Virus record (IMG/VR): IMGVR_UViG_2548876940_000013
Location: 1-24,224 of that record
Source of the DNA: a virus
Taxonomy: Duplodnaviria; Heunggongvirae; Uroviricota; Caudoviricetes
Length of the DNA stretch: 24,224 bases
Direction: 5' to 3' (one strand)
In this document: piece after piece, positions 1-24,224 of the stretch
Position numbering within the stretch: position 1 is the first letter of the stretch
Layout: each line of letters begins with the position of its first letter
Notes under the pieces: model-generated
Database searches by the model: none
What the model was told of the DNA's origin: nothing
What the model saw: only the letters and a program-made list of their open reading frames with translations
Position numbers and translations under genes: made by a program

Positions 1-44
1 CAGCCATATGCGGCACTCCTGGTTAAATTTCATTTTTCGCGGGT

Positions 45-106
45 ATAAAAAAACGATGGGGCGGGCAGTCCGGAAGACGTCAGGTCACAGGGATTTGACC
101 CGCCCC
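45..106 (-). terminator. Candidate rho-independent terminator downstream of the HNH gene (could instead be part of a cos/packaging region)
   Basis: Inverted repeat ggggcggg (58-65) / cccgcccc (99-106), followed on the - strand by a T7 run (plus-strand A-run 45-53). The 33-nt loop is long for a simple terminator. Confidence 0.3.
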
Positions 107-132
107 TCCCCTCTGGCAATGGGAACTGGTTC

Positions 133-483
133 TTACTTCAGCCGTTCACGGGCCGTCTTCGCCTTATGACACGGCCAGCACAGACTCTGCAGGTTACTGT
201 CGGCATCGGTGCCGCCATGCGCTTTGGGAATGATGTGGTCAACGGTTTTCGCCTCACCCACCACACCAGCATGCAGACATAATTGACATAAACCTTTGTC
301 ACGCTTCAGCACACGCGCGCGGATAACATCCCACTTCGAACCATAACCGCGCTGATGACGAGATTGCCCCGGCTTGTATTGTTTCCAGCCTTCGTTTTTG
401 TGGCTTTCGCAGTAGCCTGACGGGTCTGTAGTGGTATTACGGCAGCCGCGAACGCGGCAGGATTTTGGGGTTCGTAGGGGCAT
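133..483 (-). CDS. Phage HNH homing-type endonuclease
   Basis: Cys-rich N-terminus (CRVRGC...C) and HNH core DHIIPKAHGGTDADSNLQSLCWPCH. The ORF track start at 546 is GTG; the internal ATG at 483 has the SD aagagga 8 nt upstream, so 483 is preferred. Packaging-proximal position is typical. Confidence 0.85.
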   Translation of the reverse strand: MPLRTPKSCRVRGCRNTTTDPSGYCESHKNEGWKQYKPGQSRHQRGYGSKWDVIRARVLKRDKGLCQLCLHAGVVGEAKTVDHIIPKAHGGTDADSNLQSLCWPCHKAKTARERLK

Positions 484-633
484 TGCATAATCCTCTTGGA
501 TGGTTCGCGTACGATACGTGGCACCCTTCTCAGAATCGAATCGCACTCCATTCCGGTTTTGCCATAAACGATCTTTTATGCTTCGCTGGATGTAGTTGAT
601 AGTTGTTGAAACTCAATGAACAGGAGTTCACAA

Positions 634-969
634 ATGAATAGTTATGAATGGGAATGGCTTTTGAACAAAGATGACACCCTATACTTTTTCCCCGTAGGCC
701 ATTCTGTAGAAGGTAATTACAAAATTCACTTTGAGTTGAGCGGTAGTTGTAACCTTAGAGTCTCAGATGCTGAATTGCATGGTAAACCTGTACTGCTGTT
801 CGAATACTTCGATGAAGATGATGACCGCCCTGCAATAATCGAAATATTAGAAACAACCACTACAACTGTGGAGGCGATGATCGCACATCTGAATAGTATC
901 GATAGTATTTACCATGAACCGATTTACAAAGCTGTTTACGAGTGGGCTGTAAAGTTTTTCTATCGATGA
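634..969 (+). CDS. Hypothetical protein (moron, unknown function)
   Basis: ORF on the strand opposite to the flanking late genes. The ATG at 634 is preceded by caggag (621-626); the track start at 616 lacks an SD. AT-rich and acidic (FEYFDEDDDRP). No recognisable motif. Confidence 0.5.
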   Translation: MNSYEWEWLLNKDDTLYFFPVGHSVEGNYKIHFELSGSCNLRVSDAELHGKPVLLFEYFDEDDDRPAIIEILETTTTTVEAMIAHLNSIDSIYHEPIYKAVYEWAVKFFYR

Positions 970-1012
970 TACTTCGTTATCTTTCTGGCATTCACAATAC
1001 CTTTACATATTA

Positions 1013-1639
1013 ATGACATGCCAGCACAATACTGTCACTTACAACCGTTCGGATTACCTAGAGAAAAGTATGATTCAGGATTTACTGATCGAAGCAATTA
1101 GTCACGATAGGATGCATAAAAAGTTAAATGAACTGAATGGCTACTTCTACAATCGCAAACATGAAACACAAATACGTGATGAGTTAGTTGTTATACTCAA
1201 TCAAATCAGCACACTAACTGCTTTAAGTGAGCATCCAAAACTCGGTATCGGCGCTGTTGACATATCACTTTATAACCAGTCGATATTAACGTCTGAACAT
1301 AATGGCAATGTTGCAACCATCGAGATAAAACACCATTACCCAAAGGATTTACTTTATCGGCAAGTTCAAGAAGACATCATTTCCGATATTTCAAGAGTAA
1401 TAGTTTCACCAACTACACACTTTATCCATATAATCCAGCAAAGAACCAAGATTAAAACTCCTTCTTTTGGTCAAGTGAAATTCCTTGAACGTGATGCAAG
1501 TGATATCAGCACTTATGTGCAATGTCTTGAGGAGCTAAGTTCATTTCCCAGTAATTTTCATAAAAAAAGTGTATGTATTGAGGTACTTGGTGAAATTATG
1601 TCGACATATACCTTTAACGTATATTCATTTGACAACTGA
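1013..1639 (+). CDS. Hypothetical protein (moron, unknown function)
   Basis: 208-aa ORF, same strand as and 44 nt downstream of the 634-969 ORF; AT-rich. Start uncertain (alternative ATG at 1070). No recognisable motif. Confidence 0.5.
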   Translation: MTCQHNTVTYNRSDYLEKSMIQDLLIEAISHDRMHKKLNELNGYFYNRKHETQIRDELVVILNQISTLTALSEHPKLGIGAVDISLYNQSILTSEHNGNVATIEIKHHYPKDLLYRQVQEDIISDISRVIVSPTTHFIHIIQQRTKIKTPSFGQVKFLERDASDISTYVQCLEELSSFPSNFHKKSVCIEVLGEIMSTYTFNVYSFDN

Positions 1640-1660
1640 TTAATTTGACAATTTTATTGC

Positions 1661-1918
1661 TTAATGGTTAGTTCTCTCTGCATCTATTTTACGAATATCA
1701 GCTTTATCCCGATTGCAGTTAGCCAGCGCAGACAACAGACTCACATTCAGCTCCAGACTGGCACCATACGTCAGCGGATTAGGTATAAACGGTACAGGAG
1801 TATCAGAAGTCAGGCTGGGTGGCAGTGGTGCCACCGGAACGCTCACGTAAACTGTCCGCGTACTTCCGCAACCGGTCAGCAGCGGCAGCAGGCACAGCAC
1901 GTGAAGCACAATCATCAT
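1661..1918 (-). CDS. Rz1: o-spanin (Rz1-like outer-membrane lipoprotein)
   Basis: Alternative frame overlapping the 3-prime end of Rz. Signal peptide with lipobox MMIVLHVLCLLPLLTGC, then a proline-rich segment PVAPLPPSLTSDTPVPFIPNP. Start at the MM pair (1913-1918) is inferred. Extends past the Rz stop (overlapped rather than fully embedded). Confidence 0.6.
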   Translation of the reverse strand: MMIVLHVLCLLPLLTGCGSTRTVYVSVPVAPLPPSLTSDTPVPFIPNPLTYGASLELNVSLLSALANCNRDKADIRKIDAERTNH

Positions 1919-2195
1919 CCGCAACAGCCATTTTGATATCTTCCTGGGTTCTCTGTGACTCCAGTGCGATCTGCTGTTTTGCATGCTGGTTAGCCTCCAG
2001 TACTGTATTGACGATTTGCAGTGATTGCAGGACGTTATTGGTAATGGCAGTTGCCGATTTGGCATTTTGTACAGCCTCATCAGCACGTTTCTTTTCGTGC
2101 TGATATTTGCTGTAGTAGTGATTCGCTGACCAGATGAAAGAGCCAATAACAGTAAAGAAGAAAGCAGAGATAGTCAGCTTATAACTCAACTTCAT
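1803..2195 (-). CDS. Rz: i-spanin (Rz-like)
   Basis: N-terminal TM helix (LTISAFFFTVIGSFIW) then a coiled-coil-like charged region. Sits directly downstream of the endolysin; its ATG at 2193-2195 overlaps the end of R. Confidence 0.7.
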   Translation of the reverse strand: MKLSYKLTISAFFFTVIGSFIWSANHYYSKYQHEKKRADEAVQNAKSATAITNNVLQSLQIVNTVLEANQHAKQQIALESQRTQEDIKMAVADDDCASRAVPAAAADRLRKYADSLRERSGGTTATQPDF

Positions 2196-2655
2196 TTACC
2201 ACCCCACCAGCCTCTTTAAATCGGGCAATCAGGTCACCGATTTTATGTTCATACTGACCGTAACCTGCACCGGGTAATGAAGCCCATATATTGCTGCAAC
2301 GGTCGATTGCCTGACGAATATCGCCGCTATCAATCATAGGTAAAGCGCCACGCTCTTTAATCTGCTGCAATGCCACTGCGTCCTGGCTTTTGGGGGAGAA
2401 GTCTTTCAAACCAAGCTGTTTACGGTAAGCATCCCACCAACGGGAAAGAAGCTGGTAACGTCCGGCGGCTGTTGATTTGAGTTTGGAGTTTAGCTTGACA
2501 AGTTTGCGAGGGTGATCGGAGTAATCAGTGAAGAGTTCTCCACCGACAATAACGTCATAACCGTGGTTACGTGTCGGTTGTCGCCCGTTATCCGTTCCCT
2601 CTGACCATGCCACCATATCCAGGAAAGCTTTACGCTGGGAATTTAGTACCTGCAT
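2179..2655 (-). CDS. R: Endolysin, lambda R-type lytic transglycosylase
   Basis: Translation closely matches lambda R as recalled (QRKAFLDM-AWSEGTDNGRQ-TRNHGYDVIVGGELFTDYSDHPRKLV...AGRYQLLSRWWDAYRKQLGLKDFSPKSQDAVALQQIKERGALPMID). Strong SD aaggag upstream of the ATG. Confidence 0.9.
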   Translation of the reverse strand: MQVLNSQRKAFLDMVAWSEGTDNGRQPTRNHGYDVIVGGELFTDYSDHPRKLVKLNSKLKSTAAGRYQLLSRWWDAYRKQLGLKDFSPKSQDAVALQQIKERGALPMIDSGDIRQAIDRCSNIWASLPGAGYGQYEHKIGDLIARFKEAGGVVNEVEL

Positions 2656-2658
2656 AAA

Positions 2659-2985
2659 TTACTCCTTAGAGCCACCAAACTTATTACCGATTACTCTCAT
2701 TGCAGCCCCACGAATAGCATCGACCCCGATCAGCCCAACGCCGCCACCAATGGCAACAGAAAGAGATTTAGGCCATCCGACATACTCAAGAGCGGATGCA
2801 AAAGTCAGCGTCAGAGCACCACAGAGCAAAATCTCGAGCGTTTTTCGTTTCCAGCCACCACCACCGCCAAAATAGGCAATGCGCAAGCCAGCCATAACGA
2901 TCGACATAATCACTGCGCCCAGCGGTGTGTCTCCACGCCACCAGCTCTGGAACAACTCCAGCCAGGTATTTGGGTTATGAGGCAT
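2659..2985 (-). CDS. Holin (three-TM type)
   Basis: 108 aa with three hydrophobic helices and a charged C-terminus; immediately upstream of R with its stop 1 nt before the R start. Confidence 0.75.
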   Translation of the reverse strand: MPHNPNTWLELFQSWWRGDTPLGAVIMSIVMAGLRIAYFGGGGGWKRKTLEILLCGALTLTFASALEYVGWPKSLSVAIGGGVGLIGVDAIRGAAMRVIGNKFGGSKE

Positions 2986-3124
2986 TTGTAGTTATCTCTC
3001 ACCTCGCTGATACAGCAGGTGCAAATTGAGGGAACATCATGTACAGCAAATTAGAAGCGGAAACGTCAAAGAAGCCGAACCAATGGATAACTGCGAAATA
3101 GACCAGGACCAACGAATCCCCAGC

Positions 3125-3160
3125 CCCAGAAACGACAAAACCCGCTCGACGGCGGGTTTA
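3125..3160 (-). terminator. tR-prime-like terminator of the short late leader transcript
   Basis: 8-bp GC stem aaacccgc / gcgggttt (3138-3145 / 3152-3159) with a 6-nt loop, followed on the - strand by the T-rich tgtcgtttctgg. Lies between the Q-proximal cargo and the holin, as in lambda pR-prime/tR-prime. Confidence 0.4.
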
Positions 3161-3169
3161 AGCTGTGTG

Positions 3170-3270
3170 GCGAAGTAACCACTCTTAACACGATACAATA
3201 ATTTTTGCGTACGCGTTAGCGTTTTTGTAAGATTAACAAATAAATCGAAAAATCATAATCGGATGATTTC
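3170..3270. promoter_or_regulatory. AT-rich divergent control region: candidate late promoter/Q-utilisation site (- strand) and promoter of the cargo cassette (+ strand)
   Basis: Roughly 100 bp AT-rich, non-coding on both strands, located between the tR-prime-like hairpin and the start of the 3271 gene. No confident -35/-10 assignment. Confidence 0.3.
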
Positions 3271-4293
3271 ATGGCAAAATTAAATGCTAGCGAAAGACTC
3301 GTTACTCATCATAGTCTGACCATTGACACAAAGTTTAGAACCAAGGCAACACAAGAGGTAAAAGCCCAGTGTATATGTCCTGTTCCGGAAATGTACATGC
3401 TTGCCCCATTGATTGTTAAACAAAAGGGACTCGTTCATTCATATGATTCTGGGAATATTGTAGTTACTCTCCAAGATGTACAACTTTATCCTTTACTTCC
3501 AGATAACTCACCCACGCATATTGTCCTTCTTATTAATAGTGTTGATAAAAATGGAAGTACTACCGTTGTAAAAAATATAAATACTAATGAACGCGTTGAA
3601 ATCCAACCAAAATATGAACAAGGTGAAGGCTATGAAGTTTCTACCTATGTTGTCATATCATTAAATGGAAATAAAAGAACCTATGATATGATTTGTACAT
3701 CTACCCCAGGTGTATCTACGGCCCGGTTAAATAGTTTTTTAGACAAAATTCTCTTTGAAGTGGCGAAAGACAATGAAGACTTATTTACCGCAAAACATCC
3801 AACTAACGTTATTTCTGCAACATCAAAAAAAGAAGTAAAAATACGATACAAACCAATATTTGAATTTACAGGAATGTTAGACAAGGAGCTTTTTAATAAA
3901 ATAAGCCAAAAAGGATTATCAGATGTCATATTAGTCAAGGATCAATTCGGAACAATTAATGCTCCTGATGTTAATTCACCTTACATTCCGACTGAAAGTA
4001 CATTAAAATTACTTCCAAATCATGGTGACAATGTTATTGGATGGATTAAAAATGTAGCATCTCATTTCAATAAAAAAATGAATGGTGGTTATGATAAATT
4101 AAAGGTTAAATTCCAAGATCCTGAAACAAATAAACCAAGGCAGGTTGATTTCAAAACCTCAAACATCAATCTTAATAATTTAGAAAAAACATTTATTAAG
4201 AAAAGCATTATCGATAACTTTAATTCGCGCCTGAAGGATTCATATGTTAAAATTGAACTAGAGTTTGTTGTGAAAATGATAGATTTGATGTGA
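3271..4293 (+). CDS. Hypothetical 340-aa soluble protein, first gene of the Q-lysis cargo cassette (candidate defence/abortive-infection component)
   Basis: Clean 340-aa ORF with ATG start, visibly AT-rich, antisense to the late operon. Lys/Asn-rich; no motif I recognise. Confidence 0.6.
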   Translation: MAKLNASERLVTHHSLTIDTKFRTKATQEVKAQCICPVPEMYMLAPLIVKQKGLVHSYDSGNIVVTLQDVQLYPLLPDNSPTHIVLLINSVDKNGSTTVVKNINTNERVEIQPKYEQGEGYEVSTYVVISLNGNKRTYDMICTSTPGVSTARLNSFLDKILFEVAKDNEDLFTAKHPTNVISATSKKEVKIRYKPIFEFTGMLDKELFNKISQKGLSDVILVKDQFGTINAPDVNSPYIPTESTLKLLPNHGDNVIGWIKNVASHFNKKMNGGYDKLKVKFQDPETNKPRQVDFKTSNINLNNLEKTFIKKSIIDNFNSRLKDSYVKIELEFVVKMIDLM

Positions 4294-4300
4294 GGTTATT

Positions 4301-4885
4301 ATGCCAATACTTTCAGTTTTCTCTCATCTAGGCAAGCCGTTTGGATATCTTTTTATTAAAGGTATTAGCGGCAAAGCTGCATATGATTGGGTAGCACCAA
4401 TTCTACTTACTTCTATCACAGCAGTACTTTTCATTCTATTAAAAATCCCTGTCAAAGATTTATTTGATGACAATGGTTTCATTAAATCAATCGTTTCATT
4501 TATCTCTAACCTACCAGGGTTTTATATTGCCGCTCTGGCCGCCATAGCAACTTTCAATAGAGCTGAGATTGATTTACCATTGATTAGCAATGAAAGAAAT
4601 GCCTCTATTGAAATAAAAGTAACAAAAGAAAATGGAAAAGTAGTAAATTCAGAGGAGGTTCTGACCAGACGATTATTTCTTTGCATGCTATTCTCTTTTT
4701 TAACAGCATTAAGCATTGTTATAATAATACTTAATGCTATATTTTCACCATTAATCAATGTCTATCAAAACAGTATTGTTTTAATGGTTTATACTGTTGT
4801 ATTTACTTTCCTAGTTTGGCAACTCTTAGTATCAACTTTCTTTGGATTATATTATCTCGGAAACAGAATTCATATGAATTATTAA
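4301..4885 (+). CDS. Hypothetical 194-aa integral membrane protein (about four TM helices), second gene of the cargo cassette
   Basis: ATG 7 nt after the stop of the upstream gene, with the SD gagg overlapping that stop (operon). Four hydrophobic segments, roughly aa 30-50, 60-85, 125-148 and 159-186. Confidence 0.6.
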   Translation: MPILSVFSHLGKPFGYLFIKGISGKAAYDWVAPILLTSITAVLFILLKIPVKDLFDDNGFIKSIVSFISNLPGFYIAALAAIATFNRAEIDLPLISNERNASIEIKVTKENGKVVNSEEVLTRRLFLCMLFSFLTALSIVIIILNAIFSPLINVYQNSIVLMVYTVVFTFLVWQLLVSTFFGLYYLGNRIHMNY

Positions 4886-4906
4886 GCCCTACAGGGGCTT
4901 AATAAT
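4879..4906. other. Perfect 11-bp stem hairpin spanning the convergent stop codons of the cargo cassette and Q
   Basis: ttattaagccc-taca-gggcttaataa. The stops of the 4301-4885 gene (+) and of Q (-) lie 3 nt apart inside this structure. No U-tract on either side. Confidence 0.4.
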
Positions 4907-5239
4907 CAACAAAATACCTTCAATCACTCCTATTGCTGCTTGAAGTTGTTTTCTGATTGACCCGTCAGAGCATTTCCGTTTCTTTGCTATTGAACGGAGT
5001 GAAATACCGATAACAAAGTGAGCAATGATCAGTTCATATTCTTCTGGCTTATATTTCCGCAATCGCGCAACACAGCTGTCAATCATGATTCCTTCATCAT
5101 CATCGCATTGTTGGCGTATTTTCTTTCCATGAGGTAGTAAACCTTTAAACCCTGCAGCAACAGGCTGCCAGTCCACACCACTGTTATCTGCTGCAGCCCA
5201 TGCTCCCCAGCGGTCCAATACTTCATACATATCACGCAT
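4889..5239 (-). CDS. Late-gene antitermination protein Q (QuuD-like)
   Basis: Motifs VLDRWGAWAA, GFKGL and a Cys/His-rich centre, as recalled for DLP12-type Q. Track start is TTG at 5254; the ATG at 5239 has the SD ggagaagg. Located directly upstream of the lysis cassette. Confidence 0.7.
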   Translation of the reverse strand: MRDMYEVLDRWGAWAAADNSGVDWQPVAAGFKGLLPHGKKIRQQCDDDEGIMIDSCVARLRKYKPEEYELIIAHFVIGISLRSIAKKRKCSDGSIRKQLQAAIGVIEGILLIIKPL

Positions 5240-5256
5240 CAACCTTCTCCACAAAA

Positions 5257-6252
5257 TCAGGCCAGCACGCCAATTGTCAGCGCACGATCGATAAAACGAA
5301 ATATCAGCTCCAGCTGGGAGCCATACTTCTCTTCAAATGCCACGGTATCCGCATGCAGCTCGTCGTGATGCTTTCTGCACAAAGGCAACACAAAGAGATC
5401 ATGCGCTTTTGTACCCATTCCACCCTGACCGTGGCCTATCAGGTGGTGGGGATCATCAGCGGGCTTTCCACAACATGCACACGGCTGTGTCTTAACCCAG
5501 CGCGTGTACTTTTCATTAACCCAGCGGCGACGTTTTGGGCGTAACATAAAAGACTCCGGCGACTCCGGATCCACTTTCAGCGCCAGCACCTTTTTCGCCT
5601 TATCCTGGATGATGCTGGTGGCAGGAACCGAAGGCACAAGGTCACTTTCCCGGGAGACAGACGGCACAACAGGCTTCGGTAATCTCAGTGCCTTACGGGC
5701 TGCACTTTCCGGTAAGGCATCCGCCAGGTCATTACGAATCAGCCACCAGCACAGTTCCGGCATTGTCACAACGTGACTATCATCAAAACCGAGATCCCGA
5801 CGCACAACAGACAACACCCAGCGGGCACAGTTATCCGTTGCCATTGATTCCAGCCGTTCCGTGAACTGATCGCGCAGCTGGTTATCGCAGTGCCAGCACA
5901 GACGGATTGCGCCCGGAGCGTGTCGCATTGTGGTCATGTTCTCGCTGTGCCAGTCGGAATGAGGCCACTGACAGCCTTTTTCACGAAGTAACCAGCTTTC
6001 AAGACATTCCACGCCACCAGCACGACGGATCACTGCCTCATTGCGGAACACGGCCCGAACGGCAGGATCATCCGCCAGCGGTTGTGATGCCGCCGGAACG
6101 GCACCGCTGGCGAAAGATGAATAACGTTCCGGCTCAGGCTCCAGCAGGACACGCCCCTGCATAAACAAGGGCATCAGCTCTGAACCTGGCCTGAACAATA
6201 CGATCCCCATACGCGGGGCAATTTCAGGGGTCAGTAGTGCTCTCACGGTCAC
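5257..6252 (-). CDS. DUF968/YdfU-like phage protein
   Basis: 331-aa ORF with a C-terminal Cys/His-rich HNH-like motif CACCGKPADDPHHLIGHGQGGMGTKAHDLFVLPLCRKHHDELH. nin-region position. Start ambiguous (GTG 6252 or ATG 6210). Confidence 0.55.
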   Translation of the reverse strand: MTVRALLTPEIAPRMGIVLFRPGSELMPLFMQGRVLLEPEPERYSSFASGAVPAASQPLADDPAVRAVFRNEAVIRRAGGVECLESWLLREKGCQWPHSDWHSENMTTMRHAPGAIRLCWHCDNQLRDQFTERLESMATDNCARWVLSVVRRDLGFDDSHVVTMPELCWWLIRNDLADALPESAARKALRLPKPVVPSVSRESDLVPSVPATSIIQDKAKKVLALKVDPESPESFMLRPKRRRWVNEKYTRWVKTQPCACCGKPADDPHHLIGHGQGGMGTKAHDLFVLPLCRKHHDELHADTVAFEEKYGSQLELIFRFIDRALTIGVLA

Positions 6253-6253
6253 C

Positions 6254-7063
6254 TCAATGAACGGTATCGAGCAGCTTTAACAGCTCTGGGAATCGGGATT
6301 CGAAGAAATGCGGCTGCGTCTCGCGCGGATTTGCGGGACTGGTGATGTTCTTGCCGAACATGCAGCCTTTCGCTGTCAGCGACCAGAATTTTTTGATGTT
6401 GTTAATCGCGGTACGGCTGTATCGTTCGCGCTGCTCGACGATCCCCAGTTTCACCATCTGGTGATATGCCTGATTAGCTGTCAGGCGGATACCATACTGC
6501 TTCAGCAGTGCACTCAGTGACAGCGTGGGGCGGCTTGAGCCATCAGGCGCGTCAGCAGGAGCATCAATGGCATAGCGCGGTGCCAGATTCGGTAAGCCAA
6601 CAGCCTCCTGGAGTTTCTGACAGGCACCAAGCACTGAAGAGTTAGACAGGTTTAACTCCCGGCGCATAAAGTCCAGCAGGATCACGCCAGCCTGCATCTT
6701 GTCAGCAGCCTGTCCGGATAATTTTTCCGGTGCGCTGGTTACCATATCGAAAGTACGGATCACCTTCAGATGGAATGACGGGCTGATCCACATTGCATAG
6801 GCATACACCAGTTCCTTGCAGACATACGTTCCCCGTTCATTTCCCCCATGAATCACACTCACCGGGTCAACACCCAAATTCTGGGTGTTGGTCAATTCAT
6901 GAACAAGCTCAACAGTTTGTTGGCTGGAAAGAAACTTTCCCGGCTCCTTGGTTCTGGCATTTGCACCAGATGCTACTGCTGCGCGATGCAGATCGTTCAG
7001 GCTGTAACGCCCATAAGCATCACGACGAACTTCAATACCATCAATGACCATCAGATTATTCAT
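6254..7063 (-). CDS. KilA-N domain-like protein (antirepressor-like)
   Basis: N-terminal MVIDGIEVRRDAYGRYSLNDLHRAA resembles KilA-N as recalled. Strong SD aagaggag. Family call is tentative. Confidence 0.45.
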   Translation of the reverse strand: MNNLMVIDGIEVRRDAYGRYSLNDLHRAAVASGANARTKEPGKFLSSQQTVELVHELTNTQNLGVDPVSVIHGGNERGTYVCKELVYAYAMWISPSFHLKVIRTFDMVTSAPEKLSGQAADKMQAGVILLDFMRRELNLSNSSVLGACQKLQEAVGLPNLAPRYAIDAPADAPDGSSRPTLSLSALLKQYGIRLTANQAYHQMVKLGIVEQRERYSRTAINNIKKFWSLTAKGCMFGKNITSPANPRETQPHFFESRFPELLKLLDTVH

Positions 7064-7082
7064 ACTTCGTTTCTCCTCTTAA

Positions 7083-7472
7083 TCAGGCGGCTGCACCCGC
7101 CGTTTTCTCGTACTTACTGATAGTGATTTCGACCTTCCCTTCCGGGATAACCGGTCCCCACTCCACTAGCATTCTTTTCACCTGACTGTCGTCTTCCCAC
7201 ACACCCGCGTGGGTCATGGCGTCAAACAGCGCCTTGTTATAGTTGTCCAGATCGCGGATCCGGTTATCCGGAGGAAACAACACGATCTCCACTGAAGCAG
7301 GTGCCGACGTTGGTTTCGGCAGACGACGTAACTGCTCAACTATTGCTGCGCACGCCGCGCTCTGGAATTTTCGCCCCGCCTCGCTTATCAGGCTCTTACC
7401 TGCAAACGCCCCTTTGTTGGGGTGTCGCCAGTACGTGTTCACGCTGGGCGGAAAAGGCAGAATCAGCTTCAT
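7083..7472 (-). CDS. rusA: Holliday-junction resolvase RusA
   Basis: 129 aa with LPFPPSVNTYWRH and the acidic catalytic region RDLDNYNKALFDAMTHAGVWEDD, as in RusA. Typical nin-region position. Confidence 0.85.
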   Translation of the reverse strand: MKLILPFPPSVNTYWRHPNKGAFAGKSLISEAGRKFQSAACAAIVEQLRRLPKPTSAPASVEIVLFPPDNRIRDLDNYNKALFDAMTHAGVWEDDSQVKRMLVEWGPVIPEGKVEITISKYEKTAGAAA

Positions 7473-7795
7473 ACTTTCATGCCCCTCTTATGTAACCAGT
7501 GGGTTGCACGCAGCCTGGCGTTTTCCTCACCGGCAAGCAGTGCGCGGATAATCCCGACCGCCTCGCTGTCGTCGTCCTTGACCGCGGTATGAAGCGTTAT
7601 CCCCCGGGCCACACCACGCTTTATCGTGATGACGCCTTTTTTCTCCAGTGCGCGAAGATGCTCCACCGCTGCATTCACCGAACGGTATCCCAGCATGGTT
7701 GCCACCTCCTGATTGGTTGGCGGGAAGCCACGTTCTTTCTGATAAGAAATCAGCATATCCAGCACCTGCTGCTGGCATTGAGTTAACGTCGTCAT
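7469..7795 (-). CDS. LexA-like DNA-binding protein (N-terminal winged-helix domain only, no S24 peptidase domain)
   Basis: QQQVLDMLISYQKERGFPPTNQEVATMLGYRSVNAAVEHLRALEKKGVI parallels the LexA N-terminal domain, including the recognition-helix SxNAAxEHL pattern; the protein ends about 40 aa later. ATG at 7795 overlaps the upstream stop (TAATG). Confidence 0.7.
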   Translation of the reverse strand: MTTLTQCQQQVLDMLISYQKERGFPPTNQEVATMLGYRSVNAAVEHLRALEKKGVITIKRGVARGITLHTAVKDDDSEAVGIIRALLAGEENARLRATHWLHKRGMKV

Positions 7796-8283
7796 TACGC
7801 CCCCACGTAATTCCCTGACAGATACCACTCATCACTCGATACAGCGCGCTTGCTGCTTTTCCGTAAACACTGCTCACGACGCGCCAGAAAATTGTTTCGT
7901 TCTGGCTGGGAGTGGCTTTCACGGAATGCCGCCATCCACACCGTTGCAGCACGACGGTATAAGCCCCTTGACTCCAGTTCTTCAGCCTGGCGGGTCAGGC
8001 ACAAAATCACCCGGGGATCGTTAGTGCCGACATAGAAATTGCGCACAGGTCTGGTTTCACGAACTGGTTGTGGTTCCGGCTCCTGCGCTCTCTCAGTCAG
8101 GCGCGGGAAATGTCTGCGTGTATCTCCTTCACAACGGTGAGCCACACGCCCACTCTGACGTAACTTGCTTGCTGACTGCAGAACGCGCTGCCGTGAGTAA
8201 CCTGCAAAAGCATCCGCAATGTCTCCGGAAGTACACCCCGGATGGGCTTCAATGAATTTCTGAACTTCATTCAAAAGACTCAT
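7795..8283 (-). CDS. Hypothetical regulatory protein with a PerC-like C-terminal motif
   Basis: C-terminal GLYRRAATVWMAAF resembles the PerC-family signature as recalled. ATG at 8283 with SD aggggg. Confidence 0.4.
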   Translation of the reverse strand: MSLLNEVQKFIEAHPGCTSGDIADAFAGYSRQRVLQSASKLRQSGRVAHRCEGDTRRHFPRLTERAQEPEPQPVRETRPVRNFYVGTNDPRVILCLTRQAEELESRGLYRRAATVWMAAFRESHSQPERNNFLARREQCLRKSSKRAVSSDEWYLSGNYVGA

Positions 8284-8285
8284 AA

Positions 8286-9227
8286 TCACCCCCTGAATCC
8301 TGCCGGGATCTGGCTGTAGTCCACGTTGTCGTAACTGGCTTTGAAGTACGGGTCTTCACGTTTTTCTGTGTGCGTGCTGACGGACGGCGATAAGCGCAGG
8401 GAAAGCTCATCCCATTTTTCCCGCAACTTCGACGGGCTGAGCACGTTACGGCACCAGAACGGATCGCGGCTGACGCGGCTGTACATCTCGCAGATTTGTT
8501 TGTGAGTACGACCATCCTGCACACACATCAGGCGAATTTCGTTTGCCCAGGCTGTCCAGTTAGGTTCTTTGGGACGAACCACCTCGCCGTCACATTCGGC
8601 GGCCTGCTCGTACAGGGCGATGATTTTTTTCCAGAGCCACTGTGCGCAGGTCAAATCATCCTGCGTTCCCCACTGGCGCTTTTTAGGGCTGAATACAACC
8701 GCATCAGGATGGCGAGTTAAAAAATCCTGTTCATCCATCTGCGTGTCCGGTTGCGAAGCGTCCGGACGAGAAGGTTTTTTATCTGATGGATCATGTTTTG
8801 ATTTTACTGACGGATCCCCGCCAGATTCTGACGGGTGAAAACCCGCTTTTTTGCCAGATTTCGACGCATCAAATTTTGACGGGTCAGATTTTGATGCGTC
8901 AGATTTTGACGGGTCAGAATCTGACAGTTGAGAAAATGCCGCTGCCTGAAGCTTCGCAACGTTAAGCTGATAAACATTCGACGCATTGCGGTTACCCTGG
9001 CGACGCGCCTTACGCGTTAACCAGCCTTCTGCTTCCAGCCGTGCGATAGCCGTTCTGACGGTACTCATCCCCGCGCCAATCTGACGGGCAATGGTTTCAA
9101 TTGATGGCCAGCACACACCTTCGTCATTACTGAAATCAGCCAGGCGGGCCATAATTGCCACGCTGGATAACTTCATGCCTGATGCAGCGCAACCATCCCA
9201 TACATAGCCGGTTAATTTAGTGCTCAT
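8286..9227 (-). CDS. Phage replication initiation protein (winged-helix N-terminus, iteron-encoded linker, DnaT-like C-terminus)
   Basis: N-terminal HTH (WPSIETIARQIGAGMSTVRTAIARLEAEGWL). Central low-complexity repeat SDPSKSDASKSDPSKFDASK encoded by the iterons. C-terminal end SQIPAGFRG resembles the E. coli DnaT C-terminus as recalled. Confidence 0.7.
   Translation of the reverse strand: MSTKLTGYVWDGCAASGMKLSSVAIMARLADFSNDEGVCWPSIETIARQIGAGMSTVRTAIARLEAEGWLTRKARRQGNRNASNVYQLNVAKLQAAAFSQLSDSDPSKSDASKSDPSKFDASKSGKKAGFHPSESGGDPSVKSKHDPSDKKPSRPDASQPDTQMDEQDFLTRHPDAVVFSPKKRQWGTQDDLTCAQWLWKKIIALYEQAAECDGEVVRPKEPNWTAWANEIRLMCVQDGRTHKQICEMYSRVSRDPFWCRNVLSPSKLREKWDELSLRLSPSVSTHTEKREDPYFKASYDNVDYSQIPAGFRG
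8800..8927. repeat. Origin-of-replication iteron array inside the replication gene
   Basis: Seven copies of a roughly 15-bp unit (consensus agattttgacgggtc), four contiguous at 8871-8927 and three more at 8800-8870, with an adjacent AT-rich tract at 8771-8800. Confidence 0.7.
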
Positions 9228-9396
9228 GACCGACCTCTATTTCCCTGAATTTACGACGAAACTGTTCGAGCGGACTGAAGCATTCATGCTCATAACCTTC
9301 GCGGAGGTAGATAACCCGTTGTGTTTCCGGCTCCCAACGAATGACTCTGACGAGCACTCCGTAGTGATCTTTGAACCAGCGGTTAACTTGTCGCAA
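9217..9396 (-). CDS. Small hypothetical protein (59 aa, TTG start), alternative frame to the 9237-9575 ORF
   Basis: TTG at 9396 preceded by a strong SD aaggag with 8-nt spacing. Product ([40 protein letters not shown]...) looks protein-like. The stop overlaps the replication gene start. Confidence 0.3.
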
Positions 9397-9575
9397 AGGA
9401 CTGTCTCCTTCTGCCGGTTGAAATCACCCACAGCCCACTCTGCAAAGCTGTGGGTTACAATTTCCCTGTCACCTGGTACATTCACTGCATAGCAATATTC
9501 CACCTTCGCTTTTCCACCCGGTACAGGAAGCGCAATCAGTTGCGAGCGACGGTAGTGTGTTGTTAAACTGTTCAT
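9237..9575 (-). CDS. Hypothetical protein (112-aa ORF; the C-terminal half looks low-complexity and may be the wrong frame)
   Basis: ATG at 9575 with SD ggagaaa, overlapping the upstream stop (ATGA). The N-terminal 55 aa look plausible; the Ser-rich remainder overlaps the better-looking 9217-9396 frame. Confidence 0.35.
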
Positions 9576-10162
9576 GCGTTAGTTTCTCCACAACCAGAAG
9601 CAATCGACGCCACGACGCCCGGAGCTGCACACTCGCGGGCGTCATTACTTTCTGAAATGCAAAAAATTTTGTAGACAAGTGCTGCATGCTCCTGCAGCTT
9701 CGAAATTGAGAGATACAGCTCGTCGTTAATTGCTGTCTTCTCATGCGGTTCCACTACGCCGTCTTCGATTGCTGAACGAATCTGTTTTGAATAACTGCCG
9801 ATCTGTTCAATGACTTCCAGCAGACGCTGGTTAATATCGGCGTTGTCCACATCCTCGACGTCAGGAAGAGACACAAAGACGCCATTTGCAGACTGCGCCA
9901 CAGCATCAGCAATGAAGTGAGTGCCACCAGCACGCTGTAAAACCATTGCCCATCCCAGCGGGAAAATCTGATCGCCATCTGCACGAAGGCGGTTGAATAA
10001 AGCGTTCTCTGTTACATCCAGCCAGTCAGCGGCTTCAGCGTAACCCCCCGGCAACGCCGCGATAGTTTTTCTGACAGCTTTCACGTACCACTCAGGCTGT
10101 TTTTCTATTTTCCAGTGATGCTTACCCACGGCTATCTCCTTAAAACTGTGGTTACTTTTCAT
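9572..10162 (-). CDS. Hypothetical early regulatory protein (CII/YdaT-position)
   Basis: Occupies the slot after the cro-like gene. The track start (TTG 10234) overlaps the cro-like gene, so the ATG at 10162 is preferred. No motif recognised. Confidence 0.4.
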
Positions 10163-10400
10163 CTGATGAATCTTTAATCTTTTGAAAAATATCTGGACGT
10201 AATTTTTCTTTTGATATGCCAGTGGTCTTTTCAATGAATATCGAGAGCTTTGCAGGGGGACGCTTTTCTCTGTTCAACCAGTTCCAGACATGTTGTTGCT
10301 TTACTAAATGACCGCTGCTGGCTGTGAGCTTCCGAGCCAATTCTGATTGACCACCAGCCAGAGCGATTGCCTCCGATAAGGCTAATTGCTCAGGTGTCAT
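10152..10400 (-). CDS. Cro/YdaS-like HTH regulator
   Basis: 82 aa with the HTH ALAGGQSELARKLTASSGHLVKQQHVWNW. Strong SD aaggagaaa. Divergent from the CI-like repressor across an operator-containing spacer. Confidence 0.7.
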   Translation of the reverse strand: MTPEQLALSEAIALAGGQSELARKLTASSGHLVKQQHVWNWLNREKRPPAKLSIFIEKTTGISKEKLRPDIFQKIKDSSDEK

Positions 10401-10535
10401 AGCTTTCTCCTTTTTTGGTAGTTAAGTTGTTACGAGCTGCAAGAATACAACATTAACAACTTTTACCACAACTTTTAGGTGTTGGAAAGCTAAAACATAA
10501 AGTTGTAACCTCATCAAAAAAGAGAGGGATATGTT
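10401..10535. promoter_or_regulatory. OR-like divergent promoter/operator region between the cro-like and CI-like genes
   Basis: 135-bp spacer with repeated acaactttt units and the inverted copy aaagttgt (caacttttaccacaacttttaggtgttgg ... cataaagttgtaacc). Confidence 0.5.
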
Positions 10536-11222
10536 GTGAAAACACTGGCAGAACGATTAAAGATAGGTAGAGAGAAAGCTGGCATGAGCCAAGCTCAACT
10601 AGCTGAAAAAATTGGACTTTCACAACAATCTGTAGCCAAAATAGAGAATGGCGAAACTCTACAACCGCGCAAAATTAAAGAAATTGCAAAAGTTTTAGGT
10701 GTATCACAAAAGTGGTTACAACTTGGTATTGAAGACAACGCATCCATACCTGATCTTGTTGTAAAAGAAGCAGAAAGCACCGCATTAGACCCCGATATTT
10801 TCGTAAACATTCCTGTTTTAGATGTCGAGTTATCGGCAGGTAACGGATGTCTGGCTGAAATAGTTGAATCAGCTATTGACTGGTTTCCGTTAAGAAGAGC
10901 AGATTTGAGAAAATCTGGCGTATGTGCATCTAATGCCAAGATCGTACAAATATGGGGGAACAGTTTATTACCGGTTCTCAATAATGGAGATCTTGTTGCC
11001 GTTGATATTTCTCAAACCGTTCCTATTCGTGATGGCGATCTTTATGCCGTACGAGATGGTGTATTGCTAAGGGTTAAAATACTTATCAACTTACCTGACG
11101 GTGGCTTGATTCTTAGAAGCTTCAACAAAGATGAGTACCCAGATGAAATACTCACCTTTGAAGATAGACGAGCCAGAATTCATGTTATAGGTAGGGTATT
11201 CTGGTCATCGCGAACTTGGTAA
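10536..11222 (+). CDS. CI-like prophage repressor (XRE-type HTH plus S24 LexA-like peptidase domain)
   Basis: N-terminal HTH (MSQAQLAEKIGLSQQSVAKIENGE) and C-terminal S24 fold with Ser (GNSLLPV) and Lys (LRVKIL) in the expected places. GTG start with SD agagaggg. Confidence 0.85.
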   Translation: MKTLAERLKIGREKAGMSQAQLAEKIGLSQQSVAKIENGETLQPRKIKEIAKVLGVSQKWLQLGIEDNASIPDLVVKEAESTALDPDIFVNIPVLDVELSAGNGCLAEIVESAIDWFPLRRADLRKSGVCASNAKIVQIWGNSLLPVLNNGDLVAVDISQTVPIRDGDLYAVRDGVLLRVKILINLPDGGLILRSFNKDEYPDEILTFEDRRARIHVIGRVFWSSRTW

Positions 11223-12095
11223 TGCATCGAAAAGCATTTCTTCAGAAATAATTTTAAGTTTTGCACCATTATCATCCCTATAAGATATAGCCTTTTCGAT
11301 CTTCCTTCCGTGACTAGAGAATTTCCAATCACGGGAGGAAAGCGTCCCAATTACTAAAAAATCCAACTTTTGAGTAATTCCACTACTGATGTTCCCACCA
11401 GCATTTTTAATCAAATTTTCAACTACGGCTCTCTTTCCTGCAACAAAAGTGCCTGTAAGACAATAGGTTTTACCCTCTAACTCTATCGAAGCCCCTACAT
11501 CAATAGGCAGCCTGGTCGCCAAACCATCCACCACCCCACTTTCCAAGTCACATCCTGTGAAGTCTACTAATGCCTTATGTAGAGTTAAACTCTCATCTTC
11601 AGTAATAACACCATCTTTAAGAATTTCCTTTACAAGTGCATAAAGTTTTTTTCCTGGGTAGTTGTTCTTCAAAGCTCCATTTTGCTCAAGCCACCAATTA
11701 AGATATCTTATTTCTTCTTGAGTTAAGTTCCGATCAGCAATTAATCCTTTACATAGTCCATTAAGTAAATGGACATCTACATCCTTGGAGTAAAAATCAA
11801 TTTCAGGGATATCAAGAATTTCCCTCTGTATTTGGAGAAGACTATTTTTAAGGTCATCACGTTCTTCTGATGTGATTATTCCATCCACAAGAATATCCGA
11901 CACCCGTGCAGATAGACTTTTTATAACTCCATTATTGATAATCTGCTTTGCTTCAAGTAACCATGTATCTAAGTAAAGAACCTCCTCTTCACGGACAACT
12001 CCATCTGCAATGATTCCATCAATGATGCTAATCAAGTTAGCAAATAACTTGTCCCGGTTCTGTGTGTAATTAAAAGCGTAAAGCGCGTCTTCCAT
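11205..12095 (-). CDS. TerB-like-repeat / BRCT-domain protein in the immunity region (candidate exclusion/defence factor)
   Basis: C-terminal BRCT signature GKTYCLTGTFVAGKRAVVENLIKNAGGNISSGITQKLDFLVIGT...KLKIISEEMLFDAL, as in the LigA BRCT. N-terminus has four repeats of about 38 aa with the motif [IL]xDG[IV][IV]TxEE. ATG at 12095 with SD aaggagg; track start is GTG 12125. Confidence 0.7.
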   Translation of the reverse strand: MEDALYAFNYTQNRDKLFANLISIIDGIIADGVVREEEVLYLDTWLLEAKQIINNGVIKSLSARVSDILVDGIITSEERDDLKNSLLQIQREILDIPEIDFYSKDVDVHLLNGLCKGLIADRNLTQEEIRYLNWWLEQNGALKNNYPGKKLYALVKEILKDGVITEDESLTLHKALVDFTGCDLESGVVDGLATRLPIDVGASIELEGKTYCLTGTFVAGKRAVVENLIKNAGGNISSGITQKLDFLVIGTLSSRDWKFSSHGRKIEKAISYRDDNGAKLKIISEEMLFDALPSSR

Positions 12096-12300
12096 ACAAC
12101 CTCCTTTTTTTGATAATCCTTGCACTCCTTGGCTACTCGTTCAAACCACATAAAGTTGTTGACAACATTCAAAACCACAACTAAATTACAACTTAAAGGT
12201 GTTAAGACAACGAACAGGCAGGACGCCCACGAAGTAGCCGCTTGGGGCATATGAAGTCCAGGATGATTCGTTGAGTCATGTTGTGCCACTAGGCACTCAT
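12096..12300. promoter_or_regulatory. OL-like operator/promoter region (candidate pL driving + strand early-left genes, with a divergent promoter for the BRCT gene)
   Basis: Contains the near-palindrome aaagttgttgacaac and the motif acaacttaaaggtgtt, which match the units in the cro/cI spacer. Confidence 0.4.
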
Positions 12301-12319
12301 GTTAAAGCAGGTGTATGAA

Positions 12320-12595
12320 ATGAAAGTCCAGATTTTAAACAATAACTGTGAAGTCGTTTGGTCATACGACATAGCCGCCCCTGTAGATCAGAGCGGCGAT
12401 AGCTGGACCAATGGGAAACATCAGATTATGGCTGGAGTTGTGTTCTCTTTACGCCGTGCTTTGGAACAGGCTGAAGTATTTCCATCAGACCCTGAATGGA
12501 AATGGCCTTTTTCTATTTGTCCAAATTCGGAGAGCACATTTCAGAAAATTGGTCAGAAAGTCGCACTCGAAGAGCATCAGCCAACTGTTTCCTGA
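12320..12595 (+). CDS. Hypothetical early-left protein
   Basis: ATG at 12320 with SD aggtg; the track start at 12299 has no SD. The 3-prime end overlaps a - strand ORF, so one of the two may be spurious. Confidence 0.4.
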   Translation: MKVQILNNNCEVVWSYDIAAPVDQSGDSWTNGKHQIMAGVVFSLRRALEQAEVFPSDPEWKWPFSICPNSESTFQKIGQKVALEEHQPTVS

Positions 12596-12758
12596 TTTTT
12601 TCAGGTAACTCGTCGGCATCGCAGAAACAACAACGCTCGATCATGTTGAAAGCCGATTCGTAGAACTGTTTCTGCTGAGTGTCGCTGAGACAGGAAAAGA
12701 GCGACGTTACGATGATTTTATTAATTGCATTATCAAATTCTTTTTCATCAAAAGTCAT
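12513..12758 (-). CDS. Hypothetical small protein
   Basis: 81-aa ORF with SD aaggaaa before the ATG. Product looks protein-like (acidic, Cys motif CCFCDADE). Confidence 0.35.
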   Translation of the reverse strand: MTFDEKEFDNAINKIIVTSLFSCLSDTQQKQFYESAFNMIERCCFCDADELPEKIRKQLADALRVRLSDQFSEMCSPNLDK

Positions 12759-13011
12759 TTGATTTTCCTTTTATGTATACGGGCTTAAAAGGATACCACC
12801 GAGCCTGAAGTGGTGAAAAGACAGGCACATAACAGCTAAGTATTTTCAACCAAAGAGAATCCTTAGCGTTGTGGTGAATGCGGCTCAGCGCACGCGGGTT
12901 AAGGTTGAGGCTGACAGTCGACCTTCTGTGGATACCCACCCGCCTGGTGTGCAACCTTCGCCAGGCACCGGGAGGCACCCGGCACCACAACTTTATGCTG
13001 TGTGTAGTCTT

Positions 13012-13068
13012 GGCGGTACCAGCTTGTACCCTTGCTTCCGGCTGGTACCGTCCTTTTTACAAAACAGA
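13012..13068 (+). terminator. Strong hairpin with a downstream T-run (candidate early-left terminator/attenuator)
   Basis: 10-bp stem cggtaccagc / gctggtaccg around a 17-nt loop, followed by tcc-ttttt. Lies in a GC-rich stretch with no convincing ORF. Confidence 0.4.
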
Positions 13069-13195
13069 GAAGAGCATCACCGGACGACGGGCTCATAACC
13101 CAATCCATCCGGGCGGCGGCCACCACAAGTGTTCTTCTCTGTTTTGTGGAGAAACTAATAGGCCTTGCAGGGTCGATATGATGAGGAGCAGCAAA

Positions 13196-13558
13196 ATGGC
13201 TAGCGAACGCAGTACTGATGTACAGGCATTTATCGGGGAGCTGGACGGCGGCGTATTTGAAACCAAAATCGGCGCAGTTCTCAGTGAAGTCGCTTCCGGT
13301 GTGATGAACACGAAAACCAAAGGTAAGGTCTCGCTCAACCTGGAAATTGAACCATTTGATGAGAACCGTGTGAAAATCAAACACAAACTCTCATATGTTC
13401 GCCCGACTAACCGCGGGAAAATTTCCGAAGAAGACACTACCGAAACGCCGATGTATGTCAATCGCGGTGGTCGCCTGACTATTCTGCAGGAAGACCAGGG
13501 ACAATTACTGACTCTTGCCGGTGAACCTGACGGAAAACTCCGCGCAGCAGGTCGTTAA
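13196..13558 (+). CDS. YfdP-like phage protein (120 aa)
   Basis: ATG at 13196 with SD gaggag. The longer track ORF from 12878 runs through the structured leader and is not credible. Size and position upstream of YfdQ/YfdR-like genes match the CPS-53 arrangement as recalled. Confidence 0.55.
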   Translation: MASERSTDVQAFIGELDGGVFETKIGAVLSEVASGVMNTKTKGKVSLNLEIEPFDENRVKIKHKLSYVRPTNRGKISEEDTTETPMYVNRGGRLTILQEDQGQLLTLAGEPDGKLRAAGR

Positions 13559-13623
13559 TATCGTTCTTAATAAACTGATTATTTATCTCATCACTGAATA
13601 TCTTTGTATAGTGAGGACTTATT

Positions 13624-14448
13624 ATGTCTCAGAACTTAGACGCAACCGCAATTAATCAAATCCATGCCCTTATTTCTGCTCAGGGTGTTAATGAAATTAT
13701 CAGTAAGATTGGTGCCGACGCAGTGGCGTTACCTGAAAATTTCCGCATTCATGATCTGGAAAAATTTAATTTAAATCGCTTCCGTTTCCGTGGCGCGCTT
13801 TCCACTGCCAGCATCGATGACTTTACCCGTTATTCTAAAGATCTTGCAGATGAGGGCACCCGCTGCTTTATCGATGCTGATAATATGCGTGCCGTCAGTG
13901 TGCTTAACCTGGGTACTATTGATGAACCAGGTCACGCAGATAACACCGCCACTCTCAAACTGAAAAAGACAGCACCGTTCTCTGCTCTGTTGTCTGTTAA
14001 TGGCGAGCGTAACCCCCAGAAATCACTGGCAGAATGGATTGAAGACTGGGCCGACTACCTTGTGGGCTTTGATGTTAATGGTGACATCATTCAGGCAACA
14101 AAAGCGGCTGCGGCGGTCCGTAAAATCACGATTGAAGCAAACCAGACCGCTGATTTTGAAGATAATGACTTCAGCGGAAAACGCTCCCTGATGGAGTCTG
14201 TCGAAGCGAAGACCAAAGACATTATGCCAGTGGCATTTGAATTTAAATGCGTTCCGTTTGAAGGCCTGAAAGAACGTCCGTTTAAATTACGCCTCAGCAT
14301 TATCACTGGCGATCGTCCTGTACTGGTACTACGCATTATTCAGTTGGAAGCAGTGCAGGAGGAAATGGCTAACGAATTTCGTGATCTGCTTGTTGAGAAA
14401 TTCAAAGACAGCAAAGTAGAAACCTTTATTGGTACTTTCACCGCCTGA
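13624..14448 (+). CDS. YfdQ-like (DUF2303) phage protein
   Basis: 274-aa ORF with SD gagg. Length and neighbours match CPS-53 yfdQ as recalled. Confidence 0.6.
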
Positions 14449-14460
14449 TTTCATTACTGC

Positions 14461-14483
14461 AAATGCCCCTGCGGGGGCATTTG
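14461..14483 (+). other. Hairpin downstream of the YfdQ-like gene
   Basis: aaatgcccc-tgc-gggggcattt, a 9-bp stem with no clear U-tract. Confidence 0.3.
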
Positions 14484-14576
14484 TGGAAACGTAATTGACT
14501 CAATAATCGCCTGATGGCGAGGGTTTTCTTTAACCAAAATTCAGCGCGGTGCAGCGCATATAACGTGGAGAACAAA

Positions 14577-15113
14577 ATGTCATTTATTAAAACTTTTTCC
14601 GGGAAGCATTTTTATTATGACAGGATAAATAAAGACGACATCGTTATTAACGATATCGCGGTTTCCCTTTCAAATATCTGTCGCTTTGCAGGACATCTTT
14701 CACACTTCTACAGCGTCGCCCAACATGCGGTGCTTTGCAGCCAGCTGGTACCGCAGGAATTTGCTTTTGAAGCGTTAATGCATGATGCAACAGAAGCGTA
14801 TTGTCAGGACATCCCCGCTCCACTGAAACGCCTTCTTCCTGACTATAAACGGATGGAAGAAAAAATAGACGCCGTAATCCGTGAGAAATACGAGTTACCC
14901 CAGGTTATGAGTACGCCTGTGAAATATGCCGATCTCATCATGCTGGCAACCGAACGCCGCGATCTCGAGCTAGATGATGGCTCTTTCTGGCCTGTACTGG
15001 AAGGTATCCCGGCAACAGAGATGTTCAAAGTTATTCCTCTAGCTCCTGGCCATGCCTACGGGCTGTTTATGGAGCGTTTTAAAGAGCTGCATAAGATACA
15101 TAAGCAATCCTGA
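14577..15113 (+). CDS. HD-domain phosphohydrolase (YfdR-like 5-prime-deoxynucleotidase)
   Basis: HD-domain metal-binding pattern (H...HD within SVAQHAV ... LMHDATEAY). ATG at 14577 with SD gtggag gives 178 aa; the track start at 14514 is upstream. Confidence 0.75.
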   Translation: MSFIKTFSGKHFYYDRINKDDIVINDIAVSLSNICRFAGHLSHFYSVAQHAVLCSQLVPQEFAFEALMHDATEAYCQDIPAPLKRLLPDYKRMEEKIDAVIREKYELPQVMSTPVKYADLIMLATERRDLELDDGSFWPVLEGIPATEMFKVIPLAPGHAYGLFMERFKELHKIHKQS

Positions 15114-15168
15114 CAGCGAAATTAACTAGTGAAATAGTTTTGTAGCAAAAGAAATGAGGTTATCAAAA

Positions 15169-15414
15169 ATGCTTCAAATGCTGACACTTGAGGAATGGGC
15201 TGCGGAAAAATTTAGGAGTAATCCTCCAAGTGTGTCCACATTGCGCCGTTATGCTAAGCAGAATTTATTTTGTCCACCGGCAATGAAACAAGGTCGACTA
15301 TGGCGAGTGCGTGAGGACGCAGAGTTAGTTGGGGAATTAGTTACCCCTGTCATCAAGAAAAGTGATTCTATTATTCTACAAAGGATTTTAAGTAATGGCA
15401 GCCAGACCACGTAA
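15169..15414 (+). CDS. xis: Excisionase (lambda Xis-like)
   Basis: MLTLEEWAAEKFRSNPPSVSTLRRYAKQNLFCPPAMKQGRLWRVRED parallels lambda Xis (MYLTLQEWNARQRRPRSLETVRRWVRECRIFPPPVKDGREY). The 3-prime end overlaps the int start. Start could be 15154, 15169 or 15178. Confidence 0.75.
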   Translation: MLQMLTLEEWAAEKFRSNPPSVSTLRRYAKQNLFCPPAMKQGRLWRVREDAELVGELVTPVIKKSDSIILQRILSNGSQTT

Positions 15415-16522
15415 AAATAATGTTTCAGTCCCGAACTTGTATCCGCTCTATAGCAGAAAAGTAAATAAAGTCTATTGGCGATATAAGCATCCAGTGACCG
15501 GGAAGTTTCATTCTTTGGGCACAAACGAAGCTGAAGCCATTGCCATTGCCACTGAGGCCAATACACGCCTGGCTGAGCAAAGAACCCGGCAGATTCTGGC
15601 TATCAGTGACAGGATCGCAACCAACAAAGGAAAAGCAATCACAACGTCAACCTGGTTAGATCGCTATCAAGCAATCCAGGATGACAGACTGAAAAGTGGC
15701 GATATAAAGCTCAACACCTATAAACAGAAAGCCAAACCAGTATCCTTGCTCAGGGAACGAGCAGGACTGAAGTTAATTTCAGCCGTTGATGTCAGGGATA
15801 TAGCCCAGTTGCTTGACGAGTATATCGCCGCCGGACAGCCGAGAATGGCGCAAGTAGTTCGCTCCGTCCTGATTGATGTTTTCAAAGAGGCACAGCACTA
15901 CGGAGAAGTACCTCCTGGCTATAACCCGGCATTAGCTACTAAACAGCCAAGAAGAAAAATTACACGACAGCGGCTAAGTCTTGAAGAATGGCAAAAAATC
16001 TTTGATATCGCAGATGCCAGTCATCGCTACATGGGAAATGCCATGCTGCTAGCATTGGTTACTGGTCAGCGGTTAGGTGATATTTCACGTATGAAATTTA
16101 GCGATATTTGGGATGATCATCTTCACGTCATCCAGGAAAAAACCGGGAGCAAAATCGCCATCCCGCTTTCTCTTCGTCTCAACGCGATTAACTGGAGTTT
16201 ACGCGATGTAGTCGCCCGCTGCCGTGACTATGCAGTCAGCCCATACCTTGTACATTTTTTCCGTACTACTTCACAAGCTGAACGTGGCGCGCAGGTTAAA
16301 TCCAATACATTGACCATGAATTTCAGTAAAGCGAGGGATTTAGCAGGAATTGACTGGGGTGATGGCTCACCCGCAACATTCCATGAACAAAGGTCTTTAT
16401 CTGAACGTCTGTACAAAGAACAGGGGTTAGACACACAAAAACTGCTTGGTCATAAAACGCAACAACAAACCGATCGTTATCATGACGATCGCGGCAAAGG
16501 ATGGAGCAAAGTAGCGTTGTGA
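15395..16522 (+). CDS. int: Lambda-family tyrosine integrase
   Basis: 375 aa collinear with lambda Int: arm-binding N-terminus (NLYPLYSRKVNKVYWRY), ALVTGQRLGDISRMKFSDI, KTGSKIAIPLS, and the C-terminal HEQRSLSERLY...LLGHK...YHDDRG with the catalytic Tyr region. Confidence 0.95.
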   Translation: MAARPRKNNVSVPNLYPLYSRKVNKVYWRYKHPVTGKFHSLGTNEAEAIAIATEANTRLAEQRTRQILAISDRIATNKGKAITTSTWLDRYQAIQDDRLKSGDIKLNTYKQKAKPVSLLRERAGLKLISAVDVRDIAQLLDEYIAAGQPRMAQVVRSVLIDVFKEAQHYGEVPPGYNPALATKQPRRKITRQRLSLEEWQKIFDIADASHRYMGNAMLLALVTGQRLGDISRMKFSDIWDDHLHVIQEKTGSKIAIPLSLRLNAINWSLRDVVARCRDYAVSPYLVHFFRTTSQAERGAQVKSNTLTMNFSKARDLAGIDWGDGSPATFHEQRSLSERLYKEQGLDTQKLLGHKTQQQTDRYHDDRGKGWSKVAL

Positions 16523-16699
16523 AATTTTAAACGTCTCAACGCCACCTTGATTTTCTCACCACACATGAAAAAGAACCAAACAGCCCGCTTTGAGCGACAA
16601 GCGGAAATTAACATATCTGTTAAAGTGGCCAAATTTAGCTATCCACTACAGTCAGAATGTAGCATACAACATTCATTTTTTTGATAATGTCGCAATTTA

Positions 16700-16735
16700 G
16701 GATTGGAAAAGAGGCTTATCTGTATAAACCTCTTC
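16700..16735 (-). terminator. Candidate terminator downstream of the TIR gene
   Basis: Short stem (aagagg / cctctt) just after the stop of the 16745-19213 gene, followed on the - strand by a moderately T-rich run. Confidence 0.25.
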
Positions 16736-16744
16736 CTATATTAA

Positions 16745-19213
16745 CTATGATTTAGGTAAGTACTGTTTTAGTTTGTCAATAAATTGATCGATCTCTGCAG
16801 AAGTGAGTTCTGTTAGCTCACGTTTGCATATACCTACTGCCTCATCAAATCTCGAAGTTAAAGTTAACCAAATAGCTTTAAACCTTATAAAACTGCCGTA
16901 TGTTTGAGATTTAGGTGAATCAGTTTTTTCAAGAATTCCAATAGCATACTCTAATTTATCAATTCTTTTATATTGTATAGCTAGGTCACAGAGCGTTAAA
17001 ACAGGATATTTTATATCAGGAAAGTCCATGATCCCATTTTCAATTAGGGTAAATGATTCATCAACTTTATTATCAAACCTAGCAAGTGCCTTAGCTTTGG
17101 CGGAGCAATAAATTTCCTGTGCGCGTTGGGCTTGATTCGATTTTAGTCGTTCAAGTATATCCTCTACTAAACCTGGTTCAATATGTGAATCATCCTTGTA
17201 AAAAAGGCAGTTTAAATAATTATTAGCATTTATTGGATTATTTTTCTGCCTTTCATAAACTTCCTTCGCCAATCCCAAAGCAAGTTCGTGCTCATCATTC
17301 TGTAAATACAACAATACCAGTTCACTTTTTGAACGGTGGTCATTAGGTCTTTGCCTTAAAACTCGCTTATAGCTCTCAATTGCCCGAGAACGTTGGCGTG
17401 TTATTCTAAAATAAAAACCATGCAGGAATGAACTTTCTGGTTCAGGAACATCTCGTACCGCATTAAAAAACTCTCGATCATGCAGTCTTGCTAGAGACTG
17501 GCATTTCATAAATAATATGTGTTCTATAACATTTGAATGCATATATTGAGCATTTGAAAGAATCTGATCAGCTAATCTCACAGCTTCTTTATAGTTCGCA
17601 GATCCACCTTTTTCGTATAATGATCTTATTGTTTTTACAAAATATGAAGGAACTAACACTCGACTATCTATATCTTTACCGGTTTTTATAGCCTCCTGAA
17701 TGGAGAAAATATATTCCGAAATATCCCTATTGTTGTCTGTATATTCTTCAATGAACTTCTTAATATGCTTACTCAAAACATCATCATATTCACTGGTGGT
17801 TCCAAACTTACTTCTTGATATGTAATCCTGTATTACTTGGTTTACCCTGATATAATCATTATTCACACCTAATTGATCACATACAGACATATTGATGAAG
17901 TTTTGCGTAATTGGATAAAACTCCACTTCATCTACTAATGAAAAAAGGAACTCATAGCTAATGAATTCAAATTTTGAAAGGAAATATAAAAAATCTAACT
18001 TACGCTGATCATGGGAAAAACTTTCAACTATTACTTTTGCCTTATCATCAGCATATTCTCTTATTAAATGTGAATCTTTTTTCACTGAATAAAGGTTCGT
18101 ATCCGATATACTATCCACGGCAAAAAGAACTTGCTCTGGATAACCCGAAAGTAGGTCTGAGAAAAAACGCAGATCTTCAGGGCATAAATCTAAACCTTTA
18201 TATGTTGCATATCTTTTCAAAAGCCCTCGTCTTTCTTGAGTATTCAATTCAGGAATTTCTTCAAAGTAATACTCTGGATTTCTATAAGAAAATGTTTTAT
18301 TACCTCTAAACTTAGATGCTATACAGAAAGTCAAGTGACCATAATGTTTAATATGATCTGTAATCCTTACAAACCAACTTACAATTGTACTATCAGGTTG
18401 AACTATAGCTCCTTTATCTTCAATTAGGATTCGTTCTTTTTCTTCTATAATTCCTTCTATAAGCTTTACCGCAATATTAACTTTATCACTTATTGAAGTG
18501 GTCATTAAATCATGAATTTTACCAATATCGCATAAGCCAAGATCATTTATTTTTAAGATAAAGTCTTCTATACTATCTGAAGACTCGATTTGTATTATAG
18601 GAAATTCATAAGACTCTCTTATAGCATTAGATTTTATAAGAGCGTTCTTCATAAAAGATTTACGGCCAATTGAATCCAAACCTGAAGCAATAAAAACTAC
18701 AGGAGGAGATTTATCAAAGTCATCAAAACGTTGCTCAACGTTAGTCGTTTTCTCATTTCTACCCACAAATATTTTTTGTCTTTCTTTCAATGCAGGATGG
18801 GTTTTAAATGCAATCTCTCGTAGTCGAGCATTAATTTTTCTAATTGCAACGTTAGGCTTCCGAATTGGCTGAATATTAAAACCTTCCTTCATCCAGGATG
18901 GGACCCTTGGATCTGTAAAAGTTATTTTGTCATCTATTATAATTGGATAAATACGTTGCAGATGACCATCCTCTACTTTTTTCTTTGCTAAGCGCATTTC
19001 CTCTTTAACCCAATCAGACTCTAATGCAGAATCAGAAAGAAATAAAACAAAAAGAGATGTATCATCTAGCCCCTTTAATATTTCCTCTGATGGGGACATG
19101 CCTTTTTCAAAAGTCTGCTCATCGAAAATTCTAGTTTCTTTGCGAAGCCCTGAAGCAACAACTCGTACATAGTCCTTGTCTTTTGAACTATGTGAAAGAA
19201 AACATTTTATCAT
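16745..19213 (-). CDS. TIR-domain protein with a central NTPase-like region and C-terminal TPR-like repeats (STAND/NLR-like antiviral candidate)
   Basis: N-terminal TIR motifs (CFLSHSSKDKDYV; LFVLFLSDSALESDWVKEE with a candidate catalytic Glu). Middle region with a degenerate P-loop (FIASGLDSIGRKS) and a Walker-B-like ERILIED about 75 aa later. C-terminal roughly 300 aa of helical TPR-like repeats. Visibly AT-rich; sits between int and the icd-derived arm. Confidence 0.8.
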   Translation of the reverse strand: MIKCFLSHSSKDKDYVRVVASGLRKETRIFDEQTFEKGMSPSEEILKGLDDTSLFVLFLSDSALESDWVKEEMRLAKKKVEDGHLQRIYPIIIDDKITFTDPRVPSWMKEGFNIQPIRKPNVAIRKINARLREIAFKTHPALKERQKIFVGRNEKTTNVEQRFDDFDKSPPVVFIASGLDSIGRKSFMKNALIKSNAIRESYEFPIIQIESSDSIEDFILKINDLGLCDIGKIHDLMTTSISDKVNIAVKLIEGIIEEKERILIEDKGAIVQPDSTIVSWFVRITDHIKHYGHLTFCIASKFRGNKTFSYRNPEYYFEEIPELNTQERRGLLKRYATYKGLDLCPEDLRFFSDLLSGYPEQVLFAVDSISDTNLYSVKKDSHLIREYADDKAKVIVESFSHDQRKLDFLYFLSKFEFISYEFLFSLVDEVEFYPITQNFINMSVCDQLGVNNDYIRVNQVIQDYISRSKFGTTSEYDDVLSKHIKKFIEEYTDNNRDISEYIFSIQEAIKTGKDIDSRVLVPSYFVKTIRSLYEKGGSANYKEAVRLADQILSNAQYMHSNVIEHILFMKCQSLARLHDREFFNAVRDVPEPESSFLHGFYFRITRQRSRAIESYKRVLRQRPNDHRSKSELVLLYLQNDEHELALGLAKEVYERQKNNPINANNYLNCLFYKDDSHIEPGLVEDILERLKSNQAQRAQEIYCSAKAKALARFDNKVDESFTLIENGIMDFPDIKYPVLTLCDLAIQYKRIDKLEYAIGILEKTDSPKSQTYGSFIRFKAIWLTLTSRFDEAVGICKRELTELTSAEIDQFIDKLKQYLPKS

Positions 19214-19747
19214 TTGAAGTCCTTTTTTTTCATTTTAGGGAGCAAATGCCATATTTGTACTTTACATCTTTCGAGAGCAGGCGAAAAGCTGTGTAACTTT
19301 CCCATATAATTCTGACACTTATAGTAAAAAATGTTTGTGAATATTGATCTTTATCACATATTCCCTGTTTCTTTGTTACTCACTTACTGCGAGCTTGTAT
19401 CTCGACGTATGGTTTTAGATTCTCATTTAGTTGCTAAAAATAGACTGAAGCAACTGTAACTTAGAGTGCGTACAGTCAAGAATCCCCGCTGGCGGGCAAC
19501 AACTTTTGACAACTCACTCCCATCACCAACTGACGGACCGGTTCCCGGTTGATTAACACATTGTGATGTCAGCAATCTCCGCTCACAGCACAAAGCAGCC
19601 AACTACAACGCCGTAAGGCAATTTTGAGCGAGGAGCGGAAGCTGGCAATAGAACTACCATCTGACCGACCAACCTACCCCGAACTACCAGGGGGTTTTGA
19701 TAACTTATTTTGATAAAATTTTGATAACCGTTAGCAGGCTAACAAAA

Positions 19748-19780
19748 AACAACGGGCGTGTTATACGCCCGTTATAATAT
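19748..19780 (-). terminator. Rho-independent terminator of the icd 3-prime arm
   Basis: Stem aacgggcg / cgcccgtt with a 7-nt loop, followed on the - strand by gttttttgtt, beginning about 17 nt after the icd-fragment stop. Confidence 0.6.
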
Positions 19781-19796
19781 TTAACACATGTGGTAA

Positions 19797-19958
19797 TTAC
19801 ATATTTTCGATGATCGCGTCACCAAACTCTGAACATTTCAGCAGCTTAGCGCCTTCCATCAGACGTTCGAAGTCATAGGTTACGGTCTTCGCGTTGATTG
19901 CGCCTTCCATACCTTTAACAATCAGGTCTGCGGCTTCAGTCCAGCCCATATGGCGCAG
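19797..19958 (-). pseudogene. icd: Orphan 3-prime fragment of isocitrate dehydrogenase (icd): phage-borne attachment-site arm, as in phage 21/e14
   Basis: - strand translation [53 protein letters not shown] matches the Icd C-terminus as recalled. An in-frame stop lies immediately upstream (19980-19982) and no upstream frame encodes Icd. Confidence 0.8.
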
Positions 19959-19979
19959 CAGCATTAATATATGCCTCAT

Positions 19980-20405
19980 TCATAAAATGTAAAAGAGCAA
20001 GCTCGTACCAGTAGGGGGAAAATTCATTGACATGTCCTGTCAATACGTACAGAGCCCTGCCATGCTTGCCAGCACGTAACAATTCCGCCCCCAGTAACCA
20101 GCGTGTCCCCTGATTATTCTCAGGGTTATATGTTAGTATTTTATCAATGAGTATAACGGCATCCTGATGACGCTGTAAATGAACATTCGCCAGAATTGCA
20201 GCATAAAGAGCGCAAATGCATATGCCAGATGAGCGTGAATATCAATGATGTCAGGAGCATGTCTGGCAAGACGCCTGAGTTTGTTGACGTAATTTGTTTC
20301 GTTTATTTCATCACTATCGTATGCGTCAAGAGTTTTTTCAAATTCATCCCGAAATGGGCCAAGCCTGGTTTCAGGAAATAAGAAATACCCCTGGTTATTG
20401 TTCAC
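19980..20405 (-). pseudogene. Decayed ORF of unknown origin
   Basis: A 90-aa ORF (GTG start) and the following segments read protein-like in one - strand frame, interrupted by three stops before running into the icd fragment. Confidence 0.3.
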
Positions 20406-21113
20406 TTAAAAGTATAATTTGTAATTCAAATCCTGAGTCTGTAAAGCGGGGAGTAACATATTCTATTCTGAAGATAATAAAAGTCGTGATGCGATGTATC
20501 AAGCCCGGATTGTAATCCCAGATTAACATAGATCACAAAACAACTTATTCTTCACTAACGTCAAGATAAATATCGTTGTATGCCTTATCACGACTACGAA
20601 TACCAGCAAGATACAACTGACATACGGAAAGATACCACGTTTTTTACTCCCGAAAATAACGCTAAAAAGCTACTTCCCCATCGTTTGTCCTTAGTATTGT
20701 CAGCGCCAACAATGTGGGCTGACATGATAAAGCTGTCTAGGAAATTGTTCGCCTCCTCAGCGGACAATCCAAATGGTGATTGTCTCTGTTAAACGTTTAT
20801 TTTGAAGGTCACTGAATAAGGTGATGACGCTGTAGAATTTTTCACGTGCCACAGAATTTTGAACGCTTTCTCTTACAATATTTCAATGTTTCTATCAGTA
20901 TTCGCCGGAAGAAGTCATCGACCAAATCATCCCAGTCGTCTCGCACCACTGACCATTCATGGTTGACATGTGGTGGAAATCCGCTTCTACAGTAACCATT
21001 TTTTATTCGCAAAACCGAACACGCCATACGGATAGCTGTTAACTGGCATGCCGAGGCAGTCGTTATTTATATTTAGTTTTGTCAATAATCTTTATTTTTT
21101 GTAAAAGGCAAAT

Positions 21114-21132
21114 ATAAATTATTCTCATTATT
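21114..21132 (+). promoter_or_regulatory. Candidate Fur box upstream of the TonB-dependent receptor gene
   Basis: ataaattattctcattatt matches the 19-bp Fur consensus gataatgataatcattatc at 12 of 19 positions, best in the right half. About 50-70 bp upstream of the ATG. Confidence 0.3.
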
Positions 21133-21183
21133 GTTTGTATTTGTGTATTGTCTTGCCGGTTAACATGATCGGAGATTAGTAAT

Positions 21184-23274
21184 ATGCGAATAACCACTCT
21201 GGCTTCCGTAGTCATTCCCTGTCTCGGATTTTCAGCCAGCAGCATAGCTGCTGCAGAGGATGTGATGATTGTCTCGGCATCCGGCTATGAGAAAAAGCTG
21301 ACTAACGCAGCCGCCAGTGTTTCTGTGATTAGCCAGGAGGAATTGCAGTCCAGCCAGTACCACGATCTGGCGGAGGCTCTGAGATCAGTAGAGGGTGTGG
21401 ATGTTGAAAGTGGTACGGGTAAAACCGGAGGGCTGGAAATCAGCATCCGAGGAATGCCAGCCAGTTACACGCTGATACTGATTGATGGTGTTCGTCAGGG
21501 CGGAAGCAGTGACGTGACTCCCAACGGTTTTTCTGCCATGAATACCGGGTTCATGCCCCCTCTGGCCGCCATTGAGCGTATTGAGGTTATCAGAGGGCCG
21601 ATGTCCACACTGTATGGCTCTGATGCGATGGGCGGTGTGGTGAATATCATTACCAGAAAGAATGCAGACAAATGGCTCTCTTCCGTCAATGCAGGGCTGA
21701 ATCTGCAGGAAAGCAACAAATGGGGTAACAGCAGCCAGTTTAATTTCTGGAGCAGTGGTCCCCTTGTGGATGATTCTGTCAGCCTGCAGGTACGCGGTAG
21801 CACACAACAGCGTCAGGGTTCATCGGTCACATCACTGAGCGATACAGCAGCCACGCGTATTCCTTATCCCACGGAGTCACAGAATTATAATCTTGGTGCA
21901 CGTCTTGACTGGAAGGCGTCGGAGCAGGATGTGCTCTGGTTTGATATGGATACCACCCGGCAGCGTTATGATAACCGGGATGGGCAACTGGGGAGTCTGA
22001 CGGGGGGATATGACCGGACCCTGCGCTATGAGCGAAACAAAATTTCAGCTGGCTATGATCATACTTTCACCTTCGGAACATGGAAATCGTATCTGAACTG
22101 GAACGAGACAGAAAATAAAGGTCGTGAGCTTGTACGCAGTGTACTGAAGCGCGACAAATGGGGGCTTGCCGGTCAGCCGCGGGAGCTTAAGGAATCGAAC
22201 CTTATCCTGAATTCATTACTGCTTACCCCTCTGGGAGAATCTCATCTGGTTACGGTGGGGGGCGAGTTTCAGAGCTCGTCCATGAAAGACGGAGTTGTCC
22301 TTGCCAGCACAGGTGAAACTTTCCGGCAGAAAAGCTGGTCGGTATTTGCTGAGGATGAGTGGCATCTCACGGATGCACTTGCGCTGACTGCGGGCAGCCG
22401 CTATGAACATCATGAGCAATTCGGGGGACACTTCAGTCCGCGTGCATATCTGGTCTGGGATGTGGCAGATGCCTGGACGCTGAAAGGCGGTGTGACCACG
22501 GGATATAAGGCACCCAGAATGGGGCAGCTACATAAAGGGATTAGTGGTGTGTCCGGGCAGGGAAAAACAAATCTACTTGGTAACCCCGACCTGAAGCCGG
22601 AAGAGAGCGTCAGTTATGAGGCTGGGGTGTATTACGATAACCCCGCCGGTCTGAATGCCAATGTCACAGGTTTTATGACTGACTTCTCCAACAAGATTGT
22701 CTCTTATTCCATAAATGATAACACCAATAGCTATGTAAACAGCGGAAAGGCCCGGTTGCACGGTGTGGAATTTGCCGGCACATTGCCGCTGTGGTCAGAG
22801 GATGTCACGCTGTCACTGAATTACACCTGGACCCGAAGTGAACAACGTGATGGTGATAACAAAGGTGCGCCGCTGAGTTATACCCCTGAACACATGGTGA
22901 ATGCGAAACTGAACTGGCAGATCACCGAAGAGGTGGCATCATGGCTGGGTGCCCGTTATCGCGGGAAAACACCACGTTTCACCCAGAATTATTCGTCACT
23001 GAGCGCTGTACAGAAGAAAGTGTATGATGAGAAAGGAGAATACCTGAAAGCCTGGACGGTGGTGGATGCAGGTCTGTCGTGGAAGATGACGGATGCCCTG
23101 ACGCTGAATGCTGCGGTGAATAACCTGCTCAACAAGGATTACAGTGACGTGAGCCTGTACAGTGCCGGTAAGAGTACGCTGTATGCCGGTGATTACTTCC
23201 AGACGGGATCATCAACAACAGGATATGTGATACCTGAGCGAAATTACTGGATGTCGCTGAACTATCAGTTCTGA
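21184..23274 (+). CDS. iha: TonB-dependent outer-membrane siderophore receptor, Iha/IrgA-like
   Basis: 696 aa. Signal peptide, TonB-box-like EDVMIVSAS, plug and beta-barrel, C-terminal ...NYQF ending in Phe. SD ggag 9 nt upstream. Length and N-terminus match Iha as recalled; the symbol is tentative. Confidence 0.85.
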   Translation: MRITTLASVVIPCLGFSASSIAAAEDVMIVSASGYEKKLTNAAASVSVISQEELQSSQYHDLAEALRSVEGVDVESGTGKTGGLEISIRGMPASYTLILIDGVRQGGSSDVTPNGFSAMNTGFMPPLAAIERIEVIRGPMSTLYGSDAMGGVVNIITRKNADKWLSSVNAGLNLQESNKWGNSSQFNFWSSGPLVDDSVSLQVRGSTQQRQGSSVTSLSDTAATRIPYPTESQNYNLGARLDWKASEQDVLWFDMDTTRQRYDNRDGQLGSLTGGYDRTLRYERNKISAGYDHTFTFGTWKSYLNWNETENKGRELVRSVLKRDKWGLAGQPRELKESNLILNSLLLTPLGESHLVTVGGEFQSSSMKDGVVLASTGETFRQKSWSVFAEDEWHLTDALALTAGSRYEHHEQFGGHFSPRAYLVWDVADAWTLKGGVTTGYKAPRMGQLHKGISGVSGQGKTNLLGNPDLKPEESVSYEAGVYYDNPAGLNANVTGFMTDFSNKIVSYSINDNTNSYVNSGKARLHGVEFAGTLPLWSEDVTLSLNYTWTRSEQRDGDNKGAPLSYTPEHMVNAKLNWQITEEVASWLGARYRGKTPRFTQNYSSLSAVQKKVYDEKGEYLKAWTVVDAGLSWKMTDALTLNAAVNNLLNKDYSDVSLYSAGKSTLYAGDYFQTGSSTTGYVIPERNYWMSLNYQF

Positions 23275-23302
23275 TAATAACAAAACGCTATCACTGACGG
23301 TA

Positions 23303-23341
23303 GAATACGTTGCCACTGCAACTCCTGGCGGAACAGTGGCA
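23303..23341 (+). other. 12-bp stem hairpin downstream of the receptor gene
   Basis: acgttgccactg-caactcctggcggaa-cagtggcaacgt. No strong U-tract. Confidence 0.3.
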
Positions 23342-23491
23342 ACGTATTAGGTTAAGTGCATTTCCGATCCGCTAATGAGATTTCGTTACCAACAACTAAT
23401 ATCGTCACAGGAAATGCACGGATTATTTTTAACTTATCATTTACATACTTGTCCAGAGTGTAAGCGCACCGTGAAGGACGTGGGGTAAAAA

Positions 23492-23745
23492 TTAGTTTAC
23501 AGAGAGAGTGACGTTCCAGGGCAACAACTCTTTCATGCGGTTGGCAGGCCAGGTGTTGATTACACTGATCACGTGGCGTAGCCACGTTTCCGGCTCGATT
23601 CCGTTAAGTTTTGCAGCTACCGATCAGGCTGTACATCACTGCCGCACTATCGCTCGTCATCTCAAAGTCCGGTCTCGTCAGCAGGAAGGTATCATTCTCT
23701 CCCGCCATTTTTCCAGGGGCCCGGTCAGATAAGTCCCTTTGTCTA
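23492..23745 (-). pseudogene. Frameshifted C-terminal remnant of a transposase (IS66-family-like, tentative)
   Basis: Two adjacent - strand frames read ...DTFLLTRPDFEMTSDSAAVMYSLIGSCKT and NGIEPETWLRHVISVINTWPANRMKELLPWNV, joined only by a frameshift. The LLPWN-type C-terminus recalls IS66 transposases. Confidence 0.35.
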
Positions 23746-24224
23746 TCGCTGACTCCTGACTCATAACCCGGTTAGCAGAATGCAGGGTCACCACCTCGCC
23801 ACGACCGAATCCGAATAAGTCAATTGTACCTTCTCAATCGCCATTTTGTCACAATTAAGTTTGATAAAGCAGGTCACCTCTGCACTGAATCTGCTCCAGT
23901 GCCTCATTGGTTTCCGTCCCCCCCTTTAAACTGCCGGATAAGACTGCTGCACAGCGCCTTCCCCGGAATCAAATCACTTTCCCTGTCCGCCACAATCCGC
24001 TTCATGCCACCTCGTATTTTGTTTCAGAGACCGAAATCTGCCAGAAAGTGACTACGCGTGCACATATCGGTTTTCTGGGTTACATGCATCGTGTTATTTT
24101 CTGAAATGCAAAATAATAAAAAACAAGGACACATAATGAAGGATGAAATACACAGTACCAGCATCAACCGTAAGCGTACAGCGAGGGCCGTATTGACGGG
24201 GATGTGTTATTCAGCTGGCAGTGC

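Follow-up and report, generated by a model that had tools for sequence, protein, structure and literature searches.

Between the packaging and lysis genes of a lambdoid Escherichia coli prophage, two plus-strand genes run antisense to the late operon. The question that this locus raises is what the two genes encode and whether they act as a pair. We addressed it using the window, that is, the whole 24,224-nt stretch of DNA analysed, together with related prophages, homologues from other genera and a structure model of the second gene product.

Two AT-rich genes occupy a variable slot between packaging and lysis genes

The carrier prophage has an HNH gene, a P27-type TerS, an HK97-type head and a sheathed tail. 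Its HNH gene (133..483) is the first gene of the packaging end and forms the left conserved flank of the slot, with the P27-family TerS following beyond the window; on the other side, Rz1/Rz, lysozyme and holin occupy the minus strand from 1661 to 2985 (Table 1). Between the HNH/terminase genes and Rz/Rz1, plus-strand ORFs were called at 616/634-969 (gene 1) and 1013/1070-1639 (gene 2). Their GC contents of 0.39 and 0.35, compared with ~0.50-0.55 in the flanks, agree with the first-pass annotation, which had described an AT-rich gene pair opposing the late operon. An Rfam scan of the window returned no RNA family. An imperfect 16-nt inverted repeat (625-640 / 1622-1637) brackets the gene 1 ATG and the gene 2 stop, and a 13-nt direct repeat is found at 1623-1651; by a rough estimate, both are probably chance matches in AT-rich DNA.

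PHROG families matched the two proteins at 1e-77 and 1e-126, homologues of both genes were found in several Enterobacterales genera, and dN was far below dS (dN/dS ~0.15 where dS is unsaturated). Together, these comparisons identify both ORFs as real genes. Gene 1 starts at 634, with an AGGAG motif 7 nt upstream of its ATG, and the bounds first called for it (634-969) stand. Those of the second ORF, initially given as 1013-1639 (208 aa), hold only at the 3' end: MIQ is the start in all cross-genus gene 2 homologues, in the PHROG profile and in the PGAP annotation, and the 57 nt upstream of 1070 are non-coding in relatives, which places the true start at 1070 rather than 1013 and yields a protein of 189 aa.

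Comparison of the interval with related prophages, as the first-pass annotation had proposed, identifies the segment from 484 to ~1690 as a cargo insertion that is polymorphic among them. Homology ends exactly at 483/484 and resumes at ~1684-1701, within the 3' end of Rz1. The empty allele, found in related E. coli prophages, leaves 26 bp between HNH and Rz1, and other alleles at the slot encode a 169-aa hypothetical protein, a 145-aa hypothetical protein, a GrlR-like gene product or a trypsin-like peptidase with a 7e-21 match to the PADLOC candidate PDC-S45. The HNH/terS-Rz1 junction is thus a cargo hotspot with empty, single and stacked alleles, in keeping with the initial view of the genes as accessory 'moron' cargo in a bor-like slot. 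Gene 2 recurs at the lysis/packaging junction in prophages whose packaging modules are of three kinds, namely Terminase_2, lambda GpA and P27/HNH.

Table 1. Positions of the genes, remnants and predicted active-site codons at the cargo slot, numbered from the first nucleotide of the window.
Feature	Position	Strand	Remarks
HNH endonuclease gene	133..483	-	Pfam HNH 6.5e-15; 117-aa HNH endonuclease in PGAP annotation of an identical locus
terS 5' fossil, non-coding	548..565	-	Minus-strand reading ATG GCA AAA CCG GAA TGG = MAKPEW
Shine-Dalgarno AGGAG of gene 1	622..626	+	Read from the sequence; 7 nt 5' of the gene 1 ATG
Gene 1, 111 aa	634..969	+	Independent cargo gene
Spacer between genes 1 and 2	970..1069	+	Decayed terS-start fossil at ~1018-1040; promoter-like site at 1002-1030
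Gene 2, 189 aa, predicted stand-alone PD-(D/E)xK nuclease	1070..1639	+	Type II restriction-endonuclease fold (model); undescribed family
Gene 2 codons K30-H31-E32	1157..1165	+	Helix 29-46; E32 is the predicted helix-borne acidic active-site residue
Gene 2 codon D64	1259..1261	+	Start of strand beta2; predicted 'D' of PD-(D/E)xK
Gene 2 codons E85-I86-K87	1322..1330	+	Strand beta3; predicted 'ExK' of PD-(D/E)xK
Rz1 (1661-1918), embedded in/overlapping Rz (1803-2195)	1661..2195	-	Bounds the slot on the right; convergent with gene 2

Remnants of terS starts precede the cargo units

The non-coding fossil at 548..565 corresponds to the 5' end of a Terminase_2-type terS and lies at the packaging-proximal edge of the gene 1 unit. 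Its motif, CCAnTCnGGnTTnnnCAT, matches the genuine terS start (MAKPDWG.LQ) located 68 nt from gene 1 homologues (loci L008-L016), as well as fossils 5' of gene 2 homologues (L002-7, L021 and L023) that differ from genuine terS starts by a few bases. When the spacer between genes 1 and 2 is aligned with the sequences 5' of gene 2 homologues, a second, decayed fossil is apparent at ~1018-1040. These alignments place a terS-start fossil before each cargo unit. The two-unit stack was probably assembled when recombination took place inside the first ~30 nt of a terS gene of the Terminase_2 type, leaving a fossil in front of each unit, and the fossils in this way show how cargo units are exchanged at the HNH/terS-Rz1 junction.

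Genomic contexts indicate that the two genes are independent

The two-gene cassette is present at >=95% identity in ~80 of 5,426 complete E. coli genomes, and 50,697 phage records contained no match to either gene by megablast or tblastn. Among 25 loci examined by tblastn, the two families co-occur only in the E. coli cassette; outside this >=95%-identical cassette, they were never found together within +/-5-6 kb. In Enterobacter, Proteus, Providencia, Yersinia and Citrobacter, the genes beside gene 2 homologues are unrelated, and in Escherichia sp., Serratia, Pantoea and metagenomic prophages, gene 1 homologues occur on their own, each gene holding the same slot in other genera singly or with other partners. 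Named gene 2 homologues at >=50% identity are all from Enterobacterales, and a search for related loci with alignment A1 recovered only 4 species-representative genomes. More distant gene 2 homologues are solitary, some of them in non-phage chromosomal contexts.

This distribution bears on the earlier suggestion of a toxin/antitoxin-like pair, taken here as one in which the gene 1 product would restrain a toxic gene 2 nuclease, as an antitoxin or immunity protein, in the service of abortive infection or addiction. Within E. coli the two genes are always together (79-80 genomes at >=95% identity), the gene 1 product is small and acidic like many nuclease inhibitors and DNA mimics, and in Enterobacter an unrelated 75-aa ORF 5' of gene 2 likewise seems acidic when its residues are counted by hand. 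However, joint conservation across lineages is lacking at the 25 loci, where gene 2 neighbours vary by genus, gene 1 homologues occur alone beside terS and distant gene 2 homologues have no partner. Nor do the genes form a tight, overlapping operon, as the 100 nt between them carry their own terS fossil and promoter-like site, and no antitoxin-type DNA-binding or neutralising domain was found in gene 1. Strain J31 has an intact gene 2 beside a frameshifted gene 1, which is suggestive but comes from a single assembly. These contexts argue that the two genes are independent rather than an obligate pair, and we consider a toxin/antitoxin or nuclease/immunity pair very unlikely.

A further point in favour of such a pair is that IS3-family elements interrupt gene 2 in at least 3 of the ~80 genomes, whereas gene 1 is uninterrupted in all 79 matches, the J31 frameshift aside. 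These counts (at least 3 versus 0) are too small to be informative given gene length; the insertions could mean that gene 2 is costly or dispensable.

The gene 1 product is, as first described, small and acidic (111 aa, pI 4.56), with a conserved DEDDD patch and C-terminal helices (MIxHLNxxDSxYHxPIYxxxYEWA); its fold was uninformative. Both proteins lack a hydrophobic N-terminus, signal peptide, lipobox and transmembrane segment, their 19-residue Kyte-Doolittle scores staying below 1.0, which indicates that both are cytoplasmic and upholds the initial statement that neither resembles Bor. No significant match to either protein came from Pfam, NCBIfam or PADLOC (no PADLOC-DB 2.0 defence HMM at E<=1), and profiles A1, A2 and A3 found no match among PDB sequences. 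A literature search with the protein accessions and PHROG ids found no papers. Gene 1 encodes a separate small, acidic, cytoplasmic protein with a distribution of its own, which would be a further accessory factor expressed in the lysogen rather than the obligate partner of gene 2.

Gene 2 is predicted to encode a PD-(D/E)xK nuclease

The second gene had been described as having no recognisable motif, a description that its homologues overturn. Across 38 gene 2 sequences, reaching down to ~20% identity, the only invariant columns are K30, E32, D64, E85 and K87. An AlphaFold model (pLDDT 85.6) has an alpha-beta-beta-beta-alpha-beta core topology in which D64 lies at the start of beta2, E85 and K87 in beta3, and K30 and E32 in helix 29-46. 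The protein is thus predicted to possess both the restriction-endonuclease-like core fold and the catalytic D...(D/E)xK arrangement on beta2/beta3, with an acidic residue on a helix, that define the PD-(D/E)xK superfamily. The closest structural matches of the model are the orthodox type IIP enzymes SwaI, BglI, EcoRV and HincII, and individual family members gave weak matches to HSDR_N, PDDEXK_4, SduA and REase_II; a Foldseek search of the model against BFVD gave no match at E<=0.001. The predicted fold and the conserved motif assign gene 2 to a rare, undescribed family of the PD-(D/E)xK type, similar to type II restriction endonucleases, and its product is most probably a Mg2+-dependent DNA endonuclease.

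Being nearest in fold to orthodox type IIP enzymes and of a size that fits a homodimeric restriction endonuclease, gene 2 may represent one half of a split restriction-modification system, a conventional type II enzyme whose protective methylation comes from host Dam/Dcm or from a phage methyltransferase encoded elsewhere. DNA methyltransferase genes do occur in some carrier prophages (L001 and L017), at the Q-holin slot and in the early region, and the restriction of named homologues to Enterobacterales would suit such an arrangement, as these bacteria are generally Dam-positive. No methyltransferase gene, however, is adjacent to gene 2 in the E. coli, Enterobacter, Providencia, Proteus or Yersinia contexts or beside four distant homologues, and none of the larger ORFs scanned in the prophage arm (1-16522 of the window) contains a methyltransferase Pfam domain. 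By gene content, then, gene 2 is an orphan that lacks the linked cognate methyltransferase of a type II system, and the link to Dam/Dcm is pure conjecture. We regard a split system as unlikely.

A nuclease fold at a site with clean empty and filled alleles also invites the reading that gene 2 is a selfish, free-standing homing endonuclease, one that cuts near the terS start or the lysis-packaging junction of competing phages and is copied in by repair. This would explain both the presence/absence polymorphism of the predicted nuclease gene at a fixed site and the terS-start fossils, which lie immediately 5' of gene 2 homologues, and it would accommodate the recurrence of gene 2 at one junction despite three packaging modules. 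The same fossil, though, accompanies gene 1 homologues, which have no nuclease features, and is therefore a property of the slot rather than of gene 2. Furthermore, gene 2 is absent from the 50,697 sequenced phage genomes, its antisense orientation to the late operon is unfavourable for expression during co-infection, and distant homologues occur outside phage contexts, all of which leave homing with a very low probability.

A predicted nuclease could also serve the lytic cycle as a junction resolvase or as a recombination or host-DNA-degradation enzyme, with no role in the lysogen. We think this most improbable: the gene is optional, with an empty allele in close relatives; it opposes the late operon and shares its AT-richness with horizontally acquired cargo; RusA is already present in the prophage; and the best structural matches are sequence-specific restriction endonucleases, not resolvases.

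Proposed expression in the lysogen and role in defence

The promoter-like site in the spacer (TTTACA-17-CACAAT) agrees with the consensus at 9/12 positions, a consensus match only, and the promoter scan found no consensus promoter 5' of gene 1. The interval 400-1900 contains no terminator-like site on either strand, so transcription of the late operon should pass through the slot. [quoted passage not shown] By this analogy, both genes would be transcribed antisense to the Q-dependent late operon, driven in the lysogen by promoters of their own and damped by late read-through during lytic growth.

The reading that we favour, tentatively and at somewhat short of an even chance, is that the slot holds a stack of independent, lysogen-expressed morons in which gene 2 encodes a stand-alone DNA endonuclease directed against invading DNA. 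The enzyme, acting through a site composed of E32, D64, E85 and K87, would cut incoming phage DNA and so protect the lysogen and its prophage. As there is no dedicated methyltransferase, self-DNA would have to be spared either through a requirement for some feature of foreign DNA, such as a modification or missing host Dam/Dcm-type methylation, or through low activity.

With greater reserve, we can envisage a broader possibility, that gene 2 is the founding member of a new family of restriction-like nucleases, encoded by single genes without a methyltransferase, carried at the lysis/packaging hotspot of Enterobacterales lambdoid prophages and used in superinfection defence. Discrimination would then depend on a property of the incoming DNA (missing Dam/Dcm-type methylation, a phage modification or a replication intermediate), and gene 1 would be a second new lysogen-expressed anti-phage or anti-defence factor in the same slot. 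Were gene 2 active and protective in the lysogen, the E. coli pan-immune system would gain a compact defence consisting of one 570-bp gene, a new DNA-cutting specificity might be obtained, and the question would arise of how a solitary enzyme of restriction-endonuclease fold avoids cutting its host. If it is inactive or purely selfish, the locus is ordinary prophage accessory DNA.

Comparison with known systems

In placement, the cargo resembles the lambda bor morons, which lie just downstream of Rz/Rz1 and opposite to late transcription; the insertion in the window occupies the same position and orientation and is likewise optional among relatives. The proteins themselves differ from Bor-type lipoproteins, having no signal peptide with lipobox, no membrane segment and no sequence similarity to them.

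The locus also shares the genomic placement of the Tai (tail assembly inhibition) immune genes of lambdoid phages, among them phi80 TaiEcA (orf63), the product of a ~200-aa gene that sits between the lysis genes and the packaging module and opposes the Q-controlled late operon (PMC11364771). TaiEcA is inactivated by transposon insertion when costly (PMC11364771, He et al. 2024), and insertions are also found in gene 2. TaiEcA blocks tail assembly, whereas gene 2 has a predicted nuclease active site, and no co-oriented anti-immunity gene was identified at this locus. A direct comparison with phi80 orf63 led us to reject homology, the hhalign probability being 0.5% with the gene 2 profile and 0.2% with that of gene 1.

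With the EcoRV/SwaI/BglI/HincII group of restriction endonucleases, gene 2 shares its predicted core, a D at the start of beta2, the ExK in beta3 and a helix-borne Glu, and its 189 aa fall within the size range of small type II enzymes. It differs from them in having no detectable sequence similarity to solved restriction endonucleases or Pfam families, and from type II enzymes generally in having no adjacent cognate methyltransferase in any context examined. Shedu (SduA, DUF4263) typically has N-terminal sensor domains, which the gene 2 protein lacks, and the protein encoded in the window itself matches neither SduA nor other PADLOC models. Even so, one distant member of the gene 2 family matches the SduA model at 1e-5, and gene 2 resembles Shedu in being a predicted stand-alone PD-(D/E)xK nuclease carried on a mobile element.

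Gene content at the packaging end of the prophage

The first-pass annotation described two AT-rich ORFs opposite in strand to the late operon, between the lysis cassette and the HNH/packaging end, and gene calls, PHROG matches and homologues all indicate that these are real genes, referred to here as gene 1 and gene 2 (Table). GC is 0.39 in gene 1 and 0.35 in gene 2, compared with 0.50-0.55 on either side. Identical DNA is found in Escherichia coli UPEC_U013, within a prophage whose TerS belongs to the P27 family, whose head is of HK97 type and whose tail is sheathed; PGAP annotates both products there as hypothetical, one a 111-aa protein (WP_001089763.1, window 634-969) and the other a 189-aa protein (WP_000613842.1, window 1070-1639). 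PHROG matches (phrog_14397, 1.3e-77, for gene 1; phrog_12494, 1.1e-126, for gene 2) have profile starts that agree with those of PGAP. The original start of gene 1, which has AGGAG 7 nt before its ATG, was retained. That of gene 2 should be moved from 1013 to 1070, because PGAP, PHROG and homologues all start there and the intervening 57 nt align with non-coding DNA of relatives; every cross-genus homologue begins with MIQ, whose Met is M20 of the longer ORF. Purifying selection acts on both genes: dS was saturated in most comparisons, where dN was 0.13-0.53, and dN/dS was ~0.15 where computable.

Features of the window and terS-start fossils in comparison loci from other genomes
Feature	Coordinates	Strand	Remarks
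HNH endonuclease gene	133-483	minus	Pfam HNH 6.5e-15; packaging end of prophage, where the window starts
terS-start fossil	548-565	minus	MAKPEW; non-coding, Terminase_2-type terS 5' end
Gene 1 ORF	616/634-969	plus	between HNH and Rz1
Spacer with decayed terS-start copy	970-1069
Gene 2 ORF	1013/1070-1639	plus	between HNH and Rz1
Rz1/Rz	1661-2195	minus
Lysozyme	2179-2655	minus
Holin	2659-2985	minus
Second AT-rich antisense gene pair	3271-4293, 4301-4885	plus	GC 0.32
Q antiterminator	4889-5254	minus	Phage_antitermQ 2.4e-44
CI-like repressor gene	10536-11222		HTH_3 and Peptidase_S24
306-aa protein	11205-12125	minus	C-terminal BRCT domain (1.3e-06)
Integrase gene	15395-16522
822-aa protein	16745-19213	minus	N-terminal TIR_2 (3.9e-14)
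terS-start fossils, L002-L007	5943-5960		non-coding, preceding cargo gene
terS-start fossil, L023	4125-4142		non-coding, preceding cargo gene
terS-start fossils, L021	4407-4424, 4892-4909		non-coding, each preceding cargo gene

Variable contents of the lysis-packaging junction

In a BLAST search of the window, homology with related E. coli prophages stopped at precisely 483/484, where HNH has its start codon, and returned at ~1684-1701, within the 3' end of Rz1. Strain FDAARGOS_1373 carries an empty allele with an HNH-Rz1 gap of just 26 bp. In other strains the slot is taken by a hypothetical protein (169 aa or 145 aa), by a GrlR-like gene, or by a trypsin-like peptidase on the plus strand. 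Of 5,426 complete E. coli genomes, ~80 carry the two-gene cassette, with 95-100% identity; neither DNA search nor tblastn recovered it from 50,697 sequenced phage records. Judged by these comparisons, the segment from 484 to ~1690 is optional cargo in a hotspot, as the earlier suggestion of an accessory module had anticipated. As prophage morons occupying a hotspot of known type, gene 1 and gene 2 are of an ordinary kind.

The trypsin-like peptidase of E. coli A21 (L034, 767-1624, plus strand) lies antisense in the HNH-Rz1 slot, like gene 1 and gene 2, and matches the PADLOC candidate PDC-S45 (7.4e-21), with weaker matches to the RT-Protease and LmuA models. The Q-holin slot of the window is also filled with an antisense pair, and therefore this prophage has at least two cargo hotspots with antisense genes. 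This second pair matches PADLOC candidate defence system PDC-M53 (M53A, 2.1e-32; M53B, 1.8e-54); in the otherwise related UPEC_U013 prophage, the slot contains a DNA methyltransferase and other genes. A Proteus sp. FME41 prophage with a gene 2 homologue has another antisense ORF, 207 aa long (L024, 8388-9011, plus strand), upstream of holin, the equivalent of the Q-holin slot. Elsewhere in the window, the TIR_2 protein, directly past the integrase gene, is a possible defence gene on the border between prophage and chromosome, and the BRCT protein, which abuts the CI-like repressor gene, is an unusual neighbour for an immunity region.

Independent distribution of gene 1 and gene 2

The gene 1 product is small and acidic, as first described (pI 4.56), and lacks a membrane segment. 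Its conserved parts are an acidic run, EYxDEDDDxPA, and a C-terminal helical region; its AlphaFold model is poor (pLDDT 62). Homologues form 37 clusters, and all those named are from Enterobacterales. Those without gene 2 share 47-70% identity: in Escherichia sp., Serratia and metagenomic prophages they are divergent from the first packaging gene across a gap of 68-69 bp, and one in Pantoea lies at the margin of a decayed prophage. Conversely, an Enterobacter gene 2 homologue (67% identity) follows an unrelated 75-aa ORF in the lysis-terS slot, that of Proteus lies in the HNH-Rz interval after a 103-aa protein whose N-terminus is hydrophobic and resembles a signal peptide, and those of Providencia and Yersinia again have different neighbours.

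In a tblastn search with both proteins across 25 loci, the E. coli cassette was the one place where the two genes co-occurred. The three genomes with IS3-family elements inside gene 2 retain an intact gene 1. On these distributions the genes are not an obligate pair, which disfavours the toxin/antitoxin-like pair raised at first pass; such a toxin/immunity pair is highly improbable.

Two of the three IS3-family insertions (L017, CP180607; L018, CP195362; L019, CP182220) lie at about nt 112-115 of gene 2, and the remaining one at about nt 320; in E. coli CD45 the prophage is also truncated, beside icd. In E. coli J31 (L040, CP053787), a 1-nt insertion equivalent to window position 711, possibly a sequencing error, frameshifts gene 1 after codon 26, and gene 2 is intact and annotated.

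Gene 2 as a predicted PD-(D/E)xK nuclease

Gene 2 had no match among Pfam, NCBIfam and PADLOC models or PDB sequences. The family comprises 31 clusters among 5.8 billion proteins, all named ones from Enterobacterales; a profile search recovered 48 representatives among 1.84 billion, and four of 185,579 species-representative genomes carry the gene. The AlphaFold model, built from 21 homologues (pLDDT 85.6, pTM 0.86), contains a helix (29-46), strands (50-53, 65-68 and 80-89), further helices and a strand (117-127). In a 38-member alignment with identity down to ~20%, the sole invariant columns are K30, E32, D64, E85 and K87, which in the model place an acidic residue on a helix, an Asp at the opening of beta2 and a Glu-x-Lys in beta3, a predicted canonical PD-(D/E)xK active site. 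Single distant members gave weak matches to HSDR_N, PDDEXK_4, SduA and REase_II. Because of the modelled fold, these weak matches and, decisively, the conservation, gene 2 very probably belongs to the PD-(D/E)xK superfamily and is a predicted nuclease; the initial impression that it had no recognisable motif was mistaken. The family is rare and previously undescribed, being absent from publications searched by accession or PHROG id and from the PADLOC defence catalogue.

No DNA methyltransferase adjoins gene 2 in the E. coli, Enterobacter, Providencia, Proteus or Yersinia contexts, or beside four distant homologues. One of these is preceded by a DUF2779 protein, an AAA ATPase and a WYL regulator; beside the remaining three are copC/copD, a ParE-like gene and, on a short contig, unannotated neighbours. 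Gene 2 is therefore an orphan, without an adjacent methyltransferase in the contexts examined. Among the larger ORFs scanned from the HNH gene to the integrase there was no methyltransferase domain, and some other cassette-carrying prophages do encode methyltransferases; a split restriction-modification system, with methylation supplied from elsewhere, is unlikely. The first of the four distant homologues, P0054 (about 29% identity; L020, 1-5555; metagenome contig SRR19019158_309455), sits 18 nt downstream of the DUF2779 protein, with the AAA ATPase (695 aa) and the WYL/WCX regulator close by, surroundings that look like a defence island.

terS fossils and assembly of the cassette

The terS fossil in the window precedes the gene 1 start by 68 nt. 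Beside lone gene 1 homologues, the matching sequence is a genuine terS start (MAKPDWG.LQ). Gene 2 homologues from Enterobacter, Citrobacter and Providencia also have the fossil 40-90 nt ahead of them, in two copies in Providencia. As fossils precede each gene, a cargo unit consists of a terS-start fossil, a short leader and a gene. On this sequence evidence, recombination in the initial ~30 nt of terS adds such units, and the complete stack afterwards passed into an HNH/P27-terS backbone; the fossils are the footprint of that stacking inside the terS 5' end. They occur even in a prophage with a packaging operon that opens with HNH and a P27-type TerS. A homing endonuclease would fit the presence/absence polymorphism of gene 2, but the same fossils also accompany gene 1 units and gene 2 is absent from sequenced phages, leaving this reading only a slim chance.

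An imperfect 16-nt inverted repeat (88% complementary; 625-640/1622-1637) flanks the ATG of gene 1 and the stop codon of gene 2, and this stop codon is itself spanned by a 13-nt direct repeat, ATTCATTTGACAA/ATTAATTTGACAA (1623-1635/1639-1651). By a rough estimate, chance matching in AT-rich DNA probably accounts for both repeats.

Proposed expression and function

Late transcription from Q and the lysis genes must cross 1660-484, antisense to gene 1 and gene 2, to reach the HNH and terminase genes, and a terminator scan found no terminator-like sites on either strand of the slot region. Because of this uninterrupted antisense path and an arrangement like that of phi80 taiEcA, we suggest that both genes would be expressed in the lysogen and damped by antisense transcription during lytic growth. 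Optional presence and antisense orientation both disfavour a lytic-cycle enzyme, which is a very remote prospect for gene 2. Our preferred reading is that gene 2 would act as a DNA endonuclease against incoming DNA. We regard this whole chain as possible, if a little short of probable. Self-DNA might conjecturally be spared through dependence on host Dam/Dcm-type methylation, an option raised because close gene 2 homologues occur only in Enterobacterales, or through specificity for modified or replicating phage DNA. Gene 2 is a good, testable candidate for single-gene defence.

The gene for TaiEcA, the phi80 orf63 tail assembly inhibition immune protein, lies "upstream of the packaging module", divergent within the Q operon; it is expressed in the phi80 lysogen, at a level that Q lowers, and gains transposon insertions once costly (He et al., PMC11364771). 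The 207-aa Proteus ORF resembles TaiEcA partially, by eye only (...FAHKL... versus ...LAHNP...). TaiEcA shows no homology to gene 2 or gene 1 (hhalign probability 0.5% and 0.2%, respectively), but the genomic architecture is the same.

Follow-up and report, generated by a model that had tools for sequence, protein, structure and literature searches.

The described systems closest to the cassette studied here are those of the Rex type and Sucellos. Besides RexAB of phage lambda, validated Rex-type systems include RexABpp of P. putida, Sbash gp30/31 and CarolAnn gp44/43, and the ratio of A to B is important for function in both lambda Rex and RexABpp. Structural relatives of RexA include RdgC, CHL4 and IML3 (Adams et al). 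Sucellos (SclA/SclB) is cassette 68 of the superintegron of V. cholerae N16961; it is structurally RexAB-like and unmatched by Pfam models, both of its genes are required, and SclB is a predicted TM pore (Darracq et al, bioRxiv 10.1101/2024.07.02.601686). The system has its own promoter and kills or arrests infected cells; its occurrences outside integrons are mainly prophages, "often in Salmonella" (Darracq et al, bioRxiv 10.1101/2024.07.02.601686). SclA and SclB are encoded within VCA0367-VCA0372, and Sucellos has also been reported in a Nitrosospira phage. Both RexABpp and Sucellos were recognised on evidence comparable to that presented below and were then shown to defend.

A further source of related systems is the set of 145 computational "phage defence candidates" (PDC), which were collected by "guilt by embedding" from cassettes lying within BREX, DISARM or type I RM loci (Payne et al, bioRxiv 10.1101/2024.01.29.577857). 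One of these, PDC-M53 (cassette CAS_00171), was put forward as a computational candidate without an assigned fold or mechanism (Payne et al, bioRxiv 10.1101/2024.01.29.577857), and the string "PDC-M53" does not occur in the main texts of the literature that we searched. To the description by Payne et al we add here the assignment of a RexA/RdgC fold and a survey of the slot adjoining the antiterminator gene Q.

The window, that is, the whole 24,224-nt stretch of viral DNA analysed, represents an SfII-type lambdoid prophage, and its positions 3000-5300 share 99.6% nucleotide identity with Shigella phage SfII. Gene A (3271-4293, + strand) encodes a soluble protein of 340 aa and gene B (4301-4885, + strand) a protein of 194 aa with four TM helices; both open reading frames are intact and equal SfII_50 and SfII_49, respectively. 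The pair has a GC content of 0.29-0.33 against about 0.50-0.58 in the flanks. It is bordered on the right by the antiterminator gene Q (4889-5254, - strand; PF06530), while holin S (2659-2985), the first gene of the lysis cassette, the endolysin (2179-2655), the Rz/Rz1 genes of the lysis region and an HNH gene of the late region (133-546) all lie on the - strand to its left. The open reading frames, base composition and strands thus bear out the first-pass annotation, which had described an AT-rich two-gene cassette antisense to the late genes between Q and the holin. They likewise bear out the translational coupling that it had read from the junction of the two genes (4291-4303, + strand), where the stop codon of A (TGA, 4291-4293) is followed by 7 nt (GGTTATT) and the ATG of B at 4301, and where an SD-like GAGG overlaps the stop codon.

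By its profile matches, the cassette belongs to candidate family PDC-M53 of PADLOC-DB v2. A matches model PDC-M53A (PDLC04696) with an E-value of 2.1e-32 (residues 7-340 aligned to positions 4-318 of a 320-position profile) as well as four further M53A models, and B matches PDC-M53B (PDLC04699) with an E-value of 1.8e-54 (residues 6-193 aligned to positions 2-187 of a 188-position profile). The arrangement that defines PDC-M53, adjacent genes on the same strand in the order A then B, is also the one found in the window. The search of PADLOC models that had been suggested at the outset therefore matched both proteins over their full length, and the accompanying view of the cassette as an undescribed module had to be given up: both proteins fall to existing PADLOC models, and Sucellos, which is RexAB-like and already validated, may be the same family. 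The broader idea of a defence or exclusion module gains support from association and from fold.

Other resources are less informative on the two proteins. Pfam and NCBIfam hold no annotation for A or B, their PHROG families are labelled "unknown function", and profile searches of PDB sequences returned no match with A or with B.

The stop codons of B (+ strand) and Q (- strand) are convergent and only 3 nt apart, and a stem-loop spans them on both strands (4875-4908; core stem 4879-4905), with folding energies of -16.8 and -17.0 kcal/mol and z-scores of -5.7 and -4.9. The stem is kept in a Citrobacter prophage in which the coding DNA is only about 70% identical. It is a possible barrier to transcription in both directions, a terminator role that we infer from the fold because a clear U-tract is absent; searched against Rfam, the window yielded no RNA family match.

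On the opposite side, the variable slot is delimited by a conserved non-coding block of 94 nt (3137-3230). The block contains a terminator-like hairpin on the - strand (3159-3138, -16.2 kcal/mol), in agreement with the hairpin that had been noted ahead of the holin. A comparison with phage mEp460_4F5, whose Q is 93% identical to that of the window, allows both borders to be drawn: the two sequences have in common only the holin side, the 94-nt block and Q from position 4935 onward, and the mobile segment therefore corresponds to 3231-4934 and includes the last 46 nt of the Q gene. The block itself is about 90% identical in phages that share the same Q and carry other cargo (mEp460_4F5, Stx2a phages and 434-type hybrids), and when the window is compared with the Citrobacter prophage, positions 3173-3229 show higher conservation than the flanking coding DNA. 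Since phages with the same Q must share the target of Q and have no other non-coding DNA in common, the late promoter, the qut site and the tR' terminator are probably located within this block, on the - strand. On that reading, the cassette would sit between Q and the late promoter, divergent from the latter and convergent on the former. A scan for consensus promoters detected promoter-like sites no more often than in shuffled sequence and did not pinpoint the late promoter.

A candidate sigma-70 promoter for the cassette can be read at 3205-3233 on the + strand (TTGCGT, 17 nt, TAAGAT). It spans the edge of the 94-nt block, with the -35 hexamer inside, and the Citrobacter homologue keeps both hexamer positions (TTGCGT, 17 nt, TATCAT). 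This site scored below the threshold of the consensus scan, and its assignment as the cassette's own promoter is accordingly a weak one.

The same comparison refines the relation of the cassette to Shiga toxin genes. The first-pass annotation had placed it in the slot where Stx phages carry stx, which is correct for the Q-to-S interval as a whole. Within that interval, the cassette occupies the Q-proximal part, upstream of the 94-nt block, and because the stx genes of phage Stx2a_WGPS2 lie beyond the block, the cassette is not in the stx position proper. In Stx2a_WGPS2, the site that corresponds to the cassette is taken by another antisense pair (343 + 179 aa), and different cargo is found at this position in mEp460 (308 aa) and SfIV (356 + 108 aa). 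These cargo genes were considered as members of PDC-M53 and rejected, and none of them has a PADLOC match. The site just downstream of Q is thus a recurrent cargo position, distinct from the stx position; it holds several other uncharacterised one- or two-gene cassettes and is worth mining for cargo. In agreement with the earlier proposal that the cassette is variable cargo rather than a core feature, it is present in only 9 of 5426 complete E. coli genomes and adjoins Q in every one of them.

Beyond E. coli, the family is widespread. Members of A form 505 clusters at 50% identity, nearly all of 315-340 aa, and are distributed over Alpha-, Beta- and Gammaproteobacteria and their viruses; B forms 682 clusters at 90% identity, from Gamma- and Betaproteobacteria. 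When species-representative genomes were scanned with a DNA pattern for the invariant TM2 motif of B, 58 true B genes were recovered. In 45 of these genomes the sequence reaches far enough upstream, and in 43 of the 45 the gene immediately ahead of B, on the same strand, is A; 39 of these 43 pairs have overlapping genes or a gap of no more than 15 nt. Among the IMG/VR loci that we read, B is present in 75 of 80, and A accompanies it in all 57 with enough upstream sequence.

The elements that carry the pair are diverse. It occupies the Q-to-holin slot of the Citrobacter prophage as well, next to unrelated lysis genes, and in Salmonella phage F1055 a divergent pair lies upstream of the holin and is co-oriented with the holin and lysis genes, an orientation that may indicate that this pair is expressed late and not in the lysogen. 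In a Serratia P4-like satellite, the pair follows directly after the integrase gene, a location reminiscent of the psu-int hotspot (Rousset et al); Psu was undetected at this locus. The pair further adjoins an Eco29kI restriction-modification pair in a Halomonas P2-like prophage and a gene set in Vibrio that is Zorya-II-like, a label inferred from Pfam domains only; it sits in an integrative island in Chromobacterium and beside the integrase gene in small non-tailed Vibrio viruses. Additional members occur in Salmonella prophages, in Vibrionaceae and in one Nitrosomonas genome. The possibility that the Vibrio members are integron cassettes was rejected, as arrays of attC-like repeats are absent from the V. 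coralliilyticus and V. tasmaniensis loci. A 330-aa open reading frame near the Vibrio pair (L013:4197-5186) was rejected as a homologue.

Among 116 immediate neighbours on IMG/VR contigs are 26 Q genes, 8 S-type holins, about 9 CI-like repressors, 6 N6/N4 methylases and 5 portal proteins, and the pair adjoins Q and the holin in about one-third of the viral contigs. Neighbours in bacterial genomes are heterogeneous and comprise mobile-element and RM genes. The contexts thus support an association with the variable regions of mobile elements and with defence hotspots, and the family is a fixed A-then-B unit that is mobile across Proteobacteria and present as rare, variable cargo.

This distribution bears on several functions other than defence. 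The frequent adjacency to Q and the holin, together with the co-orientation of the F1055 pair with its holin, would suit an accessory that times lysis of its own prophage, such as a membrane protein resembling an antiholin and a regulator of it. Such a role is scarcely credible: the cassette lies on the opposite strand in the window, close relatives that do not have it lyse normally, and P4-like satellites and chromosomal islands, which lack lysis genes, carry the pair as well. The tight coupling of the two genes, their presence in many mobile elements and their AT-rich, foreign composition would also be expected of an addiction or stabilisation module, in which B would act as a membrane toxin that A counteracts, or the roles would be exchanged, and which would be selected for the stability of the element and not for immunity. 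We regard this possibility as very doubtful, given that the sizes of the proteins are atypical of toxin-antitoxin pairs, that the cassette occupies hotspots whose content is freely exchanged, and that the B proteins of analogous Rex-type systems are harmless unless triggered.

Turning to the proteins themselves, A is basic (pI 8.9) and has no TM helix, as the first-pass annotation had stated in calling it soluble. Its AlphaFold model (pLDDT 78, pTM 0.70) has the two-domain RexA/RdgC fold that characterises the soluble component of Rex-type systems, with lambda RexA and RdgC as the best structural matches. Against viral models, Foldseek returned four uncharacterised phage proteins (E-values of 6e-11 to 5e-8) and a phage RdgC (E-value of 1.8e-4). 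To the structural relatives of RexA listed previously we add CENP-N, which we take to be the human counterpart of CHL4. The resemblance is one of fold: A has no RexA match in Pfam or PADLOC at E-values up to 1, and neither RexA nor RdgC is among the 25 Pfam families listed for 56 members of the A family. As a positive control, the PADLOC models of RexA and RexB do match the lambda proteins. Alignment of the A and B profiles by hhalign to lambda RexA/RexB, and to small RexA/RexB alignments (lambda, Hafnia, Klebsiella and Salmonella), gave probabilities below 1%. The likeness to RexA/RexB that had been drawn initially from architecture therefore holds for the architecture and for the fold of A, and finds no counterpart in sequence or profile similarity to either protein.

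The fold of A admits a role in prophage physiology rather than in defence, with A as a switch or recombination modulator that B would tether or regulate at the membrane. Of the proteins with this fold, RdgC regulates recombination and RexA needs no RexB to bias the lambda switch, and on about 9 viral contigs the pair adjoins a CI-like repressor. We consider this role decidedly unlikely nonetheless, as other carriers of the pair (satellites, non-tailed viruses and chromosomal islands) have unrelated regulatory circuits, and as the strict coupling of A to B and the conserved TM core of B point to B as the business end of the system.

For B, the AlphaFold model (pLDDT 88, pTM 0.84) places TM helices at residues 25-46, 60-84, 123-154 and 158-189, in agreement with the hydropathy peaks and with the four helices that had been predicted beforehand. 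The 40-residue loop between TM2 and TM3 forms a beta-hairpin. Sequence motifs that are invariant in the family include LPGF(Y/F)IAALAA in TM2, TRR ahead of TM3 and WQ...GLYYLG at the end of TM4, and the invariant residues are located in TM helices. B thus provides the four-TM partner encoded immediately downstream of the soluble component that is typical of Rex-type systems. It has no RexB match in Pfam or PADLOC. Structure prediction followed by Foldseek, proposed earlier for both proteins, succeeded for A with its RexA/RdgC-like matches and gave nothing significant for B among the viral models (BFVD), with no RexB among the matches listed; the top TM-score, 0.42-0.47 at an E-value of 1.3, belongs to a 165-aa protein of mycobacteriophage Sbash. 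Pairwise identity averages 37% for B against 24% for A, and B is the more conserved of the two in 98.8% of pairs, a contrast that fits a conserved effector combined with a fast-evolving sensor.

Small multipass inner-membrane proteins encoded in prophages are the classical arrangement for superinfection exclusion (Sie) proteins. B has this character as prophage cargo, and a Sie/Imm-like envelope function could therefore be envisaged, in which B would block DNA entry or injection, A would be accessory and the cells would survive. We judge this quite improbable: known Sie systems need no 340-aa cytoplasmic partner with a DNA-clamp fold, and the validated analogues of the cassette work through growth arrest or death. 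All of these alternatives are rated lower because A and B are strictly paired, the TM core of B is conserved and the elements that host the cassette are so varied.

We consider it somewhat probable that the two genes of the PDC-M53 cassette form an anti-phage module, self-contained and horizontally mobile, that is carried as prophage cargo and acts by Rex-like abortive infection. Lambda RexAB, P. putida RexABpp and Sucellos suggest, by analogy, the following mechanism. The lysogen would make A and B from the cassette's own promoter, and translational coupling would fix the ratio of the two proteins. A, the putative sensor, would be cytoplasmic, probably dimeric and DNA-associating through its RexA/RdgC fold, and would detect a protein or a DNA-protein intermediate produced by the infecting phage. 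It would then activate B, the proposed membrane effector, a four-helix inner-membrane protein that may oligomerise into a channel or pore. The resulting loss of membrane potential or integrity would arrest or kill the infected cell and abort the infection.

Observations that count for defence are the PDC-M53 match, the obligate pairing, the rarity and variability of the cassette, its mobile contexts, the fold of A, the conservation of B and the validated analogues. Counting against it are the lack of similarity to RexA and RexB, the lack of a structural match for B, the mixed neighbours in bacterial genomes, the weak promoter and the orientation of the F1055 pair.

With these results, candidate PDC-M53 gains a fold, a plausible mechanism and a natural setting, and an SfII-type prophage makes it easy to test in E. 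coli. Should the cassette prove protective, enterobacteria would gain a further, widespread system of the Rex type in their repertoire, and the view of RexA/RdgC-fold proteins as a general class of phage sensor would be supported.

Among known systems, Kiwa resembles the cassette in combining a small multipass membrane protein (KwaA, four TM helices) with a cytoplasmic protein of about 320 aa (KwaB, DUF4868), but the order is reversed, as the cassette encodes the soluble protein first whereas Kiwa begins with KwaA. Kiwa identity is rejected, as had been anticipated from gene order: in addition to the wrong order, there is no PADLOC Kiwa match, Pfam detects no DUF4868, and KwaB is absent from the structural matches of A. 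The cassette also differs from RdgC, since A has no RdgC match in Pfam and, unlike RdgC, is always accompanied by a membrane-protein partner.

The comparison with lambda RexAB is closer. Both are prophage cargo in which a basic, soluble A precedes a four-TM B at close spacing, and the 340 aa of A fall within the range of the actinophage RexA homologues (337-372 aa). In contrast, A and B have no detectable sequence or profile similarity to RexA and RexB, B is a protein of 194 aa with a 40-residue beta-hairpin loop whereas RexB has 144 aa, and the PDC-M53 pair usually lies beside Q whereas rex lies beside cI.

It is rather unlikely, if conceivable, that PDC-M53 is neither Sucellos nor a diverged RexAB and constitutes a third lineage, independent and very widespread (with about 500 clusters of A at 50% identity), in which a DNA clamp of the RdgC/RexA fold would be coupled to a new, highly conserved four-TM effector. 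If so, a "DNA-clamp sensor plus small pore" would be an immune design that has been assembled recurrently, and the Q-adjacent lambdoid site would be a general, promoter-equipped docking site for such cargo.

Sucellos offers a validated parallel to the Rex-like module that we favour. PDC-M53 matches it in its RexAB-like predicted structure without a Pfam match and in its distribution over prophages and Salmonella, a circumstantial likeness drawn by description only. V. cholerae proteins are absent from the 120 best B homologues and from the scan of species-representative genomes, and for this reason Sucellos is perhaps a divergent branch or a separate family. Likened in this way, by description only, the PDC-M53 cassette is plausibly, and on balance probably, identical with Sucellos.

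The antisense pair formed by gene A (340 aa, 3271–4293, + strand) and gene B (194 aa with four predicted transmembrane helices, 4301–4885, + strand) occupies a position that holds different cargo in other phages with the same Q gene. For example, Stx2a_WGPS2 carries an antisense pair encoding 343 and 179 aa there (locus L017, 3630–5193), mEp460_4F5 a single antisense gene of 308 aa (L002, 2642–3568), and SfIV an antisense pair of 356 and 108 aa (L003, 2405–3827). None of the cargo proteins of these three phages matched PADLOC models or the families of A and B; they add to the unknown candidates of this recurrent Q-side slot.

On its holin side, the slot is edged by a conserved 94-nt non-coding block (3137–3230) that includes a GC-rich hairpin and is common, at about 90% identity or more, to lambdoid phages with differing cargo and differing lysis genes. 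In phage 434, the block has an antisense nmpC-like porin gene on one side and the holin gene on the other. Cargo genes start 38–48 nt past the edge of the block in four phages, as if it supplied their promoter. At the other end of the slot, a stem-loop of 12–13 bp (4875–4908), equally stable on either strand, covers the stop codons of the convergent B and Q genes and is kept in a Citrobacter prophage.

The site between the HNH gene (133–546, − strand) and Rz/Rz1 looks like another cargo slot. In the window, these genes flank a second + strand pair, which is AT-rich (GC about 0.33–0.40) and encodes proteins of 117 aa (616–969) and 208 aa (1013–1639); the SfII reference carries IS911 and SfII_57 at this site. 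Both proteins were assigned to PHROGs of unknown function (14397 and 12494), and neither had a match in Pfam, NCBIfam, or PADLOC.

The A–B pair itself is also found in other settings. Salmonella phage F1055 encodes a divergent member of the family (357 and 190 aa; L081, 2403–4061; HMM E-values 3e-45 and 3e-39) a short way upstream of the holin gene and in the same orientation as the lysis genes, so that late transcription may read it. PM2-like, non-tailed temperate elements of 13–15 kb from Vibrio cyclitrophicus, among them Vibrio phage 10N.286.54.C7_PE001 (Vinavirales; L082, 6001–7546), carry the pair beside the integrase gene.

A fold search with B against viral models returned no significant match; the top TM-score (0.42–0.47, E = 1.3) was with a 165-aa uncharacterised protein from mycobacteriophage Sbash, which has a known Rex-like system, gp30/gp31. 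In about nine IMG/VR contigs (among loci L083–L162), the A–B pair directly adjoins a gene for a CI-like repressor composed of an HTH domain and an S24 peptidase; rexAB of phage lambda likewise lies beside the CI repressor gene.

Follow-up and report, generated by a model that had tools for sequence, protein, structure and literature searches.

A LexA-like DNA-binding protein without the autocleavage domain, encoded in the lytic operon of a lambdoid prophage

Organization of the locus

We have analyzed a gene for a small LexA-like protein carried on a contiguous stretch of viral DNA of 24,224 nucleotides, referred to here as the window. The window contains 16.5 kb of a mosaic lambdoid prophage of the SfII/SfV/e14 type. 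The genes that surround the LexA-like gene were assigned from the list of open reading frames, Pfam matches and the annotation of phage SfII, except where other evidence is given, and are listed below in the direction of transcription of the lytic operon, preceded by the immunity repressor.

10536..11222, plus strand: CI-like immunity repressor with HTH_3 and Peptidase_S24 domains (Pfam; cleavage motif SA|GNG plus GNS and RVK motifs in the translation)
10152-10400, minus strand: cro-like gene, divergent from the CI-like repressor
between the cro-like and O-like genes, minus strand: CII/CP76-like gene, then small ORFs
8286-9227, minus strand: gene for an O-like HTH_36 protein
7795..8289, minus strand: PerC/YfdN-like gene immediately upstream of the LexA-like gene (Pfam PerC, E 7.8e-10)
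7469..7795, stop codon included, minus strand: LexA-like gene, encoding a stand-alone DNA-binding protein of 108 aa (ORF list, Pfam, PHROG 362, homologues, dN/dS)
7083..7472, minus strand: gene for a RusA Holliday-junction resolvase, immediately downstream (ORF list; annotation in relatives)
6254-7063, minus strand: gene for a KilA-N protein (Pfam; SfII annotation)
5257-6252, minus strand: DUF968/HNH gene (Pfam; SfII annotation)
4889-5254, minus strand: antiterminator Q gene (Pfam; SfII annotation)

The mechanically predicted ORF of the LexA-like gene (7469..7828, minus strand) begins at a GTG codon and specifies 119 aa. An in-frame ATG at 7793-7795 yields instead the 108-aa protein that begins MTTLTQCQQQ and ends KRGMKV. 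From this ATG the protein lines up with the N-terminus of LexA without gaps (MTTLTQCQQQV and MKALTARQQEV, respectively), the ATG shares one base with the stop codon of the upstream PerC/YfdN-like gene (TAATG), and the same start is annotated for the homologues in SfII, SfV and mEp460. For these reasons we consider the ATG to be the correct start. At the other end of the gene the stop codon overlaps the start of the RusA gene (ATGA), and the LexA-like gene is thus translationally coupled to both of its neighbours.

The same gene order is found in phages SfII, SfV, mEp460, cdtI and mEp390 and in metagenomic loci. In most relatives a 654-bp dam gene, absent from the window, lies between the PerC/YfdN-like and LexA-like genes. 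Even at loci where the proteins are only 45-58% identical, the order is replication gene(s), LexA-like gene, RusA, KilA-N or Rha/ANT, DUF968 and Q, and the LexA-like gene is often preceded there by PerC together with Dam or another methylase. RusA adjoins the LexA-like gene downstream or lies one small ORF away, the sole exception among the sampled architectures being Klebsiella.

There is no intergenic space upstream of the LexA-like gene, and no sigma-70-like match that could serve as an internal promoter was found on the minus strand between 7800 and 8300. Because of the overlaps within the operon and the lack of a nearby promoter, the simplest interpretation is that the LexA-like gene belongs to the delayed-early (replication/nin-equivalent) genes and depends on pR for its transcription. 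Its position in the lytic delayed-early operon implies in turn that it is probably silent in the lysogen and turned on after cleavage of CI or upon infection.

Domain content and family membership

The LexA-like protein matches the Pfam LexA_DNA_bind family (PF01726) with residues 1-65 on positions 1-65 of the 65-position model (E 2.9e-19). Direct comparison with E. coli LexA gives E values of 1e-15 to 1e-21, far past chance, with 43% identity over residues 1-90. A Pfam search of the 108-aa protein gave no match to Peptidase_S24, and on the NCBIfam model TIGR00498 (lexA) the protein covers only positions 1-91 of 203 with 70.5 bits, short of the equivalog cut-off of 110.95 bits. An earlier note on this DNA had described a protein of 108 aa with the N-terminal winged helix of LexA and the recognition pattern SxNAAxEHL, ending before any S24 peptidase domain and accompanied in the prophage by a cleavable CI-like repressor. 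All of these factual statements hold: the gene is real, the pattern is present as S39-V-N41-A42-A43-V-E45-H-L, the protein stops at residue 108, and the repressor is the HTH_3 and Peptidase_S24 protein listed above.

In LexA proper the C-terminal S24 peptidase/dimerisation domain carries the catalytic residues Ser119 and Lys156. The LexA-like protein has the N-terminal PF01726 domain of that family, and it lacks the S24 domain, an equivalog score, a conserved cleavage site and autoregulation through an SOS box of its own. Without the S24 domain it cannot undergo LexA-type self-cleavage stimulated by RecA, and the earlier note's expectation that it is not cleavable in this way is borne out by the Pfam result and by the coverage of TIGR00498. 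The HMMER alignment pairs the segment RALLAGE of the LexA-like protein with the hinge/cleavage region GRVAAGE of LexA, placing A88-G89 opposite Ala84-Gly85. We examined A88-G89 as a possible relic site for cleavage in trans by LexA, UmuD or CI and rejected it, since the Ala-Gly pair varies in the family (LLANEE, LLVGEE, IAEEP and others) and lies within a predicted helix.

The protein also belongs to the phage family PHROG 362, to which it aligns with residues 1-108 on positions 1-106 of the 106-position profile (E 1.8e-59). Like other members, it consists of a winged helix-turn-helix and a C-terminal hairpin with a total length of about 105-110 aa, and its gene lies, as is usual for the stand-alone LexA N-terminal domains of prophages, between the replication/PerC/Dam genes and RusA-DUF968-Q. 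It is thus a full-length match to the kind of protein collected in PHROG 362 and named "LexA family transcriptional regulator" by NCBI. Membership in a known defence system was considered and rejected, as PADLOC returned only a marginal match to a CARF-associated winged helix-turn-helix (E 3.6e-4).

Predicted structure

A structural model was generated with AF2 from a family alignment of 34 sequences (mean pLDDT 83.8, pTM 0.56); it replaced a model built from the single sequence, which was too poor to use (pLDDT 56). Two modules are predicted, joined by a low-confidence linker at residues 71-74.

7589..7795, minus strand: LexA winged helix-turn-helix, residues 1-69 (AF2: helices 6-22, 28-35 and 40-52, strands 56-58 and 66-68)
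7487..7576, minus strand: conserved two-helix hairpin, residues 74-103 (helices 74-88 and 93-103; AF2 and family alignments)

When the model was compared with the PDB by Foldseek, the top match was the complex of E. coli LexA with DNA, 3jso; 67-68 residues, 50-51% of them identical, superposed with an rmsd of 0.9 A. The hairpin matched no structure in the same search. Family members that are as little as 40% identical still keep its pattern, in which A97 and L101 do not vary, and this conservation indicates that the LexA-like protein is a two-module protein and more than a truncated LexA or a bare N-terminal domain. The combination of high local confidence with a modest pTM suggests that the two modules are held by a flexible tether. 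The modelled hairpin could possibly serve as a dimerisation or partner-binding module.

The recognition helix

The winged helix-turn-helix contains a recognition helix that was identified from the sequence and from alignments.

7640..7681, minus strand: recognition helix SVNAAVEHLRALEK, residues 39-52 (LexA counterpart SPNAAEEHLKALAR)

The residues of helix 3 of LexA read the CTGT half-site of the operator; the contact geometry used here is drawn from a secondary citation. That source assigns the DNA contacts to Ser39, Asn41, Ala42, Glu44 and Glu45 of helix III (PMC3091678). Residues S39, N41, A42, A43, E45, H46 and L47 of the LexA-like protein are identical to those of E. coli LexA, as are R64-G65-I66 of the wing. 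The departures from the gammaproteobacterial motif SPNAAEEHL are P40V and E44V, and R28 is replaced by N. According to the earlier note, loss of the key recognition residues would have spoken against binding to SOS boxes; the alignment is divided on this point, with S39, N41, A42 and E45 kept but positions 40 and 44 changed.

Among 115 full-length cluster representatives of the family, the consensus of the helix is S-x-N-A-A-x-[E/D]. S39 is invariant and N41 nearly so, while positions 40, 44 and 45 vary among subfamilies; position 45 is E in 57% and D in 29% of the representatives, the remainder having L, T, A, I or G. From these sequences, most of the family, including the subfamily in the window, appears to keep a LexA-like reading head, and some clades have clearly diverged.

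Isolated N-terminal domains of LexA were reportedly found by Kim and Little in 1992 to bind operators cooperatively, and the cleaved fragment was reportedly found by Neher et al. in 2003 to be recognised through its new VAA C-terminus. [quoted passage not shown] Since this fragment represses, repression would also be expected of an N-terminal domain that is stable and dimerises by a device of its own. The earlier note's description of the protein as a non-inducible mimic of LexA is plausible but unproven.

SOS boxes in the window and in related phages

SOS boxes were sought with a position-specific scoring matrix compiled from 19 E. coli boxes, and the scores are approximate; matches of 20-27 bits are near-consensus copies of TACTGT-N8-ACAGTA whatever matrix is chosen. 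The matrix found no box above chance in the window, including the 16.5 kb of prophage. A protein of this kind had been proposed in the earlier note to occupy SOS boxes, and a scan of the prophage for them comes out negative here: the best match in the window scored 10.9 bits against maxima in shuffled windows that average 11.2 bits, with a 95th percentile of 16 bits. A scan of the window for CTGT-N8-ACAG gave 15 matches with one mismatch, where 8 were expected, a count equalled or exceeded in 4 of 100 shuffles. The sole perfect CTGT-N8-ACAG (20037-20052) was discarded, as it lies outside the prophage, beyond an icd remnant, and scores only 9.9 bits with the matrix. Intergenic palindromes were also considered as other operators and rejected; all that emerged were hairpins resembling terminators and the operator region of cI/cro. 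As no box above chance lies in the window, the target of the LexA-like protein would need to be the SOS boxes of the host or a site among the structural genes, in the half of the prophage outside the window.

Strong boxes were found in complete relatives that carry the same gene. SfII has a perfect TACTGTATATAAAAACAGTA (27 bits) within the linker-coding part of cI. In mEp460 a 25.8-bit box lies within the cI-like gene and two boxes lie in tandem at the promoter of dinI. A further box, of 22.7 bits, is found in the late region where an N6/N4 methylase gene begins; SfV and cdtI also have the box at the methylase. The latter phage also has a tandem pair of boxes adjoining orf30, a dinI-sized ORF at the matching position.

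A sister clade associated with SOS boxes

A sister clade consists of N-terminally extended LexA-like proteins of 118-135 aa. An SOS box of 20-27 bits is present on the same strand, 400-750 bp upstream of the LexA-like gene, in all four of the sampled architectures, and these boxes are located in intergenic regions with features like those of terminators and promoters.

Klebsiella: 27.1-bit box, dinI beginning 20 bp after it, conserved ORF (about 80 aa), LexA-like gene, orf67, DUF968; RusA absent
Enterobacter: 20.1-bit box, conserved ORF, LexA-like gene, orf67, RusA, DUF968, Q
Salmonella genome: 26.7-bit box, conserved ORF, LexA-like gene, RusA, DUF968, Q
Metagenomic contig: two boxes in tandem (26.2 and 17.6 bits), RecA_C-like ORF, conserved ORF, LexA-like gene, orf66, RusA, DUF968

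The conserved ORFs upstream of the sister genes share 53-56% identity among themselves. Three of the four sister proteins encoded behind these SOS-box promoters have non-canonical recognition helices (SQNTVFIHL, SPYAAYEHL and SSNAVLLHL). These three are therefore unlikely to bind the box of their own operon, and the family as a whole does not keep the specificity of LexA. In both clades the protein should appear when LexA is cleaved, sometimes together with modulators of RecA, which is consistent with a function in modulating the SOS response or bringing it to an end.

Distribution, annotation and selection

The LexA-like gene is a long-annotated and very common member of an uncharacterised family and is not new. 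A segment of 1.4 kb around it is 96-98% identical in 50 phage records, among them SfII, SfV (orf42), mEp460, Stx2a, Stx2c and Stx2k phages and many E. coli phages. The protein is 95-97% identical to SfV orf42, SfII_44 and mEp460 gp46, the copies in cdtI and Stx2 phages fall in the same range, a tblastn search with it retrieved 61 phage records (cdtI included), and the gene is present in 2233 of 5426 complete E. coli genomes. Prophages of Salmonella, Citrobacter, Cronobacter, Klebsiella, Enterobacter, Atlantibacter and Hafnia carry remoter members, with 40-66% identity. More generally, predicted structures of viral proteins often include stand-alone LexA-domain proteins with lengths of 65-150 aa.

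Existing annotations of the gene read "LexA family transcriptional regulator", "LexA DNA binding domain protein" or "LexA-like protein", and PHROG 362 bears the generic annotation "transcriptional repressor"; the family name is likewise a prediction. A survey of Stx phages lists pham 237 (pfam01726, "LexA family transcriptional regulator") in 15 phages (PMC8136144), and this is probably the same family. In a full-text literature search for functional or experimental studies of the enterobacterial family, only catalogue entries of this sort were found. The abundance and prior annotation of the gene, like the C-terminal helical hairpin and the position in the lytic operon, had been overlooked in the earlier note.

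Among six close alleles of the gene dN/dS ranges from 0.06 to 0.32, which indicates purifying selection. The winged helix-turn-helix is almost invariant among these alleles and most replacements are found in the tail.

Comparison with known systems

The LexA-like protein shares the winged-helix fold of E. coli LexA (PDB entries 1LEA, 1JHH and 3JSO), but it has an unrelated two-helix hairpin where LexA has its S24 peptidase/dimerisation domain. Unlike lexA, its gene is part of a phage lytic operon and has no SOS box of its own in the window. The LexA(1-84) fragment left by autocleavage, which ends in VAA-COOH and is cleared by ClpXP, resembles the phage protein in that the N-terminal domain of LexA is present and the C-terminal domain is missing. 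The phage protein differs in its extra hairpin and its end, KRGMKV, and lacking VAA-COOH it would escape the clearance that ClpXP exerts on the LexA fragment. DinI and the plasmid protein PsiB are also products of mobile elements that are known or proposed to dampen the SOS response. These proteins act on RecA filaments and not on DNA operators, and they have no kinship in sequence or fold with the LexA-like protein; dinI is nevertheless the first gene of the SOS-box operon that holds the Klebsiella sister gene.

The only characterised truncated phage LexA found in our literature search is gp6 of the Bacillus tectivirus GIL01, a homologue of 66 aa that binds GaCACAnnTGTGaC, a palindrome that is not an SOS box (PMC6182141). 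This site overlaps the -35 region of the late promoter P3, which gp6 activates; gp6 has an altered recognition helix (K38) and is made from early genes after SOS induction (PMC6182141). The gp6 protein of GIL01/Bam35 resembles the LexA-like protein in being a phage-encoded LexA DNA-binding domain without the autocleavage domain. It has no C-terminal hairpin, whereas the LexA-like protein has the hairpin, a helix of the E. coli type and a phage that carries Q. A BLASTP comparison of the two gave no alignment with E of 100 or less, and orthology was rejected for want of detectable similarity. The two proteins thus appear to be independent truncations of different LexA lineages, that of gp6 being of the Bacillus type, and gp6 is a precedent by analogy only. 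No candidate for a gp6-like operator at a late promoter was found in the window.

Possible functions of the LexA-like protein

The leading reading of these results is that the protein is a RecA-insensitive surrogate of LexA at SOS operators. We advance it tentatively, as somewhat more apt to prove wrong than right. The protein would be made after SOS induction, through cleavage of CI, or after infection, just as the LexA of the host is being destroyed. The first 69 residues, with their LexA-like fold and helix-3 residues, would read operators of the CTGT type; lacking the S24 domain, it could not be switched to self-cleavage by RecA*; and the C-terminal hairpin would substitute for the lost dimerisation function. 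Repression would in this way be restored at LexA-controlled promoters during lytic growth. The targets would be the SOS regulon of the host and, in related phages, the SOS boxes borne by the phages themselves, and the outcome would be a damping of SOS functions, of rival SOS-induced elements or of phage genes.

The fold, the loss of the domain, the contact residues, the operon position, the purifying selection and the SOS context of the sister genes are direct observations. The DNA target, the dimerisation, the stability of the protein and its physiological effect are what we infer. The LexA_DNA_bind match and the superposition on DNA-bound LexA, the contact residues and their consensus in the family, the lack of the S24 domain, the repression exerted by the LexA N-terminal fragment, the operon position, the boxes of the sister clade and of the complete relatives and the dN/dS values argue for a surrogate of LexA; the missing box in the window, the changes P40V, E44V and R28N, the non-canonical helices of the sister clade and the changed specificity of gp6 count against it.

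Alternatively, the protein may be a transcription factor specific to the phage that no longer recognises the SOS box and has its own operator in the phage genome, much as gp6 has. We regard such drift as possible but rather doubtful, and equally doubtful is the corollary that the protein would activate or repress phage genes, e.g. in the nin/Q/late region or the lysis-lysogeny circuitry. The activation of P3 by a truncated LexA homologue is a precedent for it, the absence of an SOS box from the window and the variability of positions 40, 44 and 45 among subfamilies are consistent with it, and so is the generic annotation of PHROG 362. However, the subfamily in the window retains S39, N41, A42 and E45 where gp6 depends on K38, no candidate palindromic operator was seen in the intergenic regions of the window, late transcription is already served by the Q antiterminator, and the analogy is with a protein that has no detectable similarity to this one. 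The location of the gene, wedged with overlapping stop and start codons between the replication genes (mostly with Dam or another methylase) and RusA, could instead mean that the protein is not a transcription factor but a DNA-binding accessory of the replication/recombination module and a partner of RusA, Dam or the O-like initiator. Weak winged-helix similarities to PHROG 678, "replication initiation O-like" (E 0.0086), and to Pfam DnaD_N (E 0.16) point the same way, but they are far under family thresholds. The Klebsiella clade carries the gene without RusA, gene order in nin regions is modular and need not imply physical partnership, and the kept base-reading residues point to sequence-specific binding, all of which make a replication accessory unlikely.

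The hairpin is at the centre of a further explanation, in which it would bind a host or phage factor such as RecA, ClpX, RNA polymerase or a repressor while the winged helix would only tether or localise the protein. The model predicts it with confidence as a module of its own, joined through a flexible linker (pTM 0.56, pLDDT 84), and it is conserved down to 40% identity, and the sister genes adjoin dinI and a RecA_C-like ORF, both related to RecA. Any such partner is a candidate only, though, helical hairpins are common as dimerisation devices, and the amino acid changes among alleles fall mostly in the tail and not in the winged helix-turn-helix; we consider a role mainly through protein-protein contacts improbable. 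The alignment of RALLAGE with GRVAAGE is also consistent with descent from a LexA cut just past the hinge, as if the gene were a decaying remnant of a full-length repressor of the LexA/CI type with no present function. This explanation is already contradicted by the data on selection and conservation and we give it next to no credence: thousands of genomes preserve its length and frame, dN/dS is 0.06-0.32, the gene is translationally coupled within its operon, and it is the helical pattern and not the Ala-Gly pair that has been conserved.

Implications for the SOS response

The surrogate reading can be extended from the gene in the window to the family, which is present in about 40% of complete E. 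coli genomes. The family might, though we are inclined to doubt it, provide an uncleavable, SOS-induced stand-in for LexA that re-closes operators while RecA is still active. It is just as speculative that the stand-in would be switched on by cleavage of CI or, in the sister clades, by its own SOS-box promoter near dinI. If this is true, phages would have control over the duration of the SOS response of their hosts, over mutagenesis and over the induction of rival SOS-dependent elements.

The candidate target, the SOS box of E. coli, is already known. Should the LexA-like protein have its own operator instead, it would be a second, independently evolved case, after gp6 of GIL01, in which a LexA head has been recruited as a phage regulator. 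If SOS boxes are indeed its targets, the SOS response would have a built-in off-switch, immune to RecA, in a very common prophage gene that is carried by Shiga-toxin phages, cytolethal-distending-toxin phages and Shigella serotype-converting phages. The switch would have consequences for the length of SOS-driven mutagenesis, for the dynamics of Stx phage induction and for the way in which co-resident prophages, colicins and SOS-regulated defence or toxin genes compete with one another.

Gene order around the LexA-like gene

A 654-bp dam methylase gene (8751-9404 in SfII, L001) separates PerC/YfdN from the LexA-like gene in most E. coli copies and in SfII, SfV and mEp460. The window junction at 7795/7796 is without dam, and here PerC/YfdN runs straight into the LexA-like gene, overlapping it by 1 nt. 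The N-terminally extended LexA-like proteins of the sister clade (118-135 aa) are encoded in a conserved order: an SOS-box promoter, an uncharacterised ORF of ~80 aa, then the LexA-like gene. The ~80-aa ORF is 53-56% identical between loci, and is preceded by dinI (Klebsiella) or a RecA_C-like ORF in two cases. A further conserved ORF of ~67 aa lies 3' of the LexA-like gene in three of the four architectures, the exception being L020.

Sister-clade loci
L010-L012, 4385-5393
L007, 3560-4408
L020, 4561-5357
L021, 4242-5405

SOS boxes elsewhere in the related phages

Near-perfect SOS boxes lie within the coding sequences of CI-type repressors in SfII (L001 12290-12309, 27.2 bits) and mEp460 (L017 31970-31989, 25.8 bits), as scored with an approximate matrix of E. 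coli SOS boxes. These are two different repressor genes, from phages that each have the LexA-like gene as well. In SfII the box is within the stretch encoding the linker that connects the HTH domain to the S24 domain. No such internal box is present in the window's own cI (10536-11222). An N6/N4 DNA methylase gene in the late region, downstream of Q, has another conserved box, TACTGTAAAAATAAACAGTG (21-23 bits), at its start or a short way before it; L016 has a weaker version (10136, 11.9 bits).

Positions of the methylase SOS box
L018 (SfV), 34170
L017 (mEp460), 41021
L019 (cdtI), 44083
L020, 7739

Probable cargo genes and possible integration site of the window prophage

Features of the window
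3271-4293, + strand, candidate defence pair, gene 1 (PDC-M53A, E 2e-32)
4301-4885, + strand, candidate defence pair, gene 2 (PDC-M53B, E 2e-54)
11205-12125, - strand, 306-aa protein with a C-terminal BRCT domain, convergent with cI
16745-19213, - strand, 822-aa TIR-domain protein (PADLOC TIR-NLR, Pfam TIR_2)
19797-19979, - strand, 60-aa ORF like the C-terminal end of icd, recognised by eye

The PDC-M53-like pair is placed between Q and the lysis cassette, on the opposite strand. The same pair is found in SfII, annotated as hypothetical proteins. In other relatives (SfV, mEp460, cdtI) the place is taken by a DNA methylase. The BRCT-domain gene overlaps the 3' end of cI by 18 nt, an arrangement shared by E. 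coli G47-1 and a Cronobacter locus (L014). The 822-aa protein matches PADLOC's TIR-NLR defence model over its whole length (E 4e-167), and also Pfam TIR_2 (E 3.9e-14). Its gene, flanked by the integrase on one side and the icd remnant on the other, is probably anti-phage cargo at the prophage end. By eye, the 60-aa ORF resembles the C terminus of isocitrate dehydrogenase, a likeness that would agree with insertion of the prophage in icd in the manner of e14 (intE). The sole perfect CTGT-N8-ACAG of the window (20037-20052) lies 58 bp past this ORF, scores only 9.9 bits with the SOS-box matrix, and is probably a chance occurrence.

Tandem LexA-domain proteins

Four proteins of 141-352 aa (P0131, P0132, P0148 and P0152) each contain two LexA DNA-binding domains in tandem on a single chain, with no obvious S24 domain on inspection by eye. 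Such single-chain pseudo-dimers would be another route to an uncleavable LexA-like binder.

Follow-up and report, generated by a model that had tools for sequence, protein, structure and literature searches.

Upstream of the replication-initiator gene of a Caudoviricetes prophage, two reading frames run over the same DNA: a 112-aa ORF and, in its −1 frame, a 59-aa ORF. Are these the two parts of one frameshifted gene, or is the shorter one a gene in its own right, nested inside the longer? A reading made from the sequence alone had left both options standing. Here, the question is addressed for the window, i.e. the whole stretch of 24,224 nucleotides that was analysed (IMG/VR record IMGVR_UViG_2548876940_000013), and for its relatives. 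The answer that we regard as probable is that two independently initiated, overlapping genes lie in a translationally coupled operon, with the C-terminal tail of the longer product serving mainly as a translated spacer.

Layout of the locus

The prophage is lambdoid and e14-like, and the segment belongs to its early rightward operon, where a cro-like gene is followed by ymfL, ymfM, a DUF4222 gene and the replication gene (Table 1). It is present in 2685 of the 5426 complete E. coli genomes searched, i.e. in about half of them. The 112-aa ORF is the orthologue of ymfM (b1148) of the K-12 element e14, with which it shares gene, length and neighbours: the two are 99% identical at the DNA level over 441 nt, their starts and stops are the same, and in both cases ymfL lies upstream and the replication gene downstream. 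It also matches phrog_1170 (E = 8.5e-69), and its full-length homologues measure 108–117 aa.

The longest ymfL ORF begins at a TTG (position 10234); the start given in Table 1 follows K-12 ymfL (b1147), a gene of 558 nt whose end lies 4 nt inside ymfM. In the window, the ymfL TGA and the ymfM ATG share bases in an ATGA motif, a junction that is kept in most loci. At the other end, the replication-gene ATG follows the ymfM stop by 9 nt and shares the ymfM frame, and this distance is found in all e14-type loci. The 59-aa ORF overlaps ymfM for ~160 nt in a different reading frame and, as the sequence-only reading had described, ends over the start of the replication gene, its TAA (9217–9219) lying 11 nt inside. 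The other observations made there were likewise accurate: a strong Shine-Dalgarno site precedes the TTG at the spacing claimed, the ORF escaped the ORF track by being just under 60 aa long, and the 112-aa ORF ends in a Ser-rich tail (23% Ser in its C-terminal 53 residues vs 5% in its N-terminal 59).

Table 1. Features of the ymfL–replication gene segment (positions in the window).
Feature	Position	Strand	Basis or remark
ymfL (CII-like, Phage_CP76 / NCBIfam YmfL)	9572..10129	-	Pfam and NCBIfam matches; start at 10129 by K-12 homology
ymfM GGAG Shine-Dalgarno-like site	9586..9589	-	10 nt 5′ of the ymfM ATG; read from sequence
ymfM, 112 aa, ATG start	9237..9575	-	K-12 b1148 ‘cell division inhibitor YmfM’ / phrog_1170
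YmfM N-domain, residues 1–66	9378..9575	-	Codon-position-3 variation, stand-alone homologues, AF2, phrog_20047
YmfM tail, residues 67–112	9240..9377	-	Ser/Thr-rich, +1 frame of DUF4222, predicted disordered
DUF4222 Shine-Dalgarno AAGGAG	9405..9410	-	Exactly 8 nt 5′ of the TTG
DUF4222 gene, 59 aa, TTG start	9217..9396	-	Nested out of frame in ymfM; Pfam PF13973
ymfM TAG stop, conserved	9237..9239	-	Rare DUF4222 codon ATA plus following G
Replication-gene Shine-Dalgarno GAGG	9234–9237	-	Abutted by the ymfM stop
Replication-initiator gene (O-like, HTH_36), 313 aa	8286..9227	-	ATG at 9225–9227

The DUF4222 gene and the frameshift question

Judging from its homologues, the 59-aa frame appears to be a bona fide, autonomous gene with a start of its own. 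Its product matches the whole Pfam model of DUF4222 (PF13973; profile positions 3–52 of 53) with 66.3 bits and an E-value of 1.7e-18, the gathering threshold being 27 bits, and it is exactly the protein that PGAP/RefSeq annotates in E. coli genomes as WP_001250266.1. Across 133 homologues, identity goes down to 49–56% (Providencia), and conservation of the family reaches beyond Escherichia to Providencia, Serratia and Yersinia phages. The position of the start codon is kept in the 35 unique sequences (ATG in 29, TTG in three and GTG in three), and a Shine-Dalgarno-like site lies 7–9 nt 5′ of these starts, with GGAGG, GGAAGG or AAGGGG as equivalents in relatives. Substitutions in this frame pile up on third codon positions, indicating strong purifying selection; 16 columns are invariant in an alignment of 22 sequences; and the AF2 model (pLDDT 84) predicts a small five-stranded β-barrel. 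Finally, Serratia phage BZS1, phage SaltyDalty and KpnBHU6 have a stand-alone DUF4222 gene whose +1 frame is closed. The window copy carries Leu at residue 15, where K-12, 79 of 79 other e14-like loci and most family members have Pro.

The curated K-12 annotation contains ymfM only, as if the 112-aa frame were the sole real gene and the 59-aa frame spurious. Against this stand the Pfam match and the reach of the homologues into Providencia, the presence of the family without an overlapping ORF, and the combination of purifying selection with a confident fold prediction; we therefore assign this option virtually no probability. The suggestion that ORF calling had overlooked a short gene has been borne out. 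As to what was to speak against the two options, namely a 112-aa frame matched over its full length and a 59-aa frame devoid of homologues, the first was indeed found, whereas the second was not. The family is without a function in annotation, the titles and abstracts found to name DUF4222 contain nothing on what it does, the literature search returned no mention of DUF4222 and ymfM together, and NCBIfam holds no model for either the 59-aa or the 112-aa product.

The other option was one frameshifted gene. Programmed −1 frameshifting, as known for dnaX and the phage tail chaperone G/GT, would here join the YmfM N-domain to DUF4222 as a single two-domain protein. As in these systems, two frames in −1 relation cover the same DNA; moreover, an ATTTC tract near 9420 could permit a single-tRNA slip, and a few database proteins are in-frame fusions of N-domain and DUF4222. 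Yet, unlike in dnaX or G/GT, a conserved slippery heptamer is lacking: the window's only permissive stretch contains no X XXY YYZ motif, and the scan of the 34 loci that were completed returned a sole match, AAAGGGG in L015, and nothing conserved. The downstream frame further differs in being equipped with a conserved start and Shine-Dalgarno site of its own and in occurring without any N-domain gene. In three relatives (L017, L035 and L037), a stop in the DUF4222 frame lies 0–3 nt before the DUF4222 start, which makes a fusion impossible there. As for the database fusions (P0031, P0053, P0060 and P0065), each is known from a single contig and the four junctions all differ, a pattern that indels or assembly errors would produce.

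The predicted RNA folds carry no significant signal. Folds downstream of the putative shift site reach z-scores of −1.3 to −1.6 against shuffles, and local folds around both starts show no extra stability over shuffled controls (z −1.6 to +1.6). A 6-bp stem predicted to pair AAGGAG with the spacer is not significant; as the folds are no better than shuffles, no regulatory hairpin is claimed. On this evidence, ribosomal frameshifting does not appear to operate at ymfM/DUF4222, and we deem the two-domain protein highly improbable.

The two parts of ymfM

The N-domain appears to be coding in the ymfM frame. Its polymorphic sites number 2, 6 and 14 at ymfM codon positions 1, 2 and 3, with diversities of 0.156, 0.134 and 0.26, respectively; members of its family also occur as stand-alone genes of 59–68 aa; and it matches phrog_20047. 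The IMG/VR scan gave near-identical e14-type loci only and was used for polymorphism counts, not for deep divergence. AF2 models the N-domain as three strands and two helices (pLDDT 57–76), the mean pLDDT of the full YmfM model being 55. Matches of the N-domain to large Listeria–Bacteroides-repeat proteins in a representative search were rejected as motif-level similarity summed over repeats rather than homology. PGAP leaves the 175 nt upstream of DUF4222 (9397–9571) unannotated and thus misses a conserved N-domain gene. The two main annotation sources thereby each lack one gene, with ymfM alone present in K-12 and DUF4222 alone in PGAP.

In the overlap, purifying selection on amino acids is seen for DUF4222 and not for the ymfM tail, which conserves its integrity as an ORF and its stop only. 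Twelve of the 14 overlap polymorphisms fall on the second codon position of the tail, and the tail is predicted to be disordered (AF2 pLDDT <50). Its frame, by contrast, is open in every Enterobacteriaceae relative examined, where ~2 stops per sequence would be expected. When DUF4222 codons were resampled, the probability of obtaining no stop was 0.02–0.18 per sequence, and stops were observed in none of the 32 completed sequences; the +2 frame, used as a control, behaves as expected.

Codon choice in DUF4222 tells the same frame apart. GTN and CTN codons that end in a purine create a stop in the ymfM frame if an A follows, and such endings were found in 0 of 124 cases overall and in 0 of 48 when each of 15 clusters (diverged lineages) was reduced to one representative. 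Before C or T, where a purine is safe, the corresponding counts are 44 of 97 and 17 of 34 (Fisher test for 0/48 vs 17/34, 1.4e-8), and the flanking genes of the same loci use 60% purine endings in that codon context. Fitch counts on the tree gave no purine/pyrimidine change at any of the three at-risk columns vs four to seven changes at 13 of 15 four-fold columns that are not at risk. The 15 lineages differ at >40% of four-fold sites, and their safe codons toggle freely (GTC 18 vs GTT 17). The ymfM stop is preserved in a similar manner: at its position, 34 of 35 unique sequences have the DUF4222 codon ATA, TTA or CTA with A or G as the next base, and wherever the residue is Ile, its codon is the rare ATA (25 of 25). 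SfV-type phages lack the conserved stop, their +1 frame continuing for 250–330 codons, so the ymfM stop is not universal.

Could the tail nevertheless be an accidental read-through, open through shared ancestry or chance, with only the N-domain and DUF4222 being of importance? Its unconstrained, disordered residues would agree with this, as would the N-domain genes of other phages, which work without a tail. However, the absence of stop-creating synonymous codons at every at-risk site holds for all 15 lineages despite their four-fold divergence and the even use of GTC and GTT, rare codons fix the position of the stop, and the same frame contains stops in relatives without read-through. The locus L136, whose N-domain gene ends at an ATGA before DUF4222, provides a natural negative control in this respect, with four stops in the +1 frame of DUF4222. 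We therefore consider accidental read-through very unlikely. Contrary to the earlier, implied view of it as non-coding noise, the Ser-rich tail appears not to be junk, since its frame is kept free of stops up to a conserved end. With DUF4222 at 66 bits in one frame and the 112-aa frame open in all Enterobacteriaceae relatives examined, the overlap is more than chance; both frames are open beyond expectation across diverged homologues, as is the case for maintained out-of-frame overlaps.

An open frame with a conserved stop would equally be seen if the tail were a functional peptide, for instance a disordered arm for FtsZ inhibition or turnover, and the overlap thus a case of true dual coding. 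A few synonymous sites within the overlap are unusually invariant (AAC in 35 of 35 and GTT in 34 of 34 sequences), so that ‘LT..GS’ and ‘LST’ recur in the tail, and it is full-length ymfM that causes filamentation (see below). These sites hint at a further constraint on part of the tail or on the RNA, which the spacer idea does not explain. Most of the variation in the overlap, however, falls on second codon positions of the tail, its pLDDT is below 50, and a Ser-rich, hydrophilic tail in Escherichia compares with one that has a hydrophobic start in Providencia, leaving nothing common in character. On balance, a functional peptide is unlikely, and we infer that the tail is mainly a translated spacer.

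Proposed coupling across a nested gene, and the identity of SfiC

Relatives with other layouts suggest how the overlap came about. Providencia has two ORFs here: the N-domain ORF terminates at TAATG or ATGA, and a second, +1-frame ORF of 55–58 aa begins at this junction, runs over DUF4222 and leaves 5 nt between its stop and the replication gene; the relay is thus kept even where the ORFs are split. In both Providencia and L136, every junction is an ATGA or TAATG. The ancestral layout, which persists in relatives, is an N-domain gene, DUF4222 and the replication gene in a row, each overlapping the next by the 4 nt of an ATGA.

The following course can be proposed for the two overlapping genes. 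Translation of ymfM would start at the ATGA overlap with the ymfL stop and yield the ~60-aa N-domain followed by the ~50-aa tail in the +1 frame of DUF4222, the N-domain gene of the e14 lineage having come to read on across DUF4222. The latter would start inside ymfM at its own AAGGAG-N8-TTG and stop within the replication gene. Selection would hold the ymfM frame free of stops and end it at a fixed stop abutting the replication-gene ribosome-binding site, while the residues of the tail drift. Most probably, it would be the act of translation that counts here and not the resulting peptide: ribosomes arriving from ymfL and ymfM would end up no more than 9 nt from the replication-gene ATG, where they could terminate and reinitiate, and in passing might also open the DUF4222 start region. 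This rationale is weakened by the fact that translation of DUF4222 also ends beside the replication-gene start and could itself deliver ribosomes.

Termination-reinitiation coupling at ATGA or TAATG junctions is familiar from operons, and the ymfL/ymfM ATGA as well as the ymfM stop, which abuts the replication-gene Shine-Dalgarno site 9 nt before the ATG, conform to it. Stops and starts are close throughout and conserved in this closeness, which is consistent with a translationally coupled operon. Unlike in the usual case, the putative coupling ORF has to run across the whole of a further gene that is read in a different frame. Another point of comparison is the lambda Rz/Rz1 pair, in which Rz1 lies wholly inside Rz and both polypeptides are functional and constrained. 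Here, too, a longer gene harbours, out of frame, a second one with its own start, and both frames persist, but the nested DUF4222 gene runs 20 nt beyond the end of ymfM, and only the DUF4222 segment is constrained in sequence, that of ymfM being merely open. The locus thus represents a clean natural example of overprinting; as relatives retain a non-overlapping, ancestral layout and one of the frames is selected only for openness, it should be useful for testing both the origin of overlapping genes and coupling across a nested gene.

That both products are expressed is suggested by sequence evolution. No proteomic or ribosome-profiling evidence for either was found in the literature, and an SOS multi-omics study lists the ymfM transcript with no row for the YmfM protein. 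Published work has treated ymfM as a single 112-aa gene: K-12 ymfM was reported to be the SOS-inducible division inhibitor SfiC, and expression of full-length ymfM to result in filamentation (Ansari et al., bioRxiv 10.1101/2020.11.19.390815). The ORF cloned in that preprint and its library fragments contain DUF4222 in full, ribosome-binding site included, and the deletion removes it; the preprint includes neither protein detection nor frame-specific mutants. With both genes on the DNA used in every ymfM/SfiC experiment examined, the experiments that credit ymfM cannot tell which protein acts. It is a tentative possibility that the SfiC block, credited to the 112-aa YmfM since 2021, is brought about by, or depends on, the nested, predicted β-barrel protein. 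This matters in practice, as ymfM now figures in citations as the long-sought SfiC and serves as a tool for making filamentous cells. Were a role of the nested protein in the block to hold, DUF4222 would constitute a new and widespread family of phage proteins that inhibit Z-ring formation, encoded beside the replication gene in many enterobacterial prophages.

Two frames in one early operon

The early rightward operon of this e14-like lambdoid E. coli prophage runs along the minus strand at 8286-10400. The segment is 99% identical to e14 of K-12, where 9237-9575 is ymfM (b1148), annotated as 'cell division inhibitor YmfM', and it is matched in 2685 of 5426 complete E. coli genomes. As the sequence-only reading had noted, the shorter ORF lies in a second frame (-1 relative to ymfM), has AAGGAG 8 nt upstream of its TTG and ends over the replication gene start, reaching 11 nt into that gene; the tail of ymfM is indeed Ser-rich (serine 23% in the last 53 residues vs 5% in the first 59). 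Further upstream, the longest ymfL ORF (9572-10234) begins at a TTG (10234), which would give an 83-nt overlap with the Cro-like gene, while K-12 and PGAP annotation place the start at 10129 (186 aa).

Genes of the early rightward operon
Gene	Position	Strand	Place in operon
YdaS/Cro-like gene	10152-10400	minus	first
ymfL, CII-like	stop at 9572	minus	second
112-aa ORF (ymfM)	9237-9575	minus	third
59-aa TTG ORF (DUF4222)	9217-9396	minus	fourth
313-aa HTH_36 replication-initiator gene	8286-9227	minus	fifth

The 59-aa product matches Pfam DUF4222 across the whole model (66 bits, cut-off 27). The suggestion of a missed small gene was right, though the gene is already in Pfam and RefSeq: PGAP-annotated RefSeq E. 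coli genomes call the exact ORF 'DUF4222 domain-containing protein' (WP_001250266.1). These same genomes carry no ymfM annotation, leaving a 175-nt gap between DUF4222 and ymfL (9397-9571; 4298-4472 in the relative locus L001), which is the conserved region of the ymfM N-domain (residues 1-66). K-12 annotation has ymfM and lacks the DUF4222 gene, phage records inconsistently annotate one frame or the other, or else a read-through ORF of 278 aa (SfV orf37), and PHROG holds a separate family for each frame. The components are already known; their relation and its consequence appear undescribed so far.

The other proposal, a single frameshifted gene with its N-terminus in one frame and its C-terminus in the other, was rejected. 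The sole window stretch permitting fusion by a -1 shift spans 27 nt and holds no canonical heptamer, and no conserved slippery heptamer was found among the 34 relatives on which the scan completed. In three relatives (L017, L035, L037) fusion is impossible because a stop lies 0-3 nt 5′ of the DUF4222 start. In-frame fusion proteins do exist in databases, each from a single contig and with differing junctions, as expected from indels.

A nested gene and a real N-terminal half

DUF4222 does have homologues (59-70 aa) throughout Enterobacterales, with identity falling to 49-56% in Providencia. Its start position is identical in 35 unique enterobacterial sequences (ATG 29, TTG 3, GTG 3), and a GGAGG-like site precedes it by 7-9 nt. 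In Serratia phage BZS1, phage SaltyDalty and KpnBHU6 it stands alone ahead of the replication gene, and there the +1 frame is closed. Overlap variation between genera is concentrated at third codon positions of DUF4222, as are 12 of the 14 overlap sites polymorphic within 79 e14-like loci. From these comparisons, DUF4222 is judged to be an autonomous gene.

The N-terminal half of ymfM likewise qualifies as a real gene, and had been rightly called convincing: 5′ of the overlap, the third codon position of the ymfM frame is the most variable (polymorphic sites at positions 1/2/3, 2/6/14; diversity, 0.156/0.134/0.26), and the N-domain is also found as stand-alone genes of 59-68 aa. All three N-domain sequence types start MNSL(T/N), their ATG overlapping the ymfL stop in the motif ATGA. 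At loci L133-135 the N-domain gene is followed by a KilA-N gene and DUF4222 is absent; at L136-138 N-domain gene, DUF4222 and replication gene follow one another with a 4-nt overlap at every junction. The AlphaFold model of YmfM predicts a fold for residues ~10-66 with moderate confidence and disorder for 68-112. We read the region as two genes, each with its own start, that overlap in different frames, DUF4222 being the nested and strongly constrained one: a maintained overlapping pair whose ancestral non-overlapping state is visible in relatives.

Several smaller features lie in these frames. At 9353 (minus-strand T), DUF4222 codon 15 is CTC (Leu15) and ymfM codon 75 is TCG; residue 15 is Pro (CCC) in K-12 and 79/79 IMG/VR e14-like loci, Pro being the family consensus (29/35), and the Leu15 change is common to three E. 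coli genomes that match the window at 100% identity over 9100-9700. In an exhaustive representative search, 9423-9521 (YmfM residues 19-51) matched numerous stretches, arranged in tandem, in large proteins of the Listeria-Bacteroides-repeat (Flg_new) and DUF7507 kinds; a small beta unit probably resembles them at the level of a motif. Type-B loci (L008, L013-L016, L020, L024-L028, L031, L033-L036) carry a third small ORF of 32-34 aa (MNAEYQTAG...) in the +2 frame. Counted from the start of DUF4222, this ORF covers -91 to +8/+14; it shares DNA with the C-terminal half of the N-domain gene, ends just past the DUF4222 start and may be a by-product of the other frame's conservation.

A tail guarded from stops, with a fixed end

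Among loci gathered by DUF4222 similarity rather than by the ymfM ORF, the ymfM frame is open through the overlap in every e14-type relative of Escherichia, Citrobacter, Enterobacter, Kosakonia, Kluyvera, Phytobacter, Atlantibacter, Silvania, Buttiauxella and Pantoea, and stops at the same place, excepting Pantoea and SfV-type loci. Synonymous resampling of DUF4222 codons predicts ~2 stops in each sequence, with a 2-18% probability of having none, and none was observed in 32/32 completed sequences; the +2 frame holds 3-4, as expected. A Val or Leu codon ending in a purine creates TGA or TAA in the ymfM frame when an A-initial codon follows. Val/Leu codons end in a purine in 0/124 cases before A and 44/97 before C or T (0/48 and 17/34 with one representative for each of 15 clusters >40% apart in four-fold-site divergence; Fisher 1.4e-8), and in 60% of cases in flanking genes of the same loci. 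On the tree, 13 of 15 not-at-risk four-fold columns underwent 4-7 purine/pyrimidine changes each and the other two one change, against none at the three always-at-risk columns, one of which toggles between GTC (18) and GTT (17). At L136, where the N-domain gene ends ahead of DUF4222, the same frame of DUF4222 holds four stops. Resampling, codon bias, tree counts and the L136 stops together show that this openness is not due to chance; the tail is free in sequence, yet guarded from stops and fixed in its end point.

Several YmfM variants in databases (P0020, P0021, P0024, P0027, P0028) diverge into unrelated sequence at one point, past residue 88 (...RKHNGL; window ~9310), pointing to a mosaic or recombination junction that recurs within the DUF4222 coding sequence.

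The ymfM stop is built from a rare DUF4222 codon (ATA, TTA or CTA) plus A or G in 34/35 sequences; where the residue is Ile, ATA is used in 25/25 vs ~10% nearby. In the window, its TAG (9237-9239) directly adjoins the replication gene's Shine-Dalgarno site, GAGG (9234-9237), and the ATG of that gene follows 9 nt past the stop in the frame of ymfM. In Providencia, the N-domain ORF stops at TAATG or ATGA. A separate ORF of 55-58 aa starts there, crosses DUF4222 in the +1 frame and ends 5 nt ahead of the replication gene; its sequence, hydrophobic at the start, shares nothing with the Escherichia tail. The selected trait is probably translation across the region, which would form a coupled relay that leads from ymfL via ymfM into the replication gene, and possibly also affect access to the DUF4222 start. 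However, DUF4222 translation itself terminates adjoining the replication-gene start, a few synonymous overlap sites are more invariant than a spacer requires, and the conserved stop is lost in SfV-type phages. RNA folds were not significant. In the SfV-type loci (SfV, L124; phage 1720a-02, L132; L129; L037) the +1 frame remains open over 250-330 codons, crossing a conserved segment (IDSAIPGRYTV.APYKAGAGIGV...) and continuing into a Rha/antirepressor-like gene; it may encode a single long protein or be the Rha gene's upstream-open frame.

Within the replication-initiator gene, 8855-8929 holds four to five direct repeats of 15-nt period (CAGATTTTGACGGGT-like; flanking copy at 8807-8836), encoding its SKSD/SKFD repeat, and overlapping inverted repeats, as one would expect of iterons where a lambdoid origin lies within the O-like gene.

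Published function of ymfM

The preprint naming ymfM as SfiC expressed the whole ORF from pBAD24 and deleted ymfM (bioRxiv 10.1101/2020.11.19.390815); the preprint version reports neither protein detection nor a frame-specific mutation. The two screens that had led to ymfM yielded fragments reaching from ymfL′ to ymfN′. In an SOS multi-omics study the ymfM transcript is listed among those induced late, with no row for a YmfM protein, and none of the papers searched connects DUF4222 to ymfM. The pBAD24 ORF, the deletion and the fragments of both screens all include the complete DUF4222 gene with its AAGGAG-TTG start. Because these constructs carry both genes, the product blocking Z-ring formation could be either YmfM or DUF4222, and the overlapping pair confounds the functional assignment of ymfM.

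Follow-up and report, generated by a model that had tools for sequence, protein, structure and literature searches.

A lambdoid immunity module with candidate operators on both sides of cI and a convergent BRCT gene

The window analysed here, a stretch of viral DNA of 24,224 nucleotides, carries two short regions built from similar sequence units, one between the divergent cro-like and cI genes and the other 5′ of a gene encoding a BRCT-domain protein. This raises the question of whether the two regions are the right and left operators (OR and OL) of one immunity module and, if so, whether the BRCT gene enclosed by them is controlled by the CI repressor. From the observed motif enrichment, conservation, geometry and homology we infer CI binding, the transcription start sites and the sign of regulation. 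Positions 10401-10535 and 12096-12203 are very probably the right and left operator regions of a single module, as judged from sequence, and direct CI control of the BRCT gene appears plausible. The account as a whole, namely a cro / OR / cI / BRCT / OL module of an E. coli lambdoid prophage in which CI would be permissive or stimulatory for the BRCT gene, is one for and against which we see an even balance.

Repressor, Cro and the shared dyads

The cI product combines HTH_3 (E 1.4e-15) and Peptidase_S24 (E 1.1e-14) Pfam domains (Table 1). The best PDB match of its N-terminal domain by phmmer was the 434 repressor (1per/2or1; E 3.4e-14, 65 residues ungapped), with which it shares QQS at the start of the recognition helix; the domain also matches 434 Cro, and the recognition helix with QQS is conserved in seven relatives. 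No repressor in 50,697 phage records was more than 45% identical to CI. The operators, promoters and boundaries given here, defined in silico, belong to an immunity type that lacks close relatives in those records. The cro-like gene, conserved in all relatives, is the first of the rightward (minus-strand) lytic operon and is separated from the divergent cI gene by a 135-bp spacer with sites in it, which Cro may share.

Table 1. Genes, predicted promoters and candidate operators of the module and its flank
Feature	Coordinates	Strand	Description
cro-like gene	10152..10400	-	82 aa; YdaS-family HTH (Pfam YdaS_toxin, E 7.8e-15)
OR-c	10424..10430		lone conserved half-site AAGTTGT; about +5 to +11 of predicted PR transcript
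PR (predicted)	10442..10471	-	-35 TTGTGG (10471..10466), 18-bp spacer, -10 TATTCT (10447..10442); start ~10435
OR-a (candidate operator)	10468..10482		ACAACTTTTAGGTGT; 12/14 to consensus
PRM-like cI promoter (predicted)	10482..10511	+	TTGGAA-18-TAACCT; 7/12 to consensus; start ~10518
OR-b (candidate operator)	10492..10506		AAAACATAAAGTTGT; 12/14 to consensus, same score as OR-a
cI	10536..11222	+	228 aa; HTH_3 + S24 peptidase repressor (Pfam)
BRCT gene	11205..12095	-	296 aa; convergent with cI, 18-bp overlap
P_BRCT (predicted)	12116..12144	-	-35 TTGAAC (12144..12139), 17-bp spacer, extended -10 TGc-AAGGAT (12124..12116)
OL-2 (candidate operator)	12145..12159		ACCACATAAAGTTGT; 12/14 to consensus
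pL (predicted)	12159..12187	+	near-consensus, TTGACA-17-TAAATT; 10/12; predicted start ~12194-12195
OL-1 (candidate operator)	12188..12202		ACAACTTAAAGGTGT; 13/14 to consensus; covers predicted pL start
pL leader	12210..12271	+	structured, conserved 5′ leader of pL transcript; no operator

The initial annotation had reported ACAACTT / AAAGTTGT units and a motif ACAACTT(n2-3)AGGTGTT in both regions. A sequence check found the units where it had placed them: ACAACTT or its complement occurs at 10424(-), 10456, 10468 and 10500(-) in the cro/cI spacer, and at 12153(-) and 12188 5′ of the BRCT gene, while the longer motif lies at 10468-10483 and 12188-12203, each with n=2. The bounds it gave for the spacer (10401-10535) are also correct, and the BRCT open reading frame starts at 12095 (ATG, minus strand). 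An exact 12-mer that it had missed, ACATAAAGTTGT, has its sole occurrences in the whole window at 10495 and 12148, and ACAACATT (10447/12162) and CCACAACT (10466/12175) are further sequences common to both regions. The shared units proved to be half-sites of a 15-bp dyad, ACAACTTnAAGTTGT.

ACAACTT is found 12 times in the window, compared with 4.45 ± 2.0 expected (none of 100 shuffles reached 12), and six of these copies fall in the two short regions. The dyad ACAACTTNAAGTTGT, with up to two mismatches, is found five times compared with 0.13 expected (no shuffle among 100 reached five), and four of the five matches are the pairs 10468/10492 (OR) and 12145/12188 (OL). The fifth, at 12987-13001, was taken as chance because it lies inside an STnc100/DicF-like sRNA, is present in the heteroimmune phage SfV and is absent in locus L002. 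At this threshold each region holds only two dyads, the remaining units being lone half-sites; the three adjacent dyads per region of the lambdoid switch type were not found.

OR-a overlaps the predicted PR -35 by 4 bp, and its centre (10475) lies at about -43 from the predicted PRM start; OR-b sits within the PRM spacer, an OR3-like position, at a centre-to-centre distance of 24 bp (24 bp in enterobacterial loci and 25 in the Providencia/Proteus group). Among 27 unique OR sequences, the PR -10 reads TATAAT (18), TATTCT (five), TACAAT (two), TATATT or TATGAT, with T-A...T kept, and the PRM -35 TTGGAA is invariant (27/27), combined with a -10 of TAATCT, TAACCT, TAGTCT or TAGGCT. The PR spacer contains two lone half-sites, ACAACAT (10447) and ACAACTT (10456). 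OR-c reaches 2.0 bits per position in the same 27 sequences, with low-information flanks, and the left half of its would-be dyad (10416-10422) is unconserved.

On the left side, the plus-strand pL that had been proposed is upheld in silico as a near-consensus promoter, conserved in all relatives and bracketed by dyads of the same consensus, OL-1 at its predicted start and OL-2 adjoining its -35. All 49 loci keep a distance of 43 bp between OL-2 and OL-1. In the Providencia/Proteus group OL-2 is a perfect ACAAC...GTTGT, and in L002, L004 and L007 OL-1 has its weak half in the place of the strong one and vice versa (ACACCTTAAAGTTGT), which shows dyad symmetry. A lone conserved half-site, ACAACTA (12177-12183), abuts the pL -10; like those at 10424, 10447 and 10456, it is outside a simple dimer-per-dyad model.

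Two candidates were rejected. The near-palindrome AAAGTTGTTGACAAC, to which the initial annotation had drawn attention, is indeed present at 12152-12166, but an operator role could not be retained because its right arm is not kept in relatives (TGACATGG, TGACTTTG); it is the right half-site of OL-2 running incidentally into the pL -35 TTGACA, and the ACAACATT unit at 12162 was rejected along with it. A G/A covariation at dyad position 12 between OR-a and OL-1, which had seemed real when this window was compared with L001, was dropped because mixed combinations (L016, L091) show that this position is merely tolerant, and no covariation between OR and OL was found there.

Conservation and boundary of the module

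All 42 related viral contigs and four other genera repeat the order cro / OR / cI / BRCT / OL, with CI identities of 57-100%, although these relatives are not phylogenetically independent. All 42 OL-bearing viral contigs have CI and BRCT (or a deletion remnant of it) at fixed offsets. The same gene order and sites were found in Providencia, Proteus, Serratia and a contig labelled Pseudomonas (CI 57-71%), and in these four non-E. coli loci the dyad (up to two mismatches) occurs at OR and OL only, whereas the E. coli loci L001 and L003 have one extra match inside the sRNA-like region. The common consensus and fixed positions across the 42 contigs and four genera bear out, in silico, the earlier proposal that the two regions are OR and OL of one module. 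Among 5426 E. coli genomes, cI with OR was found in 71 and the region upstream of the BRCT gene in 72, the genomes listed for the two largely coinciding. The frequency of this immunity type in complete E. coli genomes is about 1.3%, and several other Enterobacterales carry it as well. Strains with the prophage include E. coli NRZ14408 and SCU-124, O91 RM7190 and STEC strains.

Two sets of matches were set aside. A "BRCT-less" allele, carried by about 24 E. coli genomes, of which FDAARGOS_1058 is an example, was first read as a sign that OL moves with cI independently. It proved to be a deletion inside the BRCT gene, both ends being kept, and thus gives no independent evidence. Of 120 viral-contig matches to an OL 16-mer, most were not OL and were discarded; the majority of those discarded share a common flank, TACATCAACATAAAGTTGTTGAC..., in environmental contigs and seemingly represent one unrelated conserved sequence, and the remainder look like chance.

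Homology to heteroimmune phages begins at 12204-12207, only 1-4 bp past OL-1, which on the sequence looks like a typical module boundary. SfV, used as a negative control, shares its own different motif between the equivalent OR and OL positions, which fits an immunity module exchanged as a unit and with operators specific to the type of repressor. The pL leader beyond the boundary is present in 45 phage records and its hairpin, at 12241-12262, covaries. It has no Rfam family, and its covariance model had no match in HK022 positions 22000-30000, a range that may lack putL.

The BRCT gene, its predicted promoter and the role of CI

The BRCT protein (PHROG 3989, E 5.7e-128) comprises nine N-terminal helices with DG-x5-E repeats and a C-terminal BRCT domain (PF00533, residues 206-290, E 1.1e-6), a DNA-end-binding type of domain. 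Its AF2 model (pLDDT 81) gave Foldseek matches to BRCT domains only, and the modelled C-terminal domain resembles those of RFC1, LigA and XRCC1. With PADLOC, the sole match was weak and partial, covering residues 119-251, to the candidate PDC-S48 (E 8.7e-7). The BRCT-plus-helical-repeat protein has 353 homologues, and our literature search on the gene (orf2 of phage K139 included) found nothing about this module or protein. This conserved gene was always found with this repressor in the relatives examined, and its predicted promoter shares an operator with pL.

That promoter, P_BRCT, had been placed inside the OL-like region. A conserved divergent promoter abutting OL-2 was recovered, but its core lies beside the shared motifs and not inside them; we consider its position probable. 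Transcription would start at about 12109, giving a 14-nt leader that carries GGAGG. The information profile of 35 unique sequences has a -35 island and a TGnAAnnAT island, separated by a low-information 17-bp spacer. The -35 is TTGATT in most relatives, and the -10 variants AAGGAT, AACTAT and AAAGAT differ only at -10/-9, while three single variants (AAGGGT, TAGGGT and TAACCA) alter other positions, including the -7 T. P_BRCT and PRM each fit seven of 12 consensus positions, and both fall under the threshold of the promoter scanner.

The geometry of these two predicted promoters is alike: each is weak, with an operator at about -43 abutting its -35, and the distance from operator centre to first -10 base is 31 bp at both (10475 to 10506 at PRM and 12152 to 12121 at P_BRCT). 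OR-a plus the PRM -35 forms with the P_BRCT -35 plus OL-2 a 20-nt inverted repeat of 75% identity. No conserved operator was found within or downstream of the P_BRCT core in the 35 unique sequences. The operator at about -43, this empty core and the mirror image of the cI promoter together point to permissive or positive control in the lysogen rather than shut-off, and we tentatively favour, a little short of an even balance, that CI permits or activates P_BRCT instead of repressing it. A likeness between the cI and BRCT leaders amounts to an A-run and a Shine-Dalgarno sequence in this lineage only, and was not counted as evidence.

The preferred mechanism would run as follows. A 434-type CI with QQS and an S24 self-cleavage domain would bind the 15-bp dyads. 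At OL-1, which covers the predicted pL start, it should block pL. OL-2 lies exactly between pL and the weak divergent P_BRCT, with its centre (12152) at about -43 relative to the predicted start of P_BRCT and at about -42 relative to that of pL; as this is the mirror image of the placement of OR-a at the weak cI promoter, CI bound to OL-2 would be compatible with P_BRCT activity and probably stimulatory. On this view lysogens would produce the BRCT protein alongside CI, and the support by CI would be lost on induction. A bolder form, to which we give less credence, is that CI is a two-site activator whose mirror-image operators at about -43 switch on both cI and BRCT while PR and pL are blocked, making BRCT an obligatory lysogen-specific partner of CI. 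We know of no description of such an OL-side copy of PRM in lambdoid switches. If this form is true, the BRCT protein would not be a passenger but might act, for example, in superinfection defence or DNA-damage sensing. Activation of P_BRCT by CI would in itself be a clear case of an accessory gene driven directly by the repressor of its prophage, and would offer a handle on the role of this protein family in lysogens.

An operator touching a -35 could instead repress, as direct repressor control, suggested in the initial annotation, would imply. P_BRCT would be shut off by CI at OL-2 (and OL-1), and expression of the BRCT gene might be early and confined to infection or induction. OL-2 abuts the predicted -35, overlapping it by 1 bp if the hexamer is read as TTTGAA, and a CI pair across OL-2 and OL-1 (43 bp, about four turns) could distort the whole divergent promoter region. 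However, the cI promoter, which has to be active with CI in place, shows the same geometry, and no conserved operator lies in or downstream of the P_BRCT core; moreover, the K139 homologue directly follows cI in an annotated lysogenic operon and the Pseudomonas phage homologues lie in accessory regions adjoining the integrase, so that we regard shut-off as unlikely. Quite unlikely, too, is that BRCT is a constitutive or otherwise regulated accessory gene, served for instance by minus-strand read-through, to which the proximity of OL-2 is of no regulatory consequence. P_BRCT is weak by consensus, a minus-strand ORF (12513-12758, PHROG 3311) lies upstream in the same direction, and accessory genes of immunity regions often carry their own signals. 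Yet the bipartite -35 / extended -10 footprint keeps a fixed distance from OL-2 in the 35 unique sequences. Read-through cannot be a general source, since the DNA to the right of OL in relatives holds different, mostly plus-strand genes, and in L001-lineage loci a terminator-like hairpin with a T-run stands at the end of the upstream minus-strand gene, before OL is reached.

The shared motifs might also not be CI operators at all: Cro alone, or another factor, might bind them, or they might be conserved promoter architecture dating from an ancient OR-to-OL duplication. Cro is conserved in all relatives as well, and the direct orientation of lone half-sites misfits a simple dimer model. Against this, the half-site starts with ACAA, as do the operators that the 434 repressor recognises through its QQS helix, the dyads are symmetric, their halves changing places from one lineage to another, and in heteroimmune SfV another shared motif occupies the equivalent places. 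The site positions relative to PR, PRM and pL also resemble those in the lambda and 434 switches. This reading seems very improbable to us.

Comparison with known switches

On the early-left side, Shigella phage SfV has the same structured leader, early-left genes (orf33, yfdP/Q/R-like) and sRNA/terminator downstream of pL, and a pL TTGACA at a similar distance from the leader. In contrast to the present module, SfV has a different repressor with GTACC-type operators, a terminator separates its cI from pL, and no BRCT gene is present.

The 434 operators have the form ACAAT-N4-ATTGT (PMC1636474). The module resembles that of 434 in the N-terminal domain of CI, for which the 434 repressor is the closest solved homologue with identical QQS, in operators that begin with ACAA and end with TTGT around an AT-rich and presumably uncontacted centre, and in divergent cI and cro around OR with a second operator set at pL. 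The sites are, however, 15 bp long (ACAAC-N5-GTTGT) instead of 14; the outer ACAA/TTGT is kept but as ACAA-N7-TTGT in every locus, and the 14-bp ACAA-N6-TTGT of the 434 type was not found. In place of three dyads per region there are two clear ones plus lone half-sites, the OL dyads are not adjacent but stand 43 bp apart and flank pL, and a conserved BRCT gene with its own predicted promoter lies between cI and OL.

An accessory gene embedded beside cI is also known from lambda (rexAB) and from Vibrio phage K139 (cI-orf2-glo-int). K139 orf2 encodes a full-length BRCT homologue (33% identity, 95% coverage) and directly follows cI, ahead of glo and int and downstream of the GenBank-annotated PL of the lysogenic operon, whose mapped start is upstream of cI. 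Unlike in both, the BRCT gene here is convergent with cI and has its own predicted promoter at OL, without co-transcription from the cI promoter.

In lambda, CI at OR2 (centre at about -42) activates PRM via sigma-70 region 4. Like lambda PRM, the predicted cI promoter is weak with an operator at about -43 touching the -35, and the predicted P_BRCT mirrors it; the divergent predicted starts are 83-85 bp apart, compared with 82 in lambda. An acidic residue, E24 in helix 2 of the CI HTH, can be aligned by eye with lambda D38 and may correspond to it (E/D in six of seven relatives, V in L004). Unlike in lambda, this PRM arrangement is duplicated at OL, where it would serve a non-repressor gene.

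Predicted operator dyads and the CI repressor

The window is an E. coli prophage, matching E. coli chromosomes such as NRZ14408 at 100% identity over 10100-12400. Gene calls confirmed the coordinates of the initial annotation, which had described shared operator-like motifs in the cro/cI spacer (OR) and upstream of the BRCT gene (region B) (see table). All of the motifs that it quoted were found, and the two regions also have in common ACAACATT, CCACAACT and the exact 12-mer ACATAAAGTTGT, present in the 24 kb only at 10495 and 12148. ACAACTT occurs 12 times compared with 4.45 ± 2.0 in shuffles (0 of 100 reached 12), an enrichment far beyond chance, and six of the copies fall within the two short regions.

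Features of the cI module and its predicted control elements (window positions)
Feature	Position	Strand	Description
cro-like gene	10152-10400	-	YdaS-family HTH
cro/cI spacer	10401-10535		135 bp
OR-a	10468-10482		dyad ACAACTTTTAGGTGT
OR-b	10492-10506		dyad AAAACATAAAGTTGT
PR (predicted)	TTGTGG (10471..10466), 18 bp, TATTCT (10447..10442)	-	TATAAT in most relatives
PRM (predicted)	TTGGAA (10482-10487), 18 bp, TAACCT (10506-10511)	+	weak cI promoter
cI	10536-11222	+	CI-type repressor, HTH_3 and Peptidase_S24
BRCT-domain gene	11205-12095	-	296 aa, convergent with cI
Non-coding region	12096-12319
P_BRCT -10 island (predicted)	12124..12116	-	TGnAAGGAT
P_BRCT -35 island (predicted)	12144..12139	-	TTGATT; TTGAAC in the window
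OL-2	12145-12159		dyad ACCACATAAAGTTGT
pL (predicted)	TTGACA (12159-12164), 17 bp, TAAATT (12182-12187)	+	10/12 to consensus
OL-1	12188-12202		dyad ACAACTTAAAGGTGT
Early-left genes	from 12320	+	yfdP/Q/R-like, xis, int (15395-16522)

Site definition was made possible by fetching diverged relatives: the E. coli alleles L001 (FDAARGOS_1058) and L002, species-representative loci from a contig labelled Pseudomonas lundensis and from Providencia, Proteus and Serratia (CI 71-57% identical), and viral contigs gathered by a scan for the invariant OL 16-mer. On alignment of OR with OL, the 'acaactt' units proved to be halves of a 15-bp dyad, ACAACTTnAAGTTGT, with four good copies in the window (OR-a, OR-b, OL-2 and OL-1), OR-b equalling OR-a in consensus match. 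With up to two mismatches there are five matches against 0.13 expected, a number reached in 0 of 100 shuffles. At this tolerance the dyad is confined to OR and OL in L002 and in the four diverged species-representative loci (L004-L007), and the related loci L001 and L003 each add a single match, which falls within the sRNA-like region. OL-2 is a perfect ACAACATAAAGTTGT in Providencia and Proteus, and OL-1 in L002, L004 and L007 is ACACCTTAAAGTTGT, in which the strong and weak halves of the window site have changed places, as would be expected of a true dyad. The near-palindrome reported upstream of the BRCT gene turned out to be incidental; ACAAC at 12096-12100 belongs to the Shine-Dalgarno/start region, and is not conserved in the alignment of relatives.

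The conserved lone half-sites at 10424-10430, 10447, 10456 and 12177 are not accommodated by a model of one dimer per dyad. Two of these, ACAAC at 10456-10462 (for OR-a) and 12177-12183 (for OL-1), lie 11-12 bp upstream of the dyad in direct orientation, a recurring three-half-site arrangement for which a simple dimer-per-dyad model gives no account. Separately, AAGTTGTAACC (OR-b right half plus PRM -10, 10500-10510) recurs inverted, without mismatch over its 11 nt, within the coding sequence of cI (10714-10724), where the copy includes an ACAACTT half-site at 10718; a chance origin within a 2-kb region is about an even prospect.

Residues 1-70 of CI have the phage 434 repressor as best PDB match (E 3.4e-14, 65 residues ungapped), followed by 434 Cro. 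The Gln-Gln-Ser at the start of the recognition helix is identical in CI and the 434 repressor and is kept in 7/7 relatives, with overall CI identity down to 57%; in 434 co-crystal structures, those glutamines read ACA. An acidic residue in CI helix 2, E24, aligns by eye with lambda D38. Phage 434 has three 14-bp sites in OR and three in OL, with outer bases ACAA...TTGT and the consensus ACAATNNNNATTGT (PMC1636474). Because Gln-Gln-Ser is shared with 434 and the 434 sites begin with ACAA, an ACAA-initial half-site is the expected target of this CI; the site here is 1 bp longer (ACAA-N7-TTGT). The predicted specificity is related to that of 434 yet distinct, and is not filed as 434 immunity; no repressor more than 45% identical to CI was found in 50,697 phage records. 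Cro probably shares the predicted operator sites.

Region B as the probable left operator of the module

The proposal that region B is the OL of the cI module, and with it the predicted OR/OL/pL arrangement, is supported by comparative evidence from co-occurrence, synteny, geometry, the module boundary and a control with the heteroimmune Shigella phage SfV. Of 5426 complete E. coli genomes, 71 have cI plus OR and 72 have region B, the listed records being largely the same ones. All 42 viral contigs with a true OL carry the BRCT gene (56-100% identical) or its deletion remnant; in those reaching far enough, CI (60-100%) is present too, as is Cro, and the offsets are fixed. Gene order is the same in four other genera. 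OL-2 and OL-1 are 43 bp apart in 49/49 loci, and OR-a and OR-b 24 bp (25 in the Providencia/Proteus group). In heteroimmune phages (SfV, SfII, SfIV, ST64B, mEp460 and others), similarity starts at 12204-12207, 1-4 bp past OL-1, which would mark the module boundary. SfV resembles the window in its leader, early-left genes and a TTGACA pL at similar distance, whereas the motif common to its OR and pL regions is GTACC-type, and no ACAACTT-type sites were found in these two regions; it serves as a negative control for the predicted OL.

About 16 nt past the predicted pL start begins a 62-nt structured leader (12210-12271, plus strand), conserved in 45 phage records of other immunities (SfV, SfII, SfIV, ST64B, mEp460, mEp237, ZF40 and others), where it is mostly unannotated and in a few overlaid by a 'hypothetical protein'. 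One of its hairpins shows compensatory changes at 3/5 pairs, and no Rfam family was found for the leader. As a strong terminator follows ~800 nt further on, the leader is a candidate element for antitermination or processing. Further along is an STnc100-like sRNA (12846-13061, plus strand; 42.4 bits, gathering score 47, E 1.3e-7) with a DicF-like 3' end, which by eye ends in a terminator-like stem, GGTACCAGC...GCTGGTACC, plus a T-run near 13015-13060. The operator-like 15-mer within it (12987-13001) was attributed to chance, since heteroimmune SfV has the same 15-mer.

ORFs 12320-12595 (plus strand, PHROG 3195) and 12513-12758 (minus strand, PHROG 3311) overlap by 83 nt; both are full-length matches to families of unknown function, and RefSeq annotates only the former. 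Just past the integrase gene, 16745-19213 (minus strand) encodes an 822-aa TIR plus TPR protein with an end-to-end match to the PADLOC TIR-NLR model (E 4.2e-167); given this position, it may be a gene for defence located either at the edge of the prophage or in flanking host DNA.

Predicted promoters and control of the BRCT gene

All four promoters are predictions. pL is the sole strong match in 10300-12400 and is conserved in all relatives. For a predicted start near 12194, OL-1 covers about -7 to +8 and, as a predicted operator, would be expected to prevent initiation. The last base of OL-2 is the first T of the pL -35, and the OL-2 centre lies at about -42. Conservation profiles of 27 unique sequences support PR and PRM, whose predicted starts are ~83 bp apart. 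OR-a overlaps the PR -35 by only 4 bp and is centred at about -43 from the PRM start, with OR-b within the PRM spacer, a placement that resembles OR2 and OR3 at lambda PRM.

The divergent BRCT promoter placed at OL by the initial annotation also draws comparative support, from conserved islands in fixed register. OL-2 lies 49 bp from the BRCT start codon, and on the minus strand of 35 unique sequences two conserved islands are separated by a 17-bp low-information spacer. The -10 variants AACTAT and AAAGAT differ only at positions -10 and -9, the least constrained of the sigma-70 -10 element, and the single variants AAGGGT, TAGGGT and TAACCA alter other positions, the -7 T among them. The pattern fits an extended -10 promoter with a predicted start near 12109 and a 14-nt leader with GGAGG. 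Because its -35 directly abuts OL-2, the OL-2 centre (12152) lies at about -43. The cI promoter and P_BRCT both have 31 bp between the operator centre and the first -10 base, 10468-10487 (OR-a plus PRM -35) and 12140-12159 (P_BRCT -35 plus OL-2) form a 75% inverted repeat, and the predicted P_BRCT and pL starts stand back to back ~85 bp apart; in this predicted layout OL is thus a structural copy of OR. Relatives carry different, mostly plus-strand genes to the right of OL, so BRCT transcription cannot in general come from upstream read-through.

The computation shows a single dyad consensus for the two operator regions, a fixed geometry and a 434-like reader, along with pL as a strong promoter and three others, weak or moderate, whose register with the sites is conserved. 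In the lysogen, CI on OL-1 and OL-2 would block pL. Direct CI control of the BRCT gene, as initially claimed, is plausible, with a sign probably opposite to what 'repressor control' suggests. Repression by CI is unlikely: the cI promoter, with the same operator geometry, must fire while CI sits on OR-a, and no conserved operator was found inside or downstream of the BRCT core promoter in the 35 unique sequences. That CI has no effect on the gene appears still less probable. Permissive or positive control is ranked above both, if tentatively; given the shared geometry, BRCT transcription would at least be able to proceed with CI at OL-2, and CI there may stimulate it, as happens at lambda PRM. 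Once CI is cleaved, the weak P_BRCT would probably lose out in competition with the strong pL, their -35s being 14 bp apart.

cI and the BRCT gene overlap by 18 bp (11205-11222), as they do in L002 (annotated) and L004-L007 (ORF calls); the one terminator-like hairpin close by (11173..11150, minus strand) is marginal. As the genes converge, RNAs started at the two weak promoters may extend antisense into one another.

The BRCT family and known switches

The BRCT protein belongs to PHROG 3989 (unknown function, E 5.7e-128) and has 353 homologues with E < 1e-5, the best 120 of which are mostly from Enterobacterales, none with a functional name. In its AF2 model (pLDDT 81), nine helices carrying DG-x5-E repeats precede a BRCT fold that matches the BRCT domains of RFC1, LigA and XRCC1; PADLOC returned a weak match to a candidate family only. 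In ~24 complete E. coli genomes, a module allele 84% identical has lost most of the BRCT gene by internal deletion (L001 3325-3460; also the related loci L020, L087 and L128), retaining the promoter, the start codon and the last ~40 codons, which indicates that the gene is dispensable for carrying the prophage.

Shorter homologues are found in Pseudomonas phages, in accessory regions beside the integrase. In Vibrio phage K139, an unrelated, P2-like phage, the full-length homologue orf2 (33% identity, 95% coverage) stands directly 3' of cI and before the exclusion gene glo and int (2280-5308 of the K139 locus); in the GenBank annotation, this lysogenic operon, cI-orf2-glo-int, is driven by the upstream PL, for which a start site has been mapped. 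This arrangement lends independent support to the BRCT family as a lysogeny function. The switch itself belongs to the lambda/434 kind, and the mirrored PRM-like promoter predicted at OL for a conserved BRCT gene is the sole feature that could be new.

What the first reader, a model, noticed from the sequence alone, without database searches (positions are those of the whole stretch)
11205..12095. TerB-like-repeat / BRCT protein in the rex position of the immunity region
Convergent with and overlapping the 3-prime end of the CI-like repressor gene is a 296-aa protein with four tandem repeats of about 38 aa (motif [IL]xDG[IV][IV]TxEE, similar to the ADG...EE motif of TerB-like domains) and a clear C-terminal BRCT domain (GKTYCLTGT...DFLVIGT...). 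In lambda this slot holds rexAB, which is expressed in the lysogen. BRCT domains bind nicked DNA, phosphorylated or ADP-ribosylated targets, and the ter operon is known to inhibit phages. I know of no characterised phage protein with this combination.
Basis: partly seen in the sequence, partly recalled or inferred. Interest (0 to 1): 0.75.

Follow-up and report, generated by a model that had tools for sequence, protein, structure and literature searches.

The report
BRCT protein partnered with prophage repressor
A real, widely conserved but uncharacterised gene in the immunity region of this E. coli prophage encodes an acidic helical repeat domain joined to a DNA-end/nick-binding type BRCT domain. 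Its relatives sit beside the CI repressor in many temperate phages, so it probably acts in the lysogen, but its role (exclusion of other phages or control of induction) is untested.

Summary

The "four repeats" are one duplicated ~85-aa four-helix unit carrying two hxDGxhTxxE motifs per copy. The TerB link is sub-threshold, and the N-domain has no convincing PDB neighbour.

The gene lies between cI and OL/PL. SfV and SfII have nothing there. It is on the strand opposite cI, so it cannot be co-transcribed with cI as rexAB is.

The new result is the linkage to CI:
- All 80 IMG/VR relatives (≥55% identity) converge on and overlap an HTH+S24 CI.
- 18 of 27 distant loci have CI upstream on the same strand, often as CI, this gene, variable cargo, integrase.
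- Vibrio phage K139 Orf2 (33% identity) sits in the annotated lysogenic operon cI-orf2-glo-int.

The same module fused to a DEDDh exonuclease is the PADLOC candidate PDC-S48.

Best guess (about 0.4): a lysogen-expressed, non-enzymatic binder of 5'-phosphate DNA discontinuities that excludes incoming phages. The main rival is a modulator of induction.

The parts
11205..12095 (-). CDS of the 296-aa repeat-BRCT protein (the RefSeq allele WP_000389078 differs by one residue; PHROG 3989)
11814..12068 (-). N-terminal helical unit A (residues 10-94): four helices, motifs IADGVVREEE (29) and LVDGIITSEE (69)
11556..11786 (-). Helical unit B (residues 104-180): a duplicate of unit A, motifs IADRNLTQEE (119) and LKDGVITEDE (159)
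   Evidence: E=2e-12 between the units
11484..11555 (-). Highly conserved linker (residues 181-204, within the conserved DFTGCDL..G..DG.ATRLP stretch). It is ordered only when the BRCT is present: pLDDT 93-96 in the full model against 42-56 in the N-terminal-only model
11223..11483 (-). BRCT domain (residues 205-291). T214-G215, R222 and W257 are nearly invariant across the family (K265 in the wider 88-sequence alignment); R255 is conserved in most members
11205..11222 (.). 18-nt overlap of the 3' ends of cI (+) and the BRCT gene (-). An overlap of a few to 18 nt is kept in all 88 loci with the convergent arrangement
12100..12104 (-). Shine-Dalgarno GGAGG, 4 nt before the ATG
12116..12144 (-). 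Putative weak promoter of the gene: -35 TTGAAC (12144-12139), 17-nt spacer, extended -10 TGcAAGGAT (12124-12116). It is conserved in the Serratia loci and the near-identical 'Pseudomonas' record, and is below the scan threshold. Inference only
12159..12187 (+). PL-like promoter (TTGACA-17-TAAATT) of the early-left operon, divergent from the BRCT gene. Operator-like heptamers ACAAC[T/A]T lie at 12153-12194
10536..11222 (+). CI-like repressor (HTH_3 + Peptidase_S24, 228 aa), the constant partner of the gene
10152..10400 (-). Cro-position YdaS-family HTH gene, divergent from cI. The OR region lies at 10401-10535

Best explanation
SHOWN. The gene encodes a compact two-module protein with no recognisable catalytic domain. 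The first module is a strongly acidic all-alpha N-domain (net charge -15, pI 4.5) built from a duplicated four-helix unit with four hxDGxhTxxE helix-turn motifs. The second is a single mildly basic BRCT domain whose closest sequence matches are RFC1 and LigA and whose structural matches also include PARP1. The T-G...R residues that align with RFC1 are conserved.

The gene is cargo in the immunity region of an E. coli lambdoid prophage. Across temperate phages its family is a constant neighbour of an S24-type CI repressor. It lies either just downstream on the same strand, in cI-X-(variable cargo)-int lysogeny operons such as K139 cI-orf2-glo-int, or, in the enterobacterial clade containing this window, inverted so that it converges on and overlaps cI.

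INFERRED. The protein is made in the lysogen. In this window that would be from its own weak promoter with an extended -10 element, placed next to the OL operators.

HYPOTHESISED MECHANISM. The BRCT docks on 5'-phosphorylated DNA discontinuities such as nicks, recessed ends or annealed cos ends of incoming phage genomes. It thereby blocks their sealing and circularisation, or hands them to a host nuclease through the acidic domain. That would give superinfection exclusion at no cost to the resident prophage, which excises as a circle. In other bacteria the same targeting module is fused directly to a DEDDh 3'-5' exonuclease (PADLOC candidate PDC-S48).
For: Architecture and fold: BRCT; duplicated helical unit; acidic N-domain, family median -17.5, and basic BRCT.

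Phosphate-pocket residues: T214, G215 and R222 align with RFC1 T415, G416 and R423 and are nearly invariant across the family. R255 aligns with RFC1 K458 and is conserved in most members. The roles of the RFC1 residues come from my memory of Kobayashi et al. 2006/2010.

Slot: SfV and SfII have only a terminator between cI and the shared PL leader. GC is 0.38-0.39 here against about 0.51-0.55 in the replication and late-regulatory genes to the left.

Linkage to CI:
- All 80 IMG/VR loci with >=55% identity, plus the convergent genome and contig loci fetched earlier, are convergent and overlapping (88 loci).
- Of 27 distant loci, 18 have CI upstream on the same strand, 11 of them immediately adjacent. 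Eleven have int downstream.
- L007 and Seminibacterium, cro/CI/X/int, show the same layout.
- K139 Orf2 matches at 33% identity over 95% of the length, E=1e-38. It sits in the operon whose PL promoter and 'lysogenic transcription start site' are annotated in the GenBank record, next to the exclusion gene glo.

Accessory nature: an E. coli prophage with a 92.5%-identical CI keeps only a 19-aa remnant of the gene.

Link to a candidate defence gene: PDC-S48 is a DEDDh exonuclease plus one helical unit plus BRCT, and the window protein matches profile positions 239-377 of 411.

The same prophage region carries other defence cargo (TIR-NLR, PDC-M53).
Against: - There are no expression data for this gene. 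No sigma-70 promoter on its strand passes the scan threshold.
- The gene opposes cI, so its transcript would be antisense to cI. It could equally be CI-repressed and expressed only on induction.
- It has no effector domain.
- The PADLOC match is partial and PDC-S48 is itself only a candidate.
- The gene keeps a fixed place beside cI while the cargo between it and int varies. That pattern fits a regulatory partner of CI at least as well as a defence gene.
- DNA binding by this BRCT is inferred only from alignment.
- The ligand of the N-domain is unknown.
- No paper in the searchable library characterises the family.
Confidence: 0.4

Rival explanations
1. The protein is a partner of the CI repressor in the lysis-lysogeny circuit. 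It would sense DNA damage at 5'-phosphate gap or nick junctions, the same substrate on which RecFOR loads RecA. It would raise or lower the threshold for RecA-stimulated self-cleavage of the S24 CI, or otherwise tune induction. On this view it is not a defence gene.
For: - The family holds a constant position directly beside an S24-type CI in both lambdoid and P2/K139-like phages, while neighbouring cargo varies.
- CI and the gene diverge together as one cassette: 47 of 47 E. coli genomes that carry the gene also carry the >=99%-identical CI allele.
- The 3' overlap with cI is conserved down to 55% identity.
- A 2026 preprint notes, from annotation only, cI/BRCT cassettes replacing quorum-sensing modules in Roseobacter prophages and reads them as DNA-damage responsive (PMC13345283).
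Against: - One prophage keeps the CI but has lost the gene.
- SfV and SfII-type immunity regions, and most S24 CI repressors, work without such a partner.
- Adjacency to the repressor is also typical of defence cargo, because it gives lysogen-specific expression (rexAB; BstA, from memory).
- There is no evidence of a CI-BRCT contact.
Confidence: 0.25
2. In this lambdoid clade the gene is an early gene de-repressed on induction. Its promoter lies within OL and is shut by CI. Its transcript runs antisense through cI to lock in the lytic decision. The protein would protect or process phage DNA nicks and ends, or act as a nuclease-free decoy against host exonuclease-BRCT (PDC-S48-like) defences. 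That would make it an anti-defence or DNA-metabolism role.
For: - Convergent orientation with overlapping 3' ends and no strong terminator between the genes.
- The putative promoter sits among the operator-like heptamers, next to PL.
- The protein is the targeting part of PDC-S48 without the nuclease.
Against: - In most distant relatives the gene shares a strand and an operon with cI and int, which implies expression in the lysogen. A conserved protein function would then require a switch in timing.
- There is no evidence that E. coli hosts carry PDC-S48-type genes.
- The promoter and its regulation are not demonstrated.
Confidence: 0.12
3. It is a fragment or relic of an NAD-dependent DNA ligase or of a DnaQ-like polymerase subunit, as several database records name it, with no function of its own.
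For: Some sources name homologues 'NAD-dependent DNA ligase' or 'DNA polymerase'. NCBIfam LigA and PRK06195 models match weakly.
Against: - The matches cover only the BRCT region (model positions 584-634 of 652) and score 28.5 bits against a cutoff of 444.
- There is no adenylation, OB, Zn or HhH domain.
- The full-length architecture is conserved, intact, in hundreds of clusters with 77% mean column identity.
- The model is confident as one compact unit (pTM 0.91).
Confidence: 0.01

Closest known systems
Orf2 of Vibrio cholerae phage K139 / kp3 of phage Kappa (NP_536630; 'BRCT domain-containing protein')
   Same: Same full-length architecture: 301 aa, 33% identity over 95% of the query, E=1e-38. 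It also lies next to CI in the lysogeny module.
   Different: - In K139 it is downstream of cI on the same strand, inside the annotated lysogenic operon cI-orf2-glo-int of a P2-like phage.
- In this window it is inverted, overlaps cI, and lies far from int in a lambdoid prophage.
- Orf2 has no assigned function. The 1999 paper (PMC93736) could not be read here.
PADLOC candidate defence gene PDC-S48 (DEDDh exonuclease + helical unit + BRCT)
   Same: The helical unit and BRCT match profile positions 239-377 of 411 (E=8.7e-7). Relatives with an RNase_T domain match the whole profile (E 1e-28 to 1e-33).
   Different: - The window protein lacks the exonuclease, the only enzymatic part, and has two helical units instead of one.
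- PDC-S48 is a computational candidate. I found no paper that tests it.
lambda rexAB (and other repressor-linked exclusion genes such as K139 glo, P22 sieA/sieB, BTP1 bstA)
   Same: It occupies the slot between cI and OL/PL. The family is typically linked to the repressor, which is how such genes obtain lysogen-specific expression. A non-essential, low-GC accessory gene.
   Different: - No sequence relation to RexA/RexB (no Pfam, PHROG or PADLOC match to them).
- One soluble protein rather than a sensor plus a membrane channel.
- Opposite strand to cI in this window.
- The exclusion phenotype is untested.
BRCT domains of RFC1 p140, bacterial LigA and PARP1 (DNA 5'-phosphate / nick-binding BRCTs)
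   Different: This is a stand-alone BRCT fused to an acidic helical domain, with no clamp-loader, ligase or PARP catalytic module. DNA binding is not demonstrated.
TerB / TerB-like domains (PF05099; structure 2ou3)
   Same: The acidic D-G-x5-E motif is repeated in helix-turn-helix hairpins. Nine of 88 relatives hit PF05099 and two hit DUF533 at E<0.01.

Membership tests
BRCT (Pfam PF00533) | Score above the Pfam gathering threshold | tested here: met
   29.2 bits against a cutoff of 21.3, E=1.1e-6, residues 206-290. 73 of 88 relatives also hit.
BRCT (Pfam PF00533) | BRCT alpha/beta fold | tested here: met
BRCT, DNA 5'-phosphate-binding subtype (RFC1/LigA-like) | Conserved T/S-G, basic residue and Lys/Arg of the phosphate pocket | tested here: met
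   T214-G215 and R222 align with RFC1 T415-G416 and R423, and R255 with K458. T214, G215 and R222 are nearly invariant across the family, and R255 is conserved in most members. The residue roles are from memory, not from a tool.
BRCT, DNA 5'-phosphate-binding subtype (RFC1/LigA-like) | Actual binding to 5'-phosphorylated nicked or recessed DNA | not testable with these tools
   Needs EMSA or fluorescence anisotropy with 5'-P against 5'-OH substrates.
TerB (Pfam PF05099) | Score above the Pfam gathering threshold (24.4 bits) | tested here: not met
   No hit for the window protein or its N-terminal 200 aa at E<=1. The family consensus scores 20.6 bits, E=5.7e-4. Nine of 88 relatives hit at E<0.01, best 9.5e-5.
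TerB (Pfam PF05099) | TerB-like fold | tested here: inconclusive
PADLOC PDC-S48 | N-terminal DEDDh (RNase_T) exonuclease domain | tested here: not met
   The window protein matches only profile positions 239-377 of 411 and has no RNase_T Pfam hit. True members P0166, P0169 and P0238 have the domain.
PADLOC PDC-S48 | Helical unit + BRCT C-terminal module | tested here: met
   E=8.7e-7 over residues 119-251.
rexAB-type repressor-linked exclusion cassette | Located between cI and OL/PL | tested here: met
   cI 10536-11222, gene 11205-12095, PL 12159-12187. The slot is empty in SfV and SfII.
rexAB-type repressor-linked exclusion cassette | Co-transcribed with cI from the maintenance promoter | tested here: not met
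   Opposite strand to cI in this window and in all 88 loci with the convergent arrangement. The feature is met by gene order in K139, L007, L014 and 18 of 27 distant loci.
rexAB-type repressor-linked exclusion cassette | Homology to RexA/RexB | tested here: not met
   No such family among the Pfam, PHROG, NCBIfam or PADLOC hits.
rexAB-type repressor-linked exclusion cassette | Excludes superinfecting phages | not testable with these tools
   Needs plaque assays on deletion and complemented lysogens.
PHROG 3989 | Full-length profile match | tested here: met
   E=5.7e-128, residues 2-295 against profile 2-295 of 296, category 'unknown function'.
NAD-dependent DNA ligase LigA (the name given by some records) | Equivalog score and adenylation/OB/Zn/HhH domains | tested here: not met
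   TIGR00575 scores 28.5 bits against a cutoff of 444, and only model positions 584-634 (the BRCT) match.

The most novel reading that the evidence does not exclude
This family would be a new class of lysogeny factor, widespread in temperate phages of Proteobacteria and wired to the CI repressor gene. It would be a non-enzymatic sensor that reads 5'-phosphate DNA discontinuities through an RFC1/LigA-type BRCT and acts through a previously undescribed acidic duplicated helical domain. It would either block end-sealing and circularisation of superinfecting genomes (an exclusion mechanism harmless to a prophage that excises as a circle) or set the SOS induction threshold. In the lambdoid clade an inverted, cI-overlapping arrangement would add antisense coupling to the switch.
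Probability: 0.3. Interest if true: 0.75.

Novelty: new variant of a known kind. Interest (0 to 1): 0.55.

Why it matters
Repressor-linked genes such as rexAB, sieB, bstA and glo have repeatedly proved to be prophage-encoded immunity functions. This family is at least as widespread: 1073 clusters at 50% identity for the N-domain. It spans lambdoid and P2/K139-like phages and has stayed uncharacterised since K139 Orf2 was sequenced in 1999.

It has no catalytic domain, so any phenotype would point to a binding or blocking mechanism at DNA ends or nicks, or to a new input into the CI switch.

The work also gives a functional lead for the PADLOC candidate PDC-S48, as a targeting module plus an exonuclease. 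It corrects the recurrent 'DNA ligase' and 'DNA polymerase' mis-annotations. It also shows a cargo hotspot between this gene and int in K139-like phages.

Tried and rejected
- Foldseek against AFDB50 was not available.
- The search for related loci with the diverse alignment A2 failed for lack of a conserved stretch. The single genome-contig scan, run with A1, returned only 4 loci.
- The TerB assignment was tested three ways and not accepted as membership.
- The LigA and DNA-polymerase names were rejected.
- Literature searches for PDC-S48, BRCT with prophage or defence terms, and K139 orf2 found no functional study. The K139 control-region paper (PMC93736) is not held.
- The long architectures with the same N-domain (P0184, 1070 aa) gave no Pfam, PADLOC or PDB match.
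- I tried to define the CI operators. The heptamer ACAAC[T/A]T is enriched in OR and OL, but I could not derive a consistent palindromic operator. The idea that CI activates the gene's promoter in a PRM-like geometry therefore remains speculation.
Full report
**1. What is in the sequence**

The window is an E. coli lambdoid prophage. Bases 10400-12700 are 100% identical to E. coli NRZ14408 and a second record, and ≥98.6% identical over ≥98% of their length in 20 further complete genomes. In total, 47 genomes hold most of this segment.

The RefSeq annotation of the matching locus reads as follows:
- Leftward: a YdaS-family cro-position gene, ymfL (CII-like), replication genes, Q and lysis genes.
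- Rightward: a 228-aa HTH/S24 repressor.
- After the target gene: the early-left genes yfdP, yfdQ and yfdR, running towards int.

The target ORF ends at 11205 on the minus strand. The mechanical ORF begins at a GTG at 12125. Three things fix the product at 296 aa (11205-12095):
- the ATG at 12095;
- the GGAGG 4 nt upstream of it;
- the common start of all homologues.

This agrees with the CDS that RefSeq labels "BRCT domain-containing protein". The window allele differs from the common allele by one residue.

The gene's 3' end overlaps the 3' end of cI (10536-11222, +) by 18 nt. GC is 0.38-0.39 over 10501-12000, against about 0.51-0.55 in the replication and late-regulatory genes to the left.

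**2. The protein**

*BRCT domain*
- Pfam places a BRCT domain at residues 206-290, above the gathering threshold.
- A profile built from 88 family members finds the BRCT domains of RFC1 (E=6.5e-9), Rad4/TopBP1 and bacterial LigA in the PDB.
- AlphaFold2 on that alignment gives a compact model: pLDDT 94.5, pTM 0.91, with nine helices in residues 10-180 followed by a four-stranded BRCT.
- In the pairwise alignment to RFC1, T214-G215, R222 and R255 fall on T415-G416, R423 and K458. To my recollection these are the 5'-phosphate-binding residues of RFC1 (Kobayashi et al.).
- T214, G215 and R222 are nearly invariant across the family, and R255 is conserved in most members.

*N-terminal domain*
- The unit of repetition is a duplicated two-motif, four-helix segment. 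Residues 10-95 against 104-185 give 39% identity, E=2e-12.
- The N-domain is strongly acidic, with net charge -15 and pI 4.5 (family median -17.5). The BRCT is mildly basic.
- The linker at residues 181-204, within the conserved DFTGCDL..G..DG.ATRLP stretch, is almost invariant. It is ordered only in the full-length model, so it probably packs on the BRCT.

**3. Is the N-domain TerB-like?**

Only marginally.
- The window protein has no Pfam TerB hit even at E<=1.
- Nine of 88 relatives hit PF05099 and two hit DUF533 at E<0.01.
- The HMM consensus of the family scores 20.6 bits, against a cutoff of 24.4. That is no better than unrelated helical families.
- The motif also brushes the SHOCT_2 and EF-hand models. 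The same motif, [10 protein letters not shown], occurs in the neighbouring CII-like YmfL.

I therefore treat the motif as a helix-turn capping motif of uncertain ancestry, and the domain as uncharacterised.

**4. The slot**

A PL-like promoter (TTGACA-17-TAAATT, 12159-12187, +) lies 64 nt beyond the gene's start. Operator-like heptamers ACAAC[T/A]T cluster in the cro-cI intergenic region and around this promoter.

From 12205 rightward the sequence is shared with SfV, SfII, SfIV, ST64B and others. In SfV and SfII, cI is followed by a terminator and then directly by that shared segment.

So the gene is cargo inserted between cI and OL/PL, the place where lambda carries rexAB. It lies on the other strand, however, and cannot be transcribed with cI.

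Its own promoter must lie within about 12096-12205. The only candidate is weak: -35 TTGAAC, a 17-nt spacer, then TGcAAGGAT. It is conserved in the Serratia loci and in the near-identical record labelled Pseudomonas lundensis, but it is below the scan threshold. Whether CI represses, activates or ignores it cannot be decided here.

**5. Relatives and their neighbourhoods (the main new result)**

The full-length family is common in Enterobacterales prophages. The N-domain alone defines 1073 clusters at 50% identity, most of them about 295-305 aa long.

*Close relatives*
- In every one of 80 IMG/VR loci with ≥55% identity, and in the Serratia, Salmonella and Citrobacter loci, the gene converges on and overlaps an HTH+S24 repressor of about 228 aa. 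That makes 88 loci.
- In complete E. coli genomes the CI allele occurs in 48 genomes and the gene in 47.
- The odd one out has a CI 92.5% identical in protein and only a 19-aa remnant of the gene. The gene is therefore dispensable for that CI.

*Distant relatives (31-58% identity to K139 Orf2, the query of the second scan)*

Here the orientation is usually the other way round. Of 27 distinct IMG/VR loci:

| Arrangement | Loci |
|---|---|
| CI immediately upstream, same strand | 11 |
| CI upstream, same strand, with one or two ORFs between | 7 |
| Convergent with CI | 3 |
| No CI detected | 6 |

Eleven of the 27 continue into an integrase on the same strand.

- A Seminibacterium prophage reads cro(-) / cI / this gene / int. 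A metagenomic lambdoid has the gene 56 nt after cI.
- Vibrio phage K139 Orf2 is a full-length homologue: 33% identity, 95% coverage, E=1e-38. It lies in the operon cI-orf2-glo-int. The GenBank record annotates that operon's promoter as "transcription of lysogenic operon", with a mapped lysogenic start site. glo is annotated as involved in phage exclusion.
- The genes between the family member and int vary: a K+ channel, membrane proteins, a second BRCT protein, and the PADLOC candidate PDC-M41A. The family member itself stays beside cI.

*Shorter versions*

Pseudomonas phages carry a shorter version with one helical unit plus BRCT, lying next to int. A Sulfurimonas phage carries one next to cII.

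**6. Other architectures**

The same helical unit plus BRCT is fused to an N-terminal DEDDh (RNase_T) exonuclease in proteins of 445-500 aa. These match the PADLOC candidate PDC-S48 over its whole length. The window protein matches only profile positions 239-377 of 411.

Proteins of about 1070 aa carry the N-domain with an unknown C-terminal region.

**7. Mechanism**

*Shown*
- A two-module protein with no recognisable catalytic domain and a BRCT of the DNA-binding type.
- A conserved genetic coupling to CI, and by gene order to lysogeny operons.

*Inferred*
- Expression in the lysogen. This rests on gene order and the GenBank promoter annotation for K139, and is uncertain for this window.

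*Hypothesis I favour (about 0.4)*
- The BRCT binds 5'-phosphate discontinuities on incoming genomes, such as cos ends, nicks or recessed ends.
- This prevents sealing or recruits a nuclease, and so gives exclusion.
- The exonuclease fusions would be the self-contained version of the same logic.

*Main rival (about 0.25)*
- A DNA-damage input to the CI switch. The fixed position beside cI, while other cargo varies, favours this reading.

*Third reading (about 0.12)*
- An early gene that is antisense to cI, with an end-protection or anti-defence role.

*Rejected*
- The "ligase/polymerase fragment" reading.

**8. Comparison with what is known, and novelty**

The family is recorded as PHROG 3989, K139 Orf2 and the RefSeq "BRCT domain-containing protein". 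I found no functional study of it. One 2026 preprint remarks in passing on cI/BRCT cassettes in Roseobacter prophages.

It is not a member of TerB, PDC-S48, RexAB or LigA by the tests listed in the membership section.

I rate it a new variant of a known kind: a repressor-linked prophage accessory gene. Interest is moderate (0.55). The linkage to CI across phage types and the unusual architecture are worth a bench test, but nothing here demonstrates a phenotype.

Noticed in passing
window 16745-19213 (-), next to the integrase at 15395-16522 (+): An 822-aa low-GC (0.31-0.35) gene matches the PADLOC TIR-NLR model over its full length (E=3.7e-166) and has an N-terminal Pfam TIR_2 domain. In strain NRZ14408 the equivalent place beside int holds a CHAT-domain protein instead. 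This looks like a variable defence hotspot at the int end of the prophage.
   Followed up: partly
window 3271-4293 (+) and 4301-4885 (+): A two-gene low-GC (~0.31) island matches the PADLOC candidate system PDC-M53A (E=2e-32) and PDC-M53B (E=1.8e-54). Neither gene has a Pfam family above threshold. NRZ14408 has cold-shock genes and ynfU in this region instead.
   Followed up: partly
window 9572-10234 (-), YmfL / CII-like (Pfam Phage_CP76): The CII-like protein carries the same helix-turn motif ([17 protein letters not shown]) as the four motifs of the target protein. The target gives weak hits to NCBIfam phage_reg_YmfL (E=7.7e-4) and to PHROG 6499 'transcriptional regulator' (E=1.7e-4). This is either shared ancestry of one hairpin or a convergent capping motif.
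   Followed up: partly
window 12204-12273: A segment of about 65-70 bp just downstream of the PL-like promoter is conserved (83-97% identity) in many otherwise unrelated temperate phages: SfV, SfII, SfIV, ST64B, mEp460, Yersinia YeP1/2, and Klebsiella and Citrobacter phages. It contains a small GC hairpin at 12214-12230. It may be a nutL-like or leader element that also marks the recombination boundary of the immunity cassette.
   Followed up: no
L020 (E. coli RMDEC465) 3687-4450: A prophage with a 92.5%-identical CI has lost the BRCT gene, leaving a 19-aa remnant (residues 251-269) in an unannotated gap of about 760 bp. This is a natural deletion that could serve as a comparison strain.
   Followed up: partly
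L101-L122 (IMG/VR K139-like loci), between the family gene and int: The cargo between the family gene and int varies:
- a voltage-gated-type K+ channel (L101);
- a DUF6056 membrane protein (L106);
- a second, unrelated BRCT protein with an N-terminus that looks WYL-like by eye (L112);
- the PADLOC candidate PDC-M41A (L122);
- several ORFs with no family.
   Followed up: partly
window ~13.6 kb onward compared with L001: The window lacks the IS1 insertion that NRZ14408 has between yfdP and yfdQ. It also differs from that strain in the cargo near int and near the lysis genes. The window therefore comes from a related but different prophage.
   Followed up: no
P0026 / L011 (record labelled Pseudomonas lundensis strain I31): This record holds a 76%-identical copy with the same enterobacterial-type CI and an upstream region nearly identical to the Serratia locus. 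That suggests a mislabelled or contaminated assembly, or a very recent transfer.
   Followed up: no
window 10395-10540 and 12140-12205: The heptamer ACAACTT occurs 12 times in the window against 4.45 expected. It and its variant ACAACAT cluster in the OR and OL regions, in both orientations, with 9-12 bp spacings. I could not reduce these to a simple palindromic operator.
   Followed up: partly

Follow-up and report, generated by a model that had tools for sequence, protein, structure and literature searches.

An STnc100-like RNA domain followed by a terminator in the early-left operon leader of an SfV/e14-like prophage

The window, by which we mean the whole stretch of 24,224 nt that was analysed, contains between the repressor and a yfdP-like gene a region (12760-13195) in which the earlier note had found no credible ORF, and which it had suggested to be an attenuator, a nut-like antitermination site or a small RNA. 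The question raised by this locus is which RNA, if any, is specified here, and what this RNA does in the early-left operon of the phage.

An untranslated leader between the probable PL promoter and yfdP

The region 12760-13195 is the untranslated leader that connects a probable PL promoter to yfdP in an SfV/e14-like prophage. The promoter candidate (12159-12187, + strand; TTGACA-17-TAAATT, 10 of 12 consensus positions matched) overlaps the palindromes GTTGTTGACAAC and ACAACTAAATTACAACTT, is located outside the region itself and is the sole good + strand promoter upstream of the leader. Immediately 3' of it, the leader is homologous to the one that follows PL in ST64B. A promoter scan detected no promoter-like site from 12187 to the core domain described below, and none from the terminator (13012-13058) to yfdP. 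The yfdP-like gene (13196-13558, + strand; 120 aa; annotated yfdP by PGAP, 363 nt; phrog_204) is the first gene past the leader and starts with the ATG at 13196, preceded by the Shine-Dalgarno sequence GAGGAG at 13183-13188. The leader has a modular layout, consisting of core, linker, terminator, hairpin 2 and hairpin H3. Directly 5' of the core a further hairpin, H0 (12835-12867, + strand), is formed by the inverted repeat GCTAAGTATTTTC / GAGAATCCTTAGC, which is 85% complementary; ST64B has a hairpin at this position but with a different sequence (AAGAGTT...AACTCTT). The leader is absent from K-12 CPS-53, where a different repeat-containing sequence precedes yfdP.

The region is non-coding and, as the earlier note had claimed, GC-rich, with a GC fraction of 0.55-0.565 across 12800-13099 compared to 0.39-0.44 immediately upstream. 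The only ORFs overlying it (12871-13098, 12878-13558 and 13032-13181 on the + strand; 12748-12990, 12899-13384 and 13093-13461 on the - strand) are mutually antisense and rich in Arg, Pro and Gly, and none is conserved. A small protein encoded here, or a YfdP extended N-terminally to the ATG at 12878, might be suggested by the open frame 12878-13558, which is in frame with yfdP, by the 'hypothetical protein' that PGAP places over the region, and by the match of PHROG 33599 to ORF 13032-13181. However, natural variants carry 1-nt and 20-nt indels within 12871-13181 that break the frame, substitutions are distributed over the codon positions as 35/44/39 and thus lack codon periodicity, and a Pfam search with ORF 12871-13098 gave zero matches. 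The PGAP feature, the only annotation of the region in the two E. coli genomes inspected, is itself a pseudogene marked as 'frameshifted', and the PHROG matches are only to other short ORFs overlying the same DNA. Moreover, the same DNA is found 5' of unrelated genes, and the paired positions covary as RNA, so we regard a coding function as highly improbable.

A pseudoknotted core domain with covarying helices

The core domain (12868-12991, + strand) is STnc100-like, of class II, and consists of about 124 nt with five helices, P1 to P5, and a pseudoknot. It is closed by P1, in which GTTGTGGTG (12868-12876) pairs with CACCACAAC (12983-12991). Within P1 follow J1/2 (AA), P2 (12879-12882/12893-12896) with its conserved loop (12883-12892), the P3 region (12897-12941), P4 (12942-12949/12959-12966) and, after a spacer A at 12967, P5 (12968-12982; CCGGG-AGGCA-CCCGG). 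In the pseudoknot (12901-12958) AAGGTTG (12901-12907) pairs with CAACCTT (12952-12958) in the P4 loop. The 5' strand also has a local alternative partner, CGACCTT (12919-12925), which has been lost in ST64B, where the partner in the P4 loop is retained. Every subfamily has its own complementary pair, differing in sequence, at the two pseudoknot places, and a pseudoknot of at least 6 bp was found in 76% of 63 distinct P4 loops compared to 8% when the loops were shuffled.

The fold is more structured than chance and its helices covary. The MFE of 12846-13196 was -140 kcal/mol compared to -118 +/- 5.5 for dinucleotide-preserving shuffles (z = -4.0), and was reached by one of 100 such shuffles. 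In a model-fitted alignment of 128 matches 87.4% of the cells paired, compared to 41-51% with the partners slid, and the covariation score was 0.274 versus 0.125 in shuffles, none of which (0 of 500) reached the observed score. An independent MAFFT alignment gave a pairing of 81% versus 37-44%. The core helices covaried across 124 distinct sequences, and our own covariance model (R1), which has the core sequence itself in its seed, scored 78 bits at the core. At one P4 position G-U was the commonest pair, which supports the + strand as the sense strand. Energy and covariation together bear out the earlier description of a highly structured + strand RNA in the early-left operon, and when conservation was checked in relatives, as had been proposed, hairpin 2 and H3 covaried in addition to the core helices.

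Two features had gone unnoticed before, namely a third inverted repeat (12868-12876/12983-12991), which closes the main domain, and the organisation of the 5' two-thirds of the region as a single conserved domain with a pseudoknot, which also occurs in many phages, K-12 Qin and P1. A 124-nt pseudoknotted domain with near-invariant loops exceeds what a small RNA needs.

Relationship to STnc100/PasD and distribution of the core

Within the STnc100/PasD family of prophage small RNAs, the core represents a class II variant, the form found in early operons. When 901 nt were scanned with the Rfam covariance models, a check that the earlier note had proposed, STnc100 (RF02076) matched over its full length (model positions 1-206) with 42.4 bits (E 1.1e-7), which is below its gathering score of 47 bits; at the curated gathering thresholds no family was reported over the whole window. 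Class I relatives scored 69-131 bits against the same model. The core and STnc100 have in common the closing helix UGGUG/CACCA, the P2 loop CUNNGCGNA and the hairpin CCGGGAGGCACCCGG, and all elements of the STnc100 junction were present at 12868-12991, including the GCG-containing loop and the CCGGGAGGCACCCGG hairpin abutting the closing helix. The likeness extends to the layout, since both are made up of core, linker and Rho-independent terminator and are found in prophages, in sense orientation within a phage operon. However, the P2 stem is UGCG/CGCG in the core and CCCC/GGGG in STnc100, and the Rfam consensus structure in the match has no pseudoknot. In addition, the core has no promoter directly upstream, unlike the class I copies, it is found in the early-left operon instead of the late region past gene Q, and its 3' module is DicF-like, unlike that of STnc100.

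True STnc100 copies (class I) head late operons, with a promoter just past gene Q and a nearby terminator ahead of the lysis genes. Each forms a self-contained unit with its own promoter and terminator, in which the core lies within about 7 nt of the inferred transcript start and is followed by a variable linker of 15-60 nt and a strong terminator; some of them occur in tandem arrays of at least three with no intervening ORFs. Model R1 detected no second copy in the late region of the window. Terminated short leader transcripts that are reused as small RNAs are known from the lambda 6S RNA and from StxS of Stx phages. The class I relatives share the PR'-tR' arrangement with these RNAs, whereas the window copy belongs to an early operon, and by eye the core fold is unrelated to that of the lambda 6S RNA. 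STnc100 copies are expressed, one having been detected by Northern blot in EDL933 (PMC5331693), and terminated class I species of about 160-210 nt accumulate (PMC5331693; lengths also from the sequences). The related PasD RNAs were recovered by RIL-seq with Hfq (bioRxiv 10.64898/2026.05.13.724894), and Hfq-bound small RNAs have been reported from this position in the late region (PMC4104026). A stable transcript associating with Hfq is known only from class I copies and PasD.

This core fold is found again, with covariation, in more than 120 phage and prophage sequences. A class II core of E. coli K-12 Qin lies between dicF and dicB, immediately 3' of the former and directly 5' of the latter, and in phage P1 a core is located upstream of tciA, the ban operon containing both a core and dicF. 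In Qin, P1 and several Pantoea/Enterobacter loci no terminator follows the core and a start codon is found 25-150 nt further on. The genes downstream of the core are mutually unrelated, and copies adjoin tRNA genes or sit between the genes of long phage operons. A degenerate core upstream of K-12 dicF was considered and discarded, as only the DicF part aligned and model R1 detected none. Pattern matches in Pseudomonas, Burkholderia and similar genera outside Enterobacterales lacked the rest of the fold and were attributed to chance.

The kind of RNA is already known as a prophage small RNA, and the class II form is missed by the curated Rfam threshold. In the two E. coli genomes inspected a frameshifted hypothetical protein is annotated over the RNA. 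Recognition of the RNA brings together STnc100/PasD, the K-12 DicF locus and the long untranslated early-operon leaders of SfV/ST64B type, which had been dealt with apart from one another, by one covarying pseudoknotted domain that is common to them.

Termination, read-through and alternative functions of the core

The core is followed by a single-stranded linker (12992-13011, + strand; TTTATGCTGTGTGTAGTCTT), a candidate seed and Hfq-binding stretch, whose motif TGCTGTGT is conserved in other terminator-carrying class II members. The hairpin with a T-run that the earlier note had pointed out is a Rho-independent terminator (13012-13059, + strand). The arms 13014-13023/13041-13050 are 100% complementary and the stem extends to 12 bp (13012-13023/13041-13052), with a 17-nt loop and a T-run at 13054-13058. 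The predicted energy of the hairpin is -23 kcal/mol and CTTTTTA follows at 13053-13059; the efficiency of termination is uncertain because of the 17-nt loop and the only five U residues. The U tail lies about 190 nt beyond the beginning of P1.

Part of this 3' module resembles DicF. The DicF model (RF00039) gave 19.4 bits (E 0.17) at 12999-13053, which does not reach its cut-off of 48, compared to 76.7 bits for K-12 dicF, and in a pairwise alignment with K-12 dicF the 5' arm of the terminator and part of its loop were alike (UUGGCGGUAYCAGYUU). Both elements lie within a repressor-controlled early operon of a prophage and have a terminator-made 3' end. However, the single-stranded 5' part differs, and the order of core and DicF-like hairpin in the window is the reverse of that in Qin. 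The equivalent operon of Qin gives rise to DicF through termination combined with RNase III and RNase E processing, and no read-through species of greater length was detected (bioRxiv 10.1101/2023.04.14.536235). A DicF-like repression of ftsZ was not supported for the window module, as in duplex prediction the ftsZ start region ranked 19th of 35; this was a weak test, which barely separated true DicF (ranked 3rd).

Hairpin 2 (13059-13147, + strand) has an outer stem of 17-19 bp around two small hairpins, a predicted energy of -38 kcal/mol and compensatory changes in ST64B and in another locus (L169), and is a candidate RNase III site. It contains the long-range inverted repeat that had been noted earlier and that proved to be longer than claimed, with 18 nt (13059-13076/13130-13147) and 94% complementarity. 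A conserved single-stranded motif, GTGGAGAAAC (13146-13155, + strand), marks where the portable leader module ends on its 3' side, and downstream of the motif the sequence varies between loci with different genes. The small hairpin H3 (13161-13174, + strand), just 5' of the yfdP Shine-Dalgarno sequence, covaries from CGACC/GGTCG to GGCGG/CCGCC in ST64B and to GCCCC/GGGGC in L007. The lambda PL leader carries nutL and an RNase III-sensitive hairpin before N. The two leaders have the same place and a long duplex just before the ribosome-binding site, but boxA, boxB and the N gene are all absent from the window leader, in which the RNase III site in hairpin 2 is a candidate only.

Of the functions that had been suggested, attenuator and small RNA are both reasonable, the first given the Rho-independent terminator and the lack of a promoter between it and yfdP, the second given the full-length, sub-threshold STnc100 match. 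In the reading that we favour and consider fairly probable, the two are combined, and the region acts as an attenuator while giving rise to a stable small RNA, with yfdPQR-xis-int expressed by read-through. Transcripts would start at the probable PL (12159-12187) and cross a small ORF, after which the core would fold, and most of them would probably end at 13012-13058. The terminated RNA would have the usual layout of a small RNA, with a structured 5' body and a single-stranded linker that could pair with targets in trans, and would end in a terminator hairpin and a U tail. The module lacks its own promoter; a discrete small RNA would have to be released by processing, or else would form the 3' terminus of a transcript of about 865 nt. 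Polymerases that read through would make hairpin 2, a duplex of about 19 bp that may be cut by RNase III, and then H3 and the yfdP ribosome-binding site, leading to expression of yfdPQR-xis-int.

The copies in Qin, P1 and Pantoea/Enterobacter that stand without a terminator before start codons indicate that the core must do something beyond carrying a seed. More tentatively, it could be a so far unrecognised class of functional RNA domain, common to enterobacterial temperate phages, that binds a partner and controls the fate of phage transcripts. The partner may be RNA polymerase, a ribonuclease, another protein or a small molecule.

A rather unlikely alternative is that the core is a nuclease-resistant processing or stability module, with the closing helix or a neighbouring hairpin cut by RNase III, or the core cut as a tRNA-like structure by RNase P. 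Cleavage would separate segments of a polycistronic RNA and leave the downstream part with a protective structured 5' end, which would benefit both types of partner, seed with terminator and ribosome-binding site with ORF. The position of copies beside tRNA genes and within long operons agrees with this, as do the helix order, which is like that of a class II tRNA cloverleaf with P5 directly stacked on P1, and the length of the hairpin 2 duplex. Additionally, the 3' end of the 72-nt Qin DicF made by RNase III, as placed by a passage of PMC5069750 that cites Faubladier 1990, falls at about position 2954 of the Qin locus (L129), within P1 of the Qin core, an extended helix (AAUUUUGUGAUG / CAUCACAAAAUU). 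However, P1 in the window has only 9 bp and is too short for RNase III, the core is recognised neither by ARAGORN nor by the Rfam tRNA models, and the near invariance of the loop sequences is not accounted for by simple protection. The RNase III maps found in a literature search gave no coordinates for the dicF-dicB site.

Slightly less probable still is a cis-acting sensor, that is, a riboswitch-like aptamer or an operator for an RNA-binding protein that gates downstream termination or translation. A junction with a pseudoknot, covarying stems and the near-invariant AGGCA and CUNNGCGNA are typical of ligand- or protein-binding RNAs, the core precedes an intrinsic terminator or, by 25-150 nt, a start codon, and the pseudoknot strand can pair with either of two mutually exclusive partners in the types seen in the window and in Pantoea. 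However, the alternative local helix is missing in Qin and degraded in ST64B, the unrelatedness of the downstream genes argues against it, and the stand-alone class I units, some in arrays without ORFs, are unlike a cis-regulator. A riboswitch expression platform was rejected, as inspection of about 50 relatives by eye, unquantified, revealed no complementarity of the P1 3' strand to the terminator.

Less probable again, though more so than coding, is a put-like RNA, with the core binding the transcribing RNA polymerase and making it resist 13012-13058 and later terminators, replacing N in an N-less phage. The ORF list held no N-like arginine-rich ORF between the probable PL and the element, no boxA is found near this promoter, expression of xis-int requires passage of a terminator 3' of the core, and the same core heads late operons within about 7 nt of the inferred start. 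For HK022 it is known that the RNA alone suffices (PMC9378689), and HK022 put and the window element are both structured early-operon leader RNAs of N-less phages upstream of terminators. However, HK022 putL and putR have no similarity in sequence or model to the core; the HK022 PL and PR regions, read directly, showed none, and R1 found nothing in HK022. A put RNA has about 70 nt and two stems (PMC9378689), compared to about 124 nt and five helices in the core, and the relatives of the window element terminate right after the core. The accumulation of terminated class I RNAs (PMC5331693) indicates that the core does not block its own terminator, and the Qin core is downstream of the dicF terminator, with the Qin and P1 cores directly before an ORF.

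The nut-like site that the earlier note had proposed did not hold up, as 12760-13195 contains no boxA (CGCUCUUA or UGCUCUUUA) within one mismatch of the 8-nt consensus and an N-like ORF is absent; a tRNA or tmRNA was likewise dismissed, since ARAGORN found none and no tRNA-clan Rfam family matched at E up to 10. Control of termination, processing or stability by the core, if it exists, would account for the regulation of the early-left genes, including xis and int, in these N-less phages, and owing to the K-12 copy between dicF and dicB its function is directly testable in a standard laboratory strain. All or part of the region was matched in about half of the complete E. coli genomes (2865 of 5426), in 1361 of them at a coverage of at least 80%.

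STnc100-like and DicF-like matches in the region

Scanning of the region at 12760-13195 (+ strand) against Rfam, as had been proposed, reported no family at curated thresholds. When the thresholds were relaxed, STnc100 (RF02076) aligned over its full model, positions 1-206, to 12846-13061 with 42.4 bits (E 1.1e-7), short of the cut-off of 47 bits, and the terminator at 13012-13058 gave a weak match (19.4 bits) to the DicF model. The centre of the STnc100 model (positions 31-147) also matched phage ST64B, phage P1 and the K-12 prophage Qin, all below threshold. In ST64B the match lies between cI and a yfdP homologue. In phage P1 (L005, NC_005856, 2500-2627) it is in the ban operon, flanked by upl and by tciA, whose start codon follows about 35 nt later. 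In Qin (L129, NC_000913 1646500-1651500, 2953-3084) it comes directly after dicF; the core there has an extended helix P1, and about 27 nt separate its end from the start codon of dicB. The observation stands: what lies here is an early-operon variant of STnc100, a prophage small-RNA family already known, which scores below threshold and is coupled to a DicF-related terminator and a structured 5' untranslated region. The kind of RNA is already known and the mechanism proposed for it is ordinary. A conserved pseudoknotted core is common to lambdoid late leaders, early leaders, K-12 Qin and phage P1.

Relatives were sought in viral contigs by the invariant hairpin and in one genome per species by a 5' motif, and more than 120 loci were obtained from both scans. 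True relatives were confined to Enterobacterales (Escherichia, Shigella, Klebsiella, Raoultella, Enterobacter, Pantoea and Mixta). Phage mEp460 (L172, 2354-2492) has a degenerate core with an enlarged P5 loop (AGAUCAGCA), scoring 19 bits with R1, our covariance model of the core; the window's DicF-like terminator and hairpin 2 follow it, and the deposited annotation puts minus-strand ORFs over it.

Coding potential and fold of the core

The earlier note had described the region as GC-rich, structured and without a credible ORF, and this description held. G+C was 0.55-0.565 in 12800-13099 compared to 0.39-0.44 upstream, and the ORFs across the region are indeed long, mutually antisense and Arg/Pro/Gly-rich. 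The hairpin with a T-run has arms at 13014-23 and 13041-50 (100% complementary) and reaches 12 bp in all, with CTTTTTA after it; the long-range inverted repeat pairs 13059-76 with 13130-47 (18 nt, 94% complementary). A third pair of 9 bp (12868-76 and 12983-91) was absent from that note. On folding, the region came out more stable than its shuffles with dinucleotides preserved (z = -4.0).

In a set of 20 distinct natural variants, one of them ST64B (74% identity), 12871-13181 tolerated 1-nt insertions and deletions and one 20-nt insertion, substitutions showed no codon-position bias (35/44/39), and Pfam gave nothing for the ORF at 12871-13098; a protein-coding reading was rejected on these grounds. 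The only annotation made here by PGAP (NCBI) is a 'frameshifted hypothetical protein', and the PHROG matches (33599, 36251) are ORFs called over the same DNA, overlapping the RNA, in other phages. A RefSeq pseudogene, 'hypothetical protein, frameshifted', covers the RNA at two comparison loci (L002, 13172-13482; L004, 16324-16634; window 12871-13181). The leader as far as GTGGAGAAAC (13146-55) stands before unrelated genes at other loci and therefore behaves as a portable non-coding module.

The fold of the core (12868-12991) was parsed from 127 distinct sequences, and one architecture was common to all of them. The inner six pairs of the closing helix P1 are canonical in 95-100%, with U-A/C-G and G-C/A-U exchanges, and a joint of 2-3 nt (AA or AAU) leads to P2, whose stem of 4-5 bp closes the conserved loop CUNNGCGNA. 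The variable region P3 is followed by P4 (6-8 bp, four to six pair types at each position), which at fixed spacing, with one A between, precedes P5 (CCGGG-AGGCA-CCCGG), and P5 adjoins the 3' strand of P1 without a gap. Wherever the search pattern left it free, the P5 stem covaries, to CCUGG/CCAGG in Qin and UCGGG/CCCGA in Enterobacter. At one P4 position G-U is the commonest pair, which fits the + strand.

Conservation of structure with covariation was found among the relatives in both alignments, each exceeding slid partners and 500 shuffles. When 63 representatives were aligned with MAFFT, pairing at the named pairs was 81%, compared to 37-44% with partners slid, and the covariation score was above all 500 shuffles. 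The covariance model built from this alignment retrieved 128 copies in 100 loci. In the model-fitted alignment, which is biased towards structure and has the MAFFT result as its independent check, 87.4% of cells paired compared to 41-51% when slid, and covariation was 0.274 versus 0.125 in shuffles (0/500 reached 0.274).

The segment after P2 is complementary to the P4 loop in every subfamily, with a different sequence each time. In the window AAGGUUG (12901-07) pairs with CAACCUU of the P4 loop (12952-58); further examples, from many more among the parsed sequences, are the Pantoea type (AGACUGACAAA with UUUGUCAGUCU), phage P1 (UGGUUAU with AUAACCA), Qin (CAGUUAA with UUAACUG) and late-operon types (AUCAGCG with UGCUGGU, CUGGUG with CACCGG, CCAGUC with GACUGG). 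Complementarity of at least 6 bp was seen for 76% of 63 distinct P4 loops versus 8% of shuffled loops, and for 16% when loops were swapped between sequences, many of them related. The Rfam consensus line printed with the STnc100 match is without this pseudoknot. In the window and Pantoea types its 5' strand could pair as well with a local partner, where the loop sequence is directly repeated (window 12919-25); in ST64B this local partner is lost and the P4-loop partner kept.

Late-operon and early-operon contexts

Class I, STnc100 proper, has a CCCC/GGGG P2 stem and scores 69-131 bits with the Rfam model. Many copies have a TTGACA-17-TAAATT promoter ending about 7 nt before P1, and the core runs on into a variable single-stranded linker of 15-60 nt and then a strong terminator. 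Holin genes lie downstream at many loci, and in two annotated Klebsiella phages the core is directly 3' of the Q antiterminator gene. By this promoter, terminator and post-Q, pre-holin position, class I is therefore a short late-operon leader that ends at a terminator. Many copies neighbour tRNA genes, and some are repeated in tandem: three to five units, with a period of about 255 nt and each with its own terminator, adjoin tRNA genes in L026 (342-1038), L035 (1723-3286) and L074 (4377-5462 and 8377-8518). In Klebsiella phage ST11-VIM1phi8.1 (L127) an isrJ match of 57 bits (3866-3944) separates gene Q from the STnc100 copy. EDL933 expresses copies, one of them visible on a Northern blot (PMC5331693), a copy lies 75 nt 3' of stx2 (PMC12370729), the late 'moron' site is occupied by Hfq-bound small RNAs (PMC4104026), and PasD, from Hfq RIL-seq, is a relative of STnc100 (bioRxiv 10.64898/2026.05.13.724894). 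The core is given no function in any of these four reports.

Class II (the window, ST64B, Qin, phage P1, and Pantoea and Enterobacter types) has a UGCG/CGCG P2 stem, and its scores stay under the STnc100 cut-off. Its members are mostly without their own promoter, with weak promoter-like matches at the two Enterobacter loci, and lie inside early operons, either ahead of a start codon by 25-150 nt (that of dicB, tciA or a small ORF) or, as in the window, ahead of a terminator.

Transcription and proposed mechanism

The window is a lambdoid E. coli prophage of the SfV/e14-like kind; 12700-13250 is 98.4% identical to phage SfV and present, whole or in part, in 2865 of 5426 complete E. coli genomes. 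From Q (PF06530) and the cro side at the leftward end, the gene order runs through a cI-like repressor (10536-11222), a 306-aa ORF with a C-terminal BRCT domain (11205-12125, - strand), which is unusual cargo for an immunity region, a promoter-like site, a small ORF (SfV orf33) and the region itself to yfdP (ATG 13196), yfdQ, yfdR, xis and int. The strong promoter-like site (TTGACA-17-TAAATT, 12159-12187, + strand), overlapped by palindromes GTTGTTGACAAC and ACAACTAAATTACAACTT within 12150-12200, is probably a repressor-controlled PL, and the leader just 3' of it (12210-12275) has a homologue in the ST64B leader after PL. As no further + strand promoter-like site was found between 12187 and yfdP, the region most simply belongs to the PL transcript. 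Convergent ORFs at 12299-12595 (+) and 12513-12758 (-) overlap by 83 nt, and they hit separate PHROGs (phrog_3195, phrog_3311), both of unknown function. Where the window has orf33, ST64B (L006) carries another GC-rich and structured stretch, closed by a terminator (2700-2950, no Rfam match), and it has clear C4, IsrK and c4-a1b1 matches on the other side of the immunity region (407-608).

On mechanism only three points are shown: the core has a terminator after it, no promoter separates that terminator from yfdP, and the RNAs of class I relatives build up in terminated form. They lead us to infer an attenuator that also yields a stable RNA, in line with two of the options of the earlier note. 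Most PL transcripts would end at the terminator, leaving a stable RNA of the usual small-RNA layout, and polymerases reading through would supply yfdPQR-xis-int. DicF in Qin offers a parallel, being produced in the equivalent operon by termination and RNase III and RNase E processing, with longer species not detected (bioRxiv 10.1101/2023.04.14.536235). The DicF likeness of the window covers the terminator's 5' arm and part of its loop; a relative (L078) has an evident DicF-like hairpin after the core, and in Qin DicF directly adjoins the core, whereas in phage P1 both occur in the ban operon, which contains three tRNA genes and a stretch annotated as 'dicF-like region'. A weak test found no preferential pairing with the start region of ftsZ. 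The linker (12992-13011) contains UGCUGUGU, a motif kept in other terminator-bearing class II members.

That the core is a processing or stability module seems unlikely to us: the RNase III-made 72-nt 3' end of DicF, as reported in PMC5069750, maps inside the extended P1 of the Qin core, and tRNAs often accompany the core, but tRNA models do not recognise it. Slightly more doubtful is a cis-acting sensor, which the complexity of the fold would fit, whereas stand-alone tandem copies do not and no complementarity of P1 to the terminator was visible by eye. A put-like antiterminator would suit an N-less phage, yet it is improbable given that the core has no similarity to put, that relatives terminate right after it and that the Qin copy sits downstream of its terminator. 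The nut-like site, the remaining option of the earlier note, was rejected, as boxA and an N-like ORF are absent.

Next to the terminator, hairpin 2 (13059-13147) has an outer stem of 17-19 bp with a predicted -38 kcal/mol, and would be long enough for a candidate RNase III site. The lambda N leader carries an RNase III site in a long hairpin. Hairpin 2 covaries: the outer stem shows a G-C to A-U exchange in ST64B, with wobble exchanges elsewhere, and the inner hairpin changes from GCGG/CCGC to GCUG/CAGC and CUGUG/CACAG across relatives. Similarly, in H3 (13161-13174), before the yfdP Shine-Dalgarno sequence, the sequence is wholly changed among relatives and the pairing kept. In K-12 CPS-53 (L174, 5390-5520) yfdP stands without this leader, and tandem repeats of about 20 nt (CAGATTTTGACGGGT...) lie upstream of it.

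Follow-up and report, generated by a model that had tools for sequence, protein, structure and literature searches.

A divergent TIR-NLR gene as probable single-gene anti-phage cargo between the integrase and the icd attachment arm of an e14-type prophage

Why should an e14-type prophage carry a long, AT-rich gene between its integrase gene and its attachment arm, and what does a degenerate P-loop in the encoded protein say about how that protein might work? Both questions are raised by a stretch of viral DNA of 24,224 nucleotides (IMGVR_UViG_2548876940_000013; the whole stretch is referred to here as the window), in which an earlier note, made from the letters alone, had proposed an antiviral protein with TIR, NTPase-like and TPR-like parts. 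The open reading frame lies exactly where the note had placed it, on the minus strand, and runs from an ATG start through 822 codons. Such a frame is not a chance occurrence, since the longest stop-free run in 2000 shuffles of the bases was 171 codons. The GC content of the gene is 0.333, compared to 0.477 for the prophage body and 0.463 for int, which bears out its marked AT-richness, and all three of the motifs quoted in the note are found on translation: SDWVKEE (with WVKEE at 18998-19012), GLDSIGRKS (18656-18682) and ILIED (18416-18430). An identical protein is already present in NCBI, where it is named as an E. coli 'toll/interleukin-1 receptor domain-containing protein', and the closest relatives come from Edwardsiella (93% identity) and from Vibrio, Aeromonas and Photobacterium (75-78%). 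The gene and its surroundings are as follows.

15154-15414, plus strand: xisE-like excisionase, an ORF convergent with the TIR-NLR gene
15395-16522, plus strand: intE-type integrase, an ORF likewise convergent with the TIR-NLR gene
16584-16605, minus strand: terminator-like hairpin, ~140 nt 3' of the TIR-NLR stop codon, from a consensus scan only
16745-19213, minus strand: TIR-NLR gene, 822 aa, predicted single-gene anti-phage system (ORF with full-length PADLOC and PDB matches)
19214-19796, minus strand: upstream region, presumed promoter, 583 bp from the start codon to the icd fragment
19749-19775: icd terminator hairpin, just downstream of the icd fragment
19797-19964, minus strand: icd 3' fragment of 168 bp, encoding the Icd C-terminus; the prophage-borne attachment arm
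21184-23274: iha (siderophore receptor/adhesin Iha), within an island at 19955-24224

The family of the protein was assigned from matches that run from end to end. Residues 1-820 align with positions 1-822 of the 824 in the PADLOC 'TIR-NLR' model PDLC03015 (E 4.2e-167), and residues 1-821 with positions 1-823 of chain A of PDB entry 9m0n (824 aa; E 4.6e-156). Both 9m0n_A and 9umd carry the PDB title 'Tetratricopeptide repeat protein'. Over the ~400 residues compared, 9m0n_A is identical to the pFR90 protein given in the supplement of Rousset et al. 2022 (PMC9122126). This 'TIR-NLR', a name under which DefenseFinder lists it too, originates from a P4-like satellite of Klebsiella pneumoniae SB5442; the gene alone, under its native promoter, gives E. 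coli broad phage protection that extends to P2-like phages (Rousset et al. 2022, PMC9122126). The same authors described the protein as TIR + STAND NTPase + TPR, with HHpred limits of 148-470 for the NTPase and 528-809 for the TPR part, and proposed a scheme in which infection is sensed by the TPRs, the NOD forms oligomers and NAD+ is broken down by the TIR (PMC9122126). The domain limits of the window protein agree with these. Because it matches both the PADLOC model and 9m0n, and with it the validated pFR90 protein, along its whole length, the window protein is on sequence grounds a distant member of a named, validated and structurally deposited TIR-NLR family. The layout proposed in the earlier note, a TIR followed by a STAND/NLR-like NTPase and TPRs, is correct, with Pfam TIR_2, PADLOC TIR-NLR, PDB 9m0n and Foldseek all in agreement, yet the family has been validated since 2022, its reference structure is deposited, and automated defence annotation would name the window gene 'TIR-NLR'. 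A literature search for 9m0n, 9umd or a mechanism paper on bacterial TIR-NLR returned nothing relevant.

The window and Klebsiella proteins are of near-equal length (822 and 824 aa), collinear throughout and built in the same TIR-NOD-TPR order; W68, E72, G178, G183, R184, D266 and the GxP motif are common to both, and both are encoded by single genes that travel as cargo beside the integrase of a mobile element. They differ in their sequences, with a global identity of 34.5% overall (53% in the TIR, ~35% in the NOD and 28% in the C-terminal part), in their P-loops, which read GRKS in the window and GRRS in Klebsiella, and in their carriers, a P4 satellite in Klebsiella and an e14-type prophage at icd here. 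Phage protection is on record for this 34.5%-identical Klebsiella homolog only, and family membership supports, by analogy, the antiviral role that had been suggested for the window protein.

We consider it probable that the gene encodes a divergent TIR-NLR, a single-gene anti-phage protein acting by abortive infection, and that it sits as exchangeable cargo between int and icd in an e14-type prophage. The trigger, oligomerisation, chemistry and outcome that we infer for it are these: the C-terminal TPR-like solenoid would recognise a phage-made protein, and this recognition would free the central STAND/NB-ARC-like NOD to oligomerise; oligomerisation would assemble the TIR domains, so that Glu72 active sites form and NAD+ is hydrolysed; and the infected cell would be arrested or die before progeny release, with the lysogen population and the prophage being protected. 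The domains and residues concerned are located as follows.

18794-19213, minus strand: TIR domain with linker helix, residues 1-140 (Pfam TIR_2, PDB matches, AF2 model)
18998-19000, minus strand: Glu72 codon, predicted catalytic Glu of a TIR NADase (alignment and conservation)
17789-18793, minus strand: STAND/NB-ARC-like NOD, residues 141-475, made up of NBD, helical domain and winged helix
18656-18682, minus strand: variant P-loop GLDSIGRKS, residues 178-186; Arg184 replaces the Walker A Lys and Lys185 the Ser/Thr (models and conservation)
18416-18430, minus strand: Walker B-like ILIED, residues 262-266, a beta strand in the model
16748-17788, minus strand: TPR-like all-helical solenoid, presumed sensor, residues 476-822 (AF2 model, profile and Foldseek matches)

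At the N-terminus, Pfam TIR_2 matches residues 5-95 (E 3.9e-14, 53.6 bits against a cut-off of 28), the AF2 model has a beta-alpha pattern, and the PDB sequence matches include the NADase TIRs Cat1 and AbTIR as well as PdTIR and TcpB. The earlier note had pointed to SDWVKEE as the site of a candidate catalytic Glu. The Glu is indeed there, and alignment to known NADase TIRs narrows it to the second of the two, with W68 and E72 pairing in pairwise alignments with the Trp and Glu of Cat1 'DWCWDE' and of AbTIR 'DWTNYE'. By AbTIR numbering, the Glu of the latter motif is presumably E208. The catalytic Glu of AbTIR is E208 (PMC10022894). Conservation was assessed over 120 homologs with 45-100% identity to the window protein; W68 and E72 are each retained in 120/120, whereas E71 is variable, and E72 is therefore the predicted catalytic residue.

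The central domain was classed by fold comparison only. At the sequence level it has no Pfam match at E <= 1, NACHT included, no match in NCBIfam, and none in the PDB at E <= 10 when searched with a 40-sequence profile. Its fold is that of a STAND NTPase (NOD), and the best Foldseek neighbours are of the NB-ARC/AP-ATPase and archaeal ATPase type, with NACHT proteins (NOD2, NLRPs) lower, so that the class, which the earlier note had left between NACHT, AAA+ and others, comes out as NB-ARC/AP-ATPase rather than NACHT. In both models a strand at 173-177 leads into the GLDSIGRKS loop and a helix starts from residue 184, which is the geometry of a Walker A. When the family profile was aligned with the Apaf-1 NOD (hhalign; Apaf-1 sequence checked against 1z6t), a weak local alignment (E 0.15, probability 0.4%) paired FVGR with FVTR and GLDSIGRK with GMAGCGKS, which is weakly consistent with the fold result and is no proof of it.

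Where a canonical Walker A would read GxxxxGK[ST], the window protein reads GLDSIGRKS, and this degeneracy had been taken as the sign of either a divergent NTPase or a sensor that has lost its ATPase activity. The loop is non-canonical as claimed, but it is not the result of decay, since the variant is fixed in the family (R184 in 119/120 and K185 in 118/120 homologs, beside G178 and G183 in 120/120). The Walker B-like ILIED, also proposed in the earlier note, forms a hydrophobic strand (262-266) ending in acidic residues, D266 being invariant (120/120) and position 265 occupied by Glu in 114/120 and Asp in 6/120. The homolog alignment also preserves a GxP motif (G357 in 120/120, P359 in 119/120) and an Arg close to the sensor-1 position, and 'RVNxVIRDY' resembles the NB-ARC 'MHDLIRD' with Asn in place of His (N458 in 109/120). 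To judge from this alignment, the variant pocket is under purifying selection. It is also compatible with function, because the validated Klebsiella protein still defends with the P-loop GLIGVGRRS, which is without any Lys. With Arg for the Walker A Lys, Lys for the Ser/Thr and Asn for the MHD-like His, ATP-dependent switching of the classical NLR kind is not something that can be assumed.

It is possible, although we lean against it, that the NOD is a pseudo-NTPase that does not hydrolyse ATP and perhaps does not bind it, and that a ligand-induced change of shape or a filament drives activation. Near-fixation of R184, K185 and N458 is in keeping with this, as are the Lys-free GRRS loop of a homolog that defends and the lack of an NTPase sequence match for the domain in Pfam or the PDB. 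Strong purifying selection on the pocket, however, argues that it is likely to bind a ligand. The Walker B acidic pair, the GxP motif and the Arg near sensor-1 have been kept, and an Arg is still able to contact phosphates.

The TPR-like helical C-terminus suggested in the earlier note is also seen. The AF2 model has ~22 paired helices in this part of the protein; Pfam TPR_16, TPR_7 and TPR_19 match weakly, below their cut-offs, at residues 605-660, profile matches are to consensus TPR proteins (CTPR) and MamA, and Foldseek returns the TPR superhelices of OGT, APC/C and BBS4. This is the part least conserved with respect to the Klebsiella homolog. As an extension of the TIR-NLR reading that we regard as doubtful, the proteins of E. 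coli, Edwardsiella, Vibrio and Aeromonas (75-93% identity within the group and ~35% to the Klebsiella clade) may form a separate TIR-NLR clade whose sensor responds to a different phage trigger, and in which the triple substitution in the pocket marks a STAND switch that either dispenses with ATP hydrolysis or uses a ligand other than ATP/ADP. If true, this would be a naturally 'K-to-R' NLR, yet an active one. The residual novelty of the locus lies in the divergent sensor clade and the fixed Arg-for-Lys nucleotide pocket. It would add a divergent clade to a validated bacterial NLR-like defence family, and the invariant Arg-for-Lys P-loop bears on the need for nucleotide hydrolysis in STAND/NLR activation, a point to which the deposited structures 9m0n/9umd probably hold the answer.

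The earlier note had compared the protein to Avs or bNACHT-type antiviral proteins. The general layout of a STAND/NLR-like protein with a TIR effector stood, but the kinship did not, since the family is TIR-NLR and neither an Avs nor a bNACHT model in PADLOC matched at E <= 1; the only models that did were TIR-NLR, PDC-S66, ThsB and SAVED_TIR. Avs (AVAST) proteins do share an N-terminal effector, a central STAND NOD, a C-terminal repeat sensor and single-gene organisation with the window protein, and they sense conserved phage proteins and oligomerise. Classical Avs proteins, however, have a canonical GK[ST] Walker A, in contrast to the GR[KR] of the TIR-NLR family, and Avs types 1-5 were rejected as an assignment for want of a profile match in PADLOC. 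A bNACHT assignment was likewise rejected, on the Pfam NACHT result and on the higher rank of the NB-ARC/AP-ATPase neighbours. Plant TIR-NLRs (RPP1, ROQ1, WRR4A), Apaf-1 and CED-4 have only 9-16% identity to the window protein. Plant TIR-NLRs and AP-ATPases carry LRR or WD40 repeats whereas the window protein carries TPRs, and relative to them the window protein has Arg for the P-loop Lys and Asn for the MHD His; the plant TIR-NLRs also differ in their EDS1-type downstream pathway, which the window protein is without.

As for the chemistry of the TIR, in the E. coli survey of Wang et al. 2024 all 12 of the 12 active TIR systems needed TIR active-site residues, and all 12, including single-protein TIR+TPR, sped culture death at an MOI of at least 2. 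TIR-II is the most widespread TIR system and is also found in phages (Wang et al. 2024); by description it is similar to the window protein, being an E. coli single-protein TIR + TPR system in which the TIR active site is needed. The literature searched gave no demonstration of NAD+ depletion, as opposed to production of a signal, for any TIR-NLR member. A TIR that, like the ThsB of Thoeris, produces a signalling nucleotide for an effector encoded elsewhere and does not deplete NAD+ is in our view improbable here. Many bacterial TIRs are generators of signals, and there are weak ThsB matches (Pfam ThsB_TIR E 0.013; PADLOC ThsB E 1e-5), which are confined to the TIR domain. Yet the Klebsiella homolog needed no second cloned gene to work in E. 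coli, and no partner gene is conserved in the different neighbourhoods described below, which makes Thoeris-like signalling unlikely. Thoeris itself was rejected as an assignment, the flanks of the gene being int and the icd fragment.

These flanks place the divergent TIR-NLR gene in the int-to-att slot that holds lit in e14, as the earlier note had proposed, with xis/int on one side and the 168-bp icd 3' fragment on the other. The xisE/intE annotation is common to sister prophages (Pfam Exc and Phage_integrase at locus L004). In K-12 the same icd-intE slot is occupied by ymfD, ymfE and lit, and e14 is annotated from 165 bp before the icd stop. Lit resembles the window protein in its slot, its type of prophage and its being an abortive-infection gene, but protein and mechanism are unrelated: Lit is a peptidase, and its cleavage of EF-Tu is triggered by the Gol peptide of T4. 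The claim that an attachment arm lies beside the gene holds in so far as the icd 3' fragment is there, but in the window this fragment is cut off from the remainder of icd and abuts the iha island. In the E. coli draft assembly GCA_040141345, by contrast, the identical protein is encoded between an intact 416-aa icd and int-xis; the window matches this assembly from the gene to ~19955, and its icd fragment is identical to the sequence that there completes the intact icd. The rest of the window, starting at ~19958, is a 100% match to an island that occurs in 74 complete E. coli genomes and carries iha together with IS66 remnants. The change-over coincides with the e14 attachment boundary, suggesting either a rearrangement or elements in tandem at icd.

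A decaying or silent passenger, non-functional in this strain, is very improbable. The region has been rearranged, with a truncated icd and an IS-rich iha island next to the locus, and a scan for promoters in the 583-bp upstream region gave 5 sites where shuffles would lead one to expect 12.3, so that with no enrichment over shuffles we assign no promoter. The ORF is nevertheless intact and 100% identical to the copy in the sister assembly, whose icd is intact; the upstream regions of 583 bp in the two differ at a single base, and every residue that is invariant in the family is present. A conserved housekeeping TPR scaffold unrelated to immunity, as the names 'tetratricopeptide repeat protein' or 'PilF' given to homologs in some sources might suggest, is hardly credible and was rejected on distribution, since the AT-rich gene, whose homolog is validated as a defence gene, occurs in only 4/5426 complete E. 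coli genomes and always on mobile elements.

These four copies, at 92% nucleotide identity, lie in a different integrative island. The homologs in other genera have neighbours of their own: HipA and a type I R-M system in Vibrio, a prophage repressor in Edwardsiella, and IS and integrase genes in Pseudomonas. Over six contexts, including these three genera and two contexts in E. coli, no neighbour is conserved, and we therefore regard the TIR-NLR as a stand-alone, horizontally mobile cargo gene, a single-gene system with no conserved partner. The 92% copy in E. coli 47-1826 (L001, 1-791) sits in a CP4-like integrative island with YeeU/CbtA toxin-antitoxin, antirestriction and DUF932 genes; this island also encodes a second, separate TIR-domain protein ~8 kb away, a GIY-YIG nuclease and a restriction endonuclease.

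Sister prophages share ~95-97% of the backbone with the window and carry other cargo in the icd-intE slot (L003, 19875-21961; L006, 2390-4717; L008, 5644-8115; L009, 2402-5257). In G47-1 and XH988 the slot holds a hypothetical protein and an AAA ATPase, the latter matching the PADLOC AriA, PD-T4-4_A, NsnB and GajA models (E 9e-27 for the AriA/PD-T4-4_A/GajA types). The slot of PS1Thumoskin9 holds a HEPN/Toprim-associated protein, that of NIST0056 hypothetical proteins, and that of OkiPb01675 a 775-aa TPR protein with weak matches to PDC-M34B and mad8; several of these slot sets had no PADLOC match. The icd-intE slot of e14-type prophages thus behaves like an exchange site for defence cargo, which is swapped between lit in K-12, the TIR-NLR here, and an AriA/GajA-like ATPase pair and others elsewhere. 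The 775-aa TPR protein of OkiPb01675 was considered separately as a relative of the window protein with another effector, and was rejected as it has no significant similarity.

Two further observations concern other parts of the window. In an AT-rich block at 3000-5000 (GC 0.34), two adjacent and co-oriented ORFs of 340 aa and 194 aa (3271-4885, plus strand) are full-length matches to the two components of the PADLOC candidate system PDC-M53 (A, E 2e-32; B, E 2e-54), and they belong to no Pfam family; given these matches, the prophage seems to carry a second candidate defence cargo. On the minus strand at 11205-12125, adjoining the prophage repressor region, a protein of 306 aa carries a BRCT domain at its C-terminus (Pfam E 1e-6), weakly matches the PADLOC candidate PDC-S48 (E 1e-6) and is conserved in sister e14-type prophages.

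Follow-up and report, generated by a model that had tools for sequence, protein, structure and literature searches.

The window, by which we mean the whole stretch of DNA analysed here, comprises all 24,224 nt of draft contig AIAU01000050.1 (assembly GCA_000446445.2). Positions 1 to ~19964 make up the int-proximal arm of an e14-type prophage, with its arm repeats, TIR-NLR gene, int and xis, and positions ~19958 to 24224 are DNA of an iha island. The prophage arm aligns in pieces, at 95–97% identity, with the icd-integrated prophages of many complete E. coli genomes, in which the genes run in the order icd, variable cargo, intE, xisE, early genes. The island side is 99–100% identical to the islands of many E. 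coli.

From the contig end inwards, positions 1–15153 hold the remaining prophage (early, regulatory and lysis region), at the same piecewise 95–97% identity to icd-integrated prophages. Next come an excisionase gene (15154–15414, plus strand; Pfam Exc, E=1.8e-12), the gene for an e14-type tyrosine integrase of 375 aa (15395–16522, plus strand; Pfam Arm-DNA-bind_1 and Phage_integrase) and, on the minus strand, a TIR-NLR cargo gene of 822 aa (16745–19213), matched over its full length by the PADLOC TIR-NLR model (E=4e-167) and by Pfam TIR_2. A repeat family search found three direct repeats TTATCAAAA(T/C) at 19694–19727 (minus strand), the putative arm-type integrase sites of the P' arm. On the other side of the break, the island DNA that forms the bacterial arm of the junction (19965–24224) contains iha (21184–23274, plus strand), identified by its Pfam Plug and TonB-dependent receptor domains and by annotation in related islands, and a frameshifted transposase remnant at ~23492–23642, whose annotation is transferred from a related locus, L001. 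An Rfam scan of the window gave no matches. Within the prophage, a 306-aa ORF on the minus strand (11205–12125) corresponds to a "BRCT domain-containing protein" annotated beside the XRE/S24 repressor in related prophages; BRCT domains are unusual in the immunity regions of phages.

Between the arm-type repeats and the island lies an orphan end of icd. The minus strand from 19961 to 19797 encodes the last 54 codons of icd and its TAA stop (165 nt), a segment that belongs to the P' side of the att site. Its Pfam Iso_dh match covers profile positions 299–348 of 348. From 19955 to the stop codon the fragment aligns in register with the 3' end of icd in strain G47-1, with 5 differences, and it shares 96% identity with the icd-like part of the attP of phage 21. 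The fragment is a genuine feature, and a chance match is excluded. It is followed by an intrinsic terminator (19775–19749, minus strand), an 11-pair stem and then a T-run, with a folding energy of -17.5 kcal/mol and a z-score of -2.35. To its 5' side there is an in-frame TGA (19982–19980, minus strand) and no icd body, the DNA from 19958 upward being iha island; the tail is fused to no icd body and has no evident function at this locus. An earlier, sequence-only reading of this DNA had picked out the last ~50 icd codons with a clean terminator on the minus strand, the in-frame stop just upstream, the TIR cargo and int beyond the terminator, and an Iha-like receptor with a transposase remnant on the other side, and in all of this it was correct. 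It had named two findings that would have counted against it, namely a fragment that fails to align with icd at the nucleotide level and a frameshifted but complete icd body directly upstream; the alignment is in register, and the flank is island DNA.

The join has also created a small chimeric reading frame, since it supplies the icd tail with an ATG at 19964 and so gives a 55-aa ORF (19797–19964, minus strand); a 60-aa version starts from an ATG at 19979. A Shine-Dalgarno-like GAGG lies at 19973–19976, nine bases 5' of the ATG of the chimeric ORF, and a predicted sigma-70 promoter-like sequence, TTTACA-16-TATATT, lies 5' of the ORF at 19993–19966 in island DNA. The 60-aa version is absent from protein records. 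The 55-aa product is on record, besides the window, only for contig DADCCD010000030.1, where the identical product is annotated as "isocitrate dehydrogenase" in GenBank.

By its sequence, the att/int module is e14-type, because the window Int is 96% identical to the annotated IntE of strain G47-1 and only 59% identical to the Int of phage 21. The replacement copy of the icd 3' end (~165 nt) lies with its terminator by the crossover core, genes for a heterobivalent tyrosine integrase of the lambda family and for an excisionase lie beside the att site, and the three TTATCAAAA repeats lie 3' of the terminator in the layout of K-12 e14. What is missing is integration in icd with completion of its reading frame, the DNA upstream being island with an in-frame TGA. 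In every feature tested save its location outside icd, the module thus belongs to the e14 family, and the suggestion that the fragment is the phage-side arm of a phage 21/e14-type element is borne out by the att module, the repeats and Int.

The slot between att and intE is a variable cargo and defence hotspot. It is occupied by the TIR-NLR gene in the window, and the same slot is found at 4375–6461 of locus L003 and at 768–2901 of locus L020; in other E. coli the occupant is an AAA ATPase, KAP NTPase, HEPN/Toprim, KwaB-like or DUF262 gene, or TPR together with MBL-fold genes.

We now consider the join itself, numbering the core from position 1 at window 19964 along the minus strand and grouping its bases 4-7-4. 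In this notation the window reads ATGC TGCTGCG CCAT ATGG, the uninterrupted island ATGC TGCAACG GCAT TTCG, the icd attB ATGA TGCTGCG CCAT/C, the K-12 e14 attR (P arm side) CTAA TGCTGCG CCAT and the phage 21 attP ATAC TGCTGCG CCAT. A three-way comparison shows ATGC-TGCTGCG-CCAT (19950–19964, minus strand) to be a hybrid, attL-like core, of which the left half-site is island and the right half-site phage. Island identity reaches down to 19958 and icd/attP identity begins at 19955–19964, with 7 identical bases common to both parents at the join. K-12 e14 attL and attR have only 11 nt in common, ATGCTGCGCCA (positions 4–14), and it is within this block, at the phage crossover core, that the window switches from island to phage. 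The hybrid core occurs once in the window, where 0.07 occurrences are expected by chance. That this is not a simple icd junction, as the sequence-only reading had held, is upheld, and alignment to icd, which it had proposed as the way to find the crossover, places the break within the e14 core at 19950–19964; the partner is the iha island.

At the break point the uninterrupted island reads ATGCTGCAACGGCAT, in which a pair of inverted ATGC/GCAT half-sites flanks a spacer of 7 nt, identical to that of the phage at 5/7 positions; the other half of the site, beyond the break, begins AACGGCATTTCGATATGG. Using a 501-nt probe across the break point of the uninterrupted island to search 5426 complete E. 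coli genomes, we found it in 695 of them, and the site is uninterrupted in all 696 of the 696 records. The window junction is absent from all complete genomes searched and from the plasmid and phage collections, and an exact-pattern scan of the GTDB species representatives gave no matches. Since the site is uninterrupted in every record and the junction is found in no complete genome, the occupied state is derived and rare. We also considered whether the island site is a decayed icd remnant or an old att scar, and rejected this, there being 58/200 in-register identities to icd against 51 ± 5 in other registers.

A second contig, DADCCD010000030.1 (locus L004; GCA_016660085.1), carries the phage arm of the window with 1 difference in the first 4095 nt. 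Here the same phage nucleotide abuts a different sequence, that of the 3' end of a SASA/nanS-p esterase gene located within a lambdoid prophage's late region. The uninterrupted nanS-p site is ATGCTGCTACGGCAT, with the core ATGC TGCTACG GCAT TCAC lying over the last codons of the gene. In the register fixed by the junctions, the two unoccupied targets are identical at 15/16 positions, an agreement between unrelated sequences for which our binomial estimate of the chance probability is ~1e-8. Both have the form ATGC-N7-GCAT, and the overlap matches the phage at 5/7 positions in the island and 6/7 in nanS-p; by a hand count from the sequences, the displaced side bears a modest resemblance to the phage core (island 5/8, nanS-p 3/8). 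The motif ATGCTGCWACGGCAT was found nowhere else in the 21 loci fetched. Thus the target resembles the primary core, and independent events have struck similar targets, which argues against random breakage, IS activity or misassembly and points to a sequence-specific recombinase.

The nanS-p pseudo-site (4699–4715 of locus L007, NZ_CP116067.1) overlaps the end of the esterase gene (its final five codons and stop codon), and insertion there should alter the C-terminus of the esterase and part its gene from the lysis genes that lie downstream in the host prophage. No further ATGC-type junctions were found among the viral contigs scanned. A third junction of this type, CCCGTAAG joined to ATGCTGCTGCGCCAC and followed by e14-type arm repeats, lies at 1003–1043 of metagenome contig OGWV01052896.1 (locus L022), a 1-kb contig with just 15 nt upstream, too short to be classed as attP, attR or secondary site.

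The two junctions allow the region of strand exchange to be bracketed. Core positions 8–9 are TG in the window, the phage type, where the island has AA. Position 9 is A in L004, the target type, and G in the otherwise identical phage arm of the window, so that the sole base separating the two phage arms matches the target in L004. Position 12 is C, the phage type, in both the window and L004, and G in both targets. Core bases that derive from either parent fit a staggered exchange, in which a heteroduplex overlap is resolved to one parent or the other. Positions 8–9 would then have to sit between the cuts, and the cuts would fall within positions 4–11. Lambda-family integrases cut with a canonical 7-nt stagger; this stagger, the symmetry of ATGC/GCAT and the bracketing bases together make TGCTGCG at positions 5–11 (window 19954–19960, minus strand, phage-type in the window) the most likely overlap, with positions 4–10 a possible alternative. 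In L004 the corresponding 7 nt are TGCTACG, the target type. The overlap region lies inside the ATGCTGCGCCA identity of K-12 e14 attL and attR.

We observe which DNA makes up either flank, exactly where the join lies, a look-alike target and a second independent event, and from these we judge that an e14-type prophage was probably placed by its own integrase into a pseudo-attB of the iha island instead of icd. The events may be pictured as follows. An e14-type temperate phage would carry in its attP the last 165 nt of icd, the terminator and the arm sites, and its circular genome would have been recombined by Int with a pseudo-site ~1.2 kb upstream of iha, where the island sequence ATGC-TGCAACG-GCAT mimics the icd core ATGA-TGCTGCG-CCAT. 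IHF presumably takes part, as it does for lambda. Exchange across the spacer would give the order island arm, overlap and P' arm, the last of these running from icd tail through terminator, arm-type repeats and TIR-NLR cargo to int. Because the insertion lies outside icd, the icd tail would be a passenger with nothing to complete. Catalysis by Int and an overlap at 19954–19960 are thus parts of a proposed mechanism, as is the presence in the island of the whole prophage, beyond its int-proximal arm. The recombination machinery looks intact in sequence, there being an Int with its arm-binding domain, Xis and the three arm-type repeats. Insertion also predicts that the phage P arm should come just before AACGGCATTTCGATATGGATTTTTAAC and that the overlap should read TGCAACG or TGCTGCG; pattern scans of genome and metagenome contigs for this reciprocal junction (P arm and other island half) gave no matches. 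It counts against the account that the phage's own attP is known only indirectly; in viral contigs a P' arm of the window's type is paired with several P-arm types. For lambda, insertion by Int at secondary sites has long been established (Shimada et al. 1975, as cited in PMC6379469). The event proposed here is of a known kind and a new natural instance of it, and it yields an apparent consensus for the targets as well as brackets for the e14 overlap. The proposal in the sequence-only reading that the element had been mobilised into an island was essentially right, and can now be sharpened to a join at the att core with a look-alike core in the island.

Other routes to this junction have to be weighed against insertion. 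The identical junction at the identical core would be produced by an Int-mediated intrachromosomal rearrangement, in which attL of an icd prophage recombined with the island pseudo-site and an inversion or deletion moved the int-proximal arm beside iha. Int-driven inversions between att and secondary sites are on record (Dorgai et al. 1993, as cited in PMC6379469), and our scans gave no reciprocal junction that would speak for insertion. Such a rearrangement would, however, strip icd of its last 54 codons, and must have happened twice, with different partners. Moreover, lambda integrative recombination normally needs a complete supercoiled attP, not attL, which makes attL and a pseudo-site a poor pair of substrates. 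On account of the truncation of icd, the poor substrates and the need for two such events, we regard a rearrangement as unlikely. As the window is a draft contig whose join is found in no complete genome, one may also ask whether an assembler misjoined an icd-adjacent prophage arm and the iha island. Typical assembler k-mers are longer than 7 nt, and the parents have only 7 identical bases at the join; the contig is, furthermore, on record for 2 samples, and in a separate assembly the same phage base is joined in like manner to a near-identical motif, which a random misjoin would not produce. We therefore consider a chimera very unlikely.

The sequence-only reading had itself offered two further explanations, neither of which survives. 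One was loss of the junction through IS-mediated rearrangement, which we widen here to any IS-mediated or microhomology-mediated illegitimate recombination that removed the icd body. Although there are transposase remnants within the island and 7 nt are common to both sides of the join, no IS end lies at or near it (>3 kb separate it from the nearest remnant), the break coincides exactly with the att core, and the second genome shows an event at the same phage base in a 15/16-identical target; such an origin is highly improbable. The other was an attP-like state, to which a tandem arrangement can be added, the upstream DNA then being the distal arm of the phage or the end of a neighbouring icd-integrated element. 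Arrangements of P arm with P' arm do occur in viral contigs and metagenomes. The DNA upstream here matches none of the three P-arm types seen, and continues through the site, phage-free, as island in 696/696 records; nor does the island flank carry decayed icd homology, as the 58/200 identities against 51 ± 5 attest. This we hold to be extremely improbable, and insertion at a secondary site by the phage's own integrase remains our preferred account.

The arms of icd-targeting phages are themselves diverse. Among IMG/VR contigs (loci L010–L019) we observed at least three P-arm types, ending in TTTATATA followed by C, CATCTAACTA followed by A and CATCTAACTA followed by C, and at least three P'-arm types, with TTATCAAAA repeats, with TTCCCCAAAA repeats or with GTTATAAAATAACGTATCAAAA, in many P-arm/P'-arm combinations. 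The combinations suggest tandem icd lysogens or frequent recombination between icd phages at their common icd segment. Protein searches also retrieved hundreds of short ORFs (53–95 aa) with the C-terminus of Icd (matches P0039–P0158), in Citrobacter, Salmonella, Proteus, Serratia, Edwardsiella, Enterobacter and other genera. The unrelated N-terminal extensions of the ORFs retrieved end at one point, just before (L/M)LRHMGW, and their sequences suggest that the same icd position may serve as an integration site across Enterobacterales. One of them, P0093 (MRHILLRHMGW...), seemed to have an island-derived prefix and was rejected; its source is a metagenomic phage contig with an attP of the ordinary 21 type, and the likeness is coincidental.

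If insertion is the correct account, icd-targeting prophages that carry anti-phage defence genes in the slot between att and int can occasionally enter pathogenicity islands or other prophages. An oddity of annotation, a 55-aa "isocitrate dehydrogenase" ORF beside iha, would also be explained. The two natural junctions narrow the e14 exchange region and suggest a half-site consensus, which could aid the prediction of off-target sites and the reading of draft genomes that contain orphan icd fragments; site-specific recombination is understood as before. The sequence ATGC-TGCWACG-GCAT is a better palindrome than the icd core, and a bolder proposal is that the e14-type integrase has in it a second class of target, situated in other mobile elements, rather than having met with two isolated accidents. 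We put this forward tentatively, as a possibility that we rather doubt. This class would be housed in the iha island and, in lambdoid or Stx-like prophages, at the 3' end of nanS-p, and phage and defence cargo would nest in islands and prophages and travel with them. If true, the two junctions would be the first mapping of the e14 overlap from natural isolates, to 7 nt.

The closest known relative of the element is the e14 cryptic prophage of E. coli K-12 (icd::e14, with the icdC remnant), which has the same icd-like 165-nt segment and terminator, the same three TTATCAAAA repeats just 3' of the icd terminator (present also in related viral contigs), the core ATGCTGCGCCA in common with the window and, likewise, a variable cargo slot before intE, holding ymfD, ymfE and lit. 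The window departs from K-12 e14 in having the iha island in place of icd as its left arm, a TIR-NLR gene as cargo and, in the remainder of the prophage, a larger early region of lambdoid type. The icd-targeting lambdoid phage 21 bears in its attP the same icd 3' replacement segment (96% identical) and terminator beside int, and its crossover region is at the 5' edge of the icd segment, as in the window, but its Int is only 59% identical and its arm-type sites are YYTTCCCCAAAA where those of the window are TTATCAAAA. With respect to the event, the nearest parallel is provided by the secondary sites of lambda described by Shimada, Weisberg and Gottesman, in which a heterobivalent tyrosine integrase uses rare core-like sites with a partial match in the overlap, and mismatches in the overlap are inherited from either parent, as they appear to be here. 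The present case differs from that of lambda in its integrase and core, in coming from natural isolates rather than attB-deleted laboratory hosts, and in that both targets lie within other mobile elements.
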